Shown here: one piece after another, positions 1-64,000 of the stretch
How positions within the stretch are numbered: position 1 is the stretch's first letter
Layout of the letters: each line of letters opens with the position of its first letter
Assembly (NCBI GenBank): GCA_963826535.1
Contig: CAWGXL010000011.1
Location: 128,809-192,808 of the forward strand
Length of the DNA: 64,000 bases
Reading direction: 5' to 3'
From: an uncultured bacterium
Lineage (GTDB): Bacteria > Patescibacteriota > Microgenomatia > Levybacterales > UBA12049
Notes under the pieces: generated by a model
Databases searched by the model: none
What the model was told of the DNA's origin: nothing
Seen by the model: only the letters and a program-made list of their open reading frames with translations
Made by a program: the position numbers and the translations under genes

Positions 1-1
1 A

Positions 2-259
2 GTGCTTGCAATACTCGAAAAATTGCGCTTGTCACCTATTGCAGCATGGCATTATAAAACAATGCCGGTCGCCTCTTATGTCGCGATTGATAAAGCCGAG
101 AAATTGCTCGATTGGCATCCAAAAAAATCAAATAAGCAGCTATTTTTGGAAAGTTATTTATGGTATAAAAAAAATAGAGCCAAAGTCATAAATCGAGTCG
201 GCAACACACATAGGGTGGGATGGAATTTTAAGATTTTAAATTTAGTGTCCAGATTTTAA
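2..259 (+). CDS. NAD-dependent sugar epimerase/dehydratase, C-terminal fragment (gene begins upstream of window)
   Basis: ORF runs off the 5' edge. The tail 'LLDWHPKKS...LESYLWYKKN' resembles the conserved C-terminal segment of SDR-type nucleotide-sugar epimerases. Confidence 0.4.
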   Translation: MLAILEKLRLSPIAAWHYKTMPVASYVAIDKAEKLLDWHPKKSNKQLFLESYLWYKKNRAKVINRVGNTHRVGWNFKILNLVSRF

Positions 260-292
260 AAATATCTTACGCTTTAAGCACTATTTGAAATG

Positions 293-411
293 TTGTCATT
301 CCGAGCGTAGTCGAGGAATCTCACACCGCAGATCTGTTAAAACAAATTAGTGGTATGAGATCCCTCCACTGCTCCCGATTAAATCGGGATTGGTCGGGAT
401 GACAATCTTGT
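293..411. mobile_element. MITE-like palindromic element, copy 1 (subfamily A)
   Basis: Terminal inverted repeats TTGTCATTCCGA / TCGGGATGACAA. Internal perfect hairpin TCCCGATTAAATCGGGA. Intergenic; related copies at 38697, 46585 and 47357. Confidence 0.5.
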
Positions 412-423
412 AACTTTTAAACT

Positions 424-963
424 ATGAATATCGGTTTCGATTTAGACAATGTATTTATCAATACCCCGCCTTTTATTCCAAAATCTTTTATAGATAAGCT
501 ATATAAAAAAAGAGACAATGGAATATTGTTATATAGAATACCCGGTAAGTCCGAACAAATTGTGAGAAAATTAAGCCACTTGTCCCTTTTCCGGCCTGCA
601 ATAAAAGAGAATTTGGTGTTTCTTCAAAGTCTCCCCAAAGACAAAAACAAATTATATTTAATCTCCAGTAGATTCAAATTTTTAGAGAACAGAACAAATA
701 GAATAATACAAAAATACCATTTATATAAAATTTTTGATGGCATGTATTTTAATTTTTCCAATGAGCAGCCGCATATTTTTAAAAACAGAATTATTAAAAA
801 TCTAAAACTTGACTATTATATTGACGACGACTTATCCCTTTTAAAATACGTCGCTCAACTTAACCCAAAAACTAAATTTTTCTGGCTCGACCATGCCAAA
901 GAAAAGCGGTCACTTGAGAAAAATATTACTAGCATTTCTAAACTTTCAAAAATTTTCTCATAA
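424..963 (+). CDS. HAD-superfamily hydrolase
   Basis: N-terminal 'IGFDLDNV' (HAD motif I DxDx[TV]) and late 'YIDDD' acidic motif. Sits in a glycosylation gene context. Confidence 0.5.
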   Translation: MNIGFDLDNVFINTPPFIPKSFIDKLYKKRDNGILLYRIPGKSEQIVRKLSHLSLFRPAIKENLVFLQSLPKDKNKLYLISSRFKFLENRTNRIIQKYHLYKIFDGMYFNFSNEQPHIFKNRIIKNLKLDYYIDDDLSLLKYVAQLNPKTKFFWLDHAKEKRSLEKNITSISKLSKIFS

Positions 964-965
964 TT

Positions 966-3260
966 ATGAATCCTTCCGATATATATGCAGTTCTACAATG
1001 GTGGTTGACCATCTTTATTATAGGTACCGGCTTCCTGCCGATTACGCTTTTGCTCTTCTCTAGTTTTTTTGACAAAGGGTATATTTTCTCCAAAGTTCTA
1101 GGAGTCGCTATAGCTTCATATGCTGTTTTTATTTTCGGCATCCTTCATCTTGTGCCTTTCAACCAAATAACAGCGTTTTTTGTTTTTTTATTTGTTGCTA
1201 TTGTGTTTACTTATTTTCTTCCAATGAAATGGCATGTTATTTATTTATTGAAACATAATTGGAAAATATTTATTTTTGAAGAGATTTTCTTTTTAGTCGC
1301 GATTTTTACTTGGGTCTATATTCATAGTTATAATCCGGATATTCATGGGCTGGAGAAATATATGGACTATGGGTTTATAAATTCAATACTGCGAGCCGAT
1401 TACTTCCCTCCAAAAGATATGTGGTTCCCGCCTGAGTTGATCAATTACTATTACTACGGTCATTTTATTACCGCATTTCTCACCAAACTCTCCGGGGTGC
1501 CTTCAGCTCTCACGTTTAATATCATGTTATCAACTATTTTTGCATGGTGCCTGACTGAGACATTCTCGATCGGCGCGAATCTATTCACATTCGCGCATAA
1601 AAAATTGCCGCAGGCAAAAATTAAATTTAAGCTGATCGTAGCAGGTTTATTAACTGCGCTTTTGACAACACTAGGCGGAAATTTGCATATCATCTACGCG
1701 TTTTTCGCACCGTATAAAACCGATAACCCAAAACCATTCTGGGAATTGGATTTTTTACCTTTGACTTTTCCGAACTCTTATTGGTACCCCAATGCCACAA
1801 GATATATTTATAATACAATTCATGAATTTCCGATTTATTCCTGGGTTGTTGCAGATGTGCACGGACACGTCCTGGATATTCCGTTTGTCCTTTTAATTAT
1901 AGCTTTGCTTTTAGCGCTATTTATTAAGGCAGATCCATCTGCTGAAGAGGAAATAACTGATGAAAAGTGGCACAAGTCCTGGATCATGCACGCCAAATTA
2001 AGACGATTTACAGCTAATTTCTCACTTCACCCACTCTCAATCATTCTTTTGGGTTTTTTGCTTGCTATAATGTATATGACCAACGCATGGGATGGAGCAA
2101 TCTATTTACTGCTAGTAGCACTTGTGATTTTTTACTTAGTTCGGGAAAGAATAAGCGAAGAGTCCAATGCATCACTTGTATCAGAACGCCCAAAACTTGA
2201 TATCATTGCAGCAAAAGGACAACGCCGCCCCAAATTCAAAATTCCTAAATCATTCTGGTTGTTTTATATTCGTTTATTTGTACCCATTATTCTAGTAGTA
2301 ACTACTTTTATAATTTTTTCTTTTCCCTATAACCATTATTTTAAACCTTTTGTTTCCGGAATTGGAGTTCTTTGTGCACCGTCTTTTCTAACGAAAATAG
2401 GTCAATTGGGGCCATTTATATTTGAAGCGGAACACTGTCAGCGTTCATTTTGGTGGGAATTTTTAATGCTATATGGATTCTTCTACTTTTTTGTTTTTAC
2501 GTTCATAATATACCTGGTTTGGAAAAAAAAGATTCTACGTATAGATGTGTTCGTACTGCTTTTAATTATCCTTTCATCACTTCTGATTTTTCTGCCGGAA
2601 TTCATCTATGTAAAAGATATATATCCTGCGCATTTTCGGGCTAACACTATGTTTAAATTGGTATTCCAAGCATTTATTATGCTCTCGCTTGTAAGTGTGT
2701 ATGTTATTGCGAGAATTTCACAAAGTCGTGTGCGTTTTATCTTTTTCCCAATTTCACTTGTTTTAATTATGCTAGTAATGACCTACCCGTATATGGCTAT
2801 TGGTTCATATTATGGGGATTTAAAAGCATATAAAGGACTGCATGGGACCACATATTTAAATACGCTTTATCCCAGCGATTATGCCGGAATTTTATGGCTT
2901 AATGCCTATGTAAAAGGTCAGCCTGTAATTTTGGAAGCACAAGGTGATTCTTATACTGATTATGCACGTGTTTCTGCAAATACGGGTCTACCAACAGTAC
3001 TGGGATGGACGGTACACGAATGGCTCTGGAGAGGAGAATACAGTATTCCGGCACCCAGGATTACAGATATAACAAATATATATGAAACTAATGATTTAGA
3101 TGTAGCTAAAAAATTGCTGAAAAAATATAAGGTAAAATACGTCTTTATCGGTACAATGGAATACGAAAAATATCCCAATCTTGATGAGAAAAAATTTGAG
3201 AAATTAGGAAAAGTGGTTTTTCAACAAGATAAAACTAAAATATATGAAATTTTAAGGTGA
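966..3260 (+). CDS. DUF2298-like polytopic membrane protein, putative GT-C-type glycosyltransferase
   Basis: 764 aa with more than 12 hydrophobic helices. 'GLEKYMDYGFINSILRADYFPPKDMWFPPELINYYYYGHF' is typical of DUF2298 proteins of CPR and archaea. Confidence 0.5.
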   Translation: MNPSDIYAVLQWWLTIFIIGTGFLPITLLLFSSFFDKGYIFSKVLGVAIASYAVFIFGILHLVPFNQITAFFVFLFVAIVFTYFLPMKWHVIYLLKHNWKIFIFEEIFFLVAIFTWVYIHSYNPDIHGLEKYMDYGFINSILRADYFPPKDMWFPPELINYYYYGHFITAFLTKLSGVPSALTFNIMLSTIFAWCLTETFSIGANLFTFAHKKLPQAKIKFKLIVAGLLTALLTTLGGNLHIIYAFFAPYKTDNPKPFWELDFLPLTFPNSYWYPNATRYIYNTIHEFPIYSWVVADVHGHVLDIPFVLLIIALLLALFIKADPSAEEEITDEKWHKSWIMHAKLRRFTANFSLHPLSIILLGFLLAIMYMTNAWDGAIYLLLVALVIFYLVRERISEESNASLVSERPKLDIIAAKGQRRPKFKIPKSFWLFYIRLFVPIILVVTTFIIFSFPYNHYFKPFVSGIGVLCAPSFLTKIGQLGPFIFEAEHCQRSFWWEFLMLYGFFYFFVFTFIIYLVWKKKILRIDVFVLLLIILSSLLIFLPEFIYVKDIYPAHFRANTMFKLVFQAFIMLSLVSVYVIARISQSRVRFIFFPISLVLIMLVMTYPYMAIGSYYGDLKAYKGLHGTTYLNTLYPSDYAGILWLNAYVKGQPVILEAQGDSYTDYARVSANTGLPTVLGWTVHEWLWRGEYSIPAPRITDITNIYETNDLDVAKKLLKKYKVKYVFIGTMEYEKYPNLDEKKFEKLGKVVFQQDKTKIYEILR

Positions 3261-3273
3261 AATTTATTCCTAT

Positions 3274-3762
3274 ATGCCAGAACACAGTGAGGGCGTTCCA
3301 GTATCTGAAGAAGAATTCTCTCAGGAGATACTGAAAGAATCAGTAGGTCATTTAAAGGATAAATTTGAAATGCAATTTGAAACTTCTAGAATAAATAAAT
3401 ATGGAATTAGGATGGATAAATATAGAGGAAAGTCATCGATAGTGGATCCTAACTCTTTAAGCGTATATTATCAAAATGATCAAAATTTTCTTCGTATAGG
3501 TGAACCATTATGGAAGATAGATAAACCAAATAAAGATAGAGTGGAAATTTATAGAGTCAAAGGTAACATAACAGAAGGAATAATTATAGAAACAAGAGCG
3601 CCCTACTTAGTACAATATGAATATACACAGTTTAGCCATTACGATTTGAACTCTCCTAAAGCAAAAAGTGAGGTGGAGGAAAATGTACTGATTAAAAATA
3701 CCCAAGGCACTATTTTAAAGGCTGAGGGGTTAATCTCAGACATTCCCCAGGTTTTAAAATGA
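3274..3762 (+). CDS. hypothetical protein
   Basis: Clean 162-aa ORF directly after the preceding gene; no recognisable motif. Confidence 0.4.
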   Translation: MPEHSEGVPVSEEEFSQEILKESVGHLKDKFEMQFETSRINKYGIRMDKYRGKSSIVDPNSLSVYYQNDQNFLRIGEPLWKIDKPNKDRVEIYRVKGNITEGIIIETRAPYLVQYEYTQFSHYDLNSPKAKSEVEENVLIKNTQGTILKAEGLISDIPQVLK

Positions 3763-3855
3763 TTTAAGTTTATCAAGGTTGAATCCATATATTTTGTGAC
3801 AATTGTAAAAGTCGCATTAGAAAATTAACACAACTTGCAATATTATGATGAAGAA

Positions 3856-4995
3856 TTATGGTGAAGGTTTTTTGGAAGTGATGTTGCTGCAGTTGCCTTT
3901 ATTTATTTCACAATCAACATATTTCTTAATTTCTGAATAGTTTCCATTACCTGCGGCCGGGATAAGTACCCATTGCATTCCATACTCATCTCTAGTCTGC
4001 GGTATCATAAGTAACCCGGCCCGGCCGGTTATACTATCTCCGGTATCCAGAATAGCGCTTTTAATTTTGGCTTCTTGTAACTTTTGGGTAAGTCTAATGA
4101 AGTCATCATATTCATCTTCCTTGATATCGCTTGCAACGCTATCCTTTACAACATTAATTAGATCTAAAGCTATGACTGGGTTAAGAAGTACATCTAGGGA
4201 AAATATTTTCTCTTTAAAAGCTTCAATTATTTTCTCCTGCCTAATCGAGCGGGCAAAATCAGATCCTTCCTGGCCAAGCGCGTGACGTGAACGAACATAT
4301 TTTAGTGCTGTTGTTCCATCCATAAGAGAGGAACCTTTATCAAAATGCAGATGTTCATACCTGCAAGGAAAAAACTCAGACTCGGTCGCACTACCTGTAG
4401 CAATTTGCGCTGAAAAGGAGGCAATATCTGTTTCATTAAATCCACAGGGGTCCACTTCTTTGCCGGTAACCGGATATGCGTAATCATCAAAAGCGCGATC
4501 AACTGTGACATCAAGTCCTCCAAGCTTATCAACCGCTTTTGTAAATCCATCAAAGTCAATTTTTATAGCATAATCAACATCCAAACCAAGTACTTTTCCG
4601 ACAATTGCCTTGGCCATTAATAATCCTCCACCTTTCTGCTCCATTTCTCCATAAGTATAGGCGGAGTTAATTTTTGCTTTAAGTTCAGGTGCCCAAAGAT
4701 CGCGCGGAATTGAAACAAGCAAGGCATTTTTAGTATTTGGATCAATGGTGGCAAAAATAATCGTATCGGTCAGATCAGGGCCCTCATGTACCCCGCCTCC
4801 AACACCTAGAAGAAGAACATTAATCCGTTTTTTTTCCGTCTGTTTTAATTCAATTTTATTGTTCGTAACTACCTGTACGCCTATTGAAAAATATTTCCAA
4901 GCCTTAACTCCTATTATTCCAAGAATCACTATAAAAAAAACAATTAACACCAAGACTCCCTTGTTTAAATTCTTTGAATTTCGTTGAGTTCGCAT
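3856..4995 (-). CDS. LytR-CpsA-Psr (LCP) family cell-envelope phosphotransferase
   Basis: N-terminal TM anchor followed by 'NVLLLGVGGG...DTIIFATIDPNTKNALLVSIPRDLW', the LCP-domain signature. Confidence 0.85.
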   Translation of the reverse strand: MRTQRNSKNLNKGVLVLIVFFIVILGIIGVKAWKYFSIGVQVVTNNKIELKQTEKKRINVLLLGVGGGVHEGPDLTDTIIFATIDPNTKNALLVSIPRDLWAPELKAKINSAYTYGEMEQKGGGLLMAKAIVGKVLGLDVDYAIKIDFDGFTKAVDKLGGLDVTVDRAFDDYAYPVTGKEVDPCGFNETDIASFSAQIATGSATESEFFPCRYEHLHFDKGSSLMDGTTALKYVRSRHALGQEGSDFARSIRQEKIIEAFKEKIFSLDVLLNPVIALDLINVVKDSVASDIKEDEYDDFIRLTQKLQEAKIKSAILDTGDSITGRAGLLMIPQTRDEYGMQWVLIPAAGNGNYSEIKKYVDCEINKGNCSNITSKKPSP

Positions 4996-5001
4996 AAATA
5001 G

Positions 5002-5676
5002 CTAGAGAGAAGCGTTTTTGATCAGGTCTGTGAATTTAAGCGCATCGAGACTGGCGGCGCCTATTAACGCGCCGCTAATATGTTCCATTTGCACAAAACT
5101 CCGAATGTTTGCGCTGGTCACACTACCCCCGTAAAGCACAGAGGTAATGTTCGGATATTTATTTATAATCATGCCCGCTACCCTTTGCGCGTTTTCAGGC
5201 GTATCAGGATTGCCGGTTCCGATTGCGGTAGGCGGTTCATAAGCTACTAAACTAACTCCAACTGGCACAACGGTATTCTCATTTTGAATGCAATAAATTG
5301 GTGTTAAACCCGCTACCAGTGCCTGTGTAACTTTTGCAGCAAGCATCGCATCGTCCTCCTTAAAATTAATCCGTCTTTCGGAATGACCGATAATCGTATA
5401 GTCTGCGAATTCTTTAACCTGTTTGGCGTTAACCTCGCCAGTATAAGCGCCCTGTTCAAAAGGGGAAAGATCTTGTGCCCCGAGTGCGAGTTGCATTTTA
5501 TGATCATTTATCCAAGAATGCACATACGGAAGGAGCGTAAACGCAGGACAGAGAATAATTTCTTTGTCCTCGAATTTATTATTTGAAGTTATATCAAGGA
5601 ATGCTTTCAGCCAATCATGAGCTTCTTGGCTGTTCTTGTTTGATTTCCAGTTGGCAATGAGAAAAACCTTCTTCAT
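5002..5676 (-). CDS. tpiA: triosephosphate isomerase
   Basis: 'IANWKSN', 'IIGHSERR' and 'AYEPPTAIGTG' match the TIM catalytic motifs. Confidence 0.85.
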   Translation of the reverse strand: MKKVFLIANWKSNKNSQEAHDWLKAFLDITSNNKFEDKEIILCPAFTLLPYVHSWINDHKMQLALGAQDLSPFEQGAYTGEVNAKQVKEFADYTIIGHSERRINFKEDDAMLAAKVTQALVAGLTPIYCIQNENTVVPVGVSLVAYEPPTAIGTGNPDTPENAQRVAGMIINKYPNITSVLYGGSVTSANIRSFVQMEHISGALIGAASLDALKFTDLIKNASL

Positions 5677-5720
5677 GTGATAAAATTTGATATAGGAATT
5701 AAGTTTAATTATTATACTCT

Positions 5721-7550
5721 ATGACAGACACACTACTCAAGGATTTAAATCCGCAGCAGCAAAAAGCGGTATTGCAAACAGATGGGCCAACAATAATACT
5801 CGCGGGTGCGGGAAGCGGAAAAACCCGTGTTCTCATGTATAAAGTAATATATTTAATGCTGGTAAAAAAGATTCCCCCCGAATCAATATTGGCAGTCACA
5901 TTTACCAACAAAGCTGCTAATGAAATGAAAGAGCGGATCGCGCGATATCTATTGGAAAACAGTCTGGATAAATTACAGGGAAAGCCCTGGCTCTCAACGT
6001 TCCATTCGCTCTGTGCGAAAATACTGCGCATTGATGGCAAGCATATCGGCTTCTCACCGAAATTCGCAATCTATGATTCTCAAGACCAGATTGAAGCGAC
6101 CAAAGTGGCAATGAACAAGCTTATGATTTCGACAAAAGACTTTAAACCATCATCCATACATGCGACTATTTCATCTGCTAAAAACGAACTAATTACGAGC
6201 GAGGATTATCCGATATATGCGAGGGGATATTTTCAAGAGACAGTCGCCAAAATTTACCCTGTGTATCAATCACTGCTGAAAGAAAACGATGCGCTTGATT
6301 TCGATGATTTAATCTTACTAACGATCCGGTTATTTAAGGAAAATGAACAAGTTCTTAAAAAATATCAAGCCCGGTTTGAATATTTACTAGTAGACGAATA
6401 TCAGGATACCAACAGGGCTCAATATTTGCTAACGCGACTCTTAAGCGCGAAATATCAAAATATTTGTGTAGTCGGGGATTTCTCACAAAGTATATATAGC
6501 TGGCGGGGAGCCGACTACCGCAACCTTATACGATTCAAAGACGACTATAAGGGCACAAAGACATTTTCCCTGGAGCAAAATTACCGTTCAACCCAAATAA
6601 TTCTAGATGGAGCAACAACTATTGTCGGGAAGAATATGTCGCATCCGATACTCAAACTCTGGACAAAAAATCCGCAAGGCGAGGAAATAGAAATTTACGA
6701 AGCGAATAGTGAACAGGATGAAGCAGAATTTATTATTCGTAAAATTATAGAGCTGAATATAAAAAGTTTACATGAGGTGGCTGTTTTATATCGTACCAAC
6801 GCCCAATCCCGTGTACTCGAAGAAGTATTGCTGCATCATTCGGTCCCATATATTCTCATTGGGGGTATCAGATTCTACGAGCGCAAGGAAGTAAAAGACG
6901 TGCTCTCCTATCTTCGACTTATTGATAACCCCAAAGATATGATCTCCTACCGCAGAGCGGAAAAGCTTGGGAAGGGCAGGCTCGCCAAATTTCTGGAATA
7001 CCAAAATAAAATTGAAAGTAAAAGTAATATTAAAACTATTGATGTTTTAGACGGGGTTTTAAAAGCAACACAATATCTGGATTTATATGATGAGAAAATT
7101 GTAGAAGACAGTACGCGCCTCGAAAACATAAAAGAACTTCGCTCAGTCGCAATCAGTTTTCCTGATTTGACAGACTTTTTGGAAAATGTAGCGTTGGTTG
7201 AACAGGAATATTTATCCGATAAGACAAAAAACCTGCCTGCCGGCAGGCAGGAGAATGCGATCACGCTCATGACGCTACACGCTGCTAAAGGGCTGGAATT
7301 CCCGGCTGTTTTTATGATCGGCATGGAAGAAGGACTTTTTCCCCATAGCCGGAGTCTTATGGATAGACATGAACTTGAGGAAGAACGCCGCCTTTGTTAT
7401 GTTGGCATGACGCGCGCTAAAGATAAACTATTCCTGACATATGCGAGAAGGAGACTATTTTTTGGGCAGCGAACGAGTAATACCATTTCCCGTTTTCTGC
7501 TAGAATTACCTGAACATTTAGTTATCAAAAAGGAAACAGTTGAGTACTAG
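5721..7550 (+). CDS. uvrD: ATP-dependent DNA helicase, UvrD/PcrA family
   Basis: Walker A 'AGAGSGKTRVL', 'LVDEYQDTN' and 'TLHAAKGLEF' motifs of SF1 UvrD helicases. Confidence 0.9.
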   Translation: MTDTLLKDLNPQQQKAVLQTDGPTIILAGAGSGKTRVLMYKVIYLMLVKKIPPESILAVTFTNKAANEMKERIARYLLENSLDKLQGKPWLSTFHSLCAKILRIDGKHIGFSPKFAIYDSQDQIEATKVAMNKLMISTKDFKPSSIHATISSAKNELITSEDYPIYARGYFQETVAKIYPVYQSLLKENDALDFDDLILLTIRLFKENEQVLKKYQARFEYLLVDEYQDTNRAQYLLTRLLSAKYQNICVVGDFSQSIYSWRGADYRNLIRFKDDYKGTKTFSLEQNYRSTQIILDGATTIVGKNMSHPILKLWTKNPQGEEIEIYEANSEQDEAEFIIRKIIELNIKSLHEVAVLYRTNAQSRVLEEVLLHHSVPYILIGGIRFYERKEVKDVLSYLRLIDNPKDMISYRRAEKLGKGRLAKFLEYQNKIESKSNIKTIDVLDGVLKATQYLDLYDEKIVEDSTRLENIKELRSVAISFPDLTDFLENVALVEQEYLSDKTKNLPAGRQENAITLMTLHAAKGLEFPAVFMIGMEEGLFPHSRSLMDRHELEEERRLCYVGMTRAKDKLFLTYARRRLFFGQRTSNTISRFLLELPEHLVIKKETVEY

Positions 7551-7552
7551 TT

Positions 7553-8590
7553 ATGGAGATCCGTGTAATTACAGAAAAAGAGAGAGATGCATATAATGCT
7601 GTTGTTATTCATCCCCTCCAGTCTTTTGAATGGGGAGAATTTCGGGAGAAAACCGGAATCAAAGTCGTACGCCGTGCCTTTATTGAAAAAGAAAAAATAG
7701 TAAATGGCTTTTCGCTTACAATTCACAAAATCCCCCACACGCAATTTAATATCGGCTATCTTCCAAAAGGAAATATGCCGGATCAAGAATTATTGAAAGA
7801 ATTACAAAAAATTGGTAGAGCGGAAAAATGTATTTTCATTCAGCTTGAACCAAATGTTCAAAAAAATTCAGGTCAACCATCAACCATCAACCATAAATTA
7901 TTAGCACCAGCTGCCCATCCCCTATTTACTAAATATACATTTTTTTTAGACTTAACTAAATCCGAGGATGAGCTGTTAAAAGTTATGCATCCGAAGGCAC
8001 GTTACAATATTCGGGTTGCTATCAAGCATGGTGTTGAAATTATTGAAGAGAATTCCAAAAATGCGTTTGATGAATATTGGAGACTTATGGAAGAAACAAC
8101 CAGGAGACAAGGTTTTTATGCGCACTCCGAAAAGTATCATCGATTGATGTGGGAAACATTAGATAAAACAAAAATCAAAAATCAAAAATCAAAACAAATT
8201 AATGAATTAACCGCTCATTTGTTAACAGCTAGATATAAAGACAAAATTCTGACCGCCTGGATTCTTTTTGTCTTCAAAGACACCATATATTATCCATATG
8301 GCGCGTCAAGTAATGAAAATAGAGAAGTAATGGCAAGTAATTTGATCATGTGGGAGGCAATACGCTTTGGGAAAAAATTGGGATTAAAGAAATTTGATAT
8401 GTGGGGCGCGCTCGGTCCAAATCCAGATCGCAAAGATCCATGGTTTGGGTTTCATACTTTTAAAGAGAAATATGCACCGGAACATGTGGAATTCATCGGG
8501 AGTTACGATCTGGTAATTAATCCATTACTTTATCAAGTTTATAAACTCGTAGACAAACTCCGCTGGTTTTATTTGAAATTGAAAAAATAA
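7553..8590 (+). CDS. FemAB-family peptidoglycan peptide-bridge aminoacyltransferase
   Basis: 'HPKARYNIRVAIKHGVEI', a C-terminal 'FK..Y' block and ~340 aa length are typical of the FemABX/MurM fold. Start overlaps the uvrD stop. Confidence 0.7.
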   Translation: MEIRVITEKERDAYNAVVIHPLQSFEWGEFREKTGIKVVRRAFIEKEKIVNGFSLTIHKIPHTQFNIGYLPKGNMPDQELLKELQKIGRAEKCIFIQLEPNVQKNSGQPSTINHKLLAPAAHPLFTKYTFFLDLTKSEDELLKVMHPKARYNIRVAIKHGVEIIEENSKNAFDEYWRLMEETTRRQGFYAHSEKYHRLMWETLDKTKIKNQKSKQINELTAHLLTARYKDKILTAWILFVFKDTIYYPYGASSNENREVMASNLIMWEAIRFGKKLGLKKFDMWGALGPNPDRKDPWFGFHTFKEKYAPEHVEFIGSYDLVINPLLYQVYKLVDKLRWFYLKLKK

Positions 8591-8631
8591 GATATCAAAT
8601 AATAAGTTACGGATTCTTCTGTTTTTTAATT

Positions 8632-9036
8632 TTATTGAGGTAAACCCAAATGCTTTTCAATTTTTGTAACTCGTCTATCCAGCTTAGTATCACCCTCATC
8701 ATAATTTCTGGCAATAATATCAACAGTTTTTCTAAGCCAGTGCAGATCTTTTTTGATCAGCTTTAATTTTTTCTCAACAACCTTTTCAATTCTTGGCTCA
8801 AGACTACCATCAATTCTATTTATATCTTCCTTAACCCCATTTAAATCTTTTCTAACACTACTTATATCTTCTTTAACACTACTTATATCTTCTTTAATAG
8901 GCTTGAGTTTTTCTTCAATAACAGAATCAATCCCCTTAATATCCTCCTTAACAGGTTTAAGTTTAGCTTCAACCACGGAGTCAATCTCCTCGTGCATGAT
9001 GGATCTTATTTCTGTTAAATCATTTTTCGTCAACAT
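8632..9036 (-). CDS. coiled-coil repeat protein
   Basis: Repeated 'IEEKLKPIKEDI / SSVKEDISSV / NGVKEDINRI' heptad-like units. Contains a perfect 21-bp in-frame tandem duplication. Confidence 0.5.
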   Translation of the reverse strand: MLTKNDLTEIRSIMHEEIDSVVEAKLKPVKEDIKGIDSVIEEKLKPIKEDISSVKEDISSVRKDLNGVKEDINRIDGSLEPRIEKVVEKKLKLIKKDLHWLRKTVDIIARNYDEGDTKLDRRVTKIEKHLGLPQ

Positions 9037-9101
9037 AGAATTATATTATTAATAAAGAAGGGGCTTATTACAAGAGGGCAAACTATATCAAAAAGAGAGG
9101 A

Positions 9102-9638
9102 CTATTTTTTATTTTTTGGAATTTCATAGAGATAGATTTCATTTTTTAAATCTTGATGAATTATCGGCATATCAAGTTTATATACAACGGTGACAATACG
9201 CGTACCGGGCTTAAGTTCCTTAAGCAATTTCGGACGAAGCTTGGCCAGAGCTTTGGGTACAAGATACATAAAGACGACTGTCGCCTCTGTTATATCTGAG
9301 CTGAAAAAGTTTTTTCTGATAATTTTAACTTTCTTCCATTGACCGCTCAGCAAAACCATAAGCTTGGCAAGCGCTACACGCAAAGGATCTATCTCGACCC
9401 CGACTGCACGCGCACCAAACTCCTTTGCTGCGGTAATCAAAAACATTGCGTCGCCTGAACCAAGATCATATACAACATCATTTTTACCAATTTTTGCAAA
9501 CTTACATACGAGCCGTGAACGTTTGCTATCCGTGCGCCACCATGGGGACCAGGGACTATCCGGAGGCCAAACCATAGATAATAAGAAAACTAATAAAAGG
9601 ATGGTTACAAATAGGATTAAATAAGTAATGAGCTCCAT
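9102..9638 (-). CDS. class I SAM-dependent methyltransferase with N-terminal TM helix
   Basis: 'VYDLGSGDAMFLITAAKEFGARAVGVEIDP' is a SAM-binding motif I / post-I pair. Confidence 0.7.
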   Translation of the reverse strand: MELITYLILFVTILLLVFLLSMVWPPDSPWSPWWRTDSKRSRLVCKFAKIGKNDVVYDLGSGDAMFLITAAKEFGARAVGVEIDPLRVALAKLMVLLSGQWKKVKIIRKNFFSSDITEATVVFMYLVPKALAKLRPKLLKELKPGTRIVTVVYKLDMPIIHQDLKNEIYLYEIPKNKK

Positions 9639-9641
9639 CTA

Positions 9642-9989
9642 TTATAAAAATACTTTCCCTATAATACTCTTCTTTTCTATCATACCAAATTTTCGGCTAT
9701 CAGTGCTTGCGTTTGTGTTATCTCCAGTGACAAAATATGTATTGTTTTCAATTTTTTGAATTCGTTTAATCAGTATCTTTCCATCGCGTGGATCTATAAG
9801 CGCAATAATATCAAATATTTGGGGATTTTTAAAAATGTAAGCAAACCTGTTAACCAACACCGTAGAGTTGTTTTGAAATGTTGGAACCATACTATTTCCT
9901 AAAATTCTAAATCTGTAAATAGGGGAAAAATTAAGAAAAAAAGCTCTAAACAGATTTTGTCTTCTTGAAGACAACATCGATTTCATCAA
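9642..9989 (-). CDS. sodX: S26-family signal-peptidase-like protease, putative Ni-SOD maturation protease
   Basis: 'GNSMVPTF' (catalytic Ser box) and 'GDNTNASTDSR' (box E) of type I signal peptidases. Immediately downstream of and overlapping sodN, as for SodX. Confidence 0.65.
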   Translation of the reverse strand: MMKSMLSSRRQNLFRAFFLNFSPIYRFRILGNSMVPTFQNNSTVLVNRFAYIFKNPQIFDIIALIDPRDGKILIKRIQKIENNTYFVTGDNTNASTDSRKFGMIEKKSIIGKVFL

Positions 9990-10362
9990 TAAGAGCTAGT
10001 AATTTTTGTGCATCAGCCGGATCTACCGATTTTTTTGTTTGCCCTGCTGCTTTTGTTGCCCGCCAAAAGAGATCATGCAACGCAGGAAATTTTATCACAT
10101 GTTCCGGTTTAAAATAGTCTGTCCAAAGTACCCAAAGGTGATGTTTTACCAATTCTGCCCGTTCTTCTTTAATAAGGATTGCGCGTATGCGGAATATTTC
10201 ATCCTTTGATTCCCGATACTTATTCATTGTATTGAGGATGCTTTCAGCTTCAATCTTTGCCTGAGCCGGATCATAAACGCCGCATGGCAAATCACAATGG
10301 GCGTAAGCTGTTTGGGTCGGAAGAAGATTTGCAAGAATCTGATAGAGCGTAAGTCTCATCAA
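9946..10362 (-). CDS. sodN: nickel-containing superoxide dismutase precursor
   Basis: Leader 'MMRLTLYQILANLLPTQTAYA' followed by 'HCDLPCGVYDPAQA', the Ni-hook motif exposed after leader cleavage. Confidence 0.85.
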   Translation of the reverse strand: MMRLTLYQILANLLPTQTAYAHCDLPCGVYDPAQAKIEAESILNTMNKYRESKDEIFRIRAILIKEERAELVKHHLWVLWTDYFKPEHVIKFPALHDLFWRATKAAGQTKKSVDPADAQKLLALIDEIDVVFKKTKSV

Positions 10363-10457
10363 AAAATGATACTATTCTGAAAGACAAAAATCAAGTCGTA
10401 AAATAGTAAGAAGAGCAACATTTGACTTTTATATTAACAATATACTAATGTCATAGT

Positions 10458-11174
10458 ATGAAATATTTGAAACAAACACTTCTAATTTTTGTACTTGTTC
10501 TATTTGGTATTGTAATATATTTTTCTGCTTCACTTGGACTAACAAGTCTTTTTATCTTTCCTATTTTAATTATTTCCGGATATATTATTTATTATTTGCA
10601 TAAACAATTTGAAGAGGATAATAAAAAACAGCTTGAACAGAGTGTAAAGTATGCGATAGAAGACATCGAGGCCGCGGAATGGATTAAAAATTCTCTTATC
10701 CCGCAAACTATAGCGAAAGCCAGGAGAAAACATTGGACCTTAATTATTTATAGTTTTATTTTCGCGGCGGGAATTTATTTTCTATGGAGCTATTTAAATG
10801 CGGACTTGTTAACTGCGATACGTGACCTGATCTTGGCGTGCATTTTATTTTGGTTACTTATATATTATATTTACTCTGCACCATTTATTTTCAACTGGTT
10901 CATACGCTTCCTGCCTGGAAAAATAAAAAAATATAATTTTGGAGATTGGGGAAGGGCTTATTTTTTTCTATTACCGGTTAGTATTATCATTTATTTGCTT
11001 TATCCCATTGAGAGTTTACTTAAGGATTTAGCAGGTAAACTTGTGTCAATTCCTATTTTCTTTCTGATATATACATTTTCATTTCTAAGCCTTTACAGTA
11101 TGATGTATATCTATAAAGATATGCAAAAAGAAGAGAAAAAACAACTTGAAAAGGAAATAAAAGATCTACTTTAA
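10458..11174 (+). CDS. hypothetical multi-pass membrane protein
   Basis: Several hydrophobic helices and a C-terminal Lys/Glu-rich tail. Confidence 0.45.
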   Translation: MKYLKQTLLIFVLVLFGIVIYFSASLGLTSLFIFPILIISGYIIYYLHKQFEEDNKKQLEQSVKYAIEDIEAAEWIKNSLIPQTIAKARRKHWTLIIYSFIFAAGIYFLWSYLNADLLTAIRDLILACILFWLLIYYIYSAPFIFNWFIRFLPGKIKKYNFGDWGRAYFFLLPVSIIIYLLYPIESLLKDLAGKLVSIPIFFLIYTFSFLSLYSMMYIYKDMQKEEKKQLEKEIKDLL

Positions 11175-11213
11175 ATGCTTGCCTGTCTGTTGAAAAGTCA
11201 GTTATCAAGCAAA

Positions 11214-12293
11214 TTATATTTTCACTAACTTTTCGCAGAATTGTGCTGCCTTGAGCATATCTGAAATAAGAACATATTCCCGAGATGTATGTGCGTCATA
11301 GTCGCCTATACCCACACAAACTGACTCGATGCCTTGTGCATGAAAGATGTTAACATCTGTTCCACCGCCCATTGATTCCAACTTCGCAGTGAGTCCCATT
11401 TGCTTCAGCACTTTTTTCACGTGTTGTATAACACGATGGTTTTCTTCAAAAAGATAGGGGTTAAATACTCTTTCTATTTTAAGTTCAATTTGTGTTTCAG
11501 GATGTCTTTGCATGACTGCGTTAAATACCTTATCAAAATGGAGAGAGTGTTTTTCCAGTTTCTTAAGATCACGACTGCGAATTTCTGCTTTGAAATGAGC
11601 ACGTTCAGGTACGGCATTACGAGCGCTTCCGCCTTCTATGAGCCCGACGTTGGCAGTCGTTTCATGATCAATCCGCCCGACTTCAAGCTTCGAGATTATC
11701 TCCGCAACTATTTTTATTGCCGAATATCCTTTTTCAGGTTCCACACCGGCATGTGCTCCCCTTCCAATGATTGTGACATCAATACTATTATAACCCGGAG
11801 CGGAATTAACGATGGTGTTAACACTATTAAGTCCATCAAAGGTCACCCCTTGCTTGGCTGTTAATTTACTATAGTCAAGATTCACCGCCCCAAGTAGACC
11901 AATTTCTTCGCTCAGTGTAAAAACAACTTCAATAGGCAGATGTTTGTGCTTTTCTTCTTTTAAAGAGGTAAGCGCTTCTAATATTTCCGCAACCCCGGCT
12001 TTTGCATCTCCGCCAAGAATTGTCCGGCCATCAGATGTAATTTTATCGTCCCGTATAATAGGCTTGATGCCCTTTCCCGGCTCAACAGTATCAAGGTGAG
12101 AATTAAGCATGAATGAATCGCCCACTCCTTTAAATTTGGCAATGATATTTCCATACGAATCAAGTTCTATACTTGCTCCAAGCACTTTTAATCTTCTGAT
12201 TACTTCCTTAACTATCATCTGTTCGTCACCGGATGGACTATCGATTTTTACGAGGTCGATAAATGTCTGCACAAGCCGATCTTTACGTATCAT
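11214..12293 (-). CDS. M20/M42-family metallopeptidase (PepT-like)
   Basis: 'NSHLDTV', 'ILGGDAKAG' and 'SEEIGLLGA' match metal-ligand blocks of M20 peptidases. Confidence 0.6.
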   Translation of the reverse strand: MIRKDRLVQTFIDLVKIDSPSGDEQMIVKEVIRRLKVLGASIELDSYGNIIAKFKGVGDSFMLNSHLDTVEPGKGIKPIIRDDKITSDGRTILGGDAKAGVAEILEALTSLKEEKHKHLPIEVVFTLSEEIGLLGAVNLDYSKLTAKQGVTFDGLNSVNTIVNSAPGYNSIDVTIIGRGAHAGVEPEKGYSAIKIVAEIISKLEVGRIDHETTANVGLIEGGSARNAVPERAHFKAEIRSRDLKKLEKHSLHFDKVFNAVMQRHPETQIELKIERVFNPYLFEENHRVIQHVKKVLKQMGLTAKLESMGGGTDVNIFHAQGIESVCVGIGDYDAHTSREYVLISDMLKAAQFCEKLVKI

Positions 12294-12351
12294 AACTTGC
12301 TGTAAGTATGCCAGGATTTAATTGTTACGTCAAGTGAAATAGATTAGTAGA

Positions 12352-13011
12352 TTAATTTTTGTTTCCCGCCAATTGATTGGCAAGTTTATCTGCGCGCGTA
12401 TTGTTTACGTCGCCTGAGTGTCCAATCACCTTTTCAAAATACACTTTTAAATTATAATGCTTAATTAGCGCCTCAATTTTTTGAAAAATTTCTATGTTTT
12501 GTTTAATTTGATTGCTTGGTTTCTTTATATTATTAATTGTAATTTGACTATCCGAATAAATTTTTACTTTTTGGTATTGATTTTTAGCTGCCCAATCTAG
12601 TGCATGAAAAATAGCCAATCCCTCAGCAACATTATTGGTTTGCTTAGTGCCCGGTACCAGTCCTGCTTTTTCGATTACACCAGCAACAAAAGCCCAAGCA
12701 GCCCTAGCATTATGTTGCCCGTTAAAAACACAAGCGCCGTCAGTCCATATCTCAATGTCATACTTATTCCTGTCATTCTGAGGTGTAACAGAAGAATCCT
12801 CTTCAAATAGAGAACGAGATCCTTCGACAAGCTCAGGATGACTCACTACGTTCGTCACTTTAAACTTGTCGTCATGATAAATTTTGTGACAGTAGGGACA
12901 AAAATAATATGCAGTGTAATAATATGGTTGTTTTAACTGCGACGGTTTTTTTTGTGTCTTGCGCTGGATTAACTTACTTCCACAGGTTCTACATCTTTTC
13001 TGCTCTGACAT
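12352..13011 (-). CDS. rnhA: ribonuclease HI with N-terminal zinc-ribbon
   Basis: 'IEIWTDGAC', 'YSDSQ' and 'GHSGDVNNTRADKLA' catalytic DEDD/His blocks. N-terminal CxxC...CxxC. Confidence 0.85.
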   Translation of the reverse strand: MSEQKRCRTCGSKLIQRKTQKKPSQLKQPYYYTAYYFCPYCHKIYHDDKFKVTNVVSHPELVEGSRSLFEEDSSVTPQNDRNKYDIEIWTDGACVFNGQHNARAAWAFVAGVIEKAGLVPGTKQTNNVAEGLAIFHALDWAAKNQYQKVKIYSDSQITINNIKKPSNQIKQNIEIFQKIEALIKHYNLKVYFEKVIGHSGDVNNTRADKLANQLAGNKN

Positions 13012-13089
13012 AATAAGGCTATTATAGCATCTATGTTAAATAATAAACTTCTACAGTGAAGATTATATGGTCCAGGAGAATGGAGAAAG

Positions 13090-14562
13090 TTAAGATGACT
13101 TTTTTTGTACTTGGAGATGTTTAGTAAGTATTAAGCGCGCAGTGTCGTCAAGGTCAGAACGTTCTTGTGCCTCTAATAGAATTTCTTTTGATCGTTTAGA
13201 GTCCTCGAGTTGCGATATTGCAAGAATTGCTTCTATTTGAACCTCAGCAGATTTTTCTTCAAGAAGTGTCGTTCTTATAGCCTCAATTGCTTCTTTATTA
13301 CTCATGTAAAACAGCGACGCGACAGCTACTGCTCGAACGTGTTTACTTTCGTCTGTTTTCATTGAATCGATTAAGACTGCCGTAATAGCAGGGTGGGGAT
13401 GTGTCGCTAGCTCTTTAATAGCGGCTACACGTATGGAAACTCTGTTGTTTTTCAAATCTATATACAACTTTGCTAGTTCAGGGACTGATTTTATTTCTGA
13501 TTCTTTGTTGAATTTTTCTGCAACCTTGTTAATAAACTTTTCGATTGAATTCCGTATGTTTTCATCATTATTTTCTTCAATAGTGTTTATTTCTGCCATG
13601 AACTCTTTCAGGGCGGTGCCTCCCAGTGTTAATAGTTCCGAGAAGCCGATATCCAATGGATGGGTTCTTTCCGGCGTATTAAGAATGTTGATATTTTTGC
13701 TTGCGTTTGGAGAAACGATAATAACGCGCATATTTTTCAGTCGATTTGTAATCTGAGCTTTGATATGTAGGTCTCTCAAGCTATTGCCGGCAATGATTAA
13801 GATCTTTGTTTCCCTCAAAACATCACCAAATAAGGAGCTCAGTTGAGAATAAGGATCTCCAAAAATCTCTTTTTCTAGAGTAGGAATAATCATAAGAGGC
13901 TTCAGAACTTGGTCGTTTCTCGTTAAGTGAAAATCATAAGCAGGTAATGAGTATCCACGATCAAGCCGGTGAAATACTTTACCAGTGGCATCTACATACC
14001 AGTTCACAGATCCATGCAATTTTATTATGCGTAGTGCTTCGGCAAAAGTACCCTCCCAATTTGCTACCGTCTGACTACCTTCAGTTTTGAAACCATCAGA
14101 GTAAGGTAGCTTCAGCTGTTCGCTAACATATTCAAGAATTCTATCATAGTTTGTTGTGAAAACGTGCATTGGTGCTACCTTACTTAATTCTAGAATTATC
14201 TTGAACTCTCTTTGAGCTTTTGGTCTGTCAAATCGTTCACATGTGTCCACAATAAAAGCATCAAGGTAGCCCCGGAGCTGACGTGCTGTCTCTAACTTTT
14301 TCTTTATGTGATCTGTTTCAGTTACTCCAAGTAATACCATGCCCTCCGTTCCGGTTGTGATAACTTGTAAATCTGCCAAAAGGGTTTCGAGATCATTATC
14401 TCTTTTGCCACCAGATATTTCTAACTCCTTAAGAAATGCAAAGCATCCCGGATGCCGACTTTCAAGATAATCTCTAAATTGCGCATAGAATCCAGCCATC
14501 ATTGGTACACTATATGGCGACGATGCTCCTGCTCCAAGGAGAAAGGATATTGGATAGGTCAT
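13090..14562 (-). CDS. SIR2_2-family (putative NADase) protein with C-terminal HEAT/PBS-lyase-like repeats
   Basis: 'FLLGAGAS', 'VFTTNYDRILE' and 'KLHGSVNW' are SIR2_2 hallmarks. The C-terminus has repeated 'VR.AA...L' HEAT units. The start overlaps the stop of the upstream ATPase (ATGA). Confidence 0.8.
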   Translation of the reverse strand: MTYPISFLLGAGASSPYSVPMMAGFYAQFRDYLESRHPGCFAFLKELEISGGKRDNDLETLLADLQVITTGTEGMVLLGVTETDHIKKKLETARQLRGYLDAFIVDTCERFDRPKAQREFKIILELSKVAPMHVFTTNYDRILEYVSEQLKLPYSDGFKTEGSQTVANWEGTFAEALRIIKLHGSVNWYVDATGKVFHRLDRGYSLPAYDFHLTRNDQVLKPLMIIPTLEKEIFGDPYSQLSSLFGDVLRETKILIIAGNSLRDLHIKAQITNRLKNMRVIIVSPNASKNINILNTPERTHPLDIGFSELLTLGGTALKEFMAEINTIEENNDENIRNSIEKFINKVAEKFNKESEIKSVPELAKLYIDLKNNRVSIRVAAIKELATHPHPAITAVLIDSMKTDESKHVRAVAVASLFYMSNKEAIEAIRTTLLEEKSAEVQIEAILAISQLEDSKRSKEILLEAQERSDLDDTARLILTKHLQVQKKSS

Positions 14563-16436
14563 TCTTTCCTCTCCTCCTTTTTTATCAGTTCGTCAATCTT
14601 ATTTTTCAAGAATTCCTTCAAGAGAGGACTAGTTGAGAGCTGTGCTTTTTCATGAAGTTCCGGGTCAGTCAGCAACTTTTTGATCTTCCTCTGAGCAGAT
14701 ACAGTCCCATAAGCACTATCAAGATCTAGGTAGACCTGAAGTAATTGTCTTCTGACAGGATTACCTGCTACTTCAGGAATTATTTTCAGAATTTCTTGGA
14801 CTTCTTTGCTCGAAAAATTCATCAATTTTCCTCCTACATCTCTTATGACACGATCAGTGGTGTCTGGAAGATCAACCAGCTTAAACTCCTGTTCAAGTCC
14901 TAATAGCAGACTGAATAATTCGCTTTCCGCTATTGGTTCGAGCATAACTTCTTCCAAAGTTGCTTCATCAACGTGAATCCATCTGTATGAGTTTTTGCTA
15001 CATTCTTGGGATAAAATATCAGCTTCATGAAAGTTGACATTCTGTGTTTGTCCGTTGATCTCTACAGGAAAAGTTCTGTTCTGACATCGAATCACGAGTT
15101 CTCCTCTTAAGAGGAGATGTGCTATTCTTATATCTCTTGTTTGGACAGATTCTGTAATTTGTGCTGAACTGCTGCCTTGTTGAATCGATTGTTGGAATTG
15201 CTTCACTGCTTCTTCCTCTCTTACATAGTATAATCTTTTCGTATCCTTTGCCTTATCGATAATTGCTTTGACTGATAATCTTTTGTCAACTCCCAACTCC
15301 CTTACTCGTATCACTTTGGGTAACAAATTCTCGAGTTTTTGCAGGATATCGTTATCAAGGATTGATTTGGTTTGTCCGTAGTAAAGAATTGCAACATATT
15401 TGTCTATTTGGCCCATATCTACGCCTTTTGGGTCGTCTTCCAACGACTTTTCTATTTCACCAATTTTTTTTCTGACCAGTTGATTATAAAAACTTAGAAG
15501 ACGTTTCCCCAATTCCTGCCACTTATCATCGGGCTGGAATCCATCTCTACTCATCAAGATATTCAGTCCTCCAGGAAGAACGTCAATTTCGCCAATATAT
15601 CCTACTGCATGTTGGGAAATAAGAGTCTTATCATTATCTAATACCAGAAAGCCACCATTGCAAATGGTAAGGCTGCTCTGGATTGTCGCGCCGGCACTCT
15701 CCCATGTGTTATCAAGTGCAAGGAATCCTGATATTACGGAGGAATCTTTCACTTCAATTGCTCCTTCGATATTCGCGCCTTTCCATTTTTCAGTAACCTT
15801 CTTTTTCTCTTGCGTATCTACTTTTTCTATTTCGATAAACGATGCGTGTCTAGCATATTGTTCTACAGCATCAGAAACTTGATTGGCATTCATTGCCCCG
15901 CTAGGCTTCAATAAGAGCTTTACGGAAGTTCCACGGAGAGTGGGAATATCGGTAATTTCCACAAACTTTTCTTTTGGACCCATAACAGCAAATGCGATTC
16001 CAGTTTCTTCCTCCATTTTAGTTTTTACCTCAACTCTGTCAGCAACTCCAAAGCAACTCAAAATCCCGATCCCGAATTTTCCGATTTGGAAGTTTTTATT
16101 TCCAGACTGTTTAAGAAGTGCTTGTATATGAGGGACATCTTGTTTGGATGCTCCGACTGTAGCAAAGCTTTTTTGCAAGGATTCTTTGTTCATTCCTAGA
16201 CCATCATCGGTAATCTCAACCCAGTTTTCAGCAACAGAATAGCGTACTAAAATATTCGGAGAATAAGATGGATACTTGATTTTTTGAAGGCTGCATGCAT
16301 CCTCGGCATTTTGTAAAAGCTCCCGTATTGCAGTATATGCGGATTTATAGAGGTTATTTCCAATCAGGAGATCAAAGACATTATCATGGAGAGTAAAACG
16401 CATATCTTTCATAATATTATGGGAGGCTAGTTTCAT
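14559..16436 (-). CDS. Hsp90/HtpG-like GHKL ATPase (divergent)
   Basis: Bergerat-fold motifs 'IRELLQNAEDA', 'ITDDGLGM' and 'IGKFGIGILSCF'. Further HtpG-like blocks ('GTSVKLLLKP', 'ASFIEIEK', 'LNILMSRD'). 625 aa, about HtpG length. Confidence 0.7.
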   Translation of the reverse strand: MKLASHNIMKDMRFTLHDNVFDLLIGNNLYKSAYTAIRELLQNAEDACSLQKIKYPSYSPNILVRYSVAENWVEITDDGLGMNKESLQKSFATVGASKQDVPHIQALLKQSGNKNFQIGKFGIGILSCFGVADRVEVKTKMEEETGIAFAVMGPKEKFVEITDIPTLRGTSVKLLLKPSGAMNANQVSDAVEQYARHASFIEIEKVDTQEKKKVTEKWKGANIEGAIEVKDSSVISGFLALDNTWESAGATIQSSLTICNGGFLVLDNDKTLISQHAVGYIGEIDVLPGGLNILMSRDGFQPDDKWQELGKRLLSFYNQLVRKKIGEIEKSLEDDPKGVDMGQIDKYVAILYYGQTKSILDNDILQKLENLLPKVIRVRELGVDKRLSVKAIIDKAKDTKRLYYVREEEAVKQFQQSIQQGSSSAQITESVQTRDIRIAHLLLRGELVIRCQNRTFPVEINGQTQNVNFHEADILSQECSKNSYRWIHVDEATLEEVMLEPIAESELFSLLLGLEQEFKLVDLPDTTDRVIRDVGGKLMNFSSKEVQEILKIIPEVAGNPVRRQLLQVYLDLDSAYGTVSAQRKIKKLLTDPELHEKAQLSTSPLLKEFLKNKIDELIKKEERKE

Positions 16437-16450
16437 ATTGAGCTTTTTGT

Positions 16451-16468
16451 AGTGCTAATTTTAGCACT
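16451..16468. promoter_or_regulatory. inverted repeat AGTGCTAA-tt-TTAGCACT upstream of the ATPase/SIR2 operon
   Basis: 8-bp arms with a 2-bp spacer, 15 bp upstream of the ATG at 16436 on the minus strand, inside a 300-bp AT-rich divergent promoter region. Confidence 0.3.
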
Positions 16469-16738
16469 TTATGCTCATGATTGATAGTTACCGGCTGATT
16501 CTAAATTCGGATAAAAGGAGAGAAGGTAAAATAGTCGTCAGGCTTAAAATTTGAGAAAATAGTTTCGGACTTCTGTAAGTCCTTAGGATAGTTAAGCAAT
16601 CAATCCAACATCCAACATCATTAGTAAAATTAAGTGAGTTTTCTTCGGGAGAAAGAAAAAGCGGAAAGCTGAACTACTTGGGGGGCGTAAATTGCTCAGG
16701 TAGTTGCAAAAGTTTGAAAAAAAGTTTATTATTTAAAT

Positions 16739-17179
16739 ATGGAGACAGGAAATTTTTTTCAAGTTCCGGTTAATTATTTTGCGGTTTTGTTGTGCGCTAT
16801 TGCAAGTATGGTGATAGGCTTTCTTTGGTATGGTCCGCTTTTTGGAAAACAATGGATGAAATTAGTTGGAATGACAGCCCAACATATGGCAAAAGCCAAA
16901 AAAGACATGCCTCAAACATATACGATAATGTTTATTTCCTCTCTTGTTATGGCTTATGTGCTTTTCCACTTTATATGGTATGCAGCGCCGGGAAACTACA
17001 CTCTCTTAATTTCAGTTAAAACCGCGATTTGGGCATGGCTTGGATTTGTTGCTACAGTGAGTTTGACAAAATTCTTATTCTCGCCTGAAAGAAAGTCAGT
17101 TAAACTTCTATTTATTGAAACGGGTTTTCATTTAGTAACTCTTATTGCGATGGGTATAATTTTTTATCTCCTCAAATAA
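16739..17179 (+). CDS. small integral membrane protein (DUF1761-like)
   Basis: Four predicted TM helices and 'LWYGPLFGKQW'-type motif. Confidence 0.45.
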   Translation: METGNFFQVPVNYFAVLLCAIASMVIGFLWYGPLFGKQWMKLVGMTAQHMAKAKKDMPQTYTIMFISSLVMAYVLFHFIWYAAPGNYTLLISVKTAIWAWLGFVATVSLTKFLFSPERKSVKLLFIETGFHLVTLIAMGIIFYLLK

Positions 17180-17212
17180 CTACTTTCCTATCTAAATCTA
17201 AAAAAGGCAAGT

Positions 17213-17584
17213 TTACTTTTTGTCGTAGTCGTAAAATACCACTTCTATATTGTGGTCATCGGGGTCATAGACAAAAGCGGCGTAATATCCGGGCCAATAT
17301 TCTTTGCGATATCCAGGCGCTCCGTTGTCGCGGGCTCCTGCTAAAAGAGCAGCTTTATAAAAATCCTTTACTTCCTTTTTGTTTTTTGCTTCAAAGGCAA
17401 CGTGTGACTTTGTTACCCCTTCTTTAATTCCGTGGATCCATAAGTCTGTATTTTTCCCGTCATTGAAACCTGCAGCCTCACCAAACTCCATCTTCTTTGT
17501 ATAACCCAAAGTCGCTAATGTTTTGGTATAAAAAGCTTTTGATTTTTTATAATTACTTACGGGGAGGGATGTGTGCGCGATCAT
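17213..17584 (-). CDS. VOC-family (glyoxalase/bleomycin-resistance fold) protein
   Basis: Paired beta-alpha-beta-beta-beta modules with 'H..LPV' at the N-terminus and 'HVAFEA...YDPDDHNIEVV' at the C-terminus. Confidence 0.65.
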   Translation of the reverse strand: MIAHTSLPVSNYKKSKAFYTKTLATLGYTKKMEFGEAAGFNDGKNTDLWIHGIKEGVTKSHVAFEAKNKKEVKDFYKAALLAGARDNGAPGYRKEYWPGYYAAFVYDPDDHNIEVVFYDYDKK

Positions 17585-17665
17585 AATCGCATATTAGCAG
17601 ATCAAAAGTTAAATTTCCAGTAAGAATAATTCTACTGCCTAAATGTGAACTACATTGACCAGACC

Positions 17666-18004
17666 TCATGCCTTCTGAGATCTATGTAACCAGTTGTTAC
17701 TTATTTTATCGTTATGGCAAAATATAAGATTCTCTTTTTCTATGTGGCTCATCTGCTTTATTTCCTCTTCCCGCTGACATGCCAATTCATTAGTTAAGTA
17801 TTTTTCATAAATCATAAGCTTCACGGGCCGCCTTGCGCGAGTGTATTTAGCACCATTTACCAGTTTACCATTGTGCTGCAGTAATCTTTTCGGTAAGTCA
17901 ATCGTTTTGCCTGTATAATATGTCCCATCAGCACACCTCACAATATAAACAAAATATTTTTTAGAAACGAAGTCAGACTGACTCATATTATTATGGTAAA
18001 GCAA
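17666..18004 (-). CDS. GIY-YIG nuclease-family protein (UPF0213/YhbQ-like)
   Basis: '[28 protein letters not shown]' (GIY...YIG) and 'AKYTRARRP'. Confidence 0.75.
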
Positions 18005-18087
18005 AAAAGAACAAATGCCAATAGGCTAATATCTAATTAATACTTTCACTTTTATTCGAAAATTAATATGCTATACTCTATTTTATT

Positions 18088-18516
18088 ATGGGAGAAAATT
18101 TAATTGCAAAAAGTTCAATCGTGATAAATGCTCCGGTTGCAAAAGTTTGGGATGCTCTGGTAAATCCCGATATGATTAAGCAATATATGTTCGGAACCAA
18201 TGTTGTCTCAGATTGGAAGGCGCGCAGTCCGGTTGTTTGGAAAGGTGTTTGGAAAGGTAAAGCGTATGAGGACAAAGGTGTGATTCTCAAAATAGAGCCG
18301 GAGAAAAAACTTCAATATACGCATTTCAGCCCGCTTTCAGGCGCTTCTGATATTCCTGAAAACTATCATACCCTGACCTATGAATTGAAAGAGCAAGGAG
18401 ACAATATGCAAGTAATACTATCTCAAGATAATAATTCAAGCGAAAAGGAGCGGGAGCATTCGCAAAAAATGTGGGCTAGTATGTTGGAAGGCTTAAAGAA
18501 AGTTTTGGAAAAGTGA
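18088..18516 (+). CDS. SRPBCC/AHSA1-family protein
   Basis: 'INAPVAKVWDALVNPDMIKQYMFG' matches the N-terminal block of Aha1/START-like SRPBCC proteins. Confidence 0.65.
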   Translation: MGENLIAKSSIVINAPVAKVWDALVNPDMIKQYMFGTNVVSDWKARSPVVWKGVWKGKAYEDKGVILKIEPEKKLQYTHFSPLSGASDIPENYHTLTYELKEQGDNMQVILSQDNNSSEKEREHSQKMWASMLEGLKKVLEK

Positions 18517-18545
18517 ATCTATTCACAATAAAAAAATAAACAACT

Positions 18546-19280
18546 ATGAGTACCAAGAAAAAATGGAATTTTAGCGGGTTAAAAGCGCTTTTTATCAATT
18601 GCACACTTACGAAGTCGCCAGAACCAAGCCACACAGAACGGCTTATCAAAGTTAGTCGTAAGATTATGGATAAGCGAGGCGCGAAGACCGAGCTCATCCG
18701 CGCGATTGACCGCGATATTGCGACTGGGGTTTACCCAGACATGCGGGAACATGGATGGAAGACAGACGAGTGGCCAGGGATTTATAAGAAGAAAGTGATG
18801 GCGGCAGATATACTTGTTCTTTGCGGGCCGATTTGGCTTGGCGACAATAGTTCACAGATGAAAAAGATCATTGAGCGTCTATACTCTTGTTCCGGTCTTC
18901 TTAATGATAAAGGACAATATGCATATTATGGAAAAGTTGGTGGAGCAATTATTACCGGCAACGAGGATGGAATAAAACACTGCACAATGAATATTCTTTA
19001 TAGCTTGCAGCATATCGGCTACACCATCCCACCGCAAGCCGATGCCGGATGGATCGGGGAAGCAGGGCCGGGTGCAAGTTATGGGGACCGCGATAAAGAC
19101 GGCACCATTGCTGGCATAAATAATGACTTTACAAACCGTAACACTACCTTTATGACTTGGAACTTAATGCATTTGGCTAAAATGCTTAAAGATAATGGAG
19201 GCATACCGGCATACGGTAACCAGCGAAGCGAATGGGATGCAGGAGCCAGATTTGATTTTGAGAATCCAGAGTACCGATAG
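18546..19280 (+). CDS. flavodoxin-like fold NAD(P)H-dependent FMN reductase
   Basis: 'LFINCTLTKSP' N-terminal FMN-binding loop and 'ADILVLCGPIWLG', typical of the NADPH-dependent FMN reductase family. Confidence 0.6.
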   Translation: MSTKKKWNFSGLKALFINCTLTKSPEPSHTERLIKVSRKIMDKRGAKTELIRAIDRDIATGVYPDMREHGWKTDEWPGIYKKKVMAADILVLCGPIWLGDNSSQMKKIIERLYSCSGLLNDKGQYAYYGKVGGAIITGNEDGIKHCTMNILYSLQHIGYTIPPQADAGWIGEAGPGASYGDRDKDGTIAGINNDFTNRNTTFMTWNLMHLAKMLKDNGGIPAYGNQRSEWDAGARFDFENPEYR

Positions 19281-19301
19281 AGCCTTATCAATTTACACCC
19301 T

Positions 19302-19583
19302 TCAGTGAAAACTGTGGTGTTTGCGGTAGAGAAAGTGTTGGACCAGCGTAATTCCCCACATTATAACTCCTGCTGTAAAAGAGATGAGTGGAAGATACGC
19401 GCCTGTTGCGATAAAGAAACCAATTTGAGATATATAAAATCCTAATGCAATTAATATTGTAAGTAGAGGTTGACCGGAGCGTTTTTCACGATAATTTTTG
19501 GCAATTTGAGCAGGAATTCCAACTAACACTAAAGCCAGAGAAAAAACACTGACTAAAATACTTAATAGAAAAACTAAATCCAC
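19302..19583 (-). CDS. small membrane protein
   Basis: 93 aa with three hydrophobic helices. Confidence 0.4.
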   Translation of the reverse strand: MDLVFLLSILVSVFSLALVLVGIPAQIAKNYREKRSGQPLLTILIALGFYISQIGFFIATGAYLPLISFTAGVIMWGITLVQHFLYRKHHSFH

Positions 19584-19802
19584 GACACATATGATTTTAG
19601 CACGTTTTTAAGCGGTTGGGTCATGCAGATCTACATCTTGCTGCATTTTATATTAACTACTTTGACACACCGAAATTTAGAGTGATTGAACATTTCAAAA
19701 TAGATTAAAAATAATTGCTAAGCCGGGTCGAACTGAAGTCGGATGAAATATAAAGTAATTTTACTCTAAAGTCGAATATTATTTGATATAATAACTTTAT
19801 AT

Positions 19803-20696
19803 ATGTCCGGAGAAAATACTGAACAAAGTGACGGACCAGAAAAATTACAGATGAATAGACATGAAGGACATATTCAAGTTTCGGGTGGAAAAGTCTGGTA
19901 TGAAAGAATCGGCGAGCAAAAAGGCATTCCTCTTCTAATCGTTCATGGAGGCCCAGGGTATCCGCATGATTATCTAAAGCCGTTAGAAAAACTTGCAAGT
20001 AATCGCGAAGTTATTTTTTACGATCAACTTGGTTGCGGTAATTCAGATAAGCCAACAGATAAATCACTTTGGACTCTTGAGCGGTTTGTAACTGAAACTC
20101 AAGAGGTTATCAAGGGTCTTGAACTAAAAGACTATGATGTTCTAGGCCATTCATGGGGCGCAGGCTTAGGAGCCGAGGTTGCTCTTAACAATCCGCAAGG
20201 ATTAAGGCGTCTAATTCTTGCTGATCCATATCTCAGTAATCCCTTAATGGAAAAAGACCTAAAAAAACTTCGCGGACAACTACCGCAAGATATGCAAACG
20301 GCTCTTAAAACAGACAGTCCTGAATCAGATGCTTATAAGTTAGCCTTGAACGAATTTTACAAACGGTATTTCTGGGGACAGGACAATATTCCATCATATG
20401 CACTAGACGCAGATCGGAAATTCAACAGGGAAATATTTAATCAAATGGTGGGCCCCGATGAATTTAATGCCAGCGGCAATCTTAAAAACTTTGACTTAAC
20501 CAAGAGACTGCGGGAAATAAATATTCCTGTTCTTTTCCAATGCGGCCGATTTGATGAAGCGACGCCGGAAACTACTTCATATTTTCAAAGTTTGATTCCA
20601 AATGCCCAAATAGAAATTTTCGAACAAAGCGCGCACAACCCCCACGTGACCGAAACTGAGAAATACCTGCGAACTGTTGAAATCTTTTTACGATGA
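19803..20696 (+). CDS. pip: proline iminopeptidase (alpha/beta-hydrolase, S33)
   Basis: 'VHGGPGYPHDY' and nucleophile elbow 'GHSWGAGL'. Confidence 0.8.
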   Translation: MSGENTEQSDGPEKLQMNRHEGHIQVSGGKVWYERIGEQKGIPLLIVHGGPGYPHDYLKPLEKLASNREVIFYDQLGCGNSDKPTDKSLWTLERFVTETQEVIKGLELKDYDVLGHSWGAGLGAEVALNNPQGLRRLILADPYLSNPLMEKDLKKLRGQLPQDMQTALKTDSPESDAYKLALNEFYKRYFWGQDNIPSYALDADRKFNREIFNQMVGPDEFNASGNLKNFDLTKRLREINIPVLFQCGRFDEATPETTSYFQSLIPNAQIEIFEQSAHNPHVTETEKYLRTVEIFLR

Positions 20697-21032
20697 AATA
20701 ATCCTTGTATATTAGCAGTCGATTTTGTAATAGCCAAACCGATTTTAATGCTGGATTGGTATTGACATATCTTCCAATCTCTGGGAAGCTTAGAGTAGTG
20801 AATAATCCAGATATAACGCCGGTGAATAAAAAGCAGGAAAGAGTAGATGAGCTTGATGTCATCGGTGGAGTATTTGTAACTTTGCTCCGGAATACTATCA
20901 ATCGAATAAAACAACGTTTTCAACCACGTAAACAAGAATAAGTTTTGAGTGAAGTATAAATTTATTCGACCGCATGAGTAACCCTTGGTTTGAATAAGCA
21001 AAGGATGAAGCAAAATAAGCTAAAACTTCAGA

Positions 21033-21105
21033 CCTGCGCCTGACATTTGTACGGTCAAGTAGTCGACGGTGGATTGTTGGGTCGCTATATATTTATTGTA
21101 ACATT
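21033..21105. repeat. degenerate partial copy of the tfoX 5' end and upstream region (direct repeat with 24757-24828)
   Basis: About 85% identity over 72 bp to 24757-24828. Start codon mutated (ATG to ATA on the minus strand); retains only the 'ATQQSTVDYLTVQMSGAG' remnant. Confidence 0.55.
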
Positions 21106-21166
21106 CTTGATTCTTACAGAATTATGATTTACTTTGTTTAATTTTTTGCTATAATAAATTTTAGAT

Positions 21167-21550
21167 ATGTTCAAAGCTTCTAAGGCGTTCAGTAGTTTTT
21201 CAACAAATGACCTTTCAAAGTCTAAGGAATTTTATGGCAAGATCCTTGGTCTAAAGGTCGTAGAATTCAAAGCAATGGGTATTTTGAACTTAAGCCTAGC
21301 CGGAGGAGGAAAAGTGATGATTTATCCGAAGGACAATCATATCCCGGCGAGCTTTACGGTTCTTAACTTTCCTGTTAATAATATCGTTCAAGCAGTGGAC
21401 GCATTGACAAAGAAAGGTGTGAAATTTGAACAGTATACGGGCGAGATTAAAACCGATAAAAAGGGGATATCTCGAGGCGAAGGAGTAAGTATGGCTTGGT
21501 TTAAAGACCCGGCAGGAAATATACTCTCTGTACTAGAAGAAAAGGAATAA
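21167..21550 (+). CDS. VOC/glyoxalase-like domain protein
   Basis: '[21 protein letters not shown]' and '[16 protein letters not shown]', typical of the glyoxalase fold. Confidence 0.6.
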
Positions 21551-21629
21551 CCGTTCCTTCCTACCTTCAATCCGCACTTATTGCATACCCTCTTGACACT
21601 AACGTTACGTCATAGTTTATAATCCTCTT

Positions 21630-22388
21630 ATGACTTACACAGTGAATCAACTCGCAAAGCTTGCCGGAATCAGCGTCCGGACACTACATTATTATGATGA
21701 GATCGGACTTCTTAAACCGTCGTTTGCCAAAGCTAACGGTTATCGTTGTTATGGAGAGAAACAACTCGTAAAGTTACAGCAAATTCTTTTCTTCAGAGAA
21801 TTAGAATTCCCGCTCGAAAAGATTAAGCAAATTATGCAGTCCCCCCGTTTTGATTCGGTTGCGGCTCTTGCAGATCAGCAGAAACTTCTAGAGCTTAAGC
21901 AGAAAAAAATTGAAAGATTAATTAAAACAATTACTAAAACAATTCAGTCATTGAAAGGAGGTGGGTATATGAACAACGATGATAAATATTCCGCATTTAA
22001 TGATCCAACGTATCAAAAATACAAAGAGGAAGTGGAACAGCGGTGGGGGAACACTGAGGCATATAAGCAATCAATAGAAAGAGTCGGGAAAATGTCCAAA
22101 GTTGAACTTGATCGGGTCAAAGCTGAAGCTGAAGAAATTACACAATCTACAGCTACACTGCAGATCCAAGGATTTTCTCCGACCAGTCCTGAAGTACAGA
22201 AACAGATAAACCGTTTTTACCGTCATCTCCATAACTTCTATGATCCCAGTTATGAAATGTTCAAAGGGCTTGGACAAATGTATGTGGATGACCCACGGTT
22301 TACAGCAGTATATGAGAAACATGCAAAGGGATTTGCTAAGTATATGCGTGATGCGATGGCTTTTTATGCAGATGAGCATGATAAATAA
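21630..22388 (+). CDS. MerR-family transcriptional regulator with TipAS-like C-terminal domain
   Basis: 'YTVNQLAKLAGISVRTLHYYDEIGLL' MerR HTH. Long C-terminal domain with 'FNDPTYQKYKEE...RFYRHL' as in TipAS/Mta. Confidence 0.8.
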   Translation: MTYTVNQLAKLAGISVRTLHYYDEIGLLKPSFAKANGYRCYGEKQLVKLQQILFFRELEFPLEKIKQIMQSPRFDSVAALADQQKLLELKQKKIERLIKTITKTIQSLKGGGYMNNDDKYSAFNDPTYQKYKEEVEQRWGNTEAYKQSIERVGKMSKVELDRVKAEAEEITQSTATLQIQGFSPTSPEVQKQINRFYRHLHNFYDPSYEMFKGLGQMYVDDPRFTAVYEKHAKGFAKYMRDAMAFYADEHDK

Positions 22389-22418
22389 GAGACGTGGATG
22401 TGTCAATTGAAGGAGAAA

Positions 22419-23177
22419 TCAAGGTATTCTGCGTTTTGCAATAAAAATCATTTCAGGACTTTCGGCACTTTTAGGCTTGCTGTCCCAGTCTCCATAAATG
22501 TTTTCTACCGAGAAACCTACATCTGTTAATGATTTAATGAGTTCTTTCTGAGTCCAAAACCTCAACTCATTCGTTGACACTATTACTTCTCCAGATTTTG
22601 TGAAAAGATAGTGAATATCGTAACGTACCTTCTCGCCATTAGTATCTAAGAATTTAACCCACCATTCAACTTGTCCTGCTTTCGGATCGTTAAGTTTTTG
22701 GTGCGATTCCTCAGTCGGCCATGTAGCAAATGGTAAAATGAGAGGGTTTCGGCTTTCAAAGGCAATATGACCACCGGGCTTTAGCGCTTTATGGAAAACC
22801 TTGAGCGTTTCTAGCCAATTTTCATCTTCAAGGAAGAACTGAGCTACATGACCAGTCATAATCACAAGGTCAGCTTGTATGTTACCCAGCTGCTGTGTAC
22901 CTCCCTCTATCCATAGCACGTGTTTGCCATCACATCTTTGCCTTGCAAGCTCAAGCATTCGTCCTGATGGATCAACACCAATCATGTGATGACCTTTTTT
23001 GGCCAATGCGCAAGTTAGTAGACCAGAGCCGCAACCGAAATCAATAATTGATGATGCCACTAGTTTTGTTGCAAGTTCTAAATAGAACCCTTCATAGCTT
23101 GCGATTGGATTTATTGTGTCATAGATTGCGACAAGACGTGGATCTGAGAACTCACTGTAGGTTGGTTTTTTATTCAT
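22419..23177 (-). CDS. class I SAM-dependent methyltransferase
   Basis: 'IIDFGCGSGLLTCALAKKGHHMIGVDPS'. Confidence 0.75.
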   Translation of the reverse strand: MNKKPTYSEFSDPRLVAIYDTINPIASYEGFYLELATKLVASSIIDFGCGSGLLTCALAKKGHHMIGVDPSGRMLELARQRCDGKHVLWIEGGTQQLGNIQADLVIMTGHVAQFFLEDENWLETLKVFHKALKPGGHIAFESRNPLILPFATWPTEESHQKLNDPKAGQVEWWVKFLDTNGEKVRYDIHYLFTKSGEVIVSTNELRFWTQKELIKSLTDVGFSVENIYGDWDSKPKSAESPEMIFIAKRRIP

Positions 23178-23238
23178 AGTGCATAACCCTATTGTATCAA
23201 AGTAAAATTTCCAAATTGTAATTTTTTAATTTCCTCAC

Positions 23239-23982
23239 ATGGTCTCACCTGGTATACTTTTGATAATGAGATATCTGCTTATTCTTTTTATCTTATTCGG
23301 AGTTGTAGGATTTATATATAATTCTTATATGAATAATCATTTGAAAACGAATACGCATAAATATAGATATTTTGTTGTTGGAGATTCATATAGTATTGGA
23401 GAAGGTGCGACAAAAGAAGAATCATGGCCGAGTTTGTTAACAAAACATTTACAGGATAGTGGTGTAGATATTGAATTAATTGCAAACCCATCGGTAACGG
23501 GTTGGACAACGCAACAGGCAATTGATAATGAATTACCACTTTACGAATCTTCCGAAGTTACATTTGCCTCGCTTCAAATTGGCGTAAATGACTGGGCGCA
23601 GGGAGTAGATAAGGACACATTCCACAAGAATTTAGTAATACTTCTTGATAGAATGCAAAAAAAGTTACCCGAGAAAAATCTTCTCCTACTGGTAACTATT
23701 CCTGATTTTGGTGTTACACCTACAGGTGAACTCTTTGGTAATGGAGTTGATGTTTCAAAAGGTATTGAGGAATTTAATCAAATTATAAAAGATGAAGCTA
23801 AGACGCGGCAACTTCCTATTGTTGATATTTATCCCGTGTCTAGACAAATGCAAAATAATCCGGATTTAGTTGCTCAGGATGGACTGCACCCATCTGCAAA
23901 AGAATACAAAATATGGGAAAGTTTGATTTATCCGGTTGCGTACAAATTATTAAGTGACGATCAACAAGCTGTTAAGAAGTAA
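23239..23982 (+). CDS. SGNH/GDSL-family hydrolase (N-terminal signal anchor)
   Basis: 'YFVVGDSYSIGEG' (GDS block I) and C-terminal 'DGLHP' block V. Confidence 0.75.
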   Translation: MVSPGILLIMRYLLILFILFGVVGFIYNSYMNNHLKTNTHKYRYFVVGDSYSIGEGATKEESWPSLLTKHLQDSGVDIELIANPSVTGWTTQQAIDNELPLYESSEVTFASLQIGVNDWAQGVDKDTFHKNLVILLDRMQKKLPEKNLLLLVTIPDFGVTPTGELFGNGVDVSKGIEEFNQIIKDEAKTRQLPIVDIYPVSRQMQNNPDLVAQDGLHPSAKEYKIWESLIYPVAYKLLSDDQQAVKK

Positions 23983-24023
23983 TGAGTGTAAAGCAACTCC
24001 AACCTTTGATATAATTTTAACTA

Positions 24024-24461
24024 ATGAGTGATTACGACCCAAATTATATTCCTCATAAAACATATGCATTAATTGGTCAAAAAGCTGTTATTCTGAATAA
24101 CCAAAAACAGATATTGGTTTTGCAACGGTCAGATAAATCAGGGGCAGGCGGCAAATGGTCGCTGGCCGGCGGGGCGTTGGAGGATAAAGAAGAACCGTAT
24201 AGTGCAATTAAAAGAGAGATTAAAGAAGAAACCCATCTGGAAGTATCTGAATTGAAACCTTATTATTTACGAACGTATACGACTAAAGATAATGATTTTG
24301 TTTTAATTGTAGCTTATCGTTGTAATACGAACTCGGAAAAGGTAGTTTTAAACTGGGAACATGATAATTATAAATGGTGTACAAGAGATGAAGCGTTGCA
24401 ATTAGAACTTACTGAGGACGGTAGATTTTTTATAGAACATTTTGATAATAATAGCTTCTGA
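24024..24461 (+). CDS. NUDIX hydrolase
   Basis: Nudix box 'GGALEDKEEPYSAIKREIKEETHLEV'. Confidence 0.8.
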   Translation: MSDYDPNYIPHKTYALIGQKAVILNNQKQILVLQRSDKSGAGGKWSLAGGALEDKEEPYSAIKREIKEETHLEVSELKPYYLRTYTTKDNDFVLIVAYRCNTNSEKVVLNWEHDNYKWCTRDEALQLELTEDGRFFIEHFDNNSF

Positions 24462-24491
24462 GCCGAACTAACCGGAGGGTTTTTATCATTT

Positions 24492-24860
24492 CTACTTTTT
24501 CGGTTTTGGTAGTGGGAGTTCTGCGGCGGTTTTGGCGATAAGTTGTGAAAGCAGGTCTCGGTCTTCCCAATAATCACCACTGATATAAAAATAGGGTTTG
24601 GCTCCAGGATAAGGCGGAGTTTCTTCTACGGAGCCGATTATATCTCTACCGGCTTTGGTTGGTTTGACGAAAAGCATCTCATCACAAACCAGAGCGACAA
24701 CTTTGTCATTGCAATAGATTGCGTATTCGCCAAACATCTTCCGAGATCTGATAACTCCTGCTCCTGACATCTGTTCGGTCAAATAATCGACCGTGGATTG
24801 TTTGGTTGCCATATTTTTAGTGTAACATAAACGATTTCTTCGATTTTTTTCGGAATTCAT
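24492..24860 (-). CDS. tfoX: TfoX/Sxy N-terminal-domain protein (true start probably ATG at 24812)
   Basis: 'MFGEYAIYCNDKVVALVCDEMLFVKP' matches the TfoX_N domain. The conserved upstream block at 24813-24828 suggests translation starts at 'MATKQSTV'. Confidence 0.65.
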   Translation of the reverse strand: MNSEKNRRNRLCYTKNMATKQSTVDYLTEQMSGAGVIRSRKMFGEYAIYCNDKVVALVCDEMLFVKPTKAGRDIIGSVEETPPYPGAKPYFYISGDYWEDRDLLSQLIAKTAAELPLPKPKK

Positions 24861-24989
24861 AATCTATGATATATTTTGTCCTACTTGACCTCGAATAGTT
24901 TTCTGACTATTATTTAATTATCCTAAAGTCTATTATAAATCTACTTTTTTAGGTTTAGGAGAATATTTGGGAGGGGGTGAGTTTCAGAA

Positions 24990-25229
24990 ATGAATAAGAG
25001 TACTACAATTAAGTCCTCACATGTGAGATTCGGCAAAAGAACGTACTTTTTTGATGTGAATGTTACTTCGAAAGATATAAAGTATCTCAAGATAACAGAA
25101 TCAAAATTTGTTGAAGAAGGAAAACCTAGAATATACAATTCCTTCATTCTTTTTCCGGAAAACGTGGCAGACTTCCAGAAAAATCTTTCCGAGATTGTCC
25201 AGCATCTGGAGTTATCCAAAAATATCTAG
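24990..25229 (+). CDS. PUR-alpha-like small nucleic-acid-binding protein (DUF3276-like)
   Basis: 'KSSHVRFGKRTYFFDVNVTSKDIKYLKITESK' resembles bacterial Pur-alpha repeat proteins. Strong SD GGAGGGGGTGA 8 nt upstream. Confidence 0.5.
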   Translation: MNKSTTIKSSHVRFGKRTYFFDVNVTSKDIKYLKITESKFVEEGKPRIYNSFILFPENVADFQKNLSEIVQHLELSKNI

Positions 25230-25300
25230 GGATTAGGATTGTTCTTTAGACACGTACCGGAACGACTCGTGCTTAATGCAAGGAGGTGTAAAGGGTAAAT

Positions 25301-28300
25301 TTAAATAGCGGGTGGGGTCTCTGCTGGTTGTTCTGTTGGTTGTATAATTTCGGCTTCTTTTACTTCTTCCGTATCGTATCCGGCCACAGGGATTAAACGG
25401 CCGATAATAACGTTTTCTTTTAAACCCAAGAGTTTGTCTTCCCGTCCTTCGAGAGCTGCTTCGGTGAGTACACGGGTAGTTTCTTGGAAGGATGCGGCTG
25501 ATAGCCATGAGTCAGAGAATAGCGCGGATTTGGTAATCCCAAGAATTACTTGTCGTCCGGTTGCCGGCTCTCCACCTTCGGAGAGTACTTCAGCATTTAT
25601 TTCTTCAAATTTAGCCTTGGTAATAAAGTCTCCAGGAATTAGTGATGTATCGCCGACCATCTCGACAATTATCTTATCCGACATCTTACGAATAATGACT
25701 TCAAAGTGCTTGTCATTAATACCGATTCCCTGAGACTCATAAACTTTTTGGACTTGGGTAATTAGATAACGCTGGACCATAAGCAATCCACTGATCTTGA
25801 GTATTTCTTTTGGATCAAGATTACCTTCAGCTAGCGGTGTGCCGGCTGTTATCTCATCTCCGTCTGAAACTGCAAGTGACGCCGATAGCGGAACGAAGTA
25901 TTCTTGGGATTCAGGCGGCTTAATTAGAGTATTTCTGACTTGAATGCGATGGCCTTCGTTCGATGTTTCAATTTTTACTTTGCCTGTGACTTCAGAAATG
26001 CTGGCTAGATTTTTGGGGGTGCGCATTTCAAAAAGCTCCTCAACGCGAGGTAAACCCTGGGTCACGTCAGACATAACTATACCACCATAGTGCTTGACCT
26101 TCATTGTCAACTGTGTTCCTGGCTCTCCAATACTTTGCGCAGCCATAACTCCGACAGGGACACCAAGCTCTACTTTGTGTTTGGTCGATAAATCCCAACC
26201 ATAACAATTAGCGCATAATCCGTAGGCAAGTTTACAAACCAAAGGTGAACGAACAATAACTTCTTCAATTTCGTTTTCTTCTAAAACGACCGCATTTTCT
26301 TCATTTATTTCATCCCCTGCTTTGAGTAAGGTTTTTTTGGTTTTCTTATGATTAACATTGCTTGCTAGAATTCTACCAACTACGCGATCCGCGAGTTTGC
26401 TTGTGCGGTCTTTATCATCCTGACGCACAGTCAATCCCTCAGTTGCACCACAATCGTCAAGTCTAATAATAACTTCATGCGCGACATCAACGAGTCTTCG
26501 AGTGAGATATCCGGCATTTGCAGTCTTAAGAGCCGAATCTGTTAATCCTTTTCTTGAACCACGAGCGGACGCGACATATTCAAATATTGATAATCCTTCC
26601 CGGAAATTTGATTTAATCGGGAGTTCGACAATTTTACCAAGCGGATCAACTATTAATCCACGGATCGCCGAGAGCTGTTTGAGCTGTTCGACACCGGCTC
26701 TGGTTCCTCCTGAATCTATGCTAATTTTGATTGGATTGGAGGATTTTACACTATCCCATGTCAAGCTGGCAATTTCATCCGTTGTCCTAAGCCAGACATC
26801 ATTGGAAAGTCTTTTCTTTTCATTAAGTGTAATCAGCCCTTGCTGGTATTCATCGTCTATTATGGCTACTTTTTTCTCAGCATTCTTCACTAATTCAGCT
26901 TTTTCAGGAATGATTTCATTGTCAAAAACAGAAACGCTGATACCTGAAATTGTCGCCGCAAAGAAACCAAGATTTTTAATCTTATCAATCAATTCTGCGA
27001 CTTGTTCCGATGGGTACATCTTCATGGCCTTGGTGGTTATGCGTTTTATCCTTGATGCATTAATACCTTCGTTAATAAATCCGAAGTCTGAGGGAAGTAA
27101 TTCATTGAACTTCAGTCTGCCGATCGTGGTTTCAATAATTTTTGCCTCTCCATTGGAACCTAAACGGACTTTGATCGGCTCACGTAATTGAACTTTGCCT
27201 AGATCATAAGCAAGTAGGCTATTATTTGTATTGCTAAAGATAGGTTGTTTATTTTCCTCTTTGCGAGCTTGTTCATCAAGACTCGTCATATAATAGATAC
27301 CTAGAGCCATTTCTTTGTTTGGAAGTGTAATCGGATCTCCGTTGGCAGGCTTAAGCAGGTTGTGGGAAGGCATCATGAGATTTATAGCTTCTTCCTGGGC
27401 TTTTCTAGACAATGGGATATGAACAGCCATTTGATCTCCGTCAAAGTCCGCATTGTAACCTGCACAAACACAAGGATGAAGTTGAATCGCTGAGCCTTCT
27501 ATTAAAACCGGGAAGAACGCCTGAATGCCCAACTTATGCAAGGTTGGTGCCCGATTAAGAAGAACAGGATGTTCCTTCGTGATTTCTTCCAGTATATCGA
27601 ATACTTCCGGCGGGCGTTTTTTTATGTAGCGTTTAGCTGATTTAATGTTTGTCGCAAGACCCCGTACGATGACTTCCCTAAGAATAAAAGGCTTGAACAT
27701 CTCGAGCGCCATTTCCTTGGGTAATCCGCATTGAGAAAGCTTGAGTTCCGGACCTACAACGATAACTGAACGACCAGAATAATCTACTCGCTTTCCAAGA
27801 AGATTTTGACGGAACCGTCCCTGCTTACCACGCAACATATCGGATAACGAACGCAGCATGGTTGCCGTGGTCTGGTTGCTTCTTTGTGAAGAATCTATTA
27901 GGGAATCAACTGATTCCTGTAACATTCTTTTTTCATTACGGAGAATAATTTCCGGAGCGCCGAGCGCCAGTAGATGTTTCAATCTGTTATTTCGATTAAT
28001 TACTCTTCTATATAAGTCGTTCAGATCCGAAGTCGCAAATCGTCCACCGGATAGCTGTACCATGGGTCGAAGGTCTGAAGGAATAACGGGAAGAACAGTC
28101 AACACCATGGCTGAAGGGTTTACACCGGTTTTGCGCAATGATTCAATAAGCCTGAGCCGTTTTACAATCTTTAAATACCGCTGGCCGCCGGCTTTTTCAG
28201 CATCAGTCCGAAGACTCGCAATAAGTGTCGACAAATCAAGGCTGGTGATTATTTCGAGCAGAGCCTCTGAACCGGTTTTGATTGTAAAAAAGATTGGAAT

Positions 28301-29101
28301 ATCATATTCCAGGAGTTTGAAATATTCGTCTTCAGATAAAACGCTCCCGGCTCTCAGGCTTTTTAGTAATTTTGTAAATGTTTCTGATATCTCATCAATT
28401 TTTTGGGATTCCGAATCGATCGTGTCACCGGTATGCATTAATTTTTGTCTTTTTGTCAGCTCTACTTCCTCATGAATCAATTGTTTTTGAACCCCTGCGA
28501 CTTTGGTGGATTTTAATTCTTTTTTCTTCCCCTCTGCTTCTTTATTGATCCGTTCTTCTTCTGCCTGTTTCTTTTTTTGTAAGATATCTTTTCTTTTCAT
28601 TATGCTTGCAGTAAATAGCTCAAGGGCATCCTTCTTTTTATCTTCGTCAATTTTTGTGATTAAATAGGATGAATAATAAATGATTGATTCGAGATTTTTT
28701 TGAGGAATATCCAGCAATAGCGACATTGTTGAAGACGCCCCTTTAAAATACCAAACATGCGCAACCGGAGATGCAAGCGTTATATGCCCAAGTCGCTCGC
28801 GTCTAACGCGGGAAAGTGTTACTTCGACACCACATTTATCGCATATTATACCTCTGTATCTGATTCTTTTGTATTTGCCGCAGTAACATTCCCAATCTTT
28901 GGTGGGTCCAAAAATTCTTTCATCAAATAAGCCGTCTTTTTCCGGACGAAGTGTGCGGTAATTTATTGTTTCAGGCTTGGTGACTTCTCCATATGACCAC
29001 AGGAGAACATCCTCGCTTTTGGCTAATAAAAGCTTTAGCGACTTGAAGTCGGAAATATTGAGATCCTTAGTTAAATTTTTATTAAAGTTTCTATTATTCA
29101 T
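25301..29101 (-). CDS. rpoC: DNA-directed RNA polymerase subunit beta-prime
   Basis: Zinc-binding 'CGKYKRIRYRGIICDKCGVEV', catalytic 'NADFDGDQMAVH', and bridge-helix/trigger-loop blocks. Lys-rich insertion near residue 190. Confidence 0.95.
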   Translation of the reverse strand: MNNRNFNKNLTKDLNISDFKSLKLLLAKSEDVLLWSYGEVTKPETINYRTLRPEKDGLFDERIFGPTKDWECYCGKYKRIRYRGIICDKCGVEVTLSRVRRERLGHITLASPVAHVWYFKGASSTMSLLLDIPQKNLESIIYYSSYLITKIDEDKKKDALELFTASIMKRKDILQKKKQAEEERINKEAEGKKKELKSTKVAGVQKQLIHEEVELTKRQKLMHTGDTIDSESQKIDEISETFTKLLKSLRAGSVLSEDEYFKLLEYDIPIFFTIKTGSEALLEIITSLDLSTLIASLRTDAEKAGGQRYLKIVKRLRLIESLRKTGVNPSAMVLTVLPVIPSDLRPMVQLSGGRFATSDLNDLYRRVINRNNRLKHLLALGAPEIILRNEKRMLQESVDSLIDSSQRSNQTTATMLRSLSDMLRGKQGRFRQNLLGKRVDYSGRSVIVVGPELKLSQCGLPKEMALEMFKPFILREVIVRGLATNIKSAKRYIKKRPPEVFDILEEITKEHPVLLNRAPTLHKLGIQAFFPVLIEGSAIQLHPCVCAGYNADFDGDQMAVHIPLSRKAQEEAINLMMPSHNLLKPANGDPITLPNKEMALGIYYMTSLDEQARKEENKQPIFSNTNNSLLAYDLGKVQLREPIKVRLGSNGEAKIIETTIGRLKFNELLPSDFGFINEGINASRIKRITTKAMKMYPSEQVAELIDKIKNLGFFAATISGISVSVFDNEIIPEKAELVKNAEKKVAIIDDEYQQGLITLNEKKRLSNDVWLRTTDEIASLTWDSVKSSNPIKISIDSGGTRAGVEQLKQLSAIRGLIVDPLGKIVELPIKSNFREGLSIFEYVASARGSRKGLTDSALKTANAGYLTRRLVDVAHEVIIRLDDCGATEGLTVRQDDKDRTSKLADRVVGRILASNVNHKKTKKTLLKAGDEINEENAVVLEENEIEEVIVRSPLVCKLAYGLCANCYGWDLSTKHKVELGVPVGVMAAQSIGEPGTQLTMKVKHYGGIVMSDVTQGLPRVEELFEMRTPKNLASISEVTGKVKIETSNEGHRIQVRNTLIKPPESQEYFVPLSASLAVSDGDEITAGTPLAEGNLDPKEILKISGLLMVQRYLITQVQKVYESQGIGINDKHFEVIIRKMSDKIIVEMVGDTSLIPGDFITKAKFEEINAEVLSEGGEPATGRQVILGITKSALFSDSWLSAASFQETTRVLTEAALEGREDKLLGLKENVIIGRLIPVAGYDTEEVKEAEIIQPTEQPAETPPAI

Positions 29102-29115
29102 TAAACTGTTTCTCC

Positions 29116-32100
29116 TTACCCTGTCTTTTCGGCCGATTGGTCAACCTCTTCGGTGGGCGGGACTTCTGGTGTTGCTGCGGTTTCAATTTTGTCAGTTTTG
29201 TCGATAACCTCTTGCGCTTCAAGTGATTTCTGTAGTTCCACAACCTGATCTTTAATTTTTTCAGAAGCGACTTCTTCTTTCACTTCAACTGCTTCATTAT
29301 AGACTACCGCACCTACCGGCACAACATTTAGCCCGAGAGACTGTAATTCTTTGATAAGTACTTTGAAAGATTCGGGAACTTTGGGTGTTGGGATGTCGGT
29401 TCCTTTGACAATAGCTTCAAATGCCTTTGCACGACCTACTATATCGTCCGATTTAATAGTTAACATTTCTTGTAAAATATAGCGCGCGCGATGTGCCTCC
29501 AATGCCCAGACTTCCATTTCTCCTAATCTCTGTCCACCCATTTGTGCTTTTCCACCGAGGGGTTGTTGGGTAACTAGCGAATATGGACCTGTTGAGCGCG
29601 CGTGTGTTTTATCTTCAACCATGTGAATAAGTTTCATAATATATTCAATTCCAACAACAACTTCATTTTGGTATGGCAAACCTGTACGACCATCTAATAA
29701 TTGAACCTTGCCATGAACTGGCAGCCCTGCTTGCTTAAGTAATTTGACAATTTTGTCTTCGGAAATTTTTTCAAAAACAGGTACGCCAATTTTCATATTG
29801 AGTTTTTGTGCGGCAAAACCAAGATGCGCTTCAAGAAGTTGACCCAGATTCATACGGGCAAGCACGCTAATCGGAGAAATAATGATATCAATCGGTGTGC
29901 CGTCGGACAGACACGGCATGTCAGCGATTGGCAGAATTCGGGAAATAATTCCTTTATTTCCGTGCCGGCCGGCCAATTTGTCGCCAACAACTACATGACG
30001 GAATTGGGCGACTTCAATAATAATCTTTCGAGTGGTGCCCGGTTCAAGCTCGTCGCCCTGTTTTCTATCGAGGATTTGAATATTAATAACTGTTCCTCTT
30101 TCACCATGCGGCATACGAAGGCTGGTATCGCGAACTTCACGTGCTTGTTCTCCAAAGATGGCGCGGAGTAATCTTTCTTCGGCTGTTAATTCCGTTTCGC
30201 CTTTGGGAGCAATTTTGCCAACTAAAATATCTCCAGGCGAAACTTCACTTCCGAGCACGACAATCCCGGTTTCATCAAGATTGGCAAGGTCTTCTTCTGA
30301 GACATTTGGGATATCGCGGGTTGTTTCTTCCGGCCCAAGTTTGGTTTCGACAACAGCAGCTTCATATTTCTCAATATGAATTGAAGATAGAATATTTTCT
30401 TTGACCAAACGATCCGAGATGACAATAGCATCTTCATATCCCAATCCGTCAAGCGATGCATATGCAATCAGGAGATTTCGTCCAAGGGCTAATTCTCCGT
30501 TTTGGGCTGAGGGTCCATCAATAATAACATCTTCCTTCTTAACTGATTGTCCCATAACCACAAGCGGACGCTGTGTATAGGAGGTTGCTTGTGATGTCCG
30601 CTGGAATGTCTCGACTTTGTATGTTTCTTTTTTATCACCTTTACCTTCTATTACTACTTTTTCAGAATCGACATAGATTATTTTTCCGTTAAACGGGGCC
30701 TTCACTACTCTTTTCATAACTTCCGCAATGGTCGACTCCATGCCGGTGCCAACAATCGGACTCTCGGGATGAACAAGCGGCACAGCCTGACATTGCATGT
30801 GTGTTCCCATAAGTGCACGGTTGGCTTCGTCATGGGCAATAAAAGGAATTAATGATGCCGAAGTACCGACTACCTGACGCGGCACGACATCAATGTATTC
30901 AATTGCTTCGCGGTCAACTTCGATAAAGTCTCCCTTATATCTTGCGGGAACCCGTTGGTCTAGTATTTCTCCTTTATCCGAGATGGAAATACCTGCATGA
31001 GTTATGTGATGCCCTAATTCGTCATCTGCTGTCAGATAAACGATTTCATCGGTAATTTTAACAGAATTTTTCCCTCCTCTTTTCTCTTTTATAACTTTCT
31101 TGTAAGGGGATTCAAGGAAACCATATTCATTTACTTTTGCATAGAGGGCTTTATATGTTACGAGACCAATATTTGGACCTTCAGGACTTCTAATCGGATC
31201 AATTCTTCCATATTGAGAACTGTTGATATCGCGAATAGAAAATGCGGCTCTTTCTCTGGAAATACCTCCTGTTCCCATGACAGTTAAACGGTTAAGATTG
31301 TCGATTTCAGAAAGCGGATTGGTTTGGTCGAGGATAGTTGAGAGTTGGGAAGTACGAAAGAATTCATTAATGGCTGCCATAATCGGACGTGCATTGATAA
31401 GATTGGCAACAGCTATGGGTGTATCCGGCTGCAGAAGGCTCATGCGTTCCTTAATGCTTCTTTCAACTCTAAGAATTCCAAGGCGGAAGGCATTAATGGC
31501 GACCAGTTCTCCAACACTTCTGACTCGGCGATTGGCAAGACTATCAATGTCATCAATATCACCCCTACCTTGCTCAAGCATTATAAGGTAGGAGATTGTG
31601 GCTATAATATCATCTACGTTCAAAACATGTTCCTCAGATGGGGTAAAACCCGGGACCTTCTTGAGGCGTTTGTTTATTTTATATCTCCCAACAACTCCGA
31701 GATCATAGCGGCGATTATTGAAGAAGAGATTGGTAAAATATTCTCTAACTTTATCCAAAACAATCGGCTCACCCGGATGCATTTTTTTGAAAATTTCGAC
31801 AATTGCCTCTATTTCATTGCTTGCTTCATCCTTCTCTAAGGTATTATCGATAAATGATATTTCCCTACCTTCTTCCAGGTTCTTGAATTTTTCTTTAATG
31901 GCAGCATTCTCTGAAATTCCGAGCGCACGTAAAAATGTGGTTGCAAGAAATTTGCGTCTGCGGTCAATTTTTACTGTAATCGTACCATAACGAGTTGTGG
32001 CAAACTCGAGCCAAGAACCATGAGTTGGGCGAATTTCTGTGGAGTAAAGTGTCCTGCCGGTAATTGGGTCTTGTGTTCCAATAAAAAATACTCCCGGAGA

Positions 32101-32565
32101 GCGCACTAACTGATTGACTACTGCTCTCTCGATACCATTTACAATAAAAGTTCCCCTTTCTGTCATTTGCGGAATATCGCCCAAGAATACTTCTGCTTCA
32201 TAAGTAGCATTGGTTTTTTTGTTAGTTAAAGTGACTTTTACGGTAAGCGGCGCATTGTAAGTAAGTCCTTTTATGAGCGCTGTTTCGGGATCAATAGTAG
32301 GCTTGCCGACTTTATGTTCACTGAAGTAAAGGCTCCAATTCTTTCCGGTGAAATCATCAACAGGAGAAATTTCATGTAGAACCTCTGCTATGCCTTTTTC
32401 CTGAAATAATTTATATGAATTTTTTTGGACTGCCAAAAGATCAAGTTCCGGTAATATAAGATGACTTTTTCCCCAATTTTGTCTGATTATATTGTTATTT
32501 GGTGGTAAAACTTGCTTTGGCATGTGAGAAATTCTATTAAGCAGGATATCCTCTATAACACGCAA
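29116..32565 (-). CDS. rpoB: DNA-directed RNA polymerase subunit beta
   Basis: Rif-cluster-like 'LSQFMDQ'-region equivalents, 'GDKLAGRHGNKG', and C-terminal 'EMEVWALEA'. Directly upstream of rpoC. Confidence 0.95.
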   Translation of the reverse strand: MRVIEDILLNRISHMPKQVLPPNNNIIRQNWGKSHLILPELDLLAVQKNSYKLFQEKGIAEVLHEISPVDDFTGKNWSLYFSEHKVGKPTIDPETALIKGLTYNAPLTVKVTLTNKKTNATYEAEVFLGDIPQMTERGTFIVNGIERAVVNQLVRSPGVFFIGTQDPITGRTLYSTEIRPTHGSWLEFATTRYGTITVKIDRRRKFLATTFLRALGISENAAIKEKFKNLEEGREISFIDNTLEKDEASNEIEAIVEIFKKMHPGEPIVLDKVREYFTNLFFNNRRYDLGVVGRYKINKRLKKVPGFTPSEEHVLNVDDIIATISYLIMLEQGRGDIDDIDSLANRRVRSVGELVAINAFRLGILRVERSIKERMSLLQPDTPIAVANLINARPIMAAINEFFRTSQLSTILDQTNPLSEIDNLNRLTVMGTGGISRERAAFSIRDINSSQYGRIDPIRSPEGPNIGLVTYKALYAKVNEYGFLESPYKKVIKEKRGGKNSVKITDEIVYLTADDELGHHITHAGISISDKGEILDQRVPARYKGDFIEVDREAIEYIDVVPRQVVGTSASLIPFIAHDEANRALMGTHMQCQAVPLVHPESPIVGTGMESTIAEVMKRVVKAPFNGKIIYVDSEKVVIEGKGDKKETYKVETFQRTSQATSYTQRPLVVMGQSVKKEDVIIDGPSAQNGELALGRNLLIAYASLDGLGYEDAIVISDRLVKENILSSIHIEKYEAAVVETKLGPEETTRDIPNVSEEDLANLDETGIVVLGSEVSPGDILVGKIAPKGETELTAEERLLRAIFGEQAREVRDTSLRMPHGERGTVINIQILDRKQGDELEPGTTRKIIIEVAQFRHVVVGDKLAGRHGNKGIISRILPIADMPCLSDGTPIDIIISPISVLARMNLGQLLEAHLGFAAQKLNMKIGVPVFEKISEDKIVKLLKQAGLPVHGKVQLLDGRTGLPYQNEVVVGIEYIMKLIHMVEDKTHARSTGPYSLVTQQPLGGKAQMGGQRLGEMEVWALEAHRARYILQEMLTIKSDDIVGRAKAFEAIVKGTDIPTPKVPESFKVLIKELQSLGLNVVPVGAVVYNEAVEVKEEVASEKIKDQVVELQKSLEAQEVIDKTDKIETAATPEVPPTEEVDQSAEKTG

Positions 32566-32659
32566 TAAAAAATACTGGGGCCTGGCCCTTATATTTTTGA
32601 TTGAAAGAGAGTCTTTGTAATGTATAGCATATAAACTATATGCATGTCAATACCTTTGG

Positions 32660-33403
32660 TTATGGTATAAGAGATTGTCGTGGCTGACTAGGTGGATCAA
32701 TATATATTATTTGTTGTTCGGTTTTTTTGCTCTTTTCTCTTTCTGTACTTTTTCGATCTTGGGTTAGAACTTTGGATTTATTTTCATAAGGAGGCGACTT
32801 AGATTGAAATGCCGGCAATTTAGACTTAGCCTGACCTTGGCCAAGACTCTTTTCCGGCGTTTTTGATTTGTTGACATTACTATCCGGTTCTTGCTTGTTG
32901 GAATGTTTATCATTATTAGTACGAGGCACTTCAATAGCAATAAACGTTCCACGTTTTGCGGCAGCGCTAGTACCTGTTATCGCATCATGCAGCAATTCGT
33001 ATCCTTGTCCGGCAATTCTAACTTTTACTTCGTTTTCTGTCTTATCGAGTATGGCAAGCTCCATTGCCCGCTCATCACCTTTTCCCGTATTGGTGAAGAT
33101 CCCAATACAATCGTGTTTCGGCGGACAAAATTTCTCAATTATCACCTGGGCAGAAATCCTGTCTGCCTCAGACAACGCTTCTGTAGCTGCTTCACCCGTT
33201 ATAGGATCGACGGTGGCAGTGTCTTCTCTATCAATCGCACTCATATTATATGGGGTTGCGCATCCTCCCAATGCTATAGCTTCTGACCCTACAAGCAACA
33301 TAGCAAAGAGAGTATTTTTTGACTTGCTTTTACTACTTGTATTTACTTCATTAGTCTTTGGAGGTTTTGGAAAAAGTTCTCTATTAGGTGAAGATTCCTT
33401 CAT
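32660..33403 (-). CDS. putative lipoprotein
   Basis: Hydrophobic stretch ending 'IALGGC' (lipobox-like) after a Lys/Ser-rich N-terminus; the remainder has no recognisable domain. Confidence 0.4.
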   Translation of the reverse strand: MKESSPNRELFPKPPKTNEVNTSSKSKSKNTLFAMLLVGSEAIALGGCATPYNMSAIDREDTATVDPITGEAATEALSEADRISAQVIIEKFCPPKHDCIGIFTNTGKGDERAMELAILDKTENEVKVRIAGQGYELLHDAITGTSAAAKRGTFIAIEVPRTNNDKHSNKQEPDSNVNKSKTPEKSLGQGQAKSKLPAFQSKSPPYENKSKVLTQDRKSTEREKSKKTEQQIIYIDPPSQPRQSLIP

Positions 33404-33475
33404 ACTCTCGGGGAGGTATACTTATTTAACATAAAATTAGAATACTGTCAATTTTCCGATAGCAGTTTAGTCGGG

Positions 33476-35287
33476 TTATTTTATTGCTTCTATCTCAGGA
33501 TATTTAACCATGGTCGGGACTTTAAAACTTGGTAATCTCTCTACCTTGCTAGTGGCTGTTGCTAATATGACAATTCTTTCCTTCCTTCCATTACGTTTAG
33601 GGTCTATAATTCCCGCTGAAATATTTATAGCCTCGCGAAGATCTTTCTTAGATTTCTTTTGGTTATTGTCCAAATTCCCCAATACTGTATACGTAACTAC
33701 AGCATTAGGCATCAAAATATTATTACCACCAACATTAACCTCGATCGGAGCCCAATTATTTCGATCCAGATTAAGCTTTCCATTTGGAGCCCATACCACA
33801 ATTCGCTCTCTTGGTTTTTCTTTCAGCCCGAATGCAAATACGCCACGATCTTTAAGCCACTTACCAATATTACTATACCTTATAGCTCCCGTTCCTTTCC
33901 AACTCTCATTTGCCTTTGGTTTCATAATAAGGGTAGCCCCGGTATCGGTTATTTCAACCTGCAATCCCTTTTCGTTCCCATCGGCCACTTCTGGGGTGCC
34001 ATTATCAAGGTACTCCACATTCCTCCAATCCCTTGAAATCTGCTTTAGAACAGCATTAGAATTCACACTTCCGGACTCGGATTTGGCTTCATCTCCCCAG
34101 GCGGTATTCTTCCCATCCAAACGCACTTCGAAATTTCCCAACTTTTTTAGTTCGATAAATTCTTTGTTAACAAGTTCACGTTGTAACTCAGGTTGAAGAT
34201 AAGAATTAGGGACAAGATTAGTAGTTTGAGGATTGGTAATTATATTATCCGGCACCTTTGATTCGACAGGTTTATCCGGCGGTGATGCGGGACAAGCAGC
34301 TAATGCTAGGGTAGAAAATAACACTCCTGTTCTAAATCTATTGCGTAGGCTTTTATTTTTACTCCTTTGATTTTTAGAAATATCTAAAGATTTACTTAGA
34401 TAAGGGCTAGAGTCTATTTTAAATCCTTCTGTTTTTCTTGCTTCTTGTCTTTCTTTCAGCCTATCCTCCCATGCTTTGGTGTGTGTATACGATATTTTTG
34501 GATCCCCTGATTCTTCCATAACTATGCTTTGATTGAATTGTTGCTCTGCCTTTGTCGCAAATTCTTCAGTGTTAAACTTTATATTGCTTACACCCTCTGC
34601 AAGATGTTTTGCGACTTCTGAGTAATCTGCATGATAGAATCTACCAAAAGCTTCCAGTAACGAAATTTCGCTTACTTTTATTTTGCCTGTTTGTTTATCT
34701 TTTTCATTTATTTTTACGGCCGGTTTTTGGGCTTCTATTAACTCCTCTGCAGTAAGTTTTGTTCCAACTTGAAATGCGAAGTAGCCTAAATCGCCTTTAC
34801 CCTTACCATCTTTGGCAAAATATTCATCATACAATTTCCCTGCACCATTGTTTACTGAAATACCAAGTTTTCTCAACATTTGTTCTTCCGGCTTGTCTTT
34901 AAATTTAAGTAGAAGCTTATTTGTGGTATCCAGCCAATTCAGCTTCTGTTGCGCAAAAGACATGTCCTTATATTCACTATCTGAGCCATTCCAATATTCA
35001 CTTCGTTTATGCATGGATCCGCTGGTAATCGTTTTAGTTTCAATGGGCACATTAGCATTTATCTTATTTTTTACTTCTTGTAGTTTTTGCACAAGAGCTA
35101 CTCCTGGACCGGGCATCGAACCGTCAAACAGAAGTTTCGCTTGAAGTGCAATATGGGGTTCACCAAGCAATGGTTTTTTCGTAGCAACCTCCGGGATTGC
35201 AAATCCCATAAGAGCCGGTTCTGCTAAACGTCGTTGACTCGCGCGGATAAAGCTCTCCGGATTGGGTCTTGTTAACTCGGGATTCAT
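33476..35287 (-). CDS. hypothetical large protein (internal hydrophobic/lipobox-like segment 'LFSTLALAAC')
   Basis: 603-aa continuous ORF. No N-terminal signal, but an internal TM plus 'LAAC' near residue 320 suggests two domains or an alternative start. Confidence 0.4.
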   Translation of the reverse strand: MNPELTRPNPESFIRASQRRLAEPALMGFAIPEVATKKPLLGEPHIALQAKLLFDGSMPGPGVALVQKLQEVKNKINANVPIETKTITSGSMHKRSEYWNGSDSEYKDMSFAQQKLNWLDTTNKLLLKFKDKPEEQMLRKLGISVNNGAGKLYDEYFAKDGKGKGDLGYFAFQVGTKLTAEELIEAQKPAVKINEKDKQTGKIKVSEISLLEAFGRFYHADYSEVAKHLAEGVSNIKFNTEEFATKAEQQFNQSIVMEESGDPKISYTHTKAWEDRLKERQEARKTEGFKIDSSPYLSKSLDISKNQRSKNKSLRNRFRTGVLFSTLALAACPASPPDKPVESKVPDNIITNPQTTNLVPNSYLQPELQRELVNKEFIELKKLGNFEVRLDGKNTAWGDEAKSESGSVNSNAVLKQISRDWRNVEYLDNGTPEVADGNEKGLQVEITDTGATLIMKPKANESWKGTGAIRYSNIGKWLKDRGVFAFGLKEKPRERIVVWAPNGKLNLDRNNWAPIEVNVGGNNILMPNAVVTYTVLGNLDNNQKKSKKDLREAINISAGIIDPKRNGRKERIVILATATSKVERLPSFKVPTMVKYPEIEAIK

Positions 35288-35408
35288 TATTTGGCATTAT
35301 AGCCAGCCTTATAATAGTTGTCAACTATTCGATTTAGATTATAGAATGAGGTCTATCTGCGAATTTCGTTGGATGATATGATAATGAACCGGATTTTTCA
35401 AGCAGTCT

Positions 35409-37094
35409 CTAAGGAGATAGCTTGTCTGCGCCGACAAGCTCTTGAATTTTACTGAATCCTTCCCGCCAATTACGTAGCTTTCTAAAGGCTAAAAGATAAG
35501 TGCTTGCCTCTTTTACATTAAAAAGCCAAGTTAAGAAAAGATAAAGGCTAAGTCCCGCCATGCTTGATATGCCAGTCAAAAAAATAAGATTAATTGTCCT
35601 TGTAGTGTCAAATACCAGCTGATCGAGAAGTTTGATCGGAATATAAAGTGCGAACGCGGTAAAAAAGGTTGAAACAAAAAATTTTACCCATGGCACAAAA
35701 AACGAACGCTTATTAAATCCGCCAACTTTCGCGTCAAGCAAAAGAAAAAGAACAACAAGCTGAACAATACTGCTGATACTAAAGGCAATTGCTAATCCCT
35801 CGACACCCGAATCCATGTAATCTATCCTTAAATGCCAGACTATAATAAAAAGATAGGCCGCGACCACAAATAGCACATTAGTTATAGCGCTGACAACGAG
35901 AGGAGTTTTTGTATCATGCAATGCATAAAATCCCCGCAATATCAATGTAATGAGAGCTTGAGCAAAAATAGAAATTGCAAAAAATTTCAATGTATCTCCT
36001 GTCAATACAGTAGAAGGCCAGTCAAGTTTGGGCGCTCCATAGACCAAGCGTACCAAAGGAATACGCAAAACAAGTATAAGAGCTGAAATCGGCAAGACGA
36101 TATAAAGCATTTGGTTAAAACTATTTATAAAAGTCGACTTAAAATCGTCCAGGCGATCTTTTTCTCTTGCCAAAATAGGGAATGCTGCCTGAGCAATTGC
36201 GTTTCCGAAAAGCACGACAGGGGCAAAGGCAAGCGTTTTCGCTAAATCAAAGATAGTATTCATTTTTGTTGGTTCAGGAAGAAGAGATATAAAAGCACCT
36301 ATAGCAACTATCGATGAATTTCCGATTATTACCGAGATTGCCCGCGGCCACATCATGTGCCCCACTTTTTTAATACCATCCAGTACCGAAGCCGTCCAGG
36401 AGAGGCTAAATTTAAAACCAACTTTAAGAGCCAACGGAATTTGAACCAAAACAAAAATAAGCGCTCCCAATACTGAGCCGATCATAGCGGAATAGATTCC
36501 AAAAGTTGAAGCGAATATTAAAATTCCGGCAATTATACCAACATTATAAAAAGCTGCAGCCATAGCCGGGATAAGGAAATTATTATACGATTGCAGCAAG
36601 GCAGTAAAAAATGTGCCGATAATAAACAAAAATTCACTGAAAATATAAATTCTAGTCATATTAACCATTATCGTCATCTCTTGTTCAGTTAAATGTCCAC
36701 CTAGATTAAATATTTGTAAAATTGACTCGGCAAAAAATGCCAAAATGCAAGAGATAATTAAAAATAGGATAAAACCGATAAAAAGAAGAGTAGATGCCAT
36801 CTTATGCCCTTCTTGTTCATTACCTTTATGAATATAGCCTGTAAATATAGGAATAAATGCAGATGTAAGTGCCGCGGCGATAGTCAACTGGAATATATAA
36901 TCCGGAAGGTAAGATGCATAAAAATAAATTCCTACCTGGGATACGCCAAAAATAGAAATCATTAAGCGTTGACGGATGAGACCGAGCACCTGTGAGAAAA
37001 CTACAGTAGCCATAATAACAAAGGCCGCGGAGAGAATATTGGTCTGCCGTTTTGACAATAAATCAAGACTTTTCCATAAAAAATTATTACGCAT
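35409..37094 (-). CDS. murJ: lipid II flippase MurJ/MviN
   Basis: 561 aa with 14 predicted TM helices. The N-terminal 'AAFVIMATVVFSQVLGLIRQRLMISIFG' is characteristic of MurJ. Confidence 0.8.
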   Translation of the reverse strand: MRNNFLWKSLDLLSKRQTNILSAAFVIMATVVFSQVLGLIRQRLMISIFGVSQVGIYFYASYLPDYIFQLTIAAALTSAFIPIFTGYIHKGNEQEGHKMASTLLFIGFILFLIISCILAFFAESILQIFNLGGHLTEQEMTIMVNMTRIYIFSEFLFIIGTFFTALLQSYNNFLIPAMAAAFYNVGIIAGILIFASTFGIYSAMIGSVLGALIFVLVQIPLALKVGFKFSLSWTASVLDGIKKVGHMMWPRAISVIIGNSSIVAIGAFISLLPEPTKMNTIFDLAKTLAFAPVVLFGNAIAQAAFPILAREKDRLDDFKSTFINSFNQMLYIVLPISALILVLRIPLVRLVYGAPKLDWPSTVLTGDTLKFFAISIFAQALITLILRGFYALHDTKTPLVVSAITNVLFVVAAYLFIIVWHLRIDYMDSGVEGLAIAFSISSIVQLVVLFLLLDAKVGGFNKRSFFVPWVKFFVSTFFTAFALYIPIKLLDQLVFDTTRTINLIFLTGISSMAGLSLYLFLTWLFNVKEASTYLLAFRKLRNWREGFSKIQELVGADKLSP

Positions 37095-37136
37095 AGCGCA
37101 GTTGTGTTTTTAAGTATAGCATGCTAAAATGGCAAA

Positions 37137-37385
37137 ATGCCAGTATTGCATAACGCCAAAAAAAAGTTAAAACAGGATAAAAAACGTGCCATACATAATC
37201 GCAAAATAAAAGCACAATTTAGAGAGTTAATTAAAGCAGCAAAGCTGGGAAAAAAGCCTGATATTATAAGTCGCGCATTCAGCAGCATCGATCGCGCTGC
37301 AAAGCACAATATAATTCACAAAAATAAAGCAGCCAGGATGAAAGCTTCAATTGCAAAAATAACAACCCCTCATAAATCTGCCTAA
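37137..37385 (+). CDS. rpsT: 30S ribosomal protein bS20
   Basis: 'AKKKLKQDKKRAIHNRKIK...KASIAK', a basic all-helical S20 profile of about S20 length (82 aa). Confidence 0.85.
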   Translation: MPVLHNAKKKLKQDKKRAIHNRKIKAQFRELIKAAKLGKKPDIISRAFSSIDRAAKHNIIHKNKAARMKASIAKITTPHKSA

Positions 37386-37406
37386 TTTCTGTGATAAAAT
37401 AATAAT

Positions 37407-38666
37407 ATGCTAGATATTAAATTCATCCGCGAAAATCCGGAGTTAGTTCAGAAAGCGTCCAGAGATAAAAAGGTTGAGGTTGATATCAATCATCTGCTTG
37501 AAATCGATAAAAAGAAACAACAACTGCAAAAATCAGTACAGTCGCTGCAACAAGAACGGAATGCGTTTGCGAAAAATATTAAGGGCAAACCTACAAATGA
37601 GCAAGTAGAAGAAGGCAAAAAAATAAAAGTAAAGCTTGAGAAAGAAGAGAATGCATTTAATGCTGTAAATGAGGAACTGGATGCAATATTGCGCAAGATC
37701 CCCAACGTTGCAAAGTCTGATGTAAAAGTTGGAAAAGACGAGTCAGAGAATGAAGTGTTGCGCAAATATAAAGAGCCAACTAAATTTACATTTAAACCAA
37801 AAGACCATTTGGAAATTGGAGAAGCGTTAGATATTATTAATGTAAAGACAGCAGCGAAAGTTTCAGGTACTCGCTTTGGCTATTTAAAAAATGAAGGGGT
37901 ACTATTGGAGTTTGCACTCAAACAGCTCGCTTTTGACACTCTTATCCCACAAGGATTCATTCCGGTTCTGCCGCCGGTTCTAGTAAAAAAAGAAATTATG
38001 GAAGGATTGGGCTATACGGAATTGGGAGAAGACGCAAATATATTTTTTCTCGAAAAAGATAATTTATACCTTGTTGGCACATCGGAGCAAGCTCTGGTGC
38101 CAATGCACAAAGATGAGGTGCTAAAAAAAGAAGAATTACCTAAGCGCTATGTTGGCTTTTCTACTTCTTTCCGCCGTGAAGCCGGCAGCTATGGGAAAGA
38201 TACGCGCGGTATTTTTCGTGTCCATCAATTTGACAAAGTCGAAATGGTTTCCTTTGTTGCAGAAGGCGATGATGATAGGGAACATGAATATATGCTGGCA
38301 ATAGAGGAAAAGTTTTTCCAAATGCTTGAAATCCCCTATCAAGTTGTGAGAATTTGTACAGGCGATTTAGGATTTAATGCTGCAAGAAAATATGATATTG
38401 AAGCGTGGATTCCTTCACAAAATAAATATCGCGAAGTTACTTCTACTTCAACAGTGACAGACTTTCAATCCAGAAGATTAAATATGCGCTATCAAGATGG
38501 TAATGAAAAGAAATATATGCAAGTGCTCAATGGCACAGCATTTTCCATGAACCGGCCGATTATTGCTATTCTTGAGAATTATCAACAAGAAGACGGGAGT
38601 GTCGTGATTCCGGAAGTGTTAAGAAAATATATCGGTAAAGATATTATAAAACCACATAAAACTTAA
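37407..38666 (+). CDS. serS: seryl-tRNA synthetase
   Basis: 'MLDIKFIRENPE' N-terminal coiled-coil arm and class II motifs ('FRRE', 'GLGYTELGED'). Confidence 0.9.
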   Translation: MLDIKFIRENPELVQKASRDKKVEVDINHLLEIDKKKQQLQKSVQSLQQERNAFAKNIKGKPTNEQVEEGKKIKVKLEKEENAFNAVNEELDAILRKIPNVAKSDVKVGKDESENEVLRKYKEPTKFTFKPKDHLEIGEALDIINVKTAAKVSGTRFGYLKNEGVLLEFALKQLAFDTLIPQGFIPVLPPVLVKKEIMEGLGYTELGEDANIFFLEKDNLYLVGTSEQALVPMHKDEVLKKEELPKRYVGFSTSFRREAGSYGKDTRGIFRVHQFDKVEMVSFVAEGDDDREHEYMLAIEEKFFQMLEIPYQVVRICTGDLGFNAARKYDIEAWIPSQNKYREVTSTSTVTDFQSRRLNMRYQDGNEKKYMQVLNGTAFSMNRPIIAILENYQQEDGSVVIPEVLRKYIGKDIIKPHKT

Positions 38667-38696
38667 ACAATTAGTATGATTTACTCATATTATGCA

Positions 38697-38810
38697 GTTG
38701 TCATTCCCGCGAACGCGGGAATCCAGGAGGTAAAATAATTTTTTACATTTTATCTTTATAAGGAAGAGTTATTTATATCTTCTGGATTCCCCTGTCCAGG
38801 GGAATGACAA
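38697..38810. mobile_element. MITE-like palindromic element, copy 2 (subfamily B)
   Basis: Perfect 11-bp TIRs TTGTCATTCCC / GGGAATGACAA. Each end folds into a perfect hairpin (ATTCCCGCGaaCGCGGGAAT; ATTCCCCTGtcCAGGGGAAT). Shares flanking motif TTTACTCAT.TTA.GCA with copy 4. Confidence 0.55.
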
Positions 38811-38843
38811 ATTATTTTTGCGTAACATGAGCAAGTAAGAAAT

Positions 38844-39755
38844 ATGATTTTTCTTGAAAAATACGAACTCCTGAAAAAATCTATTCCTGTGGCGGCGCTT
38901 GTGCTTGGTAATTCGGTTGACTGTGAATATTCAGATTTTATAACTTTATGTAAGAATTGCTACTATTGTTTTGATGCGTCTTATATAGAAGACAGTATGT
39001 ATGTTGTCCTGGGAGCTTTTAATAAAAATCTTGTGGACTGTCTTGCCATGGCTGACTCTGAGAAATGTTATGGATGCGTAGAGTCTACTAAATGCCACAG
39101 TTCTACTTATTTATTACATTGTAATAATTGTACCGATTGTCATTTTTCATCGTATTTAAATGCTTGCTCTGATTGTTTTGGTTGTGTTGGTCTTAACCAT
39201 AAGAAGTATTGTATCTTCAACAAGCAATACTCCAAAGTAGAATACTTTAAGAAAATAGAAGAGCTGAAAAGTGAGAAACCAGAAAATCTTCTTGAGCAAA
39301 TGCGTAAACTCAAAAAACAAATACCACATCCTGCAACTTATCAATCTAATAGCGAAAATTGTCCGTTTGGAAATTACGTATATAATTCTAATAACTGTTA
39401 TTGGATCTTTAATACATTTTACTTTGAAAATTGCGGATATGCATATTACTCAGCAATTGCAAAGAACTGTTGGGATATGTATTGTTCAGGTGGAAGCAAA
39501 GAAGAAAACGGCATGACTGAAAAATGTTACGAGATGGTTGCTTCAAGGCCAAGTAACTATGAGTGCGCATATCAATTTATATCCCAATACTGTACGAATT
39601 GCTATTATGGCATTGATCTTAGAAATTGCTCCGACTGTTTTGGCTGCGTAGGACTGACCAATAAAAAATACTGTATTTTAAATAACCAATTGACCAAAGA
39701 ACGGTATGAAAATGCTGTTAAAGAAATCAAAAAAGAGCTTGGGTGGAAAGTTTAA
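38844..39755 (+). CDS. cysteine-rich repeat protein (about 32 Cys, internal duplication), paralog 1
   Basis: Repeated CxxC pairs. Each half ends 'NC[ST]DCFGCVGL..KKYCI.N.Q' followed by '...IKKELGW'. 303 aa. Confidence 0.6.
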   Translation: MIFLEKYELLKKSIPVAALVLGNSVDCEYSDFITLCKNCYYCFDASYIEDSMYVVLGAFNKNLVDCLAMADSEKCYGCVESTKCHSSTYLLHCNNCTDCHFSSYLNACSDCFGCVGLNHKKYCIFNKQYSKVEYFKKIEELKSEKPENLLEQMRKLKKQIPHPATYQSNSENCPFGNYVYNSNNCYWIFNTFYFENCGYAYYSAIAKNCWDMYCSGGSKEENGMTEKCYEMVASRPSNYECAYQFISQYCTNCYYGIDLRNCSDCFGCVGLTNKKYCILNNQLTKERYENAVKEIKKELGWKV

Positions 39756-39812
39756 TTTAAAATTTAGAATTTATAATTCAGAATTGTATGGTTGATGATT
39801 TGATTTTTTATT

Positions 39813-40721
39813 ATGACCTTCTTTGATAAATTTGAACTCCTGAAAAAATCCATTCCTGTTCCGGCGGTGACGATTGTAGATACTGTGGATTGTGAATATG
39901 TAGATGGCGTCTATCTAAGCAAAAATTGTTACTTTTGTTTCGTTTGCTTTGATCTTGAAGACGGTGCTTATAACACACTAGGATTCTATTGTAAAAAACT
40001 TGTAGATTGTGACGCAGTGGATGCGTCAGAGAAATGCTATGAAAGCATAAATTCTTCTAAATGTTACAATTCTACATATCTAATAGATTGTAATAGCTGT
40101 ACCGATTGTCATTTTTCAACATTTTTGATTTCTTGCACTGATTGTTTTGGATGTGTTGGATTAACTCATAAAAAATATTGTATCTTTAACAAACAGTTCT
40201 CCAAAGGAGAATACTTTAAGAGTGTAGAAGAATTAAAAAAAGAGAAGCCGGAAAAGATCCTGGCCAAAATGTTTAAACTGAAACAAACCATACCCCATCC
40301 TGCCAGCCAACAGTTTAACAATGAAAATTGTCCATATGGAGATTATATAATTGGCTCAAAGAACATGTATTGGAGTTTTAATAGTTATTATGGTGAAAAC
40401 TCCGGATATACATATGTTACAGGACTTATAAAAAACTGCTGGGATATATTATTGGGAGGGGGAAATCGAACTAAAAAAACTTATTCTGAGCGATGCTATG
40501 AACTTTCGTATTCAAACCATTGTTATAACTCCGCGTTTTTACAAGATTGTTTTGATTGCACCAATTGTTCTTATAATACATACCTAAGAAACTGTTCGGA
40601 TTGTTTTGGTTGTGTCGGGTTAACAAACAAAAAATACTGCATATTTAATAATCAGCTTACAAAAGAGCAGTATGGAAAAACCGTTAAAGTGATAAAAAAA
40701 GAGCTTGGGTGGAATTATTAG
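39813..40721 (+). CDS. cysteine-rich repeat protein, paralog 2 (tandem duplicate of 38844-39755)
   Basis: Same architecture and motifs as paralog 1 ('CTDCFGCVGLTHKKYCIFNKQ', 'CSDCFGCVGLTNKKYCIFNNQLTKEQY...IKKELGWNY'). 302 aa. Confidence 0.6.
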   Translation: MTFFDKFELLKKSIPVPAVTIVDTVDCEYVDGVYLSKNCYFCFVCFDLEDGAYNTLGFYCKKLVDCDAVDASEKCYESINSSKCYNSTYLIDCNSCTDCHFSTFLISCTDCFGCVGLTHKKYCIFNKQFSKGEYFKSVEELKKEKPEKILAKMFKLKQTIPHPASQQFNNENCPYGDYIIGSKNMYWSFNSYYGENSGYTYVTGLIKNCWDILLGGGNRTKKTYSERCYELSYSNHCYNSAFLQDCFDCTNCSYNTYLRNCSDCFGCVGLTNKKYCIFNNQLTKEQYGKTVKVIKKELGWNY

Positions 40722-42113
40722 TTATTAAAATGAGCAGCAAGCAAAAATTACAATCTATTAATCCTTCAAACTATCAAGCTCTAGGAACAGTTGATATTTC
40801 AACAGCTCAAGAGATTGAAGGAAAAGTTAAGCTTGCAAGAAGCGCGCAAAAGAAATGGGCTGATTTGGGTATTGCCAATAGAGTATCGGTTTTGAAAAAT
40901 GCTTTTGAAGATTTTAAAAAACAAAAAGAAATGTTTATTCTATTGCAGTCAAGAGAGATGGGAATGCCCGTTAACGAATCTCTTATTGATTTTAATTCAA
41001 CCATTGATTATGCAAATTGGAATTTTGAAAATGCAGAAAAGTATTTAAGGCCTGAAACCACTTTTGAAAATGAGCGCGAAATCCACCAAGTTTTTCATGA
41101 ACCCATCGGCGTTTCGGCAGCTATTGTTCCTTGGAATTTTCCTTTCGCAAATTTTGTATGGGGCACTCTTCAAAGTTTAATCGCCGGCAATACAGTTGTT
41201 TTCAAACATTCCGAAGGAATGTCCGTTATGTGGAAAATTCATAGATGAGATTTTTACTAAGCACTTACCCAAAGGAGTTTTTAATGAGGTGTATGGAGGC
41301 GGAGAAGTTGGAAATTCACTAGTTAATCAAAACATTAATATGATTGCTTTTACGGGGAGCACTAAGACCGGAAAGAAGATATATGAGATAGCAGGAAAGA
41401 AATTCATAAAAGCAGTAATGGAGTTAGGTGGATCTGCGCCTGGCGTAGTATTTGAGGATGCCGATCTTGATTTAGCTGTTGGGAATATCTGCTTCAATAG
41501 GTTACTTAATCAGGGGCAATGTTGCGATGGGTTAAAACGCCTTATCGTGCATGAAAGTATATTTGATGAAGTTGTGAAAAAAGTTGCTACTACTTTTTCA
41601 GCTAAAAAGGTAGGAAACGCTACAGACAAGCATACTGAAGTCGGCCCACTTGTTGCGAAAAGACAACTTGAATTGCTTATTTCTCAGGTTGAAGACGCAA
41701 AGACAAAAGGCGCAAAAGTGATTACGGGTGGCAATTCACTTGAAGACAAACTAGGCGGCGCGTTTTTTGAGCCAACAGTATTAACAGGTATTACAAACGA
41801 CATGCGGGTCTGGAATGAAGAAGTGTTTGGTCCGGTTTTGCCAATTGTAAAATTTAAAACCGAACAAGAAGCAATTGAGCTTGCCAATCAGACGGTTTAT
41901 GGCTTAGGTTCGTATGTGTTTACAAACGATAAAGATAAAGCAGAGAGAGTAACAAGCGCGATTGAATCCGGCATGGTGAGCGTCAATGGCACAAATTATA
42001 TTATGCCGTTTAATCCATTTGGAGGCTACAAAAATTCCGGAATTGGAAGAGAACATGGTAGATATGGGTTTGACGTAGTGACGCAGATAAAGATTATTGC
42101 TAAAAATAAATAA
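40709..42113 (+). pseudogene. aldehyde dehydrogenase family, interrupted by +1 frameshift near 41215
   Basis: Two overlapping ORFs (40709-41248 and 41196-42113) together span a full ALDH ('GNTVVFKHSE' | 'ECPLCGKF...', catalytic 'GQCCDG', 'ELGGSAP'). One extra base in 'CCGAAGGAATG'. Confidence 0.7.
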
Positions 42114-42193
42114 AGACGCCAGCCCATCAAGCGTACGACAAGGTAAATATTTAGTGGCAGAAACTTTTTCCTAGATGATATAATTCTCAAATC

Positions 42194-43336
42194 ATGGTAG
42201 GAGCTGAAAGAAGTGAAGGACTATTAGAATATCCAAGAACTATTACTTTAGGTCATTTTTGGACAGGATTAATGACTGGTAGATTTGAACCTTTATCGGA
42301 CGATAAGAAAGCGGACTTGGATTTTGAATATCTAAAACACAAACCTCTAACATCTCCCAATCAGCAAGAAGTGGCAGACATTAAATGGGCTGTCCGTGAT
42401 GCTGTTGATTACGTTAATTCTGAAAAATTTAGAGCGCTTGCAGAAGATCAGTTGACGTATATAGATCCAGCTAAAATAGCAGAAGCTTTTAACTTTTCAG
42501 ATCGACAAAAATTTAGAGAGTGGCTTCAATATCCTCATCTCATAAATGTAAGCAGGATTAACGAAGATAACAGGCAAGTGTTTGAGGAATTTATAGAAAA
42601 AGCAGGGATCAAGCCCCTGTCTTCAGAGAATAAAGTGAGACTGTTATCTAACGTAGAAAATTGGCATAGTCTAAGATTTAAAGACGGTAGCACTGATATC
42701 CCCTTGACTCATCAAGAAATCGGGTCATTAGACAAATATTCTATGTTTGCTGATGAATCTAAAGAAGAAGTTCACAGAATAATAGAAACTAAAGAAAATT
42801 TTAGATCATTGACAGCAAGAGTAAGGCAAAGAGTTGGAAGAGATAAGTTAGCAGTTTTAGATGTAGGCGGGGGTAGTGGCCGAGCCTTACGAGATATGAA
42901 GGCAATAGACAGCGACATTGAAACGTTCAATCTGACTATGCACGAGCAACCTGTTATGTATCCTGTAGATCATGTGATTTTATGTCCGGCAGAAAGAATG
43001 CCAGCAGATTTTGAAGAGAGAATGGATATTATTATATCTAATATGGCTTTTACCCAAGTCAGCCTACCACATTTGGCAATGCGCAATGTGATTAAATCGC
43101 TTTCTGTGGGCGGGGAAGCAATGATAATGAATGTTGGAATAGATAAAGTTCCTAAGAGATTTGAACAAGAAGATGCAGAGGGTTTAGTATTGAACGCCGC
43201 TCAACAGATTAAAGAATTAGGTAATATGGGTCTAATAGATGTAAAATTTACTGGCTTACACGATAGGCATGGGTTAGATTTTCACTGGGTTAATATGAAT
43301 GTTGTAAAAAAGAAATCAGTTAAGGGGATTCTGTAA
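42194..43336 (+). CDS. class I SAM-dependent methyltransferase with ~200-aa N-terminal extension
   Basis: 'LAVLDVGGGSGRALRDM' motif I in the C-terminal half. Confidence 0.6.
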   Translation: MVGAERSEGLLEYPRTITLGHFWTGLMTGRFEPLSDDKKADLDFEYLKHKPLTSPNQQEVADIKWAVRDAVDYVNSEKFRALAEDQLTYIDPAKIAEAFNFSDRQKFREWLQYPHLINVSRINEDNRQVFEEFIEKAGIKPLSSENKVRLLSNVENWHSLRFKDGSTDIPLTHQEIGSLDKYSMFADESKEEVHRIIETKENFRSLTARVRQRVGRDKLAVLDVGGGSGRALRDMKAIDSDIETFNLTMHEQPVMYPVDHVILCPAERMPADFEERMDIIISNMAFTQVSLPHLAMRNVIKSLSVGGEAMIMNVGIDKVPKRFEQEDAEGLVLNAAQQIKELGNMGLIDVKFTGLHDRHGLDFHWVNMNVVKKKSVKGIL

Positions 43337-43587
43337 TTTTAACAGACAATCACGAGCGCCTCATGATTTACAAAAAGTAGATTAAGTTTCTAAAAAATAA
43401 TGAGGATTATTGAGTTTTTTTCGGTTGACGGAGAAAAAAATGAGAGTTGAAAATTAAATAATTTCTCCTACTGATTTAGTAAATTGAAAATTACTAAAAA
43501 TTTTAGCCTCGAAAAATATTAAATTTTATTTGTGATTTTTACTGCAATAACAACTAAAATTAATAGTTTTGAAGCAATAAAAAAATC

Positions 43588-43620
43588 TTGACAATTTTAC
43601 GCATACGATACAGTATATAT
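43588..43620 (+). promoter_or_regulatory. putative sigma70-like promoter (TTGACA ... TATATAT)
   Basis: Perfect -35 hexamer TTGACA at 43588-43593 and an AT-rich TATATA about 20 bp downstream (long spacer). Precedes the poly-Lys micro-ORF. Confidence 0.3.
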
Positions 43621-43671
43621 ATTAGCCTGTAACTGACATAATTTTTAACAGGTTGGAGGGGGTGATAGAAC

Positions 43672-43701
43672 ATGGCAAAAAAGAAAAAGAAGAAGAAGTA
43701 G
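43672..43701 (+). other. micro-ORF MAKKKKKKK with canonical SD (GGAGGGGGTGA)
   Basis: ATG 7 nt after the SD, seven Lys codons, then TAG. Followed 37 nt later by an intrinsic-terminator hairpin. Confidence 0.25.
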
Positions 43702-43737
43702 GTTGGTATAATAGTATTACCAACTGATCAATTGGTA

Positions 43738-43783
43738 AAATCCCCTGCCCATTGGTGGGGGATTTTTTTTGAAAGAGCAACGA
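43738..43783. terminator. rho-independent terminator hairpin (TCCCC-TGCCCATTGG-TGGGGGA + T8), possibly bidirectional
   Basis: GC stem followed by TTTTTTTT on the plus strand. Lies immediately 3' of the minus-strand PKD gene stop (43785). Confidence 0.5.
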
Positions 43784-43784
43784 T

Positions 43785-44651
43785 TCACTTCTTTTTTCTT
43801 GGTAATTTTTTGAGGACCAAAGCACCAGCTACACCAAGCAGTGATACTCCAAGTACTGCTGTGCCAATAATTAATAAATGCCTTTGGGGATCTTCCGCTT
43901 CACGATTATTAGAATCAAAGATAGCATCATTTCTGATATCCACATAGGATTGAGATATAAACCCGTTTTCATCTTTAATTTGTAGTGCGGGTGAGACATA
44001 GTTTAACAGTAGATATTTATGCCCAGTAGTAACCTGTTTACCTGTTTTCCCGTCTCCGAAATCCCAAAGGTATTCAATGATCTTGGACGTTGGAGCTATT
44101 GATTCAGAGGCGTCTAATACCAGATTGTTATTTAGGTTTATATCTAAACTCACCTTAGTTGGATCGTCAATTTTTTTACCGTTTACCTTTATCACCGCCT
44201 TCGGGAGTTGATAATTTTTATCGGGAATGATATTTAACTGAACAGATTCTATCAACTGAACAGGAATACTGGAATCAAATTCAGTGTTGATAGTCAATAT
44301 ATAAGAGCCTTTTTTTTTATACTGATGGGTATTTTTCAAGCCTTGGGCTTTTGTTCCGTCTCCGAAATCCCAGGAAAACTTAGTTTGGTTAATTATCTCC
44401 TCTGTAACGGCTTGTTTGAGTAAAGTTGTATCTATTTCAAATGTAATTGGCTGATTTACAAGGAAGTTATCCGAAGAAATATCCTGGGGCACTGTGAAGT
44501 TTGTAGGGTAAATCTCAACTGTTTGCAATAGAGATTCGTTAGGCAGCTCACCATTGATTTTGAAAAATGGAGGCAGACCCGCGCCATGAGCCTCAACAGC
44601 TTGAGGGAACATACATAGCAACAAGAATGCAAAAATGAGAGACTTCATCAT
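43785..44651 (-). CDS. exported PKD-domain protein with C-terminal TM anchor (start revised to MMKSL)
   Basis: Signal peptide '...FPQAVEA|HGAG', two PKD signatures 'WDFGDGTKAQG' and 'WDFGDGKTGKQ', C-terminal 'LLIIGTAVLGVSLLGVAGALVLKKLPRKKK'. The upstream part of the listed ORF is a terminator plus tandem repeat, not coding. Confidence 0.7.
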   Translation of the reverse strand: MMKSLIFAFLLLCMFPQAVEAHGAGLPPFFKINGELPNESLLQTVEIYPTNFTVPQDISSDNFLVNQPITFEIDTTLLKQAVTEEIINQTKFSWDFGDGTKAQGLKNTHQYKKKGSYILTINTEFDSSIPVQLIESVQLNIIPDKNYQLPKAVIKVNGKKIDDPTKVSLDINLNNNLVLDASESIAPTSKIIEYLWDFGDGKTGKQVTTGHKYLLLNYVSPALQIKDENGFISQSYVDIRNDAIFDSNNREAEDPQRHLLIIGTAVLGVSLLGVAGALVLKKLPRKKK

Positions 44652-44687
44652 ATAGCTATTGTACCAAATATAGCTATTGTACCAAAA
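44652..44687. repeat. 18-bp tandem direct repeat (ATAGCTATTGTACCAAAT x2) in the 5' leader of the PKD gene
   Basis: Two adjacent copies between the upstream terminator and the ATG. Each contains TACAAT (minus strand: TTGGTACAATAGCTAT). Confidence 0.5.
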
Positions 44688-44688
44688 A

Positions 44689-44713
44689 GGGCGGTTGTTA
44701 CACCGCCCTCTCT
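44689..44713 (-). terminator. intrinsic terminator of the YcnI-like gene
   Basis: Stem GGGCGGT / ACCGCCC with a 6-nt loop followed by T5 on the minus strand, about 55 nt after the stop at 44767. Confidence 0.5.
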
Positions 44714-44766
44714 TTTGTCCCGATTGAATCGAGATTGCTCTAAGTATTAATTGTGCATGCTTTGCT

Positions 44767-45450
44767 TTATCTTTTCTTTCGCGTTTGCATCCACAAAGAA
44801 ACACCTGCTCCAACCAGCGCTAATACGCTTAGGATTAAAGGTAAATTGTTTTGTGTTGAACCCTCTACTGCTGCAGTATTTGCAGATGCACCAGGACCAG
44901 GCGCGGCAGAAAGGTCATTTCTGACATTAGTCACAGAAAATGGATTAGGAGCATTTTCATCATGCTCACCTTCTATATGAGGATTATTTTTTGCATATTC
45001 CTCAACCGTTTTTGCGTCCTTATCCCATGCGACTACTTCTCCGCTACCATAAGTTTGGTATGCCAACCAGTTTAAGGATGTTTCCTCTGCCGGAGCTTGA
45101 GCACTAAAAACAAATTCATCTCTTTGTTCAGCAGGAATACTTCCTCCTGACCAAATGATTTCTGTAACTTTAGCGTCCTCTCCAACACCTGCCTTTTTAA
45201 GTTGTATTGTCCAACCCGGCTTAACATTAGGTCTGACGCTCTGTAATCCTTCCGGAATAAGAAGTCTTAAACCAATAGTAGGAGTGTCTTCTTCAGTGGG
45301 CACACTGACAACAAAGTTGGTACGCTGCGCAACCCCAACCTCGCTTGGTCTTACAACCACATGCGCCAATGCGGGTGCAGCACTTAGGCTTAATCCCATT
45401 ATGGTAACAAGCACTACGCTAATATATTTTTTAATATTCATATAAATCAC
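44767..45450 (-). CDS. YcnI-like (DUF1775) copper-binding exported protein with C-terminal TM anchor
   Basis: Signal peptide ending 'APALA|HVVVRPSE' (N-terminal His), 'FVVSVPTEED' block, C-terminal 'LPLILSVLALVGAGVSLWMQTRKKR'. Confidence 0.6.
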   Translation of the reverse strand: MIYMNIKKYISVVLVTIMGLSLSAAPALAHVVVRPSEVGVAQRTNFVVSVPTEEDTPTIGLRLLIPEGLQSVRPNVKPGWTIQLKKAGVGEDAKVTEIIWSGGSIPAEQRDEFVFSAQAPAEETSLNWLAYQTYGSGEVVAWDKDAKTVEEYAKNNPHIEGEHDENAPNPFSVTNVRNDLSAAPGPGASANTAAVEGSTQNNLPLILSVLALVGAGVSLWMQTRKKR

Positions 45451-45531
45451 CTCCTTTCATTATGGACTAGGCAATAATTTGCCAGTAAACGAATACTTAG
45501 AGCTGGACCTGCCTGCCGGCAGGCAGGAAAA

Positions 45532-45897
45532 TTAAGAGAAAACAGGAGGTGATCTATTGTTTACCGAAGGGGTAAATAGGAACGGACGAAAAACATTAGG
45601 ATTATTTTCACTTTCCTGAACAAAAGTAACACTAGTAAAAACTTCAAACGGAACTGTGGTATCGCTAATTTGGGGTATACAGCAAGGATGGTGCTCCTTG
45701 GAATCTGCTGTTTGGTGATGATAGGCAAATGTTAACTTAGCAGGATTTAAGTGGATTGCAGTAAAAACAACAAGAAGCGTAATGACTAATACTTGAAACT
45801 TTGATAAATTTAAAAGTTTATCTTTAAGAAGAATTATGAAAGCTAAGACTAAGGGAGTAAAAATTAGAAGATAATGTGCTAAATGATCATGCTCCAT
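45532..45897 (-). CDS. small membrane protein
   Basis: Two to three hydrophobic helices; His-rich N-terminus 'MEHDHLAHY'. Confidence 0.4.
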   Translation of the reverse strand: MEHDHLAHYLLIFTPLVLAFIILLKDKLLNLSKFQVLVITLLVVFTAIHLNPAKLTFAYHHQTADSKEHHPCCIPQISDTTVPFEVFTSVTFVQESENNPNVFRPFLFTPSVNNRSPPVFS

Positions 45898-45898
45898 A

Positions 45899-46369
45899 TT
45901 ATTTTTTTGCTGTACTTTTTATGCCTTTTTTAATAACAACCCAAATTAAAAGTGCGACTGCTAAAAAGCCGACTGAGATATGAAAAATATGCGTTAAAAC
46001 CCAGTTATTAATTTCAGGTTGGGCAGGTGCGGTTTGTTCTGCTGCTGTTTGTAAATTCTCGGATATTCTTTCTACCCGTAAGTCATATTCTAGCGTAAAA
46101 TCATTGAAAGCTCCAGGAGAATTAGGCTTCCCTACAATTCTTACTTTATAAACATCTCTTTGCGGAAATGTAAAGGACAGGCTGGCATTTGAAAGAGAAG
46201 GATTGGTATTATTAGAAAAAAGCTGCTGACTAAAAATTTCTTTTCCTGATTGCAAAATAGAAATAGTGCAATCGCAGTCAACAGGCTTAAATTTATTTTC
46301 TTTATCTTTAAACTCAAAGTAGAAATCACTTTGTTCACCAGCAATTGGATCATCTTCTGGGGGTAACAT
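45899..46369 (-). CDS. hypothetical protein with C-terminal TM anchor
   Basis: 156 aa with C-terminal 'ISVGFLAVALLIWVVIKK'. Adjacent to the metal-handling genes. Confidence 0.4.
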   Translation of the reverse strand: MLPPEDDPIAGEQSDFYFEFKDKENKFKPVDCDCTISILQSGKEIFSQQLFSNNTNPSLSNASLSFTFPQRDVYKVRIVGKPNSPGAFNDFTLEYDLRVERISENLQTAAEQTAPAQPEINNWVLTHIFHISVGFLAVALLIWVVIKKGIKSTAKK

Positions 46370-46584
46370 GCATCACCGCCCCTACTGAACCACTTGCTTT
46401 TAGTACATGAGCGTAAGCGGCATTGGAAGAAGTAAAAAGGATAAATACTAACAAAAATGAAGCTAAGATATGTATCATAAACCTTACCTAATAAAGATAT
46501 TCTACTGGATTTGGGCTGTAAAGTCAGCTGGTAATGCTGTGCATCCGGCTATGGTAACTGTTCACAAGTCTAACATGAAATTGT

Positions 46585-46659
46585 CATCGCGATCCCGATT
46601 TAATCGGGAGTGGCGATCTTTAAAGATTGCTTCGCTACGCTCGCAATGACAAAATCGTA
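46585..46659. mobile_element. MITE-like palindromic element, copy 3 (subfamily A, short, inverted relative to copy 1)
   Basis: TIRs TTGTCATCGCGA / TCGCAATGACAA. Hairpin TCCCGATTTAATCGGGA. The reverse complement aligns to copy 1 apart from an internal deletion of about 45 nt. Confidence 0.5.
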
Positions 46660-46722
46660 TCAGAACCGTGAACTGTTACCGGTTATGCAGGAGCTTGACT
46701 TTAAATATATATCTGGTGTATT

Positions 46723-47319
46723 TTGTATATAGCTATGACTTTAAAGTCAACTTTCAAGATTTTTCTCCCACTCGCAATACTCCTTTTTGTCTTTCCATCA
46801 CCCGCACACGCTCATCTTATGGGAGGAAATGGAATTGTCAGCGGCTTGACTCATCCATTAATTGGTATCGACCACCTACTGGCAATGGTAGCTGTGGGAA
46901 TAATTAGCACACAAATTAAAGCCCGGACAATTTGGATTGTTCCTGCGGCTTTTATATGTTTCATGCTGGTTGGCGGGATACTTGCTATGAGTGTTGGTAT
47001 ACCGTTTATTGAAATAGGAATCGCATTATCTGTGCTTGTTTTAGGGATTGCAATAGCAATGGCACAAAAGTTTTCTCTTGGAATAGTCATAGCATGTGTT
47101 GCTTTTTTTGGGCTGTTTCATGGGCACGCACATGGTGGAGAAATGCCATTAATTGCTCATCCGGCATTGTATGCATCAGGCTTTGTGCTCTCCACAATAT
47201 TTCTACATTTTATGGGAGTATTGTTAGGACTTTACGCCCGTAGAACAAATTTGATGCTTAGAATGTTAAGGTTATCCGGGGCGGCAATAAGTATGGCCGG
47301 TGTCTTCTTCCTGTTATAA
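46723..47319 (+). CDS. hupE: HupE/UreJ-family Ni/Co transporter
   Basis: Signal peptide '...SPAHA|HLMGG', 'GIDHLLAMVAVG' and C-terminal 'HGHAHG', typical of HupE/UreJ. Confidence 0.8.
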   Translation: MYIAMTLKSTFKIFLPLAILLFVFPSPAHAHLMGGNGIVSGLTHPLIGIDHLLAMVAVGIISTQIKARTIWIVPAAFICFMLVGGILAMSVGIPFIEIGIALSVLVLGIAIAMAQKFSLGIVIACVAFFGLFHGHAHGGEMPLIAHPALYASGFVLSTIFLHFMGVLLGLYARRTNLMLRMLRLSGAAISMAGVFFLL

Positions 47320-47356
47320 GTGGTTTTATTTTACTCATGTTACGCAATATCTTCCT

Positions 47357-47423
47357 CGTCATTCCTGCGAAAGCAGGAATCTTTTTAATGAAATTTCTGG
47401 ATTCCCGCCTGCGCGGGAATGAC
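47357..47423. mobile_element. MITE-like palindromic element, copy 4 (subfamily B, short)
   Basis: TIRs CGTCATTCC / GGAATGACG. Hairpins ATTCCTGCGaaaGCAGGAAT and ATTCCCGCctgcGCGGGAAT. Same TTTACTCAT.TTA.GCA left flank as copy 2. Confidence 0.5.
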
Positions 47424-47439
47424 GGTGCGTAAAGTGATT

Positions 47440-49008
47440 TTATTCTAAACTGATAGTAAAATCAGCGGTAAATAATTTATTGTCAGGATTAAACTCCGCA
47501 AAAACTCTATAAATACCGGGCTTTATTGGTCCGTATAAACCTAAAGGCAGGAACTTCACATCAGGACCACCGTTTTCGCTTGGTTTTGGAGCTACCAGAT
47601 TTGCAGGATGAACATGTAAATAATCATAGGTTTTCTGATTGATCATGACTAAATGACCGAATGAAGCGAGGTATGGCTTGAGTGTTGTAATAGGTTGTTT
47701 TGAAAAAGCATCTTTGATTGTAAAGGTAAGCTCCTGTTGGCCAACAGATAGTAGTTGCGCTTTGAGGGGTTTGGGGTAATTCAAGGTAACTTCATAATTT
47801 CCAAAAGTTTTTGAAAGAGCACTATCAGGCTGTGCATTTGAAACTGTTGTATTCACTACATTCCCAACATTTAGAGTAAAAGCAAATTGTTGCTCAATTG
47901 CACCTAGCGGCTGGAAGCCTTTGTAGAGATGATATATACCTATCTTGGGAAATTGTGTTGTGATATTAAACTCACTTGCGTTTTGTGCCGGGTGGATGTG
48001 ATTGAAATAATTTAACTCGCTATCAACGATGATAAGGTGACTAGGCCTTTCATATACTCTCGCGAATAGATTGACCCGGTTTCCGCTGGCAGCATCATAT
48101 ACCTTAAAAGTAAGCGGCACATCCTGGTTTGGCCTTACAATTTCCGGGTGGTCAAAATCAACTGTGAAGCGTCTTGTTTTATCTCCTTTGAGTCCGGGAA
48201 TATTTGGAAGACTATTAGATCCTAAATTTGAGTTGCCAAGCTGAGCTTGTTTGGCAATTTGAATATGTTGTGCATGTATTCCAAGAGATGATAGAGAATC
48301 CTTAGGAATTAGAGTCAGAAAAAAATAAGATGCAACAATCCCTATAACTAACGCAAAACTTATTCCAAACTGTGGAGCAAAGACAAGTTTCTTTTGCAAA
48401 AAAGCATCAAAACGCAGTGCTTCTAGTGCTAAAAGAAACATTAAAGCGATAAAAAGAATTTGAGGAATTAAGGTAGATAAATCATAAAAATGTGTCCCTA
48501 ACATTAAAGCGTGAATCAGGATAAAAACACCGGCTAAGTAGACAAAGCGATGGAGAAGTTTCCATCTTGGAAATGTCAATTTTGCAATAAAAGCGTCGAA
48601 GGAAGTTAAAGCCATAAGAAAAAGAATAATAAGTGCTATAAAACTTAGAGTTATAGCAAGCAGATATTTATCGCTTAAAAAGCCTAGCCCTTGAAAACCT
48701 CCCAGTTGGCCGAAAAATGACAGAAGCGCATGGAGCAAACCAAAATAAAAAGCGGAGACACCAATTGCCCGACGAGCTTTTAAGAACTGATCCCGAAATG
48801 GAAATTTTTGAAAAGAAAAACATAACGGCCCGACTAGTAGAGCTAAATATAAAAACGCAAGCGCTGTAAGAGCATAGATTTGCTGAAGACGGATTAGCTG
48901 TGTTTGCTCAGAGGAAGAAGTTGAAGTCACCCAGTAATAAACTCCAAGAGAGAATATCAAGCTAAAAACTATTACATAAAATCGTATATTCTTTAATAAA
49001 GAATCCAT
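47440..49008 (-). CDS. membrane protein: N-terminal ferric-reductase-like (di-heme b) TM domain plus C-terminal duplicated His-rich extracytoplasmic domain
   Basis: TM helices carrying paired His ('LLHALLSF', 'LLHRFVYLAGVFILIHALML'). The C-terminal half has two repeats, each with 'HxHP' ('FNHIHPAQ', 'YLHVHPAN') and a 'GIY' block. Confidence 0.45.
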   Translation of the reverse strand: MDSLLKNIRFYVIVFSLIFSLGVYYWVTSTSSSEQTQLIRLQQIYALTALAFLYLALLVGPLCFSFQKFPFRDQFLKARRAIGVSAFYFGLLHALLSFFGQLGGFQGLGFLSDKYLLAITLSFIALIILFLMALTSFDAFIAKLTFPRWKLLHRFVYLAGVFILIHALMLGTHFYDLSTLIPQILFIALMFLLALEALRFDAFLQKKLVFAPQFGISFALVIGIVASYFFLTLIPKDSLSSLGIHAQHIQIAKQAQLGNSNLGSNSLPNIPGLKGDKTRRFTVDFDHPEIVRPNQDVPLTFKVYDAASGNRVNLFARVYERPSHLIIVDSELNYFNHIHPAQNASEFNITTQFPKIGIYHLYKGFQPLGAIEQQFAFTLNVGNVVNTTVSNAQPDSALSKTFGNYEVTLNYPKPLKAQLLSVGQQELTFTIKDAFSKQPITTLKPYLASFGHLVMINQKTYDYLHVHPANLVAPKPSENGGPDVKFLPLGLYGPIKPGIYRVFAEFNPDNKLFTADFTISLE

Positions 49009-49062
49009 AATACATTTACGCCTATAAAGCTAATTTTTGACAATTTCCAACCGAGATAAGTT

Positions 49063-49521
49063 TTATTTTGTCGGTTGTCCAAACGCAGGTGTGTTTGGTG
49101 TAAAAGGCAGTGTACCTTCTCTGGAAATGTAAGCGTCATAACCACCTTTTATCAATAAATCGTGTTGTTGGCGAACACAAATGGCGTCATATGCGCCACA
49201 CACTATTACCGGTCTTCCTCTGGGAACATCAGCTCTTTGAGATGGCCCGGCAGTTGTGTAATCAAAATTATTTTCTATAATGCCTATTTCTTTAAGCAGC
49301 ATTTGGCGGGTTTCTTCGTCTATTTCTTGATCGCTTTTAATTACATTCTTATGGACTACGACATAGAATGGTGACCTATCTTTAACTTGTCCGGTTTCAT
49401 CAAAAAACTCTCGATAAGACCTAACTAGCGGAGTATTTATACGCTCTTTAAGTACTAATGCTCTTTGGTGTTCAGCATCCGCCTTATCAAGAAGAGTATC
49501 TATATCAATATATTCACCCAT
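49063..49521 (-). CDS. hypothetical protein
   Basis: 152-aa ORF with no confident motif. Confidence 0.35.
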   Translation of the reverse strand: MGEYIDIDTLLDKADAEHQRALVLKERINTPLVRSYREFFDETGQVKDRSPFYVVVHKNVIKSDQEIDEETRQMLLKEIGIIENNFDYTTAGPSQRADVPRGRPVIVCGAYDAICVRQQHDLLIKGGYDAYISREGTLPFTPNTPAFGQPTK

Positions 49522-49605
49522 ACTTATATTGTATCAGAAGCAAATATTGCTTTGTAGATATGTATGTATTGACAAAAAAGTAACCACTGTATATACTTTG
49601 GTTAT

Positions 49606-49881
49606 ATGCAGACAGTTATACACATAAAAGCGGACAGAGAGGTTAAAGAGAATGCTATGAGTGCAGCAAAAGAGCTTGGACTTACATTAAGCGATGTCAT
49701 AAATGCGGCACTGCGAAATTTCATCAGAACAAGAGAGGTTATTTTTACTTCGCGGCCGCGTATGACGCCGGAGCTTGAAAAGTTACTGAACAAGGTTGAG
49801 TCTGATATTAAAAGGAAAAGAAACCTTTTCGGACCTTTTACAAACTCTGAGGAGATTGACAAATTTCTTGATTCTCGATGA
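49606..49881 (+). CDS. dinJ: type II antitoxin, DinJ/RelB family
   Basis: N-terminal ribbon-helix-helix-like 'VIHIKADREVKENAMSAAKELGLTLSDVINAAL'. 4-bp overlap with the downstream toxin. Confidence 0.65.
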   Translation: MQTVIHIKADREVKENAMSAAKELGLTLSDVINAALRNFIRTREVIFTSRPRMTPELEKLLNKVESDIKRKRNLFGPFTNSEEIDKFLDSR

Positions 49882-50135
49882 AAGTTTATCTTCATAAAAG
49901 TTTTTTTAAGGGCTATAAAAGGCTAAACAAATCACAACAAAATAAATTTAAAGAAAGAAAAAATCTGTTTCTCCTAGACGAATATAATCCAATTCTCAAT
50001 AATCATTCTCTTACTGGCCAGTACAAAGGATACAAAAGCATAAATGTGAGCGGGGACTTACGAGCGATATTTAAACAGAATAAAGAAATCGTGATTTTTG
50101 TAGCGGTTGGCTCTCATAGTAAATTGTATGGCTGA
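49878..50135 (+). CDS. yafQ: type II toxin, YafQ/RelE family mRNA interferase
   Basis: 'SLTGQYKGYKSINVSGDLRAIFKQNKEIVIFVAVGSHSKLY' is the RelE/YafQ C-terminal signature. Confidence 0.65.
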   Translation: MKVYLHKSFFKGYKRLNKSQQNKFKERKNLFLLDEYNPILNNHSLTGQYKGYKSINVSGDLRAIFKQNKEIVIFVAVGSHSKLYG

Positions 50136-50189
50136 ATGGTTATTTAGTAAGGGATTTTTATTGAGGCTATTTTATGGTAAGATATATTT

Positions 50190-52943
50190 ATGCTCAAATA
50201 CTTCTCAAAATTCTTAGATTCCAATATCCGGGAAATTAATCGCTTCAAGCCTGTGGTTGCGGAAATAAACGCATTGGAGGAAAAAGTAAAAAAATTAAAG
50301 GACAAAGACTTTGCGAAAAAAACGCAGGAGTTAAAGCAACGAGTTGCAGATGGAGAAAAGCTAAATCAAGTTCTTCCCGAAGCATTTGCGCTTGCCCGCG
50401 AGGCATCACGACGCGCAAGCGGTCTGCGTCACTTTGATGTTCAGCTTATGGCAGCAATGACACTCGCGCAGGGAAAAATCGCAGAACAGAAAACGGGTGA
50501 GGGGAAAACGCTCTCTGCTGTTCCTGCCTTATACTTACATAGCTTGACCGGACGCGGAGTACACTTGGTTACGGTGAATGATTATCTTGCCCGCCGCGAT
50601 GCAGGCTGGATGGGACCAATTTTCAATCTGCTTGGCGTTTCCGTATCCTCCATTATCAACAACCAGTCATTTATTTTTGATACAACCCACACAGTAGAAG
50701 ACACAAATGATTTCCGTCTGCGACATCTCAAACCTGTGGATCGTAAGCAAGCATATGCGGCTGATGTAACTTATGGCATTAACTCGGAATTCGGTTTTGA
50801 TTATCTGCGTGATAATATGGCACCTGACCTCAACAGCGTTGTGCAACGAGGATATTATTACGCGATCGTTGACGAGGTTGATTCTGTACTAATAGATGAG
50901 GCGAGGACTCCGCACATTATTTCCGCCCCTGATGAAGCTCCGTCTCAGCGGTATTATGAATATGCTAAGGTAGTTGATAAGTTGACTTCTGTTCTTGATT
51001 ATAAAATCGACGAAAAATTACGCACCACACATCTGACTGATCACGGTATTGCTAAAATTGAGAAACTATATGGCATTACAGACATTTACGAAAAAGATTT
51101 TGACACAATCTACCATTTAGAGGCGGCACTCAAAGCCCGTGCGCTTTTCCATAAAGAGAAAGATTATATTGTGAAAGACGGACAGGTAATTTTAGTTGAC
51201 GAATTTACAGGAAGGCTTATGGAGGGCAGAAGACTCTCAGAAGGAATTCATCAAGCAATTGAAGCCAAAGAAGGAGTCGCGATTCAGCGCGAATCCAAGA
51301 CACTGGCTACGGTTTCACTACAGAATTACTTCCGCATGTACGAAAATCTCGCAGGTATGACCGGCACGGCGCTTACGGAAGCCGAGGAGTTTCGTAAGAT
51401 ATATAAGCTAGATGTCATAGTTATTCCAACTCATGTTAATGTAACGCGTAAGGATGCACGGGATGCGGTTTACAAGACAGTCAATGCCAAATTTACAGCA
51501 GTTGTTTCCGAAATTGAAAGGGCGCATAAAGCGGGACAGCCAATTTTGGTCGGTACTACATCTATAGATAAAAACGAAATTATTTCGCAAATGCTAAAAA
51601 GAAAAGGCATAAAACACGAACTCCTCAATGCCAAAAATCATCTTAAAGAAGCACAGATCATCTCCGACGCAGGAAAAAAAGACGCAGTCACTATAGCAAC
51701 CAACATGGCGGGACGCGGTGTTGATATAGTGCTCGGCGGAGATATGCCCAAGCATAAAGACGGCAGGCCTAAGACCGAAACTCCGGAGTATAAAGCATGG
51801 GAGAAAGGCCACAAAGCAGTTGTAGATCGCGGCGGTCTATATGTCATTGGCACCGAGCGTCATGAATCGCGGCGCATTGATAATCAATTACGCGGACGTT
51901 CGGGGCGGCAAGGGGATCCCGGGGATTCCCGTTTTTTTGTCGCGTTAAATGATGATATTATGCGCCTGTTTGGCGGAGACCGGATCGCAGGAATTATGAC
52001 CAGATTTAACATGCCTGAAGATGTACCGCTTGAACATCCACTAGTTTCCAAATCCATTGAAAATGCCCAGGTAAAAGTGGAAGGATTTAATTTTGATAGC
52101 CGTAAACATCTCGTTCAATACGATGACGTACTTAATAAGCAGCGCGAAATTGTTTATAGGCTGCGACGAACGATCTTAGAAAAAGCAGCCACTGGGGACG
52201 CGACGCTCAAAGATGAGGTCCAAAAACGACTTTATCATGCCATCAAAACGTTCGTGGATGTATCTATCGCGCAATTAAATATTGAACCGGGGGCGATCAA
52301 TGAAAAAATTGTCGAGGATTTCACAACTATTATTCCTTTTGACGAAGCTTCCAAAAAGCAACTCGTTACCCAATTGCAACAAAGGCAACTACCAGAGGAA
52401 AAAACAGAATTCCTTACAAAAATAATCGATGATCTTTATATCAAACGCGAAGAACAGATCGGTAGTCCTCTCATGCGTCAAGTCGAAAAAATTGTCATGC
52501 TTTCGGTGCTGGATAATCTCTGGATGAACCATCTTGACGCAGTGGATAACCTCCGCCAGGGAATCGGACTTCGCGGTTATGCTCAGAAAGATCCATTGGT
52601 TGAATACAAAAACGAGGGCTATCGTATGTTCGAACAGCTTATGTGGGCAATTGACGATGAAATAGTCCACAGAATATTCAAAGTCCAAATCCAGGGGGAA
52701 CAACAGCTCCAACAACCACACGTCCACGTTCACGCAGTCACCAATACACCGGCAAGTGAAATTGGTGAGGATGCGAAAAGAGTGCAGGAAGTACAAAGAA
52801 ATCGCAGAACAGTAACTCAACCGGCAACCGCTGCAGCAATTGTCGGTTCAGCAGATCTTCAGAAAAAACTGGGGCGCAACGATCCTTGTCCATGCGGGTC
52901 AGGAAAAAAGTGGAAGAAGTGCCACTATCCAAATATTCCCTAG
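50190..52943 (+). CDS. secA: preprotein translocase ATPase SecA
   Basis: Walker A 'EQKTGEGKTL', DEAD-like 'VDEVDSVLIDEARTP', and C-terminal zinc finger 'CPCGSGKKWKKCH'. Confidence 0.95.
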   Translation: MLKYFSKFLDSNIREINRFKPVVAEINALEEKVKKLKDKDFAKKTQELKQRVADGEKLNQVLPEAFALAREASRRASGLRHFDVQLMAAMTLAQGKIAEQKTGEGKTLSAVPALYLHSLTGRGVHLVTVNDYLARRDAGWMGPIFNLLGVSVSSIINNQSFIFDTTHTVEDTNDFRLRHLKPVDRKQAYAADVTYGINSEFGFDYLRDNMAPDLNSVVQRGYYYAIVDEVDSVLIDEARTPHIISAPDEAPSQRYYEYAKVVDKLTSVLDYKIDEKLRTTHLTDHGIAKIEKLYGITDIYEKDFDTIYHLEAALKARALFHKEKDYIVKDGQVILVDEFTGRLMEGRRLSEGIHQAIEAKEGVAIQRESKTLATVSLQNYFRMYENLAGMTGTALTEAEEFRKIYKLDVIVIPTHVNVTRKDARDAVYKTVNAKFTAVVSEIERAHKAGQPILVGTTSIDKNEIISQMLKRKGIKHELLNAKNHLKEAQIISDAGKKDAVTIATNMAGRGVDIVLGGDMPKHKDGRPKTETPEYKAWEKGHKAVVDRGGLYVIGTERHESRRIDNQLRGRSGRQGDPGDSRFFVALNDDIMRLFGGDRIAGIMTRFNMPEDVPLEHPLVSKSIENAQVKVEGFNFDSRKHLVQYDDVLNKQREIVYRLRRTILEKAATGDATLKDEVQKRLYHAIKTFVDVSIAQLNIEPGAINEKIVEDFTTIIPFDEASKKQLVTQLQQRQLPEEKTEFLTKIIDDLYIKREEQIGSPLMRQVEKIVMLSVLDNLWMNHLDAVDNLRQGIGLRGYAQKDPLVEYKNEGYRMFEQLMWAIDDEIVHRIFKVQIQGEQQLQQPHVHVHAVTNTPASEIGEDAKRVQEVQRNRRTVTQPATAAAIVGSADLQKKLGRNDPCPCGSGKKWKKCHYPNIP

Positions 52944-52996
52944 ATGGCATGCTTGTTTCACCTTCCAGGTAAAGGATTGTTCATCGGATATCAGCT

Positions 52997-53476
52997 ATGA
53001 AAGTTGAAAACATTAAAACAGCACAAAGAATAATTGAAAAAGTTTTATATATCACAATTGCTACCGTGACAAAGAGTGGTACTCCTTGGAACACTCCAGT
53101 TTTTAGTGCTTATGATAAAGATTACAACTTCTATTGGGGATCATATAGCGATAGTCAACATTCAAAAAACTTAAGAGCTAATAGTAATTTATTCTTAGTG
53201 ATCTATGACTCTACTGTTCCTGCAGGGACAGGTGAAGGTGTGTATGTCAAAGCTCGTGGGATAGAGTTAGAGGATTCTGAAGAAATCGCATTCGCGCATA
53301 ACCTTCTTAATAAACGACACTCGGTGCCGTATTGGAAAATAAAACAAGTAAAAGGCGCAGGCCCAATCCGCCTATATAAAGCAGTCCCTCAAAAATTCTG
53401 GTTAAACGGAGAGGGCGAGATTAGGGGAAATTATATTGACAAACTAGAGGGAATTGACCTGTCGCATAATGAGTAA
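52997..53476 (+). CDS. pyridoxamine 5'-phosphate oxidase-like FMN-binding split-barrel protein
   Basis: 'LYITIATVTKSGTPWNTPVFSAYD' and 'LFLVIYDS' match the PNPOx-like fold pattern. Confidence 0.45.
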   Translation: MKVENIKTAQRIIEKVLYITIATVTKSGTPWNTPVFSAYDKDYNFYWGSYSDSQHSKNLRANSNLFLVIYDSTVPAGTGEGVYVKARGIELEDSEEIAFAHNLLNKRHSVPYWKIKQVKGAGPIRLYKAVPQKFWLNGEGEIRGNYIDKLEGIDLSHNE

Positions 53477-53562
53477 AGATAATATCAAGAATTTAGCCGG
53501 AGCAAGTTTGTAACTTGCTCCGAAATGTTACTACGGCGAGCATAGAGGCTAATCCACGATTT

Positions 53563-53584
53563 TACAAATTTACGCAAATTTGTA
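53563..53584. promoter_or_regulatory. inverted repeat TACAAATTT-acgc-AAATTTGTA upstream of hicB
   Basis: 9-bp perfect arms with a 4-bp spacer, about 105 bp upstream of the hicB start. Confidence 0.3.
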
Positions 53585-53624
53585 AAAAAATATTTACACC
53601 CATGAAATTTATATGGTAACCTAT

Positions 53625-53650
53625 TTGGATAACATTTCAAAAAATGCTAC
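53625..53650. repeat. ~35-bp repeated motif, copy 1 (TTGGATAACATTTCAAAAAATGCTAC)
   Basis: Shares the core CATTTCAAAAAATGC (itself an inverted repeat GCATTT/AAATGC) and the left flank CCTATTTGGA with the copies at 54197 and 55836. Confidence 0.45.
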
Positions 53651-53687
53651 TTTTAGAATACATATTAACAGAGTATAATACAGGTAT

Positions 53688-53936
53688 ATGAAGAAACGTG
53701 AAATAAAAACTAATACATTTACATTTCCCGTCATCATAGAAAAAGATGAAGATGGGTTTTTCGTTGCTGATTGTCCTGATCTTCAGGGATGTCATACACA
53801 AGGAAAAAGCTTAGAGGAGGCGATAACAAATATCCGGGACGCGATCAAGATACATGTCAAAATTTTGCGAGAAGATAAAGAAGAAATCCCCCAACTAGAA
53901 GCTGTAAGCTTAACTTCATTACAAATAGCAATATAA
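53688..53936 (+). CDS. hicB: HicB-family antitoxin (UPF0150)
   Basis: 'FPVIIEKDEDGFFVADCPDLQGCHTQGKSLEEAITNIRDAI' matches the HicB/UPF0150 fold signature. Confidence 0.75.
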   Translation: MKKREIKTNTFTFPVIIEKDEDGFFVADCPDLQGCHTQGKSLEEAITNIRDAIKIHVKILREDKEEIPQLEAVSLTSLQIAI

Positions 53937-54169
53937 TGTCGAAATTGCCGCAAGTCAAAGCAAGAGATTTAATCAAAATAGTCGAAAAACTTGGTTTTGC
54001 TTTTAGAGACCAAAGCGGTAGTCATGCGGTTTATATTCACTAGGATGGAAGAAGAACGACCATCTCGGTTCATCCAACAGACACAATTGGAACAGGATTG
54101 CTGACAAAAATAATCAAGAAAGATTTGCAAATTAGCAGAAATGATTTTCTTAAATTGCTTAAAAAATAG
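53936..54169 (+). pseudogene. hicA: HicA-family toxin with in-frame TAG at codon 36 (54041-54043)
   Basis: Translates to 'MSKLPQVKARDLIKIVEKLGFAFRDQSGSHAVYIH*DGRRTTISVHPTDTIGTGLLTKIIKKDL', i.e. the HicA 'GSH...HxDGRR...HP' signature split by a stop. TAATG overlap with hicB. Confidence 0.65.
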
Positions 54170-54196
54170 AAGCTAATGGGCTTGTGTGGTAGCCTA

Positions 54197-54230
54197 ATTG
54201 GATGGCATTTCAAAAAATGCCAATATCCTC
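54197..54230. repeat. ~35-bp repeated motif, copy 2
   Basis: AATTGGATGGCATTTCAAAAAATGCCAATATCCTC, 28 nt after the hicA stop. Confidence 0.45.
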
Positions 54231-54295
54231 AGGTTCCGTAGGCGTGAAGACTATCACACTCAGGATTTGCAAACACCTAGCTATAAGGTATGGGT

Positions 54296-54726
54296 TTATT
54301 CTAAAACAGAAAGTAGTTTTAATTTTATTTCTTCTTTTAACTCTCCTTGTTCAATAAGCGATTCGATAATTTCTGATAGTAAATCTTTATCTATTCTCTT
54401 CTGAGCTACCCATAATACAATATTTTCCATTTCTATAATAAATGTACCCACCCTACGTCCATAACCATTAATTTCTAAAAAAAACCCCCTAACGCAATAG
54501 CGGATCGTTTATTGCCATCTGAGAAAGCGTGATTCATTGCAACAGAATAAACAATATGCGTTAGCTTATCTGATATAGTTGGATAGTATTTGTCATTCCT
54601 GACGTGCTCAATTACACTTTCAAGAAGTCCGACATCATGCATTCCTAAAGATCCACCCGAGATCTCTATTATCTTGTCATGCGTTTGGATTGCATGCTTA
54701 AGATCAAAGTAAAGAATCAAAAACAT
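54296..54726 (-). pseudogene. doc: Doc/Fic-family toxin, -1 frameshift in an A8 homopolymer (54477-54484)
   Basis: N-terminal frame gives '...HAFSDGNKRSAIALGGFF*' (Fic motif HxFx[DE]GNKR). The remainder '(L)EINGYGRRVGTFIIEMEN...' continues in the +1 frame; one more A would restore 'GGFFLEINGY'. Confidence 0.7.
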
Positions 54727-54730
54727 AGAT

Positions 54731-55756
54731 TTATTTATCTTTTAGCCGTTTAAACACCTCTTTATTTTCTTTTATTCTTTTTTCTAATTCTTTACTTTTT
54801 TCCCCAAGAAATCTTTCAAATTCTTCTGTATTTAAGGGCTGTATATAATTACTTAATTCTGGATGAATAATACCTCGTAAAGCATTATCTCTGCTGGACA
54901 TTTTTATTCTTACTACTTCAATTTGTGGTTTCCAAATAGGATTATTCTCAAATTCTCCAAATAGCTGATTGGTTTCTTCTTCATTTAATTTTCTTTTTAG
55001 CTCTTCAAATTTCTTTTTTATTTCGTGGGCTAAACCGGTTTCATATGAAGCTATTATTGTTAATACCTCTGCGTACATCGTATCTCTCATATTGTCTTCT
55101 TTAGTTAATTCCAATATATTCTTATATTCATGAGCTTTTTCTTTAAAAATACTAGTATAAATTTTATTAGTATAATTTAAATATTTAATATTACCACCCA
55201 TGTTTACGTAACGTTTTAATGCTTCCAAGAATTCTTTTCTATAATTTTGCCCTATATACAAACTAATTAAATAATCATCATCTCGTTGATTTATATATTT
55301 TGTACTTCCGCCTGTTTTTTTACTAACTACATCTATAACAATATTAAGAATTACACCTCTTAAAATACGTGCTTTTTCACTTTCTTTTAAGAGCATTCCT
55401 AAGTTTAAAAATGCTCTAAAATTAAATAAACCAAGGTTTCTAGTTTTGCGAGTGACATTGATGTCACTCGCAAATTGATTCGTGAAGCTAGCCAGTCTAT
55501 CTCCTGTTAAAACTTCATAACCATTTTCTTCTAACTCATCGCTATATTTAGCTAAATATCTACGTAATGTTCGGAGGTCAATTTCATAAAAAGAAATTAT
55601 TTGTTCAGCAGTATATCTGTATTCATTTTCAAATTTAACTCCTTTTATGCCGACCGCTTTTTGAGCATGCTCCAATGCAAAAGGATTGTTTAGTATGTTT
55701 TTTCTATCTAATGCGGAGCTATCTAACTTTGCAGGTGCTTTACGTTTCACGACCAT
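54731..55756 (-). CDS. rhuM: RhuM-family protein (commonly paired with Fic/Doc)
   Basis: 'AEQIISFYEIDLRTLRRYLAKYSDELEENGYEVLTGDRLASF' resembles the RhuM N-terminal region. 4-bp gap to doc. Confidence 0.65.
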   Translation of the reverse strand: MVVKRKAPAKLDSSALDRKNILNNPFALEHAQKAVGIKGVKFENEYRYTAEQIISFYEIDLRTLRRYLAKYSDELEENGYEVLTGDRLASFTNQFASDINVTRKTRNLGLFNFRAFLNLGMLLKESEKARILRGVILNIVIDVVSKKTGGSTKYINQRDDDYLISLYIGQNYRKEFLEALKRYVNMGGNIKYLNYTNKIYTSIFKEKAHEYKNILELTKEDNMRDTMYAEVLTIIASYETGLAHEIKKKFEELKRKLNEEETNQLFGEFENNPIWKPQIEVVRIKMSSRDNALRGIIHPELSNYIQPLNTEEFERFLGEKSKELEKRIKENKEVFKRLKDK

Positions 55757-55835
55757 ATTATATCATTATTATTTGTTAATTTGATAAGATAATAAACAAG
55801 GTTGCACATAAATGAGGAAGAGTCCGGTACCCTAT

Positions 55836-55868
55836 TTGACAAACAATTCAAAAAATGCCAATATCCCA
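55836..55868. repeat. ~35-bp repeated motif, copy 3
   Basis: TTTGACAAACAATTCAAAAAATGCCAATATCCC, about 80 bp upstream of the rhuM start on the minus strand. Confidence 0.45.
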
Positions 55869-55962
55869 ATATTCCTTAAATTTCCCATGTGGTATATCTG
55901 TAACCACCTCCCAAACTTATCAATCTAGTATTTTCAGATAGCTTGATTTATAATCAGATTAT

Positions 55963-56394
55963 ATGAAAATGAGCTTTATTATTTATATAGTTATAGGGGC
56001 AATTATACTCGGCGGACTGTTCTTTGTTTTCAAACCGAAAACGCAAAATTCCATAACCCCAAATTCTCAAGTAACGACGGGAGAAAAAAAAGAATCAACA
56101 CGAAATGAGGTTACACCGCAGTCAAATAAAAAAACATTTGACTTAGCCATTAAAAATAAACAAATTGTTTCCGGTGAGCAAACTTTAAAGGTTAATCAAG
56201 AGGATGAAGTAACTATTATGATTACGTCAGATGTGGCGGATGAATTCCATCTTCATGCTTATGATAAGATTGTAAAGCTTGAGCCAAACATACAAGCGAC
56301 GCTCACCTTTACAGCAAATCTTTCCGGGAGGTATCCTTTTGAACTTGAGCAATCGGGAACAGAACTTGGTTTTTTGGAAGTACAACCGAAATGA
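55963..56394 (+). CDS. membrane-anchored cupredoxin-like protein
   Basis: N-terminal TM; C-terminal 'VTIMITSDVADEFHLHAYD' His-x-His and a beta-rich pattern. Confidence 0.4.
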   Translation: MKMSFIIYIVIGAIILGGLFFVFKPKTQNSITPNSQVTTGEKKESTRNEVTPQSNKKTFDLAIKNKQIVSGEQTLKVNQEDEVTIMITSDVADEFHLHAYDKIVKLEPNIQATLTFTANLSGRYPFELEQSGTELGFLEVQPK

Positions 56395-56400
56395 TTGTAA

Positions 56401-57792
56401 ATGATAAAAGTAATTTCAGTTTTAATCACTCTTTTACTCCCCTTTATCTTCCCTAATGCAACTTCAGCTCATGCATTTGGCCAATTGTACAATTTGCCTA
56501 TTCCTTTTTGGATGTATCTGTATGGAGGAGCAGCAGCAATTGTCGTCTCGTTTCTGATTATTGGCTTTTTTTTCAATAACAACATCAATCCGACTAATTA
56601 TCCAAAACGTGACATATCAAAAAATCTTTTTGTCCGATTTCTGAATGCGCGCAAAACTGTAGCTCTTCTTAAAGTATTAAGCGTTTTTCTTCTTTTCCTG
56701 ACGATTATTTCAGGATTTATTGGAACAAATAGATCAACTGCAAATTTTAATATGACATTTTTTTGGATTATCTTTGTTCTTGGTCTTATGTACTTTACTG
56801 CGCTTTTTGGTAATGTTTGGGCAATTCTCAATCCATTGAAAATTATAGCTGACAAAGCTGAAACTTTATGGCCAAAGCTTATTAAAGGTAATACTAAGTA
56901 TCCTGAGAAACTCGGATATTATCCGGCTTTGCTATTATATTTCATCTTTATATGGATCGAGCTATTTTTTGGCACCACCCCTTTTTCACTTTCCTTTCTG
57001 ATTTTATATTATTTTGTTTTTAACATTTATGGTGTGCTTGTTTTTGGTAAAAAAGATTGGTTTAAGTATGGTGAATTTTTTAGTGTTCTCCTGCGTTTAA
57101 TCGGAAAAATTGCTTTATTTGAAAATGACAAAGGGGTGGTGTACGCGCGACCACCGTTTGTTGGTCTTTTGAAAGGTAAAGCGGAACAATTAAGCTTGCT
57201 CTTTTTTATAATCTTTATGCTTTCATCAACTGCTTTTGATGGGTTTCATAATACGCAAATATTTTATGATTTAATACCTGTAAATGTGAACTCCTATCTA
57301 CTTTCCCAGACAATAGGCTTAGCTTTTTCTCTAGTTTTCTTTTTACTTATATACTTAATTCTTATGTTTCTTGCAAAATTAATAACTAAGAGCGCAATTC
57401 CATTAAGAAATTTAGCATTACAATTTTCATTTTCTCTTATCCCAATTGCTTTAGTTTATAATATCGCTCATTATTATACTTTGCTCCTTACCCAAGGGCA
57501 GACTATAATTCGACTCATATCGGATCCATTTGGATTTGGTTGGGATTTATTTCACTCTGCAGGTTATGAAATAAATTATGCGGTTATTGATATGAACTTC
57601 ATTTGGCATTCTCAAATAGCATTTATTCTTGTAGGTCATATCGCTGCTGTTTATATCGCACATATTATTGCACTTCGGACTTTCCCAACACATAAAAAAG
57701 CCTTACTTAGCCAAATACCAATGCTTATATTAATGGTAGTCTATACTATGATAGGACTTTGGATTTTGGCTCAACAAGTTACAAACGGATAA
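56401..57792 (+). CDS. polytopic membrane protein with cleavable signal and predicted N-terminal His
   Basis: Signal peptide '...PNATSA|HAFGQLYNLPIPFWMYLYGG'. More than 10 TM helices. Confidence 0.5.
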   Translation: MIKVISVLITLLLPFIFPNATSAHAFGQLYNLPIPFWMYLYGGAAAIVVSFLIIGFFFNNNINPTNYPKRDISKNLFVRFLNARKTVALLKVLSVFLLFLTIISGFIGTNRSTANFNMTFFWIIFVLGLMYFTALFGNVWAILNPLKIIADKAETLWPKLIKGNTKYPEKLGYYPALLLYFIFIWIELFFGTTPFSLSFLILYYFVFNIYGVLVFGKKDWFKYGEFFSVLLRLIGKIALFENDKGVVYARPPFVGLLKGKAEQLSLLFFIIFMLSSTAFDGFHNTQIFYDLIPVNVNSYLLSQTIGLAFSLVFFLLIYLILMFLAKLITKSAIPLRNLALQFSFSLIPIALVYNIAHYYTLLLTQGQTIIRLISDPFGFGWDLFHSAGYEINYAVIDMNFIWHSQIAFILVGHIAAVYIAHIIALRTFPTHKKALLSQIPMLILMVVYTMIGLWILAQQVTNG

Positions 57793-58427
57793 TAATGAAA
57801 GTTTTAATACTCATTTTTCTTGCCATTTTTTGCTTCTGTTTCTTAGTACATCCTGCTGATGCGCATATTAATGGTCAATCAGTTTTTAAAATTAACGGAA
57901 GAAATACAATAGTTGAACCGGTTAAAAACTTACGCTCCATAGATGAACTTCAGGATATAGCTCCTGAAGAGCATGGAATAAATCAAACCTTAACATTTGA
58001 GGTAGAAATTGCAAAATACCCGACCCCAAAGAATATATTTGAAAGGACAAATTTCATATGGGATTTCGCCGATGGAACAGGAAAACAAACAATTAAGTAT
58101 GGGTTCAAGAATACCCACATTTACAGTAAAGAAGGACAATATCTAATAACTGTTTATGCTGACTATAAATCAGCAGGTTTTACCCTTGAACCGCAATTAT
58201 TACAATCGGTAATAATACACATCAATTCTAAAATATTACAAGGGAAATCAGAGCAAAATACATTATCACAAACTGTACAAAATACACAAAATAAACAAGA
58301 AGGATTATCACAATTATTTCTGTATTTATTTCCGGCAATCATAGTTGGAATTGGAATTTATATTTATTTTTTCTTAATAAGAAAATCCAAAAGGCGTAAA
58401 AAAGTAACAAATAGAAAGTCCACCTGA
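57759..58427 (+). CDS. exported PKD-domain protein with C-terminal TM anchor (paralog of 43785-44651)
   Basis: Signal peptide '...HPADA|HINGQSVFKING', 'WDFADGTGKQ', and 'KNTHIYSKEGQYLITVY' versus 'KNTHQYKKKGSYILTIN' in the paralog. Confidence 0.65.
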   Translation: MDFGSTSYKRIIMKVLILIFLAIFCFCFLVHPADAHINGQSVFKINGRNTIVEPVKNLRSIDELQDIAPEEHGINQTLTFEVEIAKYPTPKNIFERTNFIWDFADGTGKQTIKYGFKNTHIYSKEGQYLITVYADYKSAGFTLEPQLLQSVIIHINSKILQGKSEQNTLSQTVQNTQNKQEGLSQLFLYLFPAIIVGIGIYIYFFLIRKSKRRKKVTNRKST

Positions 58428-58446
58428 TATTGCGTAAAGTTAACCT

Positions 58447-59007
58447 ATGAAATTGTTCACGTTTTTATTTATCAGTTTTTTTATTTTTATGTTCTTTACT
58501 TATTCAAGCTACGCACATTCCGGTGGGGGGTTAATTGGAGATTATGTTGTTTCATTTACACAAGAACCATTATCACCATTAGTCGGCGATTTTGTAAAAG
58601 TAACGATTACGATAAATGACAAAAACGGACAACCTGTTACTGATCTAAAAGGAAAACTTCTTATAAAACAATTAATCGTAAAACAATATGTCGGGAAAGA
58701 ATCCGATCAGGACTATAATGAGATATTTAGTAAGCAGGAAAAGACTGGCCTAAATGGGAATATTGCTCTTGAATATAAATTTCAGGAAGAAGCAGTATAT
58801 GATGTAGAGTTTCATTGGGGTGAGGATGAAGAAACGCAAAGTACAGGTATGCAGATACAACCTAGAAATCAATCTTCATTTTTTTCTCCTACGAGTGCGA
58901 TAGAAAATATCTGGCTTCTTGTAGGCGTAGCGACAACAGGAGTTATCATAGGCGCAATCGGCACGTCAATTTTACTAACCACAACACTTCATCCTAAAAG
59001 GTTGTAA
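58447..59007 (+). CDS. exported protein with N-terminal His and C-terminal TM anchor (YtkA/FixH-like fold?)
   Basis: Signal peptide '...YSSYA|HSGGGLIGDYVVSF', C-terminal 'LLVGVATTGVIIGAIGTSILL'. Confidence 0.45.
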   Translation: MKLFTFLFISFFIFMFFTYSSYAHSGGGLIGDYVVSFTQEPLSPLVGDFVKVTITINDKNGQPVTDLKGKLLIKQLIVKQYVGKESDQDYNEIFSKQEKTGLNGNIALEYKFQEEAVYDVEFHWGEDEETQSTGMQIQPRNQSSFFSPTSAIENIWLLVGVATTGVIIGAIGTSILLTTTLHPKRL

Positions 59008-59375
59008 ATGGGTTATTTTGGATTATAATATTCCATAAGATCAATATAAAAAATGTCTTGTCAACGATATAAACCGTAAAAGTTGAGGTTTTTTGAAGAG
59101 TAGATACTATAGCTAGTACATGCGTGCTTATAAAATACTTTTAATTATCTTAAAGACATTGATTAATATTGAAATCAAAGGTAAGTACTGACTTTAAAAA
59201 TCCCAGCATTCCTGAGACAAAGAATTAAAAACCTTATTGTTTTTCTCCGCATTTCTCTTTTCCTCACACCTTGTTATATTCCAGATAAAAAAAGAGGTAA
59301 TCGAAACTATTAAAAAAAATTCCAATCGAATCACTGAAGGAAAATAAAGCTTAATATCTTAAAGTATACAATCTA

Positions 59376-60770
59376 TTAAGTTGCTATTTTTTTAAGCATT
59401 TCAACTGAATCACTATCTCTACCCTCGCTCGCCAACTTGCTTAGCGCTACAAGTTTAGTTTTAAAAGAATCTTTGTAATCATCGTTCATGCTTTTATATA
59501 TTTTTGGTTTAATTTTTATAACCTTTTCCTCTTTAGTGAATAATTCTTCGTGTAGTTTTTCTCCGGAGCGTATTCCAATAAATTTTATTTTGATATCTTT
59601 ATTCGGAATTAAGTTTGAAAGCCTGATTAGTTTATGAACGAGATCTACTATTTTTATTTTCTTACCCATATCTAATACAAAAACTTCTCCACCAATACCT
59701 ATTTGAATAGATTGCAGTAACAAATTTGCAGCTTCCGGAATCGTCATAAAAAATCTTGTCATCTTTGGATGGGTAACTGTTATTGGTCCTCCTTGAGCAA
59801 TTTGTTTTTTAAATGTTGGAATGACGCTTCCTTGGCTGTCGAGTACATTGCCAAAGCGTACGACAATGAATTTTGTATTGTTTTTTTTATTGAGACTCCT
59901 AACAATATATTCTCCAATTAATTTAGTCATCCCCATAACGCTTTTTGGCTTAACGGCTTTATCTGTTGAAATAAATAGAAATTTCTCGGTATTTGATGAA
60001 TTCGCTTCTGTAGCCAAAATTTCGGTCCCCAAAATATTGTTCTTAATTGCCTCTGACGGGTTTTCTTCCATCATAGGTACATGTTTGAATGCAGCTGTAT
60101 GAAAAACAAGATTAGGGCGATATTCACTGAATACTTGATGTACTTTACGACGATCTTGTATGTTCCCTACGACTTTAATATATTTTACGCCTGGAAAGCT
60201 TTCCTTAAATTCATTATCTAAATTGAATAATCCATTTTCCCACCAGTCAAAAAGAATTAGTAGCTTAGGTTTATAAGAAGCAATTTGGCGACTTAATTCT
60301 GAGCCAATCGAACCCGCTGCTCCCGTAACCAGAATAGTCTTTTCTTTTAAGTATGATTCAAGTTCTATTACATCGCTTTTTACAATTGGTCTATTTAATA
60401 AGTCCTCTACGTGAACCTCTCTTACTCTTTTAATTTCTGCCTTTCCTTCAATTATTTCTTTAACATTAGGTACTATTTTGAATATTACTTTTTCTTTCAG
60501 GCAGGCGTCTACTACTTTTTCTACTATAGCACCTTCAGCTGAAGGAATAGCTATAAGTACTTCGTCTACTTTTTTTTGTTTTATAATTTTTTGGAGATCT
60601 TTTATCTTTCCTAAAACCTTCAAGGAGTAAAAGGTTTTACCTTGCTTTACATTGTCATCATCAACAAATCCTACGGGATTTAAGTTAAGATCAGGATACC
60701 TTTTTATTTCTTTGGCAATATCTATTCCAGCTACCCCGGCACCAACTATAATTACTATTTTCTTAATCAT
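59376..60770 (-). CDS. polysaccharide biosynthesis protein CapD/PglF-like NDP-sugar 4,6-dehydratase
   Basis: 'ILVTGAAGSIGSEL' and a two-Rossmann architecture of about 460 aa. Confidence 0.85.
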   Translation of the reverse strand: MIKKIVIIVGAGVAGIDIAKEIKRYPDLNLNPVGFVDDDNVKQGKTFYSLKVLGKIKDLQKIIKQKKVDEVLIAIPSAEGAIVEKVVDACLKEKVIFKIVPNVKEIIEGKAEIKRVREVHVEDLLNRPIVKSDVIELESYLKEKTILVTGAAGSIGSELSRQIASYKPKLLILFDWWENGLFNLDNEFKESFPGVKYIKVVGNIQDRRKVHQVFSEYRPNLVFHTAAFKHVPMMEENPSEAIKNNILGTEILATEANSSNTEKFLFISTDKAVKPKSVMGMTKLIGEYIVRSLNKKNNTKFIVVRFGNVLDSQGSVIPTFKKQIAQGGPITVTHPKMTRFFMTIPEAANLLLQSIQIGIGGEVFVLDMGKKIKIVDLVHKLIRLSNLIPNKDIKIKFIGIRSGEKLHEELFTKEEKVIKIKPKIYKSMNDDYKDSFKTKLVALSKLASEGRDSDSVEMLKKIAT

Positions 60771-60795
60771 AACATTTATCTTCTTATCAGCATTC

Positions 60796-61710
60796 TTATT
60801 GAATTGTCCATGAGTTAAAAGTTCTTAAAATCCCTTCCTGTAGGTCAATTTTGGGTTTCCAATCTAACATTCGTTGACTTTTTTTAAAACTTCCTACAAA
60901 TTTTTCGTCAAAAGAATCGTTTGTGCTGTAATCTATATATATTTCTCTTTTTGAAATATTACTTATTGTTTCAGCCAGTTTTTTAATACTTGTCTCATTA
61001 CCTGAGCAAATATTAAAAACTTCACTTTTTTTAATATCTAACTTTATAACTTTTAAAAAAGCATCTACAACATCGTCTATATATATAAAATCTCTTACGT
61101 GCTGACCTCTATTTATGACTATCTTTTCATTTTTAAAGGACGCGTTTATGAAATTGGCAACTACCGAAGAATAATTAATTTTTGAGTCAGGACCGTATAC
61201 ATTGGAAATTCTTAGAATCACACTATTTAATCCAAACAGGTTGCAATAAGTATTGATAATTTTTTCACAAATTAACTTTGAAAGTCCGTAATAATTTCTA
61301 GGAACTGTAATTGATCGTTCAGTCAGTAAGCTGTAAATGTTTTGCCTATATACGGCAAAAGTTGATGCAAAAATAATTTTATATTTGCGACTATCAGATT
61401 TTCTTATGGCTTCAAGTATTTTTAGAGTCAGGATTATATTTGTTTTTAATACATCCAGTGAATTACCTCTATTTAAGCCAGCCAGGTGAATAACAACGCT
61501 ACAGTCTTTAATCTGATTCTGAATAGTAGAGACACTTTTAAAATCTTTTTTTTCGAGTACCTTTGTCTTAAGATTAGATTTAAGCAATTTACCAACCAAA
61601 TGTCTGCCAATAAATCCTTGGCTTCCTGTTATAAGTATTTTATTCTTAGACATAAATAAACTTTCCCTATATCGGGAATGTAGGGAATGATACCACAGAA
61701 TGGTTTGCAA
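60796..61710 (-). CDS. NAD-dependent epimerase/dehydratase
   Basis: 'ILITGSQGFIGRHLV' and 'YGLSK' (YxxxK). Confidence 0.8.
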   Translation of the reverse strand: MQTILWYHSLHSRYRESLFMSKNKILITGSQGFIGRHLVGKLLKSNLKTKVLEKKDFKSVSTIQNQIKDCSVVIHLAGLNRGNSLDVLKTNIILTLKILEAIRKSDSRKYKIIFASTFAVYRQNIYSLLTERSITVPRNYYGLSKLICEKIINTYCNLFGLNSVILRISNVYGPDSKINYSSVVANFINASFKNEKIVINRGQHVRDFIYIDDVVDAFLKVIKLDIKKSEVFNICSGNETSIKKLAETISNISKREIYIDYSTNDSFDEKFVGSFKKSQRMLDWKPKIDLQEGILRTFNSWTIQ

Positions 61711-62039
61711 GTAAAATAATATAAGACCGTTGACAACTATATAAGATTATACTAAACTAACTCAAACTAATGCGAATTATAGATTACAGTATTAAAATAA
61801 ACTTTTTAACACTTAAGGAAGCGCAAGATATTTACAAAAAACCCTTTAACGGTACATGGAATCATTAAGAAAAAAACTACTAGCAATAAAAATAGGAAGA
61901 AAATACTGAATAGAGAAGAAGGATTTGGATAAATTTATTAAGTTTAATAAATCTTATTAGGTCAAATAGGTTTTTAAACAACTGCTCAATCTTACGAAAG
62001 TAGATTGGGTTTTTTTATGGAAAATTAAGAAAGTAAAAA

Positions 62040-62504
62040 ATGAAAGTAAATGAAAAGGTCTTGCGCTTGATTACAATTAGCCTTTGGCTGATTGCATGCA
62101 TCGAATTTGGAATTGCAGGAGTGATCTATGCTAATTTATTGGGTTCTAATATTCCCAATATTATTGCTCTAGCTACTACAGTTAAGCCCGAAACATATAC
62201 CGAATTATATTTTGAGAATCACTTAAATCTTCCCGGCAAAATCGAGCTAAACCGGAATTACCCTTTTAAATTTACAATTCATAATCTCGAAAACAAGGAC
62301 GTAGTTTACGTATATGAGGTTTATATAGTTGTAAATGGAGAAAAACGAATTATTGATGAAGCTTCTGTTTTTGTAAAAAGCGGTGATTATAGAACGATTG
62401 AGGAGATTTATGTAACTAGGCGCCCGACTGCAAGAGGAAAAATAATAGTTAACTTGATAAATAAAAACCAACAAATAGATTTTTGGATAGAAGACAATTT
62501 ATGA
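62040..62504 (+). CDS. hypothetical membrane-anchored protein
   Basis: N-terminal TM 'LITISLWLIACIEFGIAGVIYANLL'. Confidence 0.4.
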   Translation: MKVNEKVLRLITISLWLIACIEFGIAGVIYANLLGSNIPNIIALATTVKPETYTELYFENHLNLPGKIELNRNYPFKFTIHNLENKDVVYVYEVYIVVNGEKRIIDEASVFVKSGDYRTIEEIYVTRRPTARGKIIVNLINKNQQIDFWIEDNL

Positions 62505-63637
62505 AAATAGTATTTGTAAGTGATAGGGTATACCCATACTTTAAAGGGGGAGCCGAAAAAAGATACTGGGAGATTGCAAGAAGACTAACAAAAAAAGGGC
62601 ATGAAATCCATTTTTTTACGGGGCAGTGGCCGGGGATGGAAAGAGAAATGGTTATCGAGGAGATTAGTCTTCACGCTGTATATAAGGTAAAAAAATTTTA
62701 TATTAACGGCAAGAAATCCATTCTCGAATCTATAAAATATTCCTTATTGCTCTTTCCCTATTTATTAAAACATGATTATGATTTGATTGAGTGTGAGCAG
62801 TTTCCAATTCTTTCAATATTTTCTTGCAAGCTCGCATCGCTTATTAAAGAAAAGCCTTTAGTTGTTACTTGGCATGAGGTGTGGAGTTTTTCTTATTGGA
62901 AAAAATACATCGGTTTAAAAGGCATATTAGGTTATATATTGGATAAATCAGCAGTTCTAATGGCAGATACAATTATCTCCGTATCAGACCAAACTACACG
63001 AAATCTAGTGAAGAATCCGTTTATAACAAGCAGGATTATAACGATTACTAACGGCGTAGATGAAAATCACATCAATAAAATCTGTAAATCGAAAGACACA
63101 TGCGATATTATTTTTGCGGGTAGATTAATGGCACATAAAAATGTAGACGTGCTCCTAAAATCAATAGGATTTATAAAAAAAGAATACCCCTCTGTTAAAG
63201 TTCTGGTAGTAGGTGATGGACCGGAGCTTCCCAAACTTCAATATTTAACCACCATATTAAGCCTGGAAAATAATGTGAAATTCATTAATTTTTTTCCCAG
63301 CCAAAATGATTTATATTCGCTTATGAAATCTTCAAAAGTATTTGTTCTACCTTCAACCAGGGAAGGATTCGGAATGGTTGCACTCGAGGCAAATGCGTGC
63401 GGAATTCCGGTCGTAACGATTAATCACAAAGATAATGCTGCCAAAGATTTAATTGAACACGGGAAAAACGGCTACACCTGTGAGTTGGACGAGAACGAAA
63501 TAGCGGCATTCGTAATAAAGTTATTTAAAAATAACGTAAACTTTGTAGCTTCATCTGATTTTGCAAGCTCATATGATTGGAATAATATTGCAGAGCAAAT
63601 CGAGTCTGCTTACTCGCTATGGCTGACAACAAAATAA
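62483..63637 (+). CDS. GT4-family glycosyltransferase
   Basis: 'GFGMVALEANACGIPVV' (E-x7-E region) and the N-terminal 'GGAEK' block. Confidence 0.85.
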   Translation: MDRRQFMKIVFVSDRVYPYFKGGAEKRYWEIARRLTKKGHEIHFFTGQWPGMEREMVIEEISLHAVYKVKKFYINGKKSILESIKYSLLLFPYLLKHDYDLIECEQFPILSIFSCKLASLIKEKPLVVTWHEVWSFSYWKKYIGLKGILGYILDKSAVLMADTIISVSDQTTRNLVKNPFITSRIITITNGVDENHINKICKSKDTCDIIFAGRLMAHKNVDVLLKSIGFIKKEYPSVKVLVVGDGPELPKLQYLTTILSLENNVKFINFFPSQNDLYSLMKSSKVFVLPSTREGFGMVALEANACGIPVVTINHKDNAAKDLIEHGKNGYTCELDENEIAAFVIKLFKNNVNFVASSDFASSYDWNNIAEQIESAYSLWLTTK

Positions 63638-64000
63638 AAATTATACACACTCCTGTCAGATTTTATCCTTATATGGGTGGAGTTGAACATAGTACGTATC
63701 ATCTTTGTCGCGAACTAATAAAAATGGGCTGTAATATTGAAGTAATCTGCGCAAAAACCTCAAGCAATGAATCCAATAATATTGGCGGAATTGTTGTTAG
63801 GAGATTAAAATCCTTTTTTAAAATTACAAATACAAACATAACTCTTACGCTACCGTTTGAAATTTTAAAAAGCAAGTTTGATGTCATGCATACACATATG
63901 CCTACCCCATGGTCAGCAGACATAAGTATATTAATGGGAAAACTAATGGGAAAGAAAACCGTAATTACAATTCATAACGATATGGATAAAACGGGATTTT
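63619..64000 (+). CDS. GT4-family glycosyltransferase, N-terminal fragment (runs off window)
   Basis: 'IIHTPVRFYPYMGGVEHSTYHLCREL' is a GT4 N-terminal domain. The ATG overlaps the end of the previous gene. Confidence 0.65.
   Translation, partial: MADNKIKIIHTPVRFYPYMGGVEHSTYHLCRELIKMGCNIEVICAKTSSNESNNIGGIVVRRLKSFFKITNTNITLTLPFEILKSKFDVMHTHMPTPWSADISILMGKLMGKKTVITIHNDMDKTGF

Follow-up and report, generated by a model that had tools for sequence, protein, structure and literature searches.

Described nickel superoxide dismutase systems and the Levybacteria locus

In Streptomyces, the Ni-containing superoxide dismutase (NiSOD) is a hexameric enzyme, whose precursor carries a 14-residue N-terminal leader ending in Ala, and a dedicated small protease of the S26 family, SodX, is encoded next door. 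The locus described here, which comes from a 64-kb stretch of DNA that was analysed as a whole (hereafter the window), displays the same Ni-hook (HCDLPCGVYDP) as the enzymes of Streptomyces coelicolor and S. seoulensis (PDB: 1T6U, 1Q0D), and likewise combines an Ala-terminated leader with an adjoining gene for a small S26 protease. It departs from the Streptomyces systems in the leader itself, which is 20 residues long and bears a lineage-specific LLP-x-Q-x-AYA motif, and in the gene order: in the window sodX is downstream of sodN, co-directional and overlapping, whereas in the actinobacterial (Actinomycetota) loci that we retrieved it is upstream on the opposite strand, i.e., divergent. With respect to direction, the closer parallel is the sodN-sodX-sodT cluster of marine cyanobacteria (Prochlorococcus/Synechococcus), in which sodN and sodX are again co-directional. 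The cyanobacterial NiSOD depends on both peptidase processing and a supply of nickel (PMC4284471); in contrast to that cluster, no transporter gene adjoins sodN in the window. Finally, a published SodN phylogeny contains at least three clusters of NiSODs from Patescibacteria, from which repeated horizontal gene transfer (HGT) into this group was inferred; the window gene is a further example of these, and sodX is nowhere mentioned in that work (Sutherland et al., 10.1101/2021.01.12.426412).

We conclude that the locus is, in all likelihood, a conventional chromosomal sodN-sodX operon of a Candidatus Levybacteria (Microgenomatia, CPR/Patescibacteria) bacterium. The pair is real and correctly identified, but it is ordinary and of a kind already described for Patescibacteria; what it adds is that sodX accompanies sodN in CPR bacteria, in the same direction and often overlapping it.

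The sodN gene, its leader and the Ni-hook

The gene for the NiSOD precursor (9946..10359, minus strand) codes for 137 aa from an ATG start, which is also the choice of the public gene call (P0001); an alternative TTG start at 10362, one codon upstream, gives 9946..10362 on the same strand and 138 aa. The N-terminal part of the precursor is M(M)RLTLYQILANLLPTQTAYA/HCDLPCGVYDP (the slash marking the predicted processing site), with a leader that counts 20 aa if translation starts at the ATG and 21 aa if it starts at the TTG; in the translation, the leader MRLTLYQILANLLPTQTAYA is followed by HCDLPCGVYDPAQAK and the remainder of the enzyme. The protein belongs to the Pfam family Sod_Ni (PF09055; 143.6 bits, cutoff 25) and to the NCBIfam equivalog TIGR02753 (147.4 bits, cutoff 90), and the E-values of the family matches of sodN and sodX, which range from 1e-21 to 1e-43, rule out chance. 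Residues 21-136 align free of gaps with residues 1-116 of the mature Streptomyces NiSOD (1Q0D/1T6U; E 3e-37, 55-57% identity over 116 residues), and as judged by this sequence alignment SodN would match the four-helix-bundle subunit of the solved enzyme over its full length.

As the mature chain in the PDB entries begins at residue 21 of SodN, the predicted processing site lies between Ala20 and His21. The leader codons (10300..10359, minus strand) thus specify MRLTLYQILANLLPTQTAYA, and removal of this peptide is predicted to expose the residue that becomes His1. Directly following it are the codons of the Ni-hook HCDLPCGVY (10273..10299, minus strand), which furnish His1, Cys2, Cys6 and Tyr9 of the mature enzyme; these residues (21-29 of the precursor) are identical to the N-terminus of the Streptomyces enzyme and align with residues 1-9 of 1Q0D/1T6U. 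Also conserved in the alignment are Glu17 and Arg47 (mature numbering), the partners of His1 in the Streptomyces structure. The leader ends in A-Y-A, with Ala at both -3 and -1, which is the classic rule of the S26 peptidases, and the motif LLP-x-Q-x-AYA/HCD is kept in about 50 related loci. The highest mean hydropathy over 11 residues of the leader is 1.48, versus 3.11 for the signal peptide of the HupE protein encoded in the same window (see below), and this low value makes the SodN leader unlike a Sec signal.

The initial annotation of this stretch, made from the sequence alone, had identified SodN, described a 21-aa leader followed by HCDLPCGVYDP, and pointed to an alignment check for Cys2 and Cys6. 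The family scores bear out the identification, the leader has the given length from the TTG (20 aa from the ATG), and both cysteines are present in the gap-free match to the Streptomyces enzyme. Upstream of the gene, a consensus scan finds a sigma-70-like promoter match (TTGATT-17-TATCAT; 10366..10394, minus strand), which fits the consensus at 9 of 12 positions and ends 6 nt before the sodN ATG; the same scan of the region yields 11 such sites against 8.4 expected by chance, so that a leaderless or near-leaderless mRNA starting here could at best be suggested.

The overlapping sodX gene

The second gene, sodX (9642..9989, minus strand), codes for a putative soluble NiSOD maturation protease of the S26 family, with 115 aa if read from the TTG at 9989. 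The start codons in its frame are, as a complete set, TTG 9989, ATG 9986, ATG 9977 and TTG 9974; the start is ambiguous among these four, and no Shine-Dalgarno sequence is evident for the gene. All of them lie 5' of the sodN stop codon (TAG, 9948-9946), and hence the reading-frame overlap (9946..9989, minus strand) is real whichever start is used, its length being 29-44 nt. Overlapping or abutting versions of the two genes were also recovered in L004, L008, L038, L084 and L086, and in L084, whose SodN is 84% identical to that of the window, an independent gene caller places the overlap at 38 nt. Such an arrangement probably allows translational coupling of the two genes.

The best-scoring model for the product is the NiSOD-specific TIGR02754 (sod_Ni_protease; 78.2 bits, cutoff 63.25), closely followed by Peptidase_S26 (76.1 bits). 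By a small margin in score the general signal peptidase I model TIGR02227 comes next, and its cutoff of 47 is also exceeded (75.6 bits). SodX is therefore not sharply told from a housekeeping LepB by its sequence alone, and it is the context that separates the two. Ser33 (in GNSMVPT), Lys75 (in IKRI) and the stretch GDNTNASTDSR align with the catalytic boxes of the signal peptidases I 4ME8 and 4NV4. No transmembrane (TM) anchor was detected in the protein, with every 19-residue window having a mean hydropathy of 0.84 or less. The motifs GNSMVPTF and GDNTNASTDSR are exactly as initially quoted for an overlapping S26 homolog, and its designation as SodX holds up, given the TIGR02754 score above cutoff and the position of the gene next to sodN.

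This pairing recurs widely. sodX is the neighbour of sodN in 47 of the 80 genome loci that the window's query detected and in most of the metagenome loci, and in every CPR locus inspected the two genes share a strand, with sodX following sodN and often abutting or overlapping it. Loci classed as lacking the pair gave no match to either SodN or SodX by tblastn, with the exception of L120; this shared absence of SodX and SodN, L120 excepted, fits a protease dedicated to SodN.

Host lineage and distribution of NiSOD in CPR bacteria

A single public contig of 894,453 bp carries entries that are 100% identical to the SodN, RpoB and HupE of the window. Among the best 120 RpoB matches, most of the named ones (77-82% identity) are labelled as Patescibacteria group, Ca. 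Levybacteria or Levyibacteriota, and two are labelled otherwise (Ca. Acidoferrales and Ca. Saccharimonadales); the nearest of the named ones, at 79-82%, are Patescibacteria group or Ca. Levybacteria/Levyibacteriota. The best genome matches of SodN are Levybacteria MAGs, one of them a closed chromosome of 1.14 Mb, and the gene order RNase H-like, sodN, sodX, methyltransferase, FemAB, UvrD is common to five loci from Levybacteria MAGs (L001-L005). The proteins flanking the pair are 55-76% identical to their counterparts in the syntenic Levybacteria loci. The rest of the window has the appearance of a CPR backbone (TIM, UvrD, FemAB, MurJ, SerRS, RpoB/C, SecA) with an accessory island, and no rRNA or tRNA genes were found within its 64 kb. 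The view of this genome as CPR-like is thus upheld by its RpoB relatives and the Levybacteria gene order; an origin from an aerobic organism resembling Firmicutes or Actinobacteria, which had been named as the finding that would overturn that view, is at odds with both.

NiSODs are by no means rare in this part of the tree. A protein search returned more than 100 clusters that are 70-84% identical to the window SodN, some of whose members are publicly named 'superoxide dismutase, Ni' at NCBI for a Patescibacteria group bacterium or a Candidatus Saccharimonadales bacterium, and a genome scan detected SodN in MAGs of Levybacteria, Saccharimonadia and Parcubacteria. Further, among 587 Patescibacteria MAGs from groundwater, SOD genes are present in 66-83% and are enriched in oxic wells (PMC8672522). 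This abundance renders the notion of CPR bacteria as poor in oxidative-stress genes outdated as far as SOD is concerned, and together with the published clusters and the existing database names it removes the grounds on which a Ni-SOD in Patescibacteria had been considered noteworthy. The presence of the pair in Levybacteria instead fits the reported abundance of SODs in Patescibacteria and their enrichment in oxic groundwater, and the window provides a further well-resolved case of a CPR bacterium with a complete Ni-SOD maturation pair, which therefore probably meets oxygen.

In a neighbour-joining tree the window SodN falls within a CPR-rich cluster, with sequences of Dormiibacterota and Actinomarinales as neighbours and far from Streptomyces; the trees computed here are built on 90-170 residues without bootstrap support and are used for coarse statements only. 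SodN is 70-84% identical to its relatives and RpoB 77-88%, and this similar divergence of the two proteins argues for a long residence of sodN in the lineage. The GC content near sodN (0.34-0.37) is the same as in the rest of the window. We regard sodN-sodX as an old accessory cassette of this lineage, and its presence in most, but not all, related contigs (see below) is consistent with adaptation to oxygen exposure.

A fixed chromosomal slot and three types of SodN

Across Levybacteria-like contigs, the sodN-sodX pair behaves as a present-or-absent cassette at one slot, immediately upstream of the methyltransferase gene discussed below, and it is found at this chromosomal position in most, not all, of the related contigs. 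The SodN proteins encoded there fall into three types: type A, to which the window protein belongs, has the hook HCDLPCGVYDP and about 138 aa; a short type B has HCD[IV]PCGIYDP and about 146 aa; and a long type B of 160-170 aa has a C-terminal extension. Types A and B are 33-45% identical to each other, and the leader motif LLP-x-Q-x-AYA is kept in all three, with the type B leaders of the relatives being Lys/Arg-rich and amphipathic. A minor variant of the hook, HCDLPCGVYNP, is seen in L085 and L086, both of which carry sodN. In short trees without support values, the methyltransferase (a backbone gene) and SodX mostly track the type of SodN; in at least two contigs (L088, L096) the type of SodN disagrees with the backbone clade, which hints at in-place replacement of sodN with retention of the resident protease. 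The fixed-slot accessory cassette in Levybacteria is an added detail on the pair rather than a different kind of system.

The gene following sodX in the window (9102..9638, minus strand) starts 3 nt after the sodX stop codon and is probably co-transcribed with it. Its product is a membrane-anchored class I methyltransferase with clear homology to the archaeal protein-lysine methyltransferase aKMT (PDB: 5FA8/5JWJ; E 2e-27); it has an N-terminal TM segment (mean hydropathy 2.86), and its WPPDSPWSPWWRT motif is invariant. When metagenomes were scanned with the methyltransferase as the query, 80 loci were returned, 70 of which had enough sequence for the upstream gene to be read. sodX is that gene in 58 of the 70, across all three SodN types, and 51 of 59 carried SodN. 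In the same scan, 8-10 loci keep the RNase H-like, methyltransferase, FemAB and UvrD genes without sodN and sodX, and the presence of the methyltransferase with the same flanks where the pair is absent marks it as a backbone gene and not as an obligate partner of NiSOD. On the strength of these loci, we rejected the methyltransferase as an obligate third component of the NiSOD system.

Proposed mechanism and alternative readings

The observations made here, on gene identities, motifs, the position of the cleavage site by alignment, gene overlap, lineage and synteny, lead us to propose that the locus works in the manner of the Streptomyces and Prochlorococcus systems; it is from these that we infer removal of the leader by SodX, loading with nickel, enzymatic activity and a location in the cytoplasm. 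SodN would be made as a precursor that bears the 20-residue leader, and SodX, a soluble serine protease with a Ser33/Lys75 dyad that is made from the overlapping downstream gene, probably by translational coupling, would cut after Ala-Tyr-Ala and leave His21 as the free N-terminus. The HCDLPCGVY hook would then bind nickel through its free N-terminal amine, the amide of Cys2 and the thiolates of Cys2 and Cys6, and the four-helix-bundle enzyme would dismutate superoxide in the cytoplasm by alternating between Ni(II) and Ni(III). The weakly hydrophobic leader and the lack of a membrane-spanning segment in SodX together make the pair look like a dedicated cytoplasmic system of the Streptomyces and Prochlorococcus kind.

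Two alternatives bear on where this pair acts and where it comes from. SodN might be exported, with the leader serving as a Sec-type signal peptide and the S26 protein being, or doubling as, an ordinary signal peptidase I; the n-h-c layout of the leader (MR / LTLYQILANLL / PTQTAYA) with Ala at -3 and -1 and the score of the protease above the TIGR02227 cutoff would be in keeping with this. Nevertheless, the hydropathy of the leader is less than half that of the HupE signal peptide, and SodX is devoid of the membrane anchor that a housekeeping type I signal peptidase needs; moreover, its best model is the NiSOD-specific one, it has no match in loci without the pair (L120 again excepted), the leaders of the type B relatives are amphipathic and rich in Lys/Arg, and the characterised NiSODs are generally described as cytoplasmic. 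We hence regard export as extremely improbable. A recent horizontal acquisition of sodN-sodX from an aerobic Actinomycetota-like organism, or an artefact of binning or assembly with the same source, would leave the pair with little to say on CPR biology. In its favor, the next-best genome matches after the CPR ones are from Actinomarina/Acidimicrobiia (61-72% identity), the cassette is missing from some related contigs, and NiSOD has, according to the published phylogeny, entered Patescibacteria by HGT repeatedly (10.1101/2021.01.12.426412). Yet the pair is situated within a long contig, and its backbone neighbours (RNase H-like, M20 peptidase, FemAB, UvrD) are syntenic in at least six Levybacteria-type loci, including the closed 1.14-Mb chromosome, there is no GC anomaly near sodN, the divergence of SodN among relatives parallels that of RpoB, and sodX is downstream on the same strand, which is the CPR arrangement and not the divergent actinobacterial one. 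These points make a recent arrival or an artefact very unlikely. An ancient HGT of NiSOD into the lineage is itself likely, and it is not specific to the genome of the window.

A third alternative is that the methyltransferase might be a Ni-SOD partner in a module of three components, where it could, for instance, modify SodN or a client at the membrane during oxidative stress; the 3-nt gap between sodX and its gene in the window, the recurrence of this adjacency in the metagenome loci across SodN types that are as little as 33-45% identical, and its survival of insertions between sodN and sodX (L001, L002) are suggestive of such a role. Against this, the gene persists with the same FemAB-UvrD flank in the 8-10 loci that cleanly lack the pair, and it is absent from the sodN loci of Saccharimonadia, Parcubacteria and actinobacteria. 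The linkage of the methyltransferase to sodX is better accounted for by a backbone whose gene order is conserved and in which sodN-sodX has been inserted upstream of the methyltransferase, and we consider a functional module of this kind improbable. A broader formulation, in which the pair is seen as a replaceable cassette of three types in one slot, bounded by an RNase H-like or membrane-protein gene and by the methyltransferase as a possible third component, is an outside chance to be kept in mind next to the conventional two-gene operon that we favor.

Nickel supply and the distant hupE gene

The sole Ni/Co permease gene in the window, hupE (46723..47319, plus strand, with a likely ATG start at 46735), lies 36 kb from sodN. 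Its product belongs to the hupE/ureJ family (Pfam: HupE_UreJ, PF04955; 171.6 bits); the protein carries a signal peptide that ends in PSPAHA/H, and it shows the motifs HPLIGIDH and FGLFHGHAHG. Nickel-handling genes had initially been placed at 43.8-49 kb, linked to sodN, and HupE/UreJ had been equated with SodT, the transporter of the cyanobacterial cluster. Of these proposals, the HupE/UreJ protein itself is real. The other genes in that interval, which code for a PKD protein, a DUF1775/YcnI-like protein, a ferric-reductase/MsrQ-like membrane protein and unknowns, include none recognisable as nickel-handling. [quoted passage not shown]

Neither does the link to sodN receive backing from the comparison of genomes. 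The closest homologs of HupE share 55-65% identity with it and come from scattered taxa (Peregrinibacteria, Woesearchaeota, Shewanella); none of them is located on any of the long contigs that were listed for the nearest relatives of SodN, and no Sod_Ni gene was found within 8 kb of two HupE homologs (P0248, P0250; loci L081-L083). With 36 kb between the genes and no contig shared with the SodN relatives, we rejected the claimed linkage; HupE as a co-inherited nickel supplier lacks support but is not disproved. As a candidate supplier, the distant HupE may still feed nickel to SodN.

A search of Rfam, with matches admitted up to E <= 10, revealed no riboswitch upstream of hupE. This region contains an inverted repeat with strong folding, of which the window has one copy; nothing comparable is visible ahead of hupE in L081. 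Apart from SodN, two glyoxalase-family proteins of the window, encoded at 17.2 and 21.2 kb, could conceivably be clients for nickel.

A fixed chromosomal slot for the sodN-sodX cassette

Comparison of the metagenome loci retrieved with the methyltransferase encoded next to sodX as the query (L085-L164) reveals one fixed chromosomal slot, in which sodN-sodX is either present or missing (e.g., L088, L096, L090, L092, and L119). This slot holds three deeply divergent types of SodN, namely type A, as found in the window (about 138 aa), a short type B (about 146 aa), and a long type B (160-170 aa), with a leader motif common to all of them. In the methyltransferase tree, L088 and L096, which respectively possess the long and short versions of type B SodN, fall among backbones with type A, and this placement suggests that the SodN type might have been replaced in situ at these two loci. 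The closest metagenomic relatives of the SodN in the window (78-80% identity), from L085 (878-1294) and L086 (1871-2287), display HCDLPCGVYNP instead of HCDLPCGVYDP, i.e., an Asp10-to-Asn substitution just past the Ni hook.

The query itself (9102-9638, minus strand) is an aKMT-like methyltransferase anchored in the membrane, whose TM helix is directly followed by an invariant SMVWPPDSPWSPWWRT motif. It is also found in the Levybacteria-type genome loci with sodN (L001-L005), in L084, a relative with an 84% identical SodN, and in L085-L164; in many Levybacteria-like contigs it adjoins FemAB-UvrD irrespective of whether sodN-sodX occurs upstream. These membrane-tethered bacterial relatives of the archaeal protein-lysine methyltransferase may be worth a study of their own.

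Two public records probably carry a wrong taxonomic label. L004 (CAZLZN010000001.1) is titled 'uncultured Gammaproteobacteria', but its sodN-sodX-MTase-FemAB-UvrD region is syntenic with that of Levybacteria (63-76% identity), and an RpoB 82% identical to that of the window (P0181) is labeled 'Candidatus Acidoferrales'.

The genomic context of hupE and an adjacent inverted-repeat element

The neighbors of the HupE/UreJ-family permease gene (43785-49521) code for a PKD-domain protein, a DUF1775/YcnI-like protein, a 522-aa ferric-reductase/MsrQ-like heme membrane protein, and three proteins without a family match. The DUF1775/YcnI-like family is linked to copper binding, and the region resembles a copper/redox surface cluster more than a set of genes for nickel handling.

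The intergenic region between a minus-strand ORF (45899-46369) and hupE (46723-47319) contains a nested inverted-repeat element (46553-46683), in which GGTAACTGTTCAC pairs with GTGAACTGTTACC and TTGTCATCGCGA with TCGCAATGACAA, together with two inner hairpins. It is single-copy within the window and folds far better than shuffled controls (z of -5.0 and -6.9 on the two strands). Rfam gave no match to it with an E-value of up to 10, and no counterpart is visible upstream of the hupE homolog at L081. The element may act as a terminator or as a cis-regulatory RNA for one or the other of the divergent genes, or it may be what remains of a palindromic mobile element.

Other genes in the window

A few kb from sodN, two minus-strand genes with a 4-nt overlap code for a SIR2-like protein with HEAT repeats (13090-14562), which is matched by the PADLOC SIR2 models (E 1e-23), and a GHKL/HATPase_c_3 protein (14559-16436); they look like a candidate anti-phage defense pair. 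The genes at 16739-24860, which look like an accessory island, code for DUF1761, two glyoxalase/VOC-family, GIY-YIG, and AHSA1-like proteins, an NADPH-dependent FMN reductase, an alpha/beta hydrolase, a MerR/TipAS regulator, a methyltransferase, a GDSL lipase, and NUDIX and TfoX-N proteins. These are detoxification and stress functions, unusual in a minimal CPR genome. An aldehyde dehydrogenase on the plus strand is divided over two overlapping ORFs in different frames (40709-41248 and 41196-42113), which cover positions 4-167 and 164-461 of the Pfam Aldedh profile; this points to a frameshift, which could mark a pseudogene or stem from an error in sequencing.

Follow-up and report, generated by a model that had tools for sequence, protein, structure and literature searches.

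The 64-kb window, by which we mean the whole stretch of DNA analysed here, carries four palindromic elements (c1 to c4) that are probably inverted doublets of Ssn-related motifs (SRM) without an ssn gene, REPIN-like in architecture and residing in a Patescibacteria (Levybacteria-like) genome; that an Ssn nuclease would work on them is proposed by analogy. Sequence comparison places their arms in the dRS3/NTS/SRM hairpin class. This repeat class is already described and widespread, and the new part is the Patescibacteria host, to which the class is hereby extended. An earlier note on this DNA had read the elements as a MITE-like family. For the puzzling "MITE" family there is now a specific partner that can be put to the test, an Ssn-type GIY-YIG nuclease of single-stranded DNA (ssDNA), in place of an unidentified transposase.

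Build and folding of the four elements

The four palindromes that the earlier note had listed between genes are all present, with small corrections of their limits: c1 spans 293–405 rather than 293–411, and c3 spans 46581–46652 rather than 46585–46659. Every element is an inverted pair of hairpin arms introduced by (T/C)GTCAT, a lead-in found on 8/8 arms. All eight arms are intergenic, and no further arms beyond c1–c4 were found within the 64-kb window. The cores begin with (T/C)TGTCAT or CGTCAT at their 5′ ends and close with the reverse complement of that start; examined as terminal inverted repeats, the arms measure 12–40 nt and are 75–92% complementary. In c2, c3 and c4 the inverted symmetry runs 17–28 nt past the termini given earlier. 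The description of the elements as GC-rich islands holds for the arms (0.45–0.68 GC vs 0.37 for the window) but not for the c2 spacer, where the GC fraction is only 0.17.

Subfamily A consists of c1 and c3, which share the motif TCCCGATTWAATCGGGA, as had been described. The core of c1 (293–405, 113 bp) is made up of a left arm (TTGTCATTCCGAGCGTAGTCGAGGAATCTCAC, 293–324), a long central imperfect palindrome (302–377) and a right arm on the minus strand (366–405), in which the perfect hairpin TCCCGATTAAATCGGGA is nested at 373–389. The core of c3 (46581–46652, 72 bp) sits within a full palindrome of 128 bp (46553–46680), whose 40-nt arms are 75% complementary. Its left arm (46581–46618) contains the nested hairpin TCCCGATTTAATCGGGA at 46593–46609, and its right arm (TTGTCATTGCGAGCGTAGCGAAGCAATCTT, 46623–46652) lies on the minus strand. 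Since c3 runs in the orientation opposite to c1 and its centre is gone, the proposal that copy 3 is an inverted, internally deleted version of copy 1 is borne out. The perfect 17-nt hairpin of this subfamily is nested in one arm per copy only, the right arm of c1 and the left arm of c3.

Subfamily B consists of c2 and c4, and the left flank TTTACTCATRTTAYGCA attributed to it is indeed common to both copies. The c2 core (38698–38810, 113 bp) is surrounded by an outer inverted flank (TTTACTCATATTATGCA, 38680–38696; TGCGTAACATGAGCAAG, 38819–38835), giving a full extent of 159 bp (38680–38838). Its left arm is TTGTCATTCCCGCGAACGCGGGAATCCAGG (38698–38727, plus strand) and its right arm TTGTCATTCCCCTGGACAGGGGAATCCAGA (38781–38810, minus strand), and the right arm differs from the left by compensatory stem changes. 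The c4 core is the shortest (47357–47424, 68 bp) and extends in full over 47330–47437, with palindromy from about 47335; the outer flank TTTACTCATGTTACGCA (47330–47346) has a partial inverted partner at 47426–47437. The left arm of c4, downstream of hupE, is CGTCATTCCTGCGAAAGCAGGAATCTTTT (47357–47385, plus strand), and the right arm is CGTCATTCCCGCGCAGGCGGGAATCCAG (47397–47424, minus strand).

The four-element family is not a chance pattern. The terminal motif GTCATTCC occurs 9 times in the window against 1.35 expected, a count reached by 0/100 shuffles, and 5/9 of these sites lie inside the elements. The other four (5380, 16868, 54592 and 59818) are located in coding sequence without a hairpin and are presumably chance matches. 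Six arms were used to build an nhmmer profile, which recovered those six and nothing else at E<1 in the window; it reported the right arm of c1 with E=8.6 only and missed the left arm of c3, both nested-hairpin arms having been found by inspection and alignment. As ssDNA, all four elements fold better than shuffled sequence (z –4.6 to –5.5, 0/200 shuffles), with –26.3 kcal/mol and z –5.5 for c1, z –4.6 for c3 and z –4.8 for c4. Among the six arms (arm stems 5–8 bp), compensatory changes were found in 4/8 stem pairs of the hairpin. With these stems and the lead-in on every arm, the elements agree with the definition of SRM/NTS repeats as inverted repeats of 20–50 nt that can form a hairpin and have a 5′ flank that is directional and not palindromic. 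The covariation score was reached by 0/500 shuffles, and slid controls were 11–50% paired vs 90% for the arms. These data show that the arm hairpin is under selection.

Hairpin class of the arms and its ssn-bearing units elsewhere

In Neisseria, the hairpin ATTCCC-N8-GGGAAT is known as the dRS3 repeat. The class, originally reported there as dRS3/NIME, was given a new definition in 2025 as NTS, a 28-nt motif that is longer and has a direction; it accounts for about half of the dRS3 copies (Chenal et al. 2025, PMC11893778). NTS-like "Ssn-related motifs" are found in many bacterial phyla, where they flank ssnA, a gene for a single-domain GIY-YIG protein of ~94 aa (CDD cd10448) (PMC11893778). The SsnA enzymes of Neisseria and Wolbachia bind the folded motif as ssDNA only, and on one strand only, and cut just upstream of it, while Ssn is inactive on RNA (PMC11893778).

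Compared with the Neisseria NTS consensus CGTCATTCCCGCGMAVGCGGGAATCYRG, the right arm of c4 (47397–47424, minus strand) is identical at 28/28 positions and the left arm of c2 (38699–38726, plus strand) at 27/28. These same two arms match exactly the degenerate SRM pattern HGTCWYN(0-2)YYVSBRHN(0-5)WNVSBRGN(0-2)RNCYNB (PMC11893778), against 0.105 matches expected in the window under a first-order Markov model, and 1/200 simulations reached two. Four further arms depart from the pattern by one (c2 right), two (c3 right, c4 left) or three (c1 left) substitutions, whereas the nested-hairpin arms, c1 right and c3 left, remain outside the pattern even when a few substitutions are allowed. The dRS3 form is present in three arms, both arms of c2 and the right arm of c4; the left arm of c4 (ATTCCT...AGGAAT), the left arm of c1 and the right arm of c3 do not fit it. 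What had been taken for transposon termini, the "TIRs" of the earlier reading, are thus hairpin copies of the dRS3/NTS/SRM class, one of them 28/28 identical to NTS.

For subfamily A, arm-specific patterns found no match in the viral contigs searched, and no Rfam match was obtained. The 17-nt hairpin of this subfamily was also considered as a known module and set aside: alone, it matches 12 unrelated contexts with no GTCAT nearby, and is therefore regarded as a generic hairpin.

Scanning viral contigs with the arm pattern matched more than 120 stretches, and at three loci a GIY-YIG ORF (Pfam PF01541) lies directly between or beside arms. One of them (L056, 936–1305) reads TTGTCATTCCCGCGAAGGCGGGAATCCAG, a 96-aa ssn ORF, then CTGGATCCCCGCTTTCGTGGGGATGACAA, with the same termini as c2. 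Elsewhere, too, termini of the form TTGTCAT...ATGACAA bracket a GIY-YIG gene of ~95 aa (ssn). We aligned the GIY-YIG proteins of arm-bearing viral contigs to obtain an Ssn profile, and a search with it gave 26 loci. A GTCAT-hairpin arm lies at most 250 nt away at 24/26 of these, and an outward-facing pair encloses the gene from both sides at 10/26. This reproduces independently, in other genomes, the published association of the repeat with ssn, for which 71% and 42% were reported (PMC11893778). Because the same arm pair brackets ssn elsewhere, the copies in the window can be read as gene-less versions of the ssn unit.

Gene-less doublets are frequent in their own right. Across ~240 viral-contig loci, which were not de-duplicated, neighbouring arms within 100 nt were arranged as "+-" in 44 cases, "-+" in 22, "++" in 12 and "--" in 8, and gene-less outward-facing doublets of 65–111 bp were the commonest arrangement of neighbouring arms. 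The motif is also found single or in other orientations in other genomes, and the host DNA of motif-bearing loci ranges from 34 to 70% G+C. Given this commonest arrangement and this range of hosts, the window elements are ordinary members of a cosmopolitan doublet form.

Ssn as candidate partner and its proposed working

Within the 64-kb window we found no ssn gene of the cd10448 type. The only GIY-YIG ORF of the window (17666–18004, minus strand, 112 aa) is of the UPF0213/YhbQ type and was considered as cognate nuclease and rejected. Its best matches are BH0048 and EF2693, both of UPF0213 (E 1e-13 and 5e-11; PDB 1zg2, E 1e-13), it scores 39 bits on the Ssn profile, on which true Ssn proteins reach 120–150 bits, and it has no arms within 17 kb. 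With some reserve, it is probably not the cognate Ssn. By analogy with the characterized systems we infer that the genome encodes an Ssn outside the window and that this enzyme would cut the arms; any mobility of the elements would be deduced in the same way.

The proposed working starts from the arm itself, a 5′-(T/C)GTCAT lead-in to a G+C-rich stem-loop. As the arms face outward, each DNA strand would present one arm in the recognisable orientation near the element end. On the model of the Neisseria and Wolbachia enzymes, an arm would fold when the locus becomes single-stranded, be it during replication, during repair or as DNA taken up. The cognate Ssn would then bind the hairpin together with its 5′ flank on one strand and nick a few nucleotides upstream. 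Such nicking could shorten incoming homologous ssDNA, with less replacement of the flanked genes as the outcome, and it may also drive the spread of the repeat. Some arms may also have a secondary function as terminator (left arm of c4) or give rise to transcripts. In N. meningitidis, SsnA action lowers the integration of NTS-bearing transforming DNA, and Wolbachia has been cited as a genome that is rich in SRM and whose Ssn is active (PMC11893778). Mobility of SRM repeats is a hypothesis even in that study, and their role outside Neisseria is unproven in the literature. The four elements as such reveal no new mechanism.

The likeness to the NTS/SRM-Ssn system (PMC11893778) extends to the 28-nt motif, the directional 5′ GTCAT lead-in to the hairpin, the intergenic position of the copies and their clustering around accessory genes, with hupE flanked on both sides by c3 and c4; termini identical to these enclose ssn in other genomes. 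The window differs from it in its host, a member of the Patescibacteria with 37% G+C, a group unmentioned in the main text of PMC11893778, and in its arms, all eight of which are set in outward-facing doublets, with a nested second hairpin in one subfamily. It differs further in having no ssn in 64 kb and in that the published pattern fits 2/8 arms. With the Neisseria dRS3 repeats and NIMEs, the elements share the ATTCCC-N8-GGGAAT core in three arms, a spacer of 20–100 bp between inverted dRS3 copies and an association with variable or acquired genes. Those names, however, were defined for Neisseria, and the spacers here are unrelated and AT-rich, with no sign of phage integration. REPIN-RAYT systems also combine inverted hairpin doublets with a single-copy gene flanked by the same repeats and an enzyme that acts on ssDNA hairpins, but the GIY-YIG fold is not HUH-Y1 and the motif is a different one, which makes them an analogue and not a relative.

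A bolder version of this proposal, which we regard as rather unlikely, holds that SRM doublets are an Ssn-driven, REPIN-like self-spreading unit that crossed phyla, that the repeats gate incoming ssDNA and that subfamily A corresponds to a second Ssn specificity. If it were true, one could conclude from the exactly retained Neisseria 28-mer that this candidate-phyla genome, at 37% G+C, has an active Ssn of matching specificity. For these episymbionts, which are thought to rely on DNA uptake, the repeats would then control which incoming ssDNA can replace accessory genes such as the hupE cassette. Subfamily A, with its nested hairpin, would point to a second Ssn specificity not described so far.

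Genomic setting and competing readings

Three of the four elements lie in an accessory island of ~11.5 kb (38667 to about 50150) between serS (37407–38666) and secA (50190–52943), with c2 at its left edge and c3 and c4 inside. The island encodes two paralogous 303-aa ORFs, a frameshifted aldehyde dehydrogenase, a methyltransferase, PKD and DUF1775 proteins, HupE, a ferric-reductase-like protein and a RelB/YafQ pair. Some elements had been said to sit directly after stop codons; consistent with this, c2 starts 31 nt past the stop codon of serS and c4 starts 37 nt past that of hupE. c4 fills the gap between the convergent hupE (plus strand) and ferric-reductase-like (minus strand) genes, and c3 and c4 together bracket hupE. 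Both c3 and c1 lie upstream of genes rather than at 3′ ends.

The SerS protein of the window is 70–82% identical to proteins named Candidatus Levybacteria, Levyibacteriota or Patescibacteria. The identity of these relatives reaches at most 79% in genome and metagenome scans and 82% by protein search, at which distance the insertion sites are not alignable base by base. The upstream synteny of MurJ, S20 and SerS is common to the window and its relatives. In seven relatives, secA or the mini-ORF preceding it follows serS at 0.1–0.5 kb (the L280 contig ends before secA), and a short lysine-rich mini-ORF with a terminator lies between serS and secA in four of them (L124, L250, L280 and L281). Since secA or the mini-ORF directly follows serS in these relatives, ~11.5 kb has been inserted in the window. 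No arms were found in the ~170 kb retrieved from the closest relatives. The earlier note had reasoned that only four copies genome-wide, conserved at orthologous positions in related genomes, would speak for structured RNAs or terminators over mobile elements; the elements are absent from the serS–secA junction in all seven relatives. This absence, together with the arm-free relatives, argues that they are not conserved structural RNAs at orthologous sites.

The most serious competing reading, which we nevertheless consider quite unlikely, is that the elements act at the RNA level, as bidirectional terminators, as mRNA-stabilising hairpins or as sRNAs like WsnRNA46 and FtrB. It draws support from the position of c2 after serS and of c4 after hupE between convergent genes. 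A terminator role had been suggested before, and it suits the left arm of c4, whose hairpin is followed by CTTTTTAAT (an 8-bp stem, then CTTTTTAATG). No other arm fits: this is the only one of the eight with a T-run, and c1 and c3 stand upstream of genes. Terminator-like sites are as numerous in the region as shuffled sequence would lead one to expect.

The sRNA version of this reading rests on sub-threshold resemblance to two Rfam families. At gathering thresholds, Rfam gave no match in the window. Below them, c2 with its outer flanks (38678–38831) can be aligned on either strand over the full length of RF02625 WsnRNA46 (151-nt model), with 36.5 and 35.3 bits (gathering 65.3; E 1e-4 in a 9.1-kb search). 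The alignment takes in the outer flank TTTAC...GCA, both GTCAT arms and the AT-rich spacer, and the WsnRNA46 consensus is itself a doublet, in which outer uuuaC..gCa and then GuGuCau...GGgauCcaG are mirrored on the far side of an A/U-rich spacer. With their left sides, c2 and c4 align to RF02748 FtrB at 27–28 bits (gathering 66). Both the FtrB consensus and the published Northern probe contain GTCATTCCCGCGTAGGCGGGAATCTC, and the consensus has a small hairpin followed by an NTS-type hairpin, as do the left sides of c2 and c4. Taken together, the Rfam alignments show the repeated unit of subfamily B to include its outer flank.

Because the scores, 36.5 and 28 bits vs gathering thresholds of 65.3 and 66, amount to about half of what Rfam asks of members, c1–c4 were not filed under WsnRNA46 or FtrB. 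The equal match of c2 on both strands is also what a DNA palindrome would give. WsnRNA-46 has been reported to act on Wolbachia murD and on host dynein, and FtrB is a verified 115-nt Francisella transcript, both of which favour an RNA-level role. On the other side, deletion of ftrB in Francisella caused no growth, stress or virulence phenotype and changed only some transcript levels, Ssn does not act on RNA, and none of the seven relatives has the elements at the serS–secA junction. From the alignment of c2 to both families and of c4 to FtrB, what was published as the WsnRNA46 and FtrB "sRNAs" seems to be this class of DNA repeat in transcribed form; this suggestion bears on how those sRNAs are interpreted.

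We judge it very unlikely that the elements are MITEs in the classical sense, derived by deletion from an insertion sequence on whose GTCATTCC termini a transposase encoded elsewhere acts by a cut-and-paste or copy-and-paste route. Inverted termini, a small size of 68–113 bp, the deletion-derivative pair c1/c3, the intergenic position and the absence from relatives would all suit such elements, as would the existence, in other genomes, of a longer unit that has these ends and carries a gene. This last resemblance makes "non-autonomous derivative" a fair term for the architecture, given that the longer unit carries the same TTGTCAT...ATGACAA ends. The gene in that unit, however, encodes a ~95-aa GIY-YIG nuclease that cuts ssDNA only and is not a known transposase (PMC11893778). 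Moreover, the supposed TIR is a self-folding hairpin motif that occurs single or otherwise oriented in other genomes. The statement that the window holds no transposase was upheld by Pfam scans of ~55 window ORFs, which revealed no transposase, integrase or RAYT. Target-site duplications, which the earlier note had proposed to look for, were not found, as no direct repeat flanks any of the four copies (c1, ATG|TTGTCAT..ATGACAA|TCT; c2, CAG|..|ATT; c3, AAA|..|AAT; c4, CCT|CGTCAT..ATGACG|GTG). Instead of direct repeats, the inverted symmetry continues outward at the element flanks.

Mobilisation as REP/REPIN elements by a RAYT (an IS200/IS605-like Y1 transposase) can hardly be the explanation, for although the hairpin-doublet architecture and size are those of REPINs, an analogy that the Ssn authors draw as well, the arm lead-in is GTCAT and not the GTAG of REP, no Y1_Tnp protein occurs among the window ORFs, and the genes bracketed by identical arms elsewhere are GIY-YIG and not HUH.

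For the SRM doublets, as we read them, the arm-free relatives and the location of three of the four elements in the island show the elements to be a recent gain of this lineage, tied to accessory DNA. As there are only four copies, and relatives that are close are lacking, transposition and horizontal transfer of the island cannot be separated as the source of this gain. The idea of a hupE cassette was also pursued and not retained; no HupE homologue exceeded 65% identity, the nearest ones carrying the names Peregrinibacteria, Patescibacteria or DPANN, and the one locus set examined had no arms. As a separate observation, the L122 and L123 relatives carry a mini-palindrome, CGTCATTCC..TTCAAATGACAA, between serS and secA, which may be a relic of such an element.

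The serS–secA junction in the window and in relatives

The interval between serS and secA, two genes that are adjacent in relatives, is filled in the window by an accessory island of ~11.5 kb (38667-50150). It carries two tandem paralogous 303-aa ORFs (38844-39755 and 39813-40721; ~70% nucleotide identity) with no Pfam match, an aldehyde dehydrogenase that a frameshift divides into two parts (40709-41248 and 41196-42113), a DUF1775 protein, HupE, a ferric-reductase-like protein and a RelB/YafQ toxin-antitoxin pair (49606-50135). The right junction of the island appears to lie inside the terminator that, in relatives, precedes the secA promoter.

At the same spacer, two related MAGs, L122 (about 11300-11335) and L123 (11308-11335), hold a mini-palindrome, CGTCATTC(C)...TTCAAATGAC(A/T)A, which is not present in the relative L121. 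This sequence may be what remains of a collapsed GTCAT-type doublet at this junction, the doublet being the inverted pair of hairpin arms that makes up each of the four palindromic elements of the window. Both MAGs are labelled “uncultured Gammaproteobacteria”, yet their SerS groups with that of Levybacteria.

Four Levybacteria-like relatives carry, between serS and secA, a conserved mini-ORF of 9-19 residues, nearly all lysine (L280, 2151-2183; L250, 6260-6301; L281, 5407-5466; L124, about 11395-11425), with peptides such as MAAKKKKKKK and MPAKKKAKAKKKK. A strong ribosome-binding site (GGAGGTGA) precedes this mini-ORF, which also has a promoter-like TTGACA box of its own and ends in a clean terminator. 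It is absent from the window and could encode either a leader peptide or a very small basic protein.

Small RNA families, GIY-YIG and TfoX_N ORFs

The consensus sequences of two Rfam families, RF02625 (WsnRNA46, Wolbachia) and RF02748 (FtrB, Francisella), contain GTCAT-hairpin arms of the type found in the hairpin repeat class first described in Neisseria (SRM/NTS). It may be that the published sRNAs are transcripts of a DNA repeat present in many copies.

A small ORF of the UPF0213/YhbQ type in the window (17666-18004, minus strand) consists of a single GIY-YIG domain and has no flanking repeats. An ORF with the competence-regulator domain TfoX_N (24492-24860, minus strand) may be of relevance because the nuclease Ssn, together with NTS, acts on transforming DNA in Neisseria. 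A second copy of its first 72 coding nucleotides (21033-21104; 85% identity) looks like a decayed paralogue, since it has lost the start codon and leads into no long ORF.

Possible defence genes and a protein repeat

On the minus strand at 13090-16436, a SIR2_2/HEAT-repeat ORF (490 aa) adjoins an HATPase_c_3 ORF (625 aa) with overlapping stop and start codons, and the two may form a pair that defends against phage. An RNase H-domain ORF is located at 12352-13011. Within a further minus-strand ORF (8632-9036), three to four tandem 21-nt repeats (8816-8899) encode a 7-residue protein repeat.

What the first reader, a model, noticed from the sequence alone, without database searches (positions are those of the whole stretch)
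38844..40721. Tandem paralogous cysteine-rich repeat proteins (about 32 Cys each) with internal duplication and a conserved C-terminal 'FGCVGL..KKYCI.N.Q...IKKELGW' module
Two adjacent 302/303-aa ORFs are clearly paralogous. Each contains two copies of a ~150-aa unit dense in CxxC, C-x-D-C and S/T-x-Y spacings, and each unit ends with the same 40-aa tail. This gives four copies of the module in 1.9 kb. There is no convincing signal peptide, so these are probably cytoplasmic Zn- or Fe-S-binding proteins. I cannot place them in a known family from sequence alone. The repeat regularity (Cys pairs roughly every 10-12 residues) suggests a solenoid of zinc knuckles. They sit directly after a MITE-like element and before a frameshifted aldehyde dehydrogenase and a methyltransferase, a small accessory patch between serS and the metal locus.
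Basis: seen in the sequence. Interest (0 to 1): 0.6.

Follow-up and report, generated by a model that had tools for sequence, protein, structure and literature searches.

The report
Cysteine-ladder beta-solenoid paralog pair
Two adjacent genes encode members of a large, unnamed protein family of the tiny Patescibacteria (CPR bacteria): narrow beta-solenoids whose cysteines mostly line the core rather than bind metal, with variable surfaces, and whose relatives sit beside an unexplained VirD4-like ATPase and a small zinc-finger protein.

Summary
ORF A (38844-39755, 303 aa) and ORF B (39813-40721, 302 aa) are 59% identical. Each is an internal duplication (37% identity, E 2e-28), and the conserved tail occurs four times. 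Cys counts are 28 and 26, not about 32.

The "solenoid of zinc knuckles" reading is only partly right. Every solenoid Cys lies on a strict 3-residue phase with a 12-residue super-period. In homologues most are freely replaced by Ser/Val/Leu, so they are core-ladder residues. Only the cap motif CxxCxGC-x8-C/H could bind a metal.

No Pfam, NCBIfam, PADLOC or PDB relative exists. The family is large (3,502 clusters at 50% identity) and found across Patescibacteria. The window's 894-kb genome holds at least 28 paralogs, which vary in two patches.

Most relatives are about 560 aa, with a LIM-like double zinc finger fused at both ends, in arrays of up to 8-9 copies. Short forms like these usually follow a separate 92-aa zinc-finger gene and a soluble VirD4/HerA-like ATPase.

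Best reading, inferred: they are interchangeable binding subunits of that three-part module. The target and function are unknown.

The parts
38844..39755 (+). ORF A, 303 aa, 28 Cys: core-only (short-form) member of the Cys-ladder beta-solenoid family. It consists of two tandem units.
   Evidence: (P0001 is 100% identical)
39813..40721 (+). ORF B, 302 aa, 26 Cys: paralog of ORF A (59% identity) with the same two-unit architecture.
   Evidence: identical to P0034
38901..39053 (+). ORF A residues 20-70: hypervariable patch 1. These are the first coils of unit 1 and are acidic (pI about 4).
   Evidence: Entropy among 28 same-genome paralogs is 1.6-2.0 bits here, against 0.4-1.0 in conserved parts.
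39054..39233 (+). ORF A residues 71-130: conserved 12-residue coils of unit 1 and the cap motif C108-x2-C111-x-G-C114-x-G-L-x5-Y-C123-I-x-N-x-Q.
   Evidence: AF2 pLDDT for residues 20-110 is above 90.
39234..39425 (+). ORF A residues 131-194: conserved linker and leader of unit 2 (…LKKQIPHPA…ENCPxGNY…). It is modelled with low confidence.
39426..39617 (+). ORF A residues 195-258: hypervariable patch 2, the first coils of unit 2.
39618..39752 (+). ORF A residues 259-303: second cap (C262-x2-C265-x-G-C268…C277-I-L-N-N-Q) and a C-terminal helix ending KKELGW.
39870..40022 (+). ORF B residues 20-70: hypervariable patch 1.
40023..40202 (+). ORF B residues 71-130: conserved coils and cap 1.
40395..40583 (+). 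ORF B residues about 195-257: hypervariable patch 2.
40584..40718 (+). ORF B residues about 258-302: cap 2 and C-terminal helix.
38698..38810 (.). Palindromic MITE/REP-like element immediately upstream of ORF A: 38-nt arms, 79% complementary. It is context only, and no link to the genes has been shown.

Best explanation
The two genes encode cytoplasmic members of a large, uncharacterised, Patescibacteria-wide protein family. Each protein is two tandem narrow beta-solenoid units with 12 residues per coil. Every third residue faces inward, and that inward 'ladder' is filled with Cys, Ser or small hydrophobic residues. Each unit starts with a short conserved helix and ends in a conserved cap, CxxCxGCxGL-x5-YC(I/V)xNxQ-x2-K-x2-Y. 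The cap's 3 Cys plus Cys/His may hold one structural Zn. The first coils of each unit are hypervariable between paralogs, so each protein displays two variable surfaces on a constant scaffold. In most relatives this core is fused at both ends to a LIM-like double zinc finger (zf_Tbcl plus zf_Tbcl_2). In short-form lineages the zinc finger is a separate 92-aa gene next to the cores, usually together with a soluble VirD4/TrwB/HerA-type ATPase. My proposal is that the solenoids are interchangeable target-binding (specificity) subunits. A constant zinc-finger adaptor would dock them to the ATPase, which would then act on whatever the variable surface has bound. On this view the window's pair are 'satellite' copies that work in trans with the zinc-finger protein encoded elsewhere in the same genome. 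What is shown: the anatomy, the periodicity, the variability pattern, the gene linkage and the domain fusion. What is inferred: binding, the adaptor role and any action of the ATPase. What is unknown: the target.
For: Family size and lack of annotation:
- 1,758 hits in the 90%-clustered collection and 3,502 clusters at 50% identity.
- No Pfam, NCBIfam, PADLOC or PDB-sequence match.

Solenoid structure:
- AF2 gives pLDDT 77.8 for the whole protein and 89.7 for unit 1, whose DSSP string repeats as 'EEEEEEE--E--'.
- Profile autocorrelation peaks at lag 3 and most strongly at lag 12. Over all positions lag 12 scores 0.40, against 0.22-0.30 for other multiples of 3. Using outward positions only, it scores 0.30, against at most 0.16 for other multiples of 3 apart from lag 24 (0.24).
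- Cys occur only in the ladder phase, and the middle Cys lie at 173/185/197/209, exactly 12 apart.
- Ladder positions are 64-80% small residues and have lower entropy than outward positions (permutation p 0.003).

Variable surfaces:
- At least 28 paralogs lie on the window's own 894,453-bp contig; P0001 is ORF A and P0034 is ORF B.
- They are 53-80% identical, and the variation is concentrated at residues 20-70 and 195-258.
- There is no concerted evolution: the paralogs interleave with those of related genomes.

Linkage to the partners:
- The fusion links core and zinc finger (Rosetta-stone argument): 312 of 356 long forms carry two fused zinc-finger modules.
- 18 of 33 short-only loci have a standalone zinc-finger gene and 15 of 33 have the ATPase. 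The usual orders are ATPase-zf-core(s), or zf-core with a 4-nt overlap and a convergent ATPase.
- The ATPase is present in 25 of 81 long-only loci of at least 8 kb. Roughly 3% would be expected from about 2 copies per genome (PMC12102498).
- At least 14 contig lengths are shared between the core hits and the ATPase hits.

Partner properties:
- The zinc-finger partner is on the window's contig (P0395).
- It is far more conserved than the cores (78-88% against about 45-50%).
- It matches LIM protein-interaction domains (E 2.4e-6).
- The ATPases lack N-terminal TM helices.
Against: - No experiment bears on function, and binding, docking and ATPase action are all inferred.
- The window itself contains neither the ATPase nor the zinc finger.
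- No ATPase from the 894-kb contig appears among the best 120 ATPase hits. The genome with the largest expansion may therefore lack that partner.
- Other orphan pairs exist (L093, L094, L006, L012).
- Many long-form arrays have a TrmB-type regulator but no ATPase within reach, so the ATPase may be only loosely coupled.
- The second half of the AF2 model has only moderate confidence (pLDDT 65-87).
- Hypervariability could reflect relaxed constraint rather than selection for diverse binding.
Confidence: 0.45

Rival explanations
1. The solenoid proteins are cargo, that is secreted effectors. On this view the VirD4-like ATPase is a true type IV coupling protein, the zinc-finger module is the recruitment signal or adaptor, and the diversified solenoids are delivered through the Patescibacteria T4SS into the host bacterium.
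For: - The ATPase matches TrwB_AAD_bind, T4SS-DNA_transf and TraG-D_C.
- Tandem, diversified paralog arrays are typical of effector repertoires.
- Patescibacteria are largely epibionts whose T4SS is essential and has no known substrates (PMC12102498).
- The proteins lack Sec signals, as T4SS substrates do.
Against: - The ATPases have no N-terminal membrane anchor.
- Only 148 of 5,713 Patescibacteria T4CP homologues lie near virB4, and the t4cp gene was not essential in Ca. S. epibionticum although other T4SS genes were (PMC12102498).
- No T4SS structural gene recurs next to the arrays.
- A rigid, possibly Zn-capped solenoid with zinc fingers at both ends would be a poor substrate for an unfolding-dependent channel (inference).
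Confidence: 0.2
2. This is the first reader's view: the proteins are cytoplasmic metal-binding proteins, a solenoid of serial Zn knuckles or Fe-S sites used for metal storage, buffering or redox.
For: - The proteins are 8.6-9.2% Cys, with many CxxC spacings.
- The cap motif CxxCxGC…C is highly conserved, and its last ligand position swaps Cys for His.
- In most family members one coil carries four inward-facing Cys (positions 105/108/111/114 at 76-98%).
- Phage relatives are almost pure (Cxx)n.
Against: - Most Cys positions are Cys in only 10-65% of 208 homologues and are replaced by Ser, Val, Leu or Ile, which cannot ligate metal.
- Paralogs in the same genome range from 22 to 31 Cys.
- In unit 2 the equivalents of C108 and C111 are Cys in only 45-52% of homologues.
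- No ferredoxin, rubredoxin, metallothionein or DnaJ-type profile matches.
- The true zinc-finger partner shows what ligand conservation looks like: 8 of 8 Cys conserved.
Confidence: 0.1
3. The proteins are DNA mimics or nucleic-acid-enzyme decoys, like the pentapeptide-repeat proteins MfpA, Qnr and AlbG. The rod-shaped solenoid would imitate DNA to regulate or protect a DNA-handling enzyme, possibly the DNA-translocase-like ATPase itself. Phage copies would then act as anti-defence mimics.
For: - The best, though weak, structural neighbours are MfpA, QnrB1, AlbG and EfsQnr.
- The variable patches are acidic (pI 4.0-4.5), and the phage relatives are acidic overall (pI about 4.4-5.2).
- The partner ATPase carries a coupling-protein DNA-binding domain.
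- The phage homologues are small and multi-copy.
Against: - The window proteins are near neutral overall (pI 6.2 and 7.3; paralog range 5.5-8.1).
- TM-scores to pentapeptide-repeat proteins are only 0.1-0.28 with E above 1e-3.
- The coil is 12 residues, not 20, so the rod is much thinner than B-DNA (the comparison with DNA is inference).
- Hypervariable surfaces are unexpected for mimicry of an invariant ligand.
Confidence: 0.1
4. The copies are a decaying or selfishly amplified gene family with no current cellular role, spread by duplication or by the nearby repeat element.
For: - Four of the 28 same-genome copies are truncated (213-278 aa).
- The pair sits next to a MITE-like element and a frameshifted gene.
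- The partner genes are missing locally.
Against: - 24 of 28 copies are full-length, with conserved caps, leaders and ladder phase.
- No pair is more than 80% identical, so there has been no recent burst.
- The family is conserved across many Patescibacteria classes in genomes of about 1 Mb, where dispensable DNA is rare.
Confidence: 0.05

Closest known systems
Tenebrio molitor-type antifreeze beta-helix (TmAFP, PDB 1EZG; consensus TCTxSxNCxxAx)
   Same: Both have a 12-residue coil, with inward-facing small residues (Cys, Ser, Ala) at every third position of a very narrow solenoid. The consensus and fold of TmAFP are taken from PMC8038014.
   Different: - There is no sequence or Foldseek match: 1EZG is absent from the top 50 hits.
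- The window proteins have no TxT ice-binding face and no signal peptide.
- They are cytoplasmic, so the Cys are unlikely to be disulfide-bonded.
- They have two units per chain with a distinctive CxxCxGC…YCIxNxQ cap.
- They occur in bacteria and phages, not beetles.
TmAFP is an analogue of the geometry, not a relative.
Pentapeptide-repeat proteins (MfpA, Qnr, AlbG; Pfam PF00805)
   Same: These are cytoplasmic bacterial beta-solenoids that act by surface recognition. They are the top structural hits for both models.
   Different: The repeat is 3/12 rather than 5/20. There is no Pfam hit. TM-scores are at most 0.28 and E-values exceed 1e-3. The window proteins are not strongly acidic.
Orphan VirD4-like T4CP homologues of Patescibacteria (PMC12102498)
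   Same: The ATPase found next to relatives of the window genes has the same domain make-up (TrwB_AAD_bind, DUF87, TraG-D_C, often DUF8128). It may therefore belong to the population that paper counts as 5,713 T4CP homologues, mostly far from virB4 and possibly 'exapted'.
   Different: That paper does not describe the Cys-rich solenoid arrays or the zinc-finger gene as neighbours; its text contains no occurrence of 'zinc', and its one occurrence of 'cysteine' refers to VirB1. The window itself has no such ATPase.
LIM and treble-clef double zinc fingers (Pfam zf_Tbcl PF13451, zf_Tbcl_2 PF23477; CRP1 LIM domain)
   Same: The partner module has four invariant CxxC pairs. It matches zf_Tbcl and zf_Tbcl_2 and LIM domains (E 2.4e-6). 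It is fused to both ends of long family members.
   Different: The window proteins lack this module entirely. Their own cap motif matches no zinc-finger profile.
Small phage (Cxx)n-cap proteins (PHROG 15341 and metagenomic viral ORFs)
   Same: They share the period-3 Cys tract and the cap 'CxDCFGC…KYxIxNxQxTxEEY'. The BFVD structural hits (a Mimiviridae Cys-rich protein and a Campylobacter phage protein) are of the same type.
   Different: The phage proteins have a single unit of 74-251 aa. They are far richer in Cys (15-26%) and acidic, and their repeats are nearly perfect. Their function is also unknown.

Membership tests
Pentapeptide-repeat proteins (PF00805) | Tandem A(D/N)LXX pentapeptides recognised by the Pfam profile | tested here: not met
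   No Pfam hit at E up to 1.
Pentapeptide-repeat proteins (PF00805) | Period of 5 residues per face and 20 per coil | tested here: not met
   Autocorrelation peaks at lags 3 and 12 only. Cys phase is strictly modulo 3.
Pentapeptide-repeat proteins (PF00805) | Structural superposition on MfpA or Qnr | tested here: inconclusive
   These are the top Foldseek hits, but E is 4e-3 to 7e-3 and TM-scores are 0.1-0.28.
TmAFP-type antifreeze beta-helix | 12-residue coil with small inward residues every third position | tested here: met
   Lag-12 peak, a 12-periodic DSSP string in the unit-1 model, and Cys at 173/185/197/209. The TmAFP consensus is taken from PMC8038014.
TmAFP-type antifreeze beta-helix | TCT/TxT ice-binding face, secretion signal and detectable similarity to 1EZG | tested here: not met
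   No TxT ladder is visible in the sequence. There is no signal peptide. 1EZG is not among the top 50 PDB hits, and the PDB sequence search found no hit.
Zinc-ribbon, treble-clef and DnaJ CxxCxGxG zinc fingers | Match to a zinc-finger profile | tested here: not met
   No Pfam or NCBIfam zinc-finger family hits ORF A or ORF B.
Zinc-ribbon, treble-clef and DnaJ CxxCxGxG zinc fingers | Invariant four-ligand Cys/His sets | tested here: inconclusive
   Only the cap sets qualify in part: C108/C111/C114 are above 90% and C123 is Cys, His or Tyr; in unit 2 only C268/C277 are above 85%. All other Cys are variable.
Fe-S ferredoxin-type or metallothionein-type multi-metal proteins | Conserved cluster-binding motifs (CxxCxxCxxxCP) or conserved Cys throughout | tested here: not met
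   There is no such motif and no profile hit. Cys occupancy is 10-65% at most positions. Paralogs carry 22-31 Cys.
Fe-S ferredoxin-type or metallothionein-type multi-metal proteins | Actual metal content | not testable with these tools
   This needs ICP-MS or spectroscopy on purified protein.
Secreted Cys-rich surface-antigen families (VSP, furin-like, TNFR-type repeats) | Signal peptide or TM anchor, and a profile match | tested here: not met
   Maximum KD19 hydropathy is 1.2-1.3. The N-terminus is internal in long forms. There are no Pfam hits.
Known anti-phage defence systems (PADLOC) | Match of the protein to a defence-system model | tested here: not met
   The cores and the long form give no hit. 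The partner ATPase shows only generic similarity to mad8 and HerA P-loops.
Diversity-generating retroelement targets | A template repeat matching the variable region, and a nearby reverse transcriptase | tested here: not met
   The only direct repeats that match the ORFs lie within the pair itself. The larger ORFs scanned with Pfam include no reverse transcriptase. Only this window was tested, not the whole genome.
ATPase + zinc-finger + Cys-ladder solenoid module (defined here) | Core with two 12-residue-coil units and CxxCxGC…YCIxNxQ caps | tested here: met
ATPase + zinc-finger + Cys-ladder solenoid module (defined here) | Adjacent or fused zf_Tbcl/zf_Tbcl_2 module | tested here: not met
   It is absent from the window. 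It is present elsewhere on the same contig (P0395).
ATPase + zinc-finger + Cys-ladder solenoid module (defined here) | Linked VirD4/HerA-like ATPase | tested here: not met
   It is absent from the window. No hit from the 894,453-bp contig appears among the best 120 ATPase hits, which does not prove absence.

The most novel reading that the evidence does not exclude
Patescibacteria carry a previously undescribed, phylum-wide recognition system. A constant LIM-like zinc-finger adaptor and a soluble, exapted VirD4-like motor would use a genome-encoded repertoire of hypervariable Cys-ladder solenoids (28 or more in this 0.89-Mb genome). These would recognise many different host or phage molecules, and phages would carry (Cxx)n-cap mimics as countermeasures. 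If so, this would explain the thousands of orphan T4CP genes in these bacteria and would be a new type of variable-receptor family in prokaryotes.
Probability: 0.2. Interest if true: 0.85.

Novelty: new variant of a known kind. Interest (0 to 1): 0.66.

Why it matters
Patescibacteria make up a large share of bacterial diversity, have genomes of about 1 Mb, and are full of genes of unknown function. This family takes up roughly 2.8% of the window's genome, an estimate from at least 28 copies of about 0.9 kb in 894 kb. It also forms arrays of up to 8-9 genes in other lineages, yet it has no Pfam, NCBIfam or PDB relative.

Its consistent linkage to a soluble VirD4-like ATPase gives a concrete, testable partner set for the thousands of 'orphan' coupling-protein homologues. 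A recent survey could only suggest those had been exapted for some other function (PMC12102498).

Structurally, this is a cytoplasmic 12-residue-coil solenoid with a Cys/Ser ladder. That geometry is otherwise known to me only from disulfide-bonded insect antifreeze proteins. The finding also carries a practical warning: dense, regularly spaced CxxC motifs do not by themselves indicate metal sites.

Tried and rejected
Family and structure searches on ORF A and ORF B:
- Pfam, NCBIfam and PADLOC gave no hits, and PHROGs gave only phrog_15341, which has unknown function.
- The PDB sequence search found nothing at E up to 10.
- Foldseek against the PDB, with the full model and with unit 1, gave only weak generic beta-solenoid hits.

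Looking for the rest of the window's genome:
- The look-up of encoding contigs for P0001, P0002, P0280 and P0395 returned 'not on record'.
- I therefore could not map the other paralogs or look for the ATPase on the 894-kb contig.

Searches within the window:
- tblastn with ATPase, zinc-finger and long-form terminal queries found nothing.
- The promoter and terminator scan was no better than shuffled sequence.
- There is no DGR-like template repeat.

Literature:
- Six searches found no description of the family, of zf_Tbcl or of DUF8128.

Ideas considered and rejected:
- Serial zinc knuckles or Fe-S sites, because the Cys are not conserved.
- A secreted surface antigen, because there is no signal peptide and long forms have zinc-finger termini.
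- A recent duplication burst or concerted evolution, because no pair exceeds 80% identity and paralogs interleave across genomes.
- Membership of the pentapeptide-repeat family, because the period is wrong.
- I did not attempt dN/dS for A against B, because at 59% amino-acid identity the synonymous sites would be saturated.
Full report
**1. Checking the observation**

- They are 59% identical over their whole length (E 4e-122).
- The two halves of ORF A align at 37% identity (E 2e-28). This alignment includes a short leader, 'EKYELLKKSIPVAAL' against 'EQMRKLKKQIPHPAT'.
- The repeat finder independently recovers four in-register copies of the 105-nt tail module.
- Cys counts are 28 and 26, not about 32.
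- There is no hydrophobic segment that could be a signal peptide or TM helix.
- The neighbours are as described: serS, an aldehyde dehydrogenase split into two ORFs, and a methyltransferase. A 38-nt inverted-repeat element lies upstream.

**2. What the cysteines are doing**

In ORF A all 15 Cys of the N-terminal half sit at positions divisible by 3. All 7 Cys of the C-terminal solenoid sit in a single phase. The four Cys in between lie at 173, 185, 197 and 209, exactly 12 residues apart. Across the 28 paralogs of the same genome, Cys never occurs in the other two phases of the solenoid regions.

In an HMM-guided alignment of 208 homologues, most of these positions are Cys in only 10-65% of sequences and otherwise Ser, Val, Leu, Ile or Ala. 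Only C108, C111, C114 and C268 exceed 90% (C277 85%). C123 is Cys in 51%, His in 18% and Tyr in 15%.

Column-profile autocorrelation shows period 3 plus a distinct maximum at lag 12. This holds even when only the outward-facing positions are used: 0.30 at lag 12 and 0.24 at lag 24, against at most 0.16 at other multiples of 3.

AlphaFold2 models agree with this. The whole protein gives pLDDT 77.8, with residues 20-110 above 90. Unit 1 alone gives pLDDT 89.7, and its DSSP string repeats as 'EEEEEEE--E--'.

Ladder positions are 64-80% small residues and are significantly less variable than outward positions (permutation p 0.003).

My reading is a very narrow beta-solenoid with 12 residues per coil and four inward-facing positions per coil, filled by Cys or Ser. 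The Cys are mainly packing residues. The only plausible metal site is the cap, CxxCxGC-x8-(C/H), one per unit.

The partner zinc-finger protein provides an internal control. All eight of its Cys are invariant or more than 90% conserved.

**3. Relation to known proteins**

- Pfam, NCBIfam and PADLOC give nothing.
- PHROGs gives only a family of unknown function.
- The PDB sequence search gives nothing at E up to 10.
- Foldseek against the PDB returns only generic beta-solenoids. Pentapeptide-repeat proteins (MfpA, Qnr, AlbG) come first, but with E above 1e-3 and TM-scores of 0.1-0.28.

**4. The family**

The family is large: 1,758 hits in the 90%-clustered collection and 3,502 clusters at 50% identity. 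It occurs across Patescibacteria, including Microgenomates (Beckwithbacteria, Levybacteria), Peregrinibacteria and Peribacteria, Gracilibacteria, Parcubacteria lineages and Saccharibacteria. The sources name its members only as 'hypothetical protein'.

I took a census of 160 non-viral loci, combining the 80 GTDB genome loci, the 80 metagenome loci and the loci fetched by protein.
- It found 417 family genes.
- 356 are a long form of about 560 aa, and 312 of these carry the same roughly 75-aa double zinc-finger module at both ends.
- 58 are core-only genes like those in the window.
- Long forms stand in same-strand tandem arrays of up to 8-9 genes, often with overlapping stop and start codons.

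**5. Linked genes**

Three neighbours recur.
- The first is a standalone 92-aa protein made of zf_Tbcl plus zf_Tbcl_2. It is the same module that is fused in the long form (long-form HMM scores of 76-82 bits). It is present in 18 of 33 loci that contain only short forms, usually immediately upstream of a core and often overlapping it by 4 nt.
- The second is a 750-770-aa ATPase with DUF8128, DUF87/HerA, TrwB_AAD_bind and TraG-D_C domains. It is present in 15 of 33 short-only loci and in 25 of 81 long-only loci of at least 8 kb. Roughly 3% would be expected from about two copies per genome (5,713 in 2,918 genomes; PMC12102498).
- The third is a divergently transcribed TrmB-type regulator, mainly in Peribacteria-type arrays.

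Typical gene orders are ATPase-zf-core-core(-core) (L090, L091, L096, L097; L092 has the same genes in the order ATPase-core-zf-core) and zf-core followed by a convergent ATPase (L099, L105-L109).

At least 14 contig lengths are shared between the best core hits and the best ATPase hits. The ATPases have no N-terminal TM helices, so they are not classical membrane-anchored coupling proteins. A few have a weak C-terminal zf_Tbcl_2-like match. The zinc-finger profile matches LIM domains, which are protein-interaction modules (CRP1, E 2.4e-6).

The literature survey of Patescibacteria T4SS notes that most VirD4-like genes lie far from virB4 and may have been exapted. It does not mention these neighbours. 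Six literature searches found no description of the family.

**6. The window's own genome**

P0001 is ORF A and P0034 is ORF B. Both come from a contig of 894,453 bp, and 26 further hits come from a contig of the same length. So this genome carries at least 28 copies, 24 of them full-length. By my arithmetic that is roughly 25 kb, or 2.8% of the contig.
- The copies are 53-80% identical (median 61%).
- Their differences are concentrated in residues 20-70 and 195-258, the first coils of each unit. The leader, the last coils, the caps and the linker are conserved.
- No pair exceeds 80% identity, and the paralogs interleave with those of three related genomes. This is an old, maintained birth-and-death repertoire, not a recent burst.
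- The zinc-finger partner is on the same contig (P0395, 78% identical to the L091 protein), but it is not in this window.
- No ATPase from that contig appears among the best 120 ATPase hits, although a related 494-kb contig has one. The window has neither partner.

The window pair is therefore an 'orphan' tandem pair, like L093 and L094 (its closest metagenomic relatives), L006 and L012.

**7. Viral relatives**

Nine viral contigs encode small proteins of 74-251 aa. Each consists of an N-terminal helix, an almost perfect (Cys-x-x)n tract and the same cap, '…CxDCFGC…KYxIxNxQxTxEEY'. One 108-kb contig has four such ORFs within 5 kb. They have no Pfam family.

BFVD structural hits are of the same kind: a Mimiviridae Cys-rich protein (E 6e-8) and a Campylobacter phage protein (rmsd 2.7 Å over 65 residues). 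The window's unit is thus a degenerate (Cxx)n solenoid plus a conserved cap.

**8. How it most likely works**

Shown:
- the solenoid periodicity and the ladder;
- two variable patches on a constant scaffold;
- fusion or adjacency with a conserved LIM-like zinc finger;
- frequent linkage to a soluble VirD4/HerA-like ATPase;
- a cytoplasmic location.

Inferred:
- The solenoids are interchangeable binding subunits.
- The zinc finger is a constant adaptor. It is far more conserved than the cores and is shared by several cores in an operon.
- The ATPase acts on what the solenoid binds.

The target is unknown. I put 0.45 on this package. The structural part is much firmer (about 0.8) than the functional part.

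Rival explanations:
- T4SS cargo or effectors (0.2). This is weakened by the ATPase having no membrane anchor and lying far from virB4.
This is contradicted by the poor conservation of the Cys.
- DNA mimicry like pentapeptide-repeat proteins (0.1). The window proteins have neutral pI and the rod is too thin.
- Non-functional amplification (0.05). This is contradicted by the conservation across the phylum.

**9. Novelty and verdict**

The pair is real and belongs to a large family with no characterised relative. The fold class (beta-solenoid) and the general theme of variable repeat-protein repertoires are known. The Cys-ladder 12-residue coil in a cytoplasmic protein, the cap motif and the ATPase-zinc finger-solenoid module are not described in anything I could search.

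I rate it a new variant of a known kind, with interest 0.66. Function remains unproven. In this window the genes stand apart from their usual partners.

Noticed in passing
window 38698-38810 and 47399-47423 (-): A small palindromic MITE/REP-like element (38-nt arms, 79% complementary) lies just upstream of ORF A. A second, partial copy about 8.6 kb away shares 'GTCATTCCCGCG.A.GCGGGAATCCAG' and the flank 'TGCGTAACATGAG'.
   Followed up: partly
window 40709-41248 and 41196-42113 (+): An aldehyde dehydrogenase is split into two overlapping ORFs (Pfam Aldedh positions 4-167 and 164-461), which implies a frameshift near 41196-41248. Its GTG start overlaps the end of ORF B by 13 nt. I did not determine whether this is a pseudogene or a sequencing error.
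   Followed up: partly
window 13090-14562 (-) and 14559-16436 (-): A SIR2_2 + HEAT-repeat protein and a GHKL-type (HATPase_c_3) protein overlap by 4 nt. This looks like a two-gene defence-type pair.
   Followed up: no
window 53615-53667, 54188-54240, 55826-55878: There are three copies of a 53-nt direct repeat (66-75% identical to the reference copy) in the low-GC right part of the window. They are unexplained (family D4).
   Followed up: no
P0395 and alignment A5 (for example L091 9621-9899): The 92-aa bacterial zinc-finger partner, with four conserved CxxC pairs, matches eukaryotic LIM domains (CRP1 1b8t, E 2.4e-6; 1ctl, E 1.4e-5). It is a LIM-like double zinc finger in Patescibacteria.
   Followed up: partly
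L086 4433-9130; L081 4962-5717: Viral contigs carry multi-copy small (Cxx)n-cap proteins. One 108-kb contig has four such ORFs within 5 kb, and another contig has a 251-aa protein with 65 Cys (26%).
   Followed up: partly
L092 5964-6510: A BrnT/BrnA toxin-antitoxin pair is inserted inside the ATPase-core-zf-core operon.
   Followed up: no
L001, L002, L011 (GTDB record CAZJRC01…): A bin labelled 'uncultured Gammaproteobacteria bacterium' carries the closest GTDB relatives (55-60% identity) and the Patescibacteria-type ATPase-zf-core operon. The taxonomic label is probably wrong.
   Followed up: no
L098 10009-13503: An unusually long ATPase homologue (ORF of 1164 aa) lies downstream of a core-zf-core cluster. 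I did not examine its extra domains.
   Followed up: no
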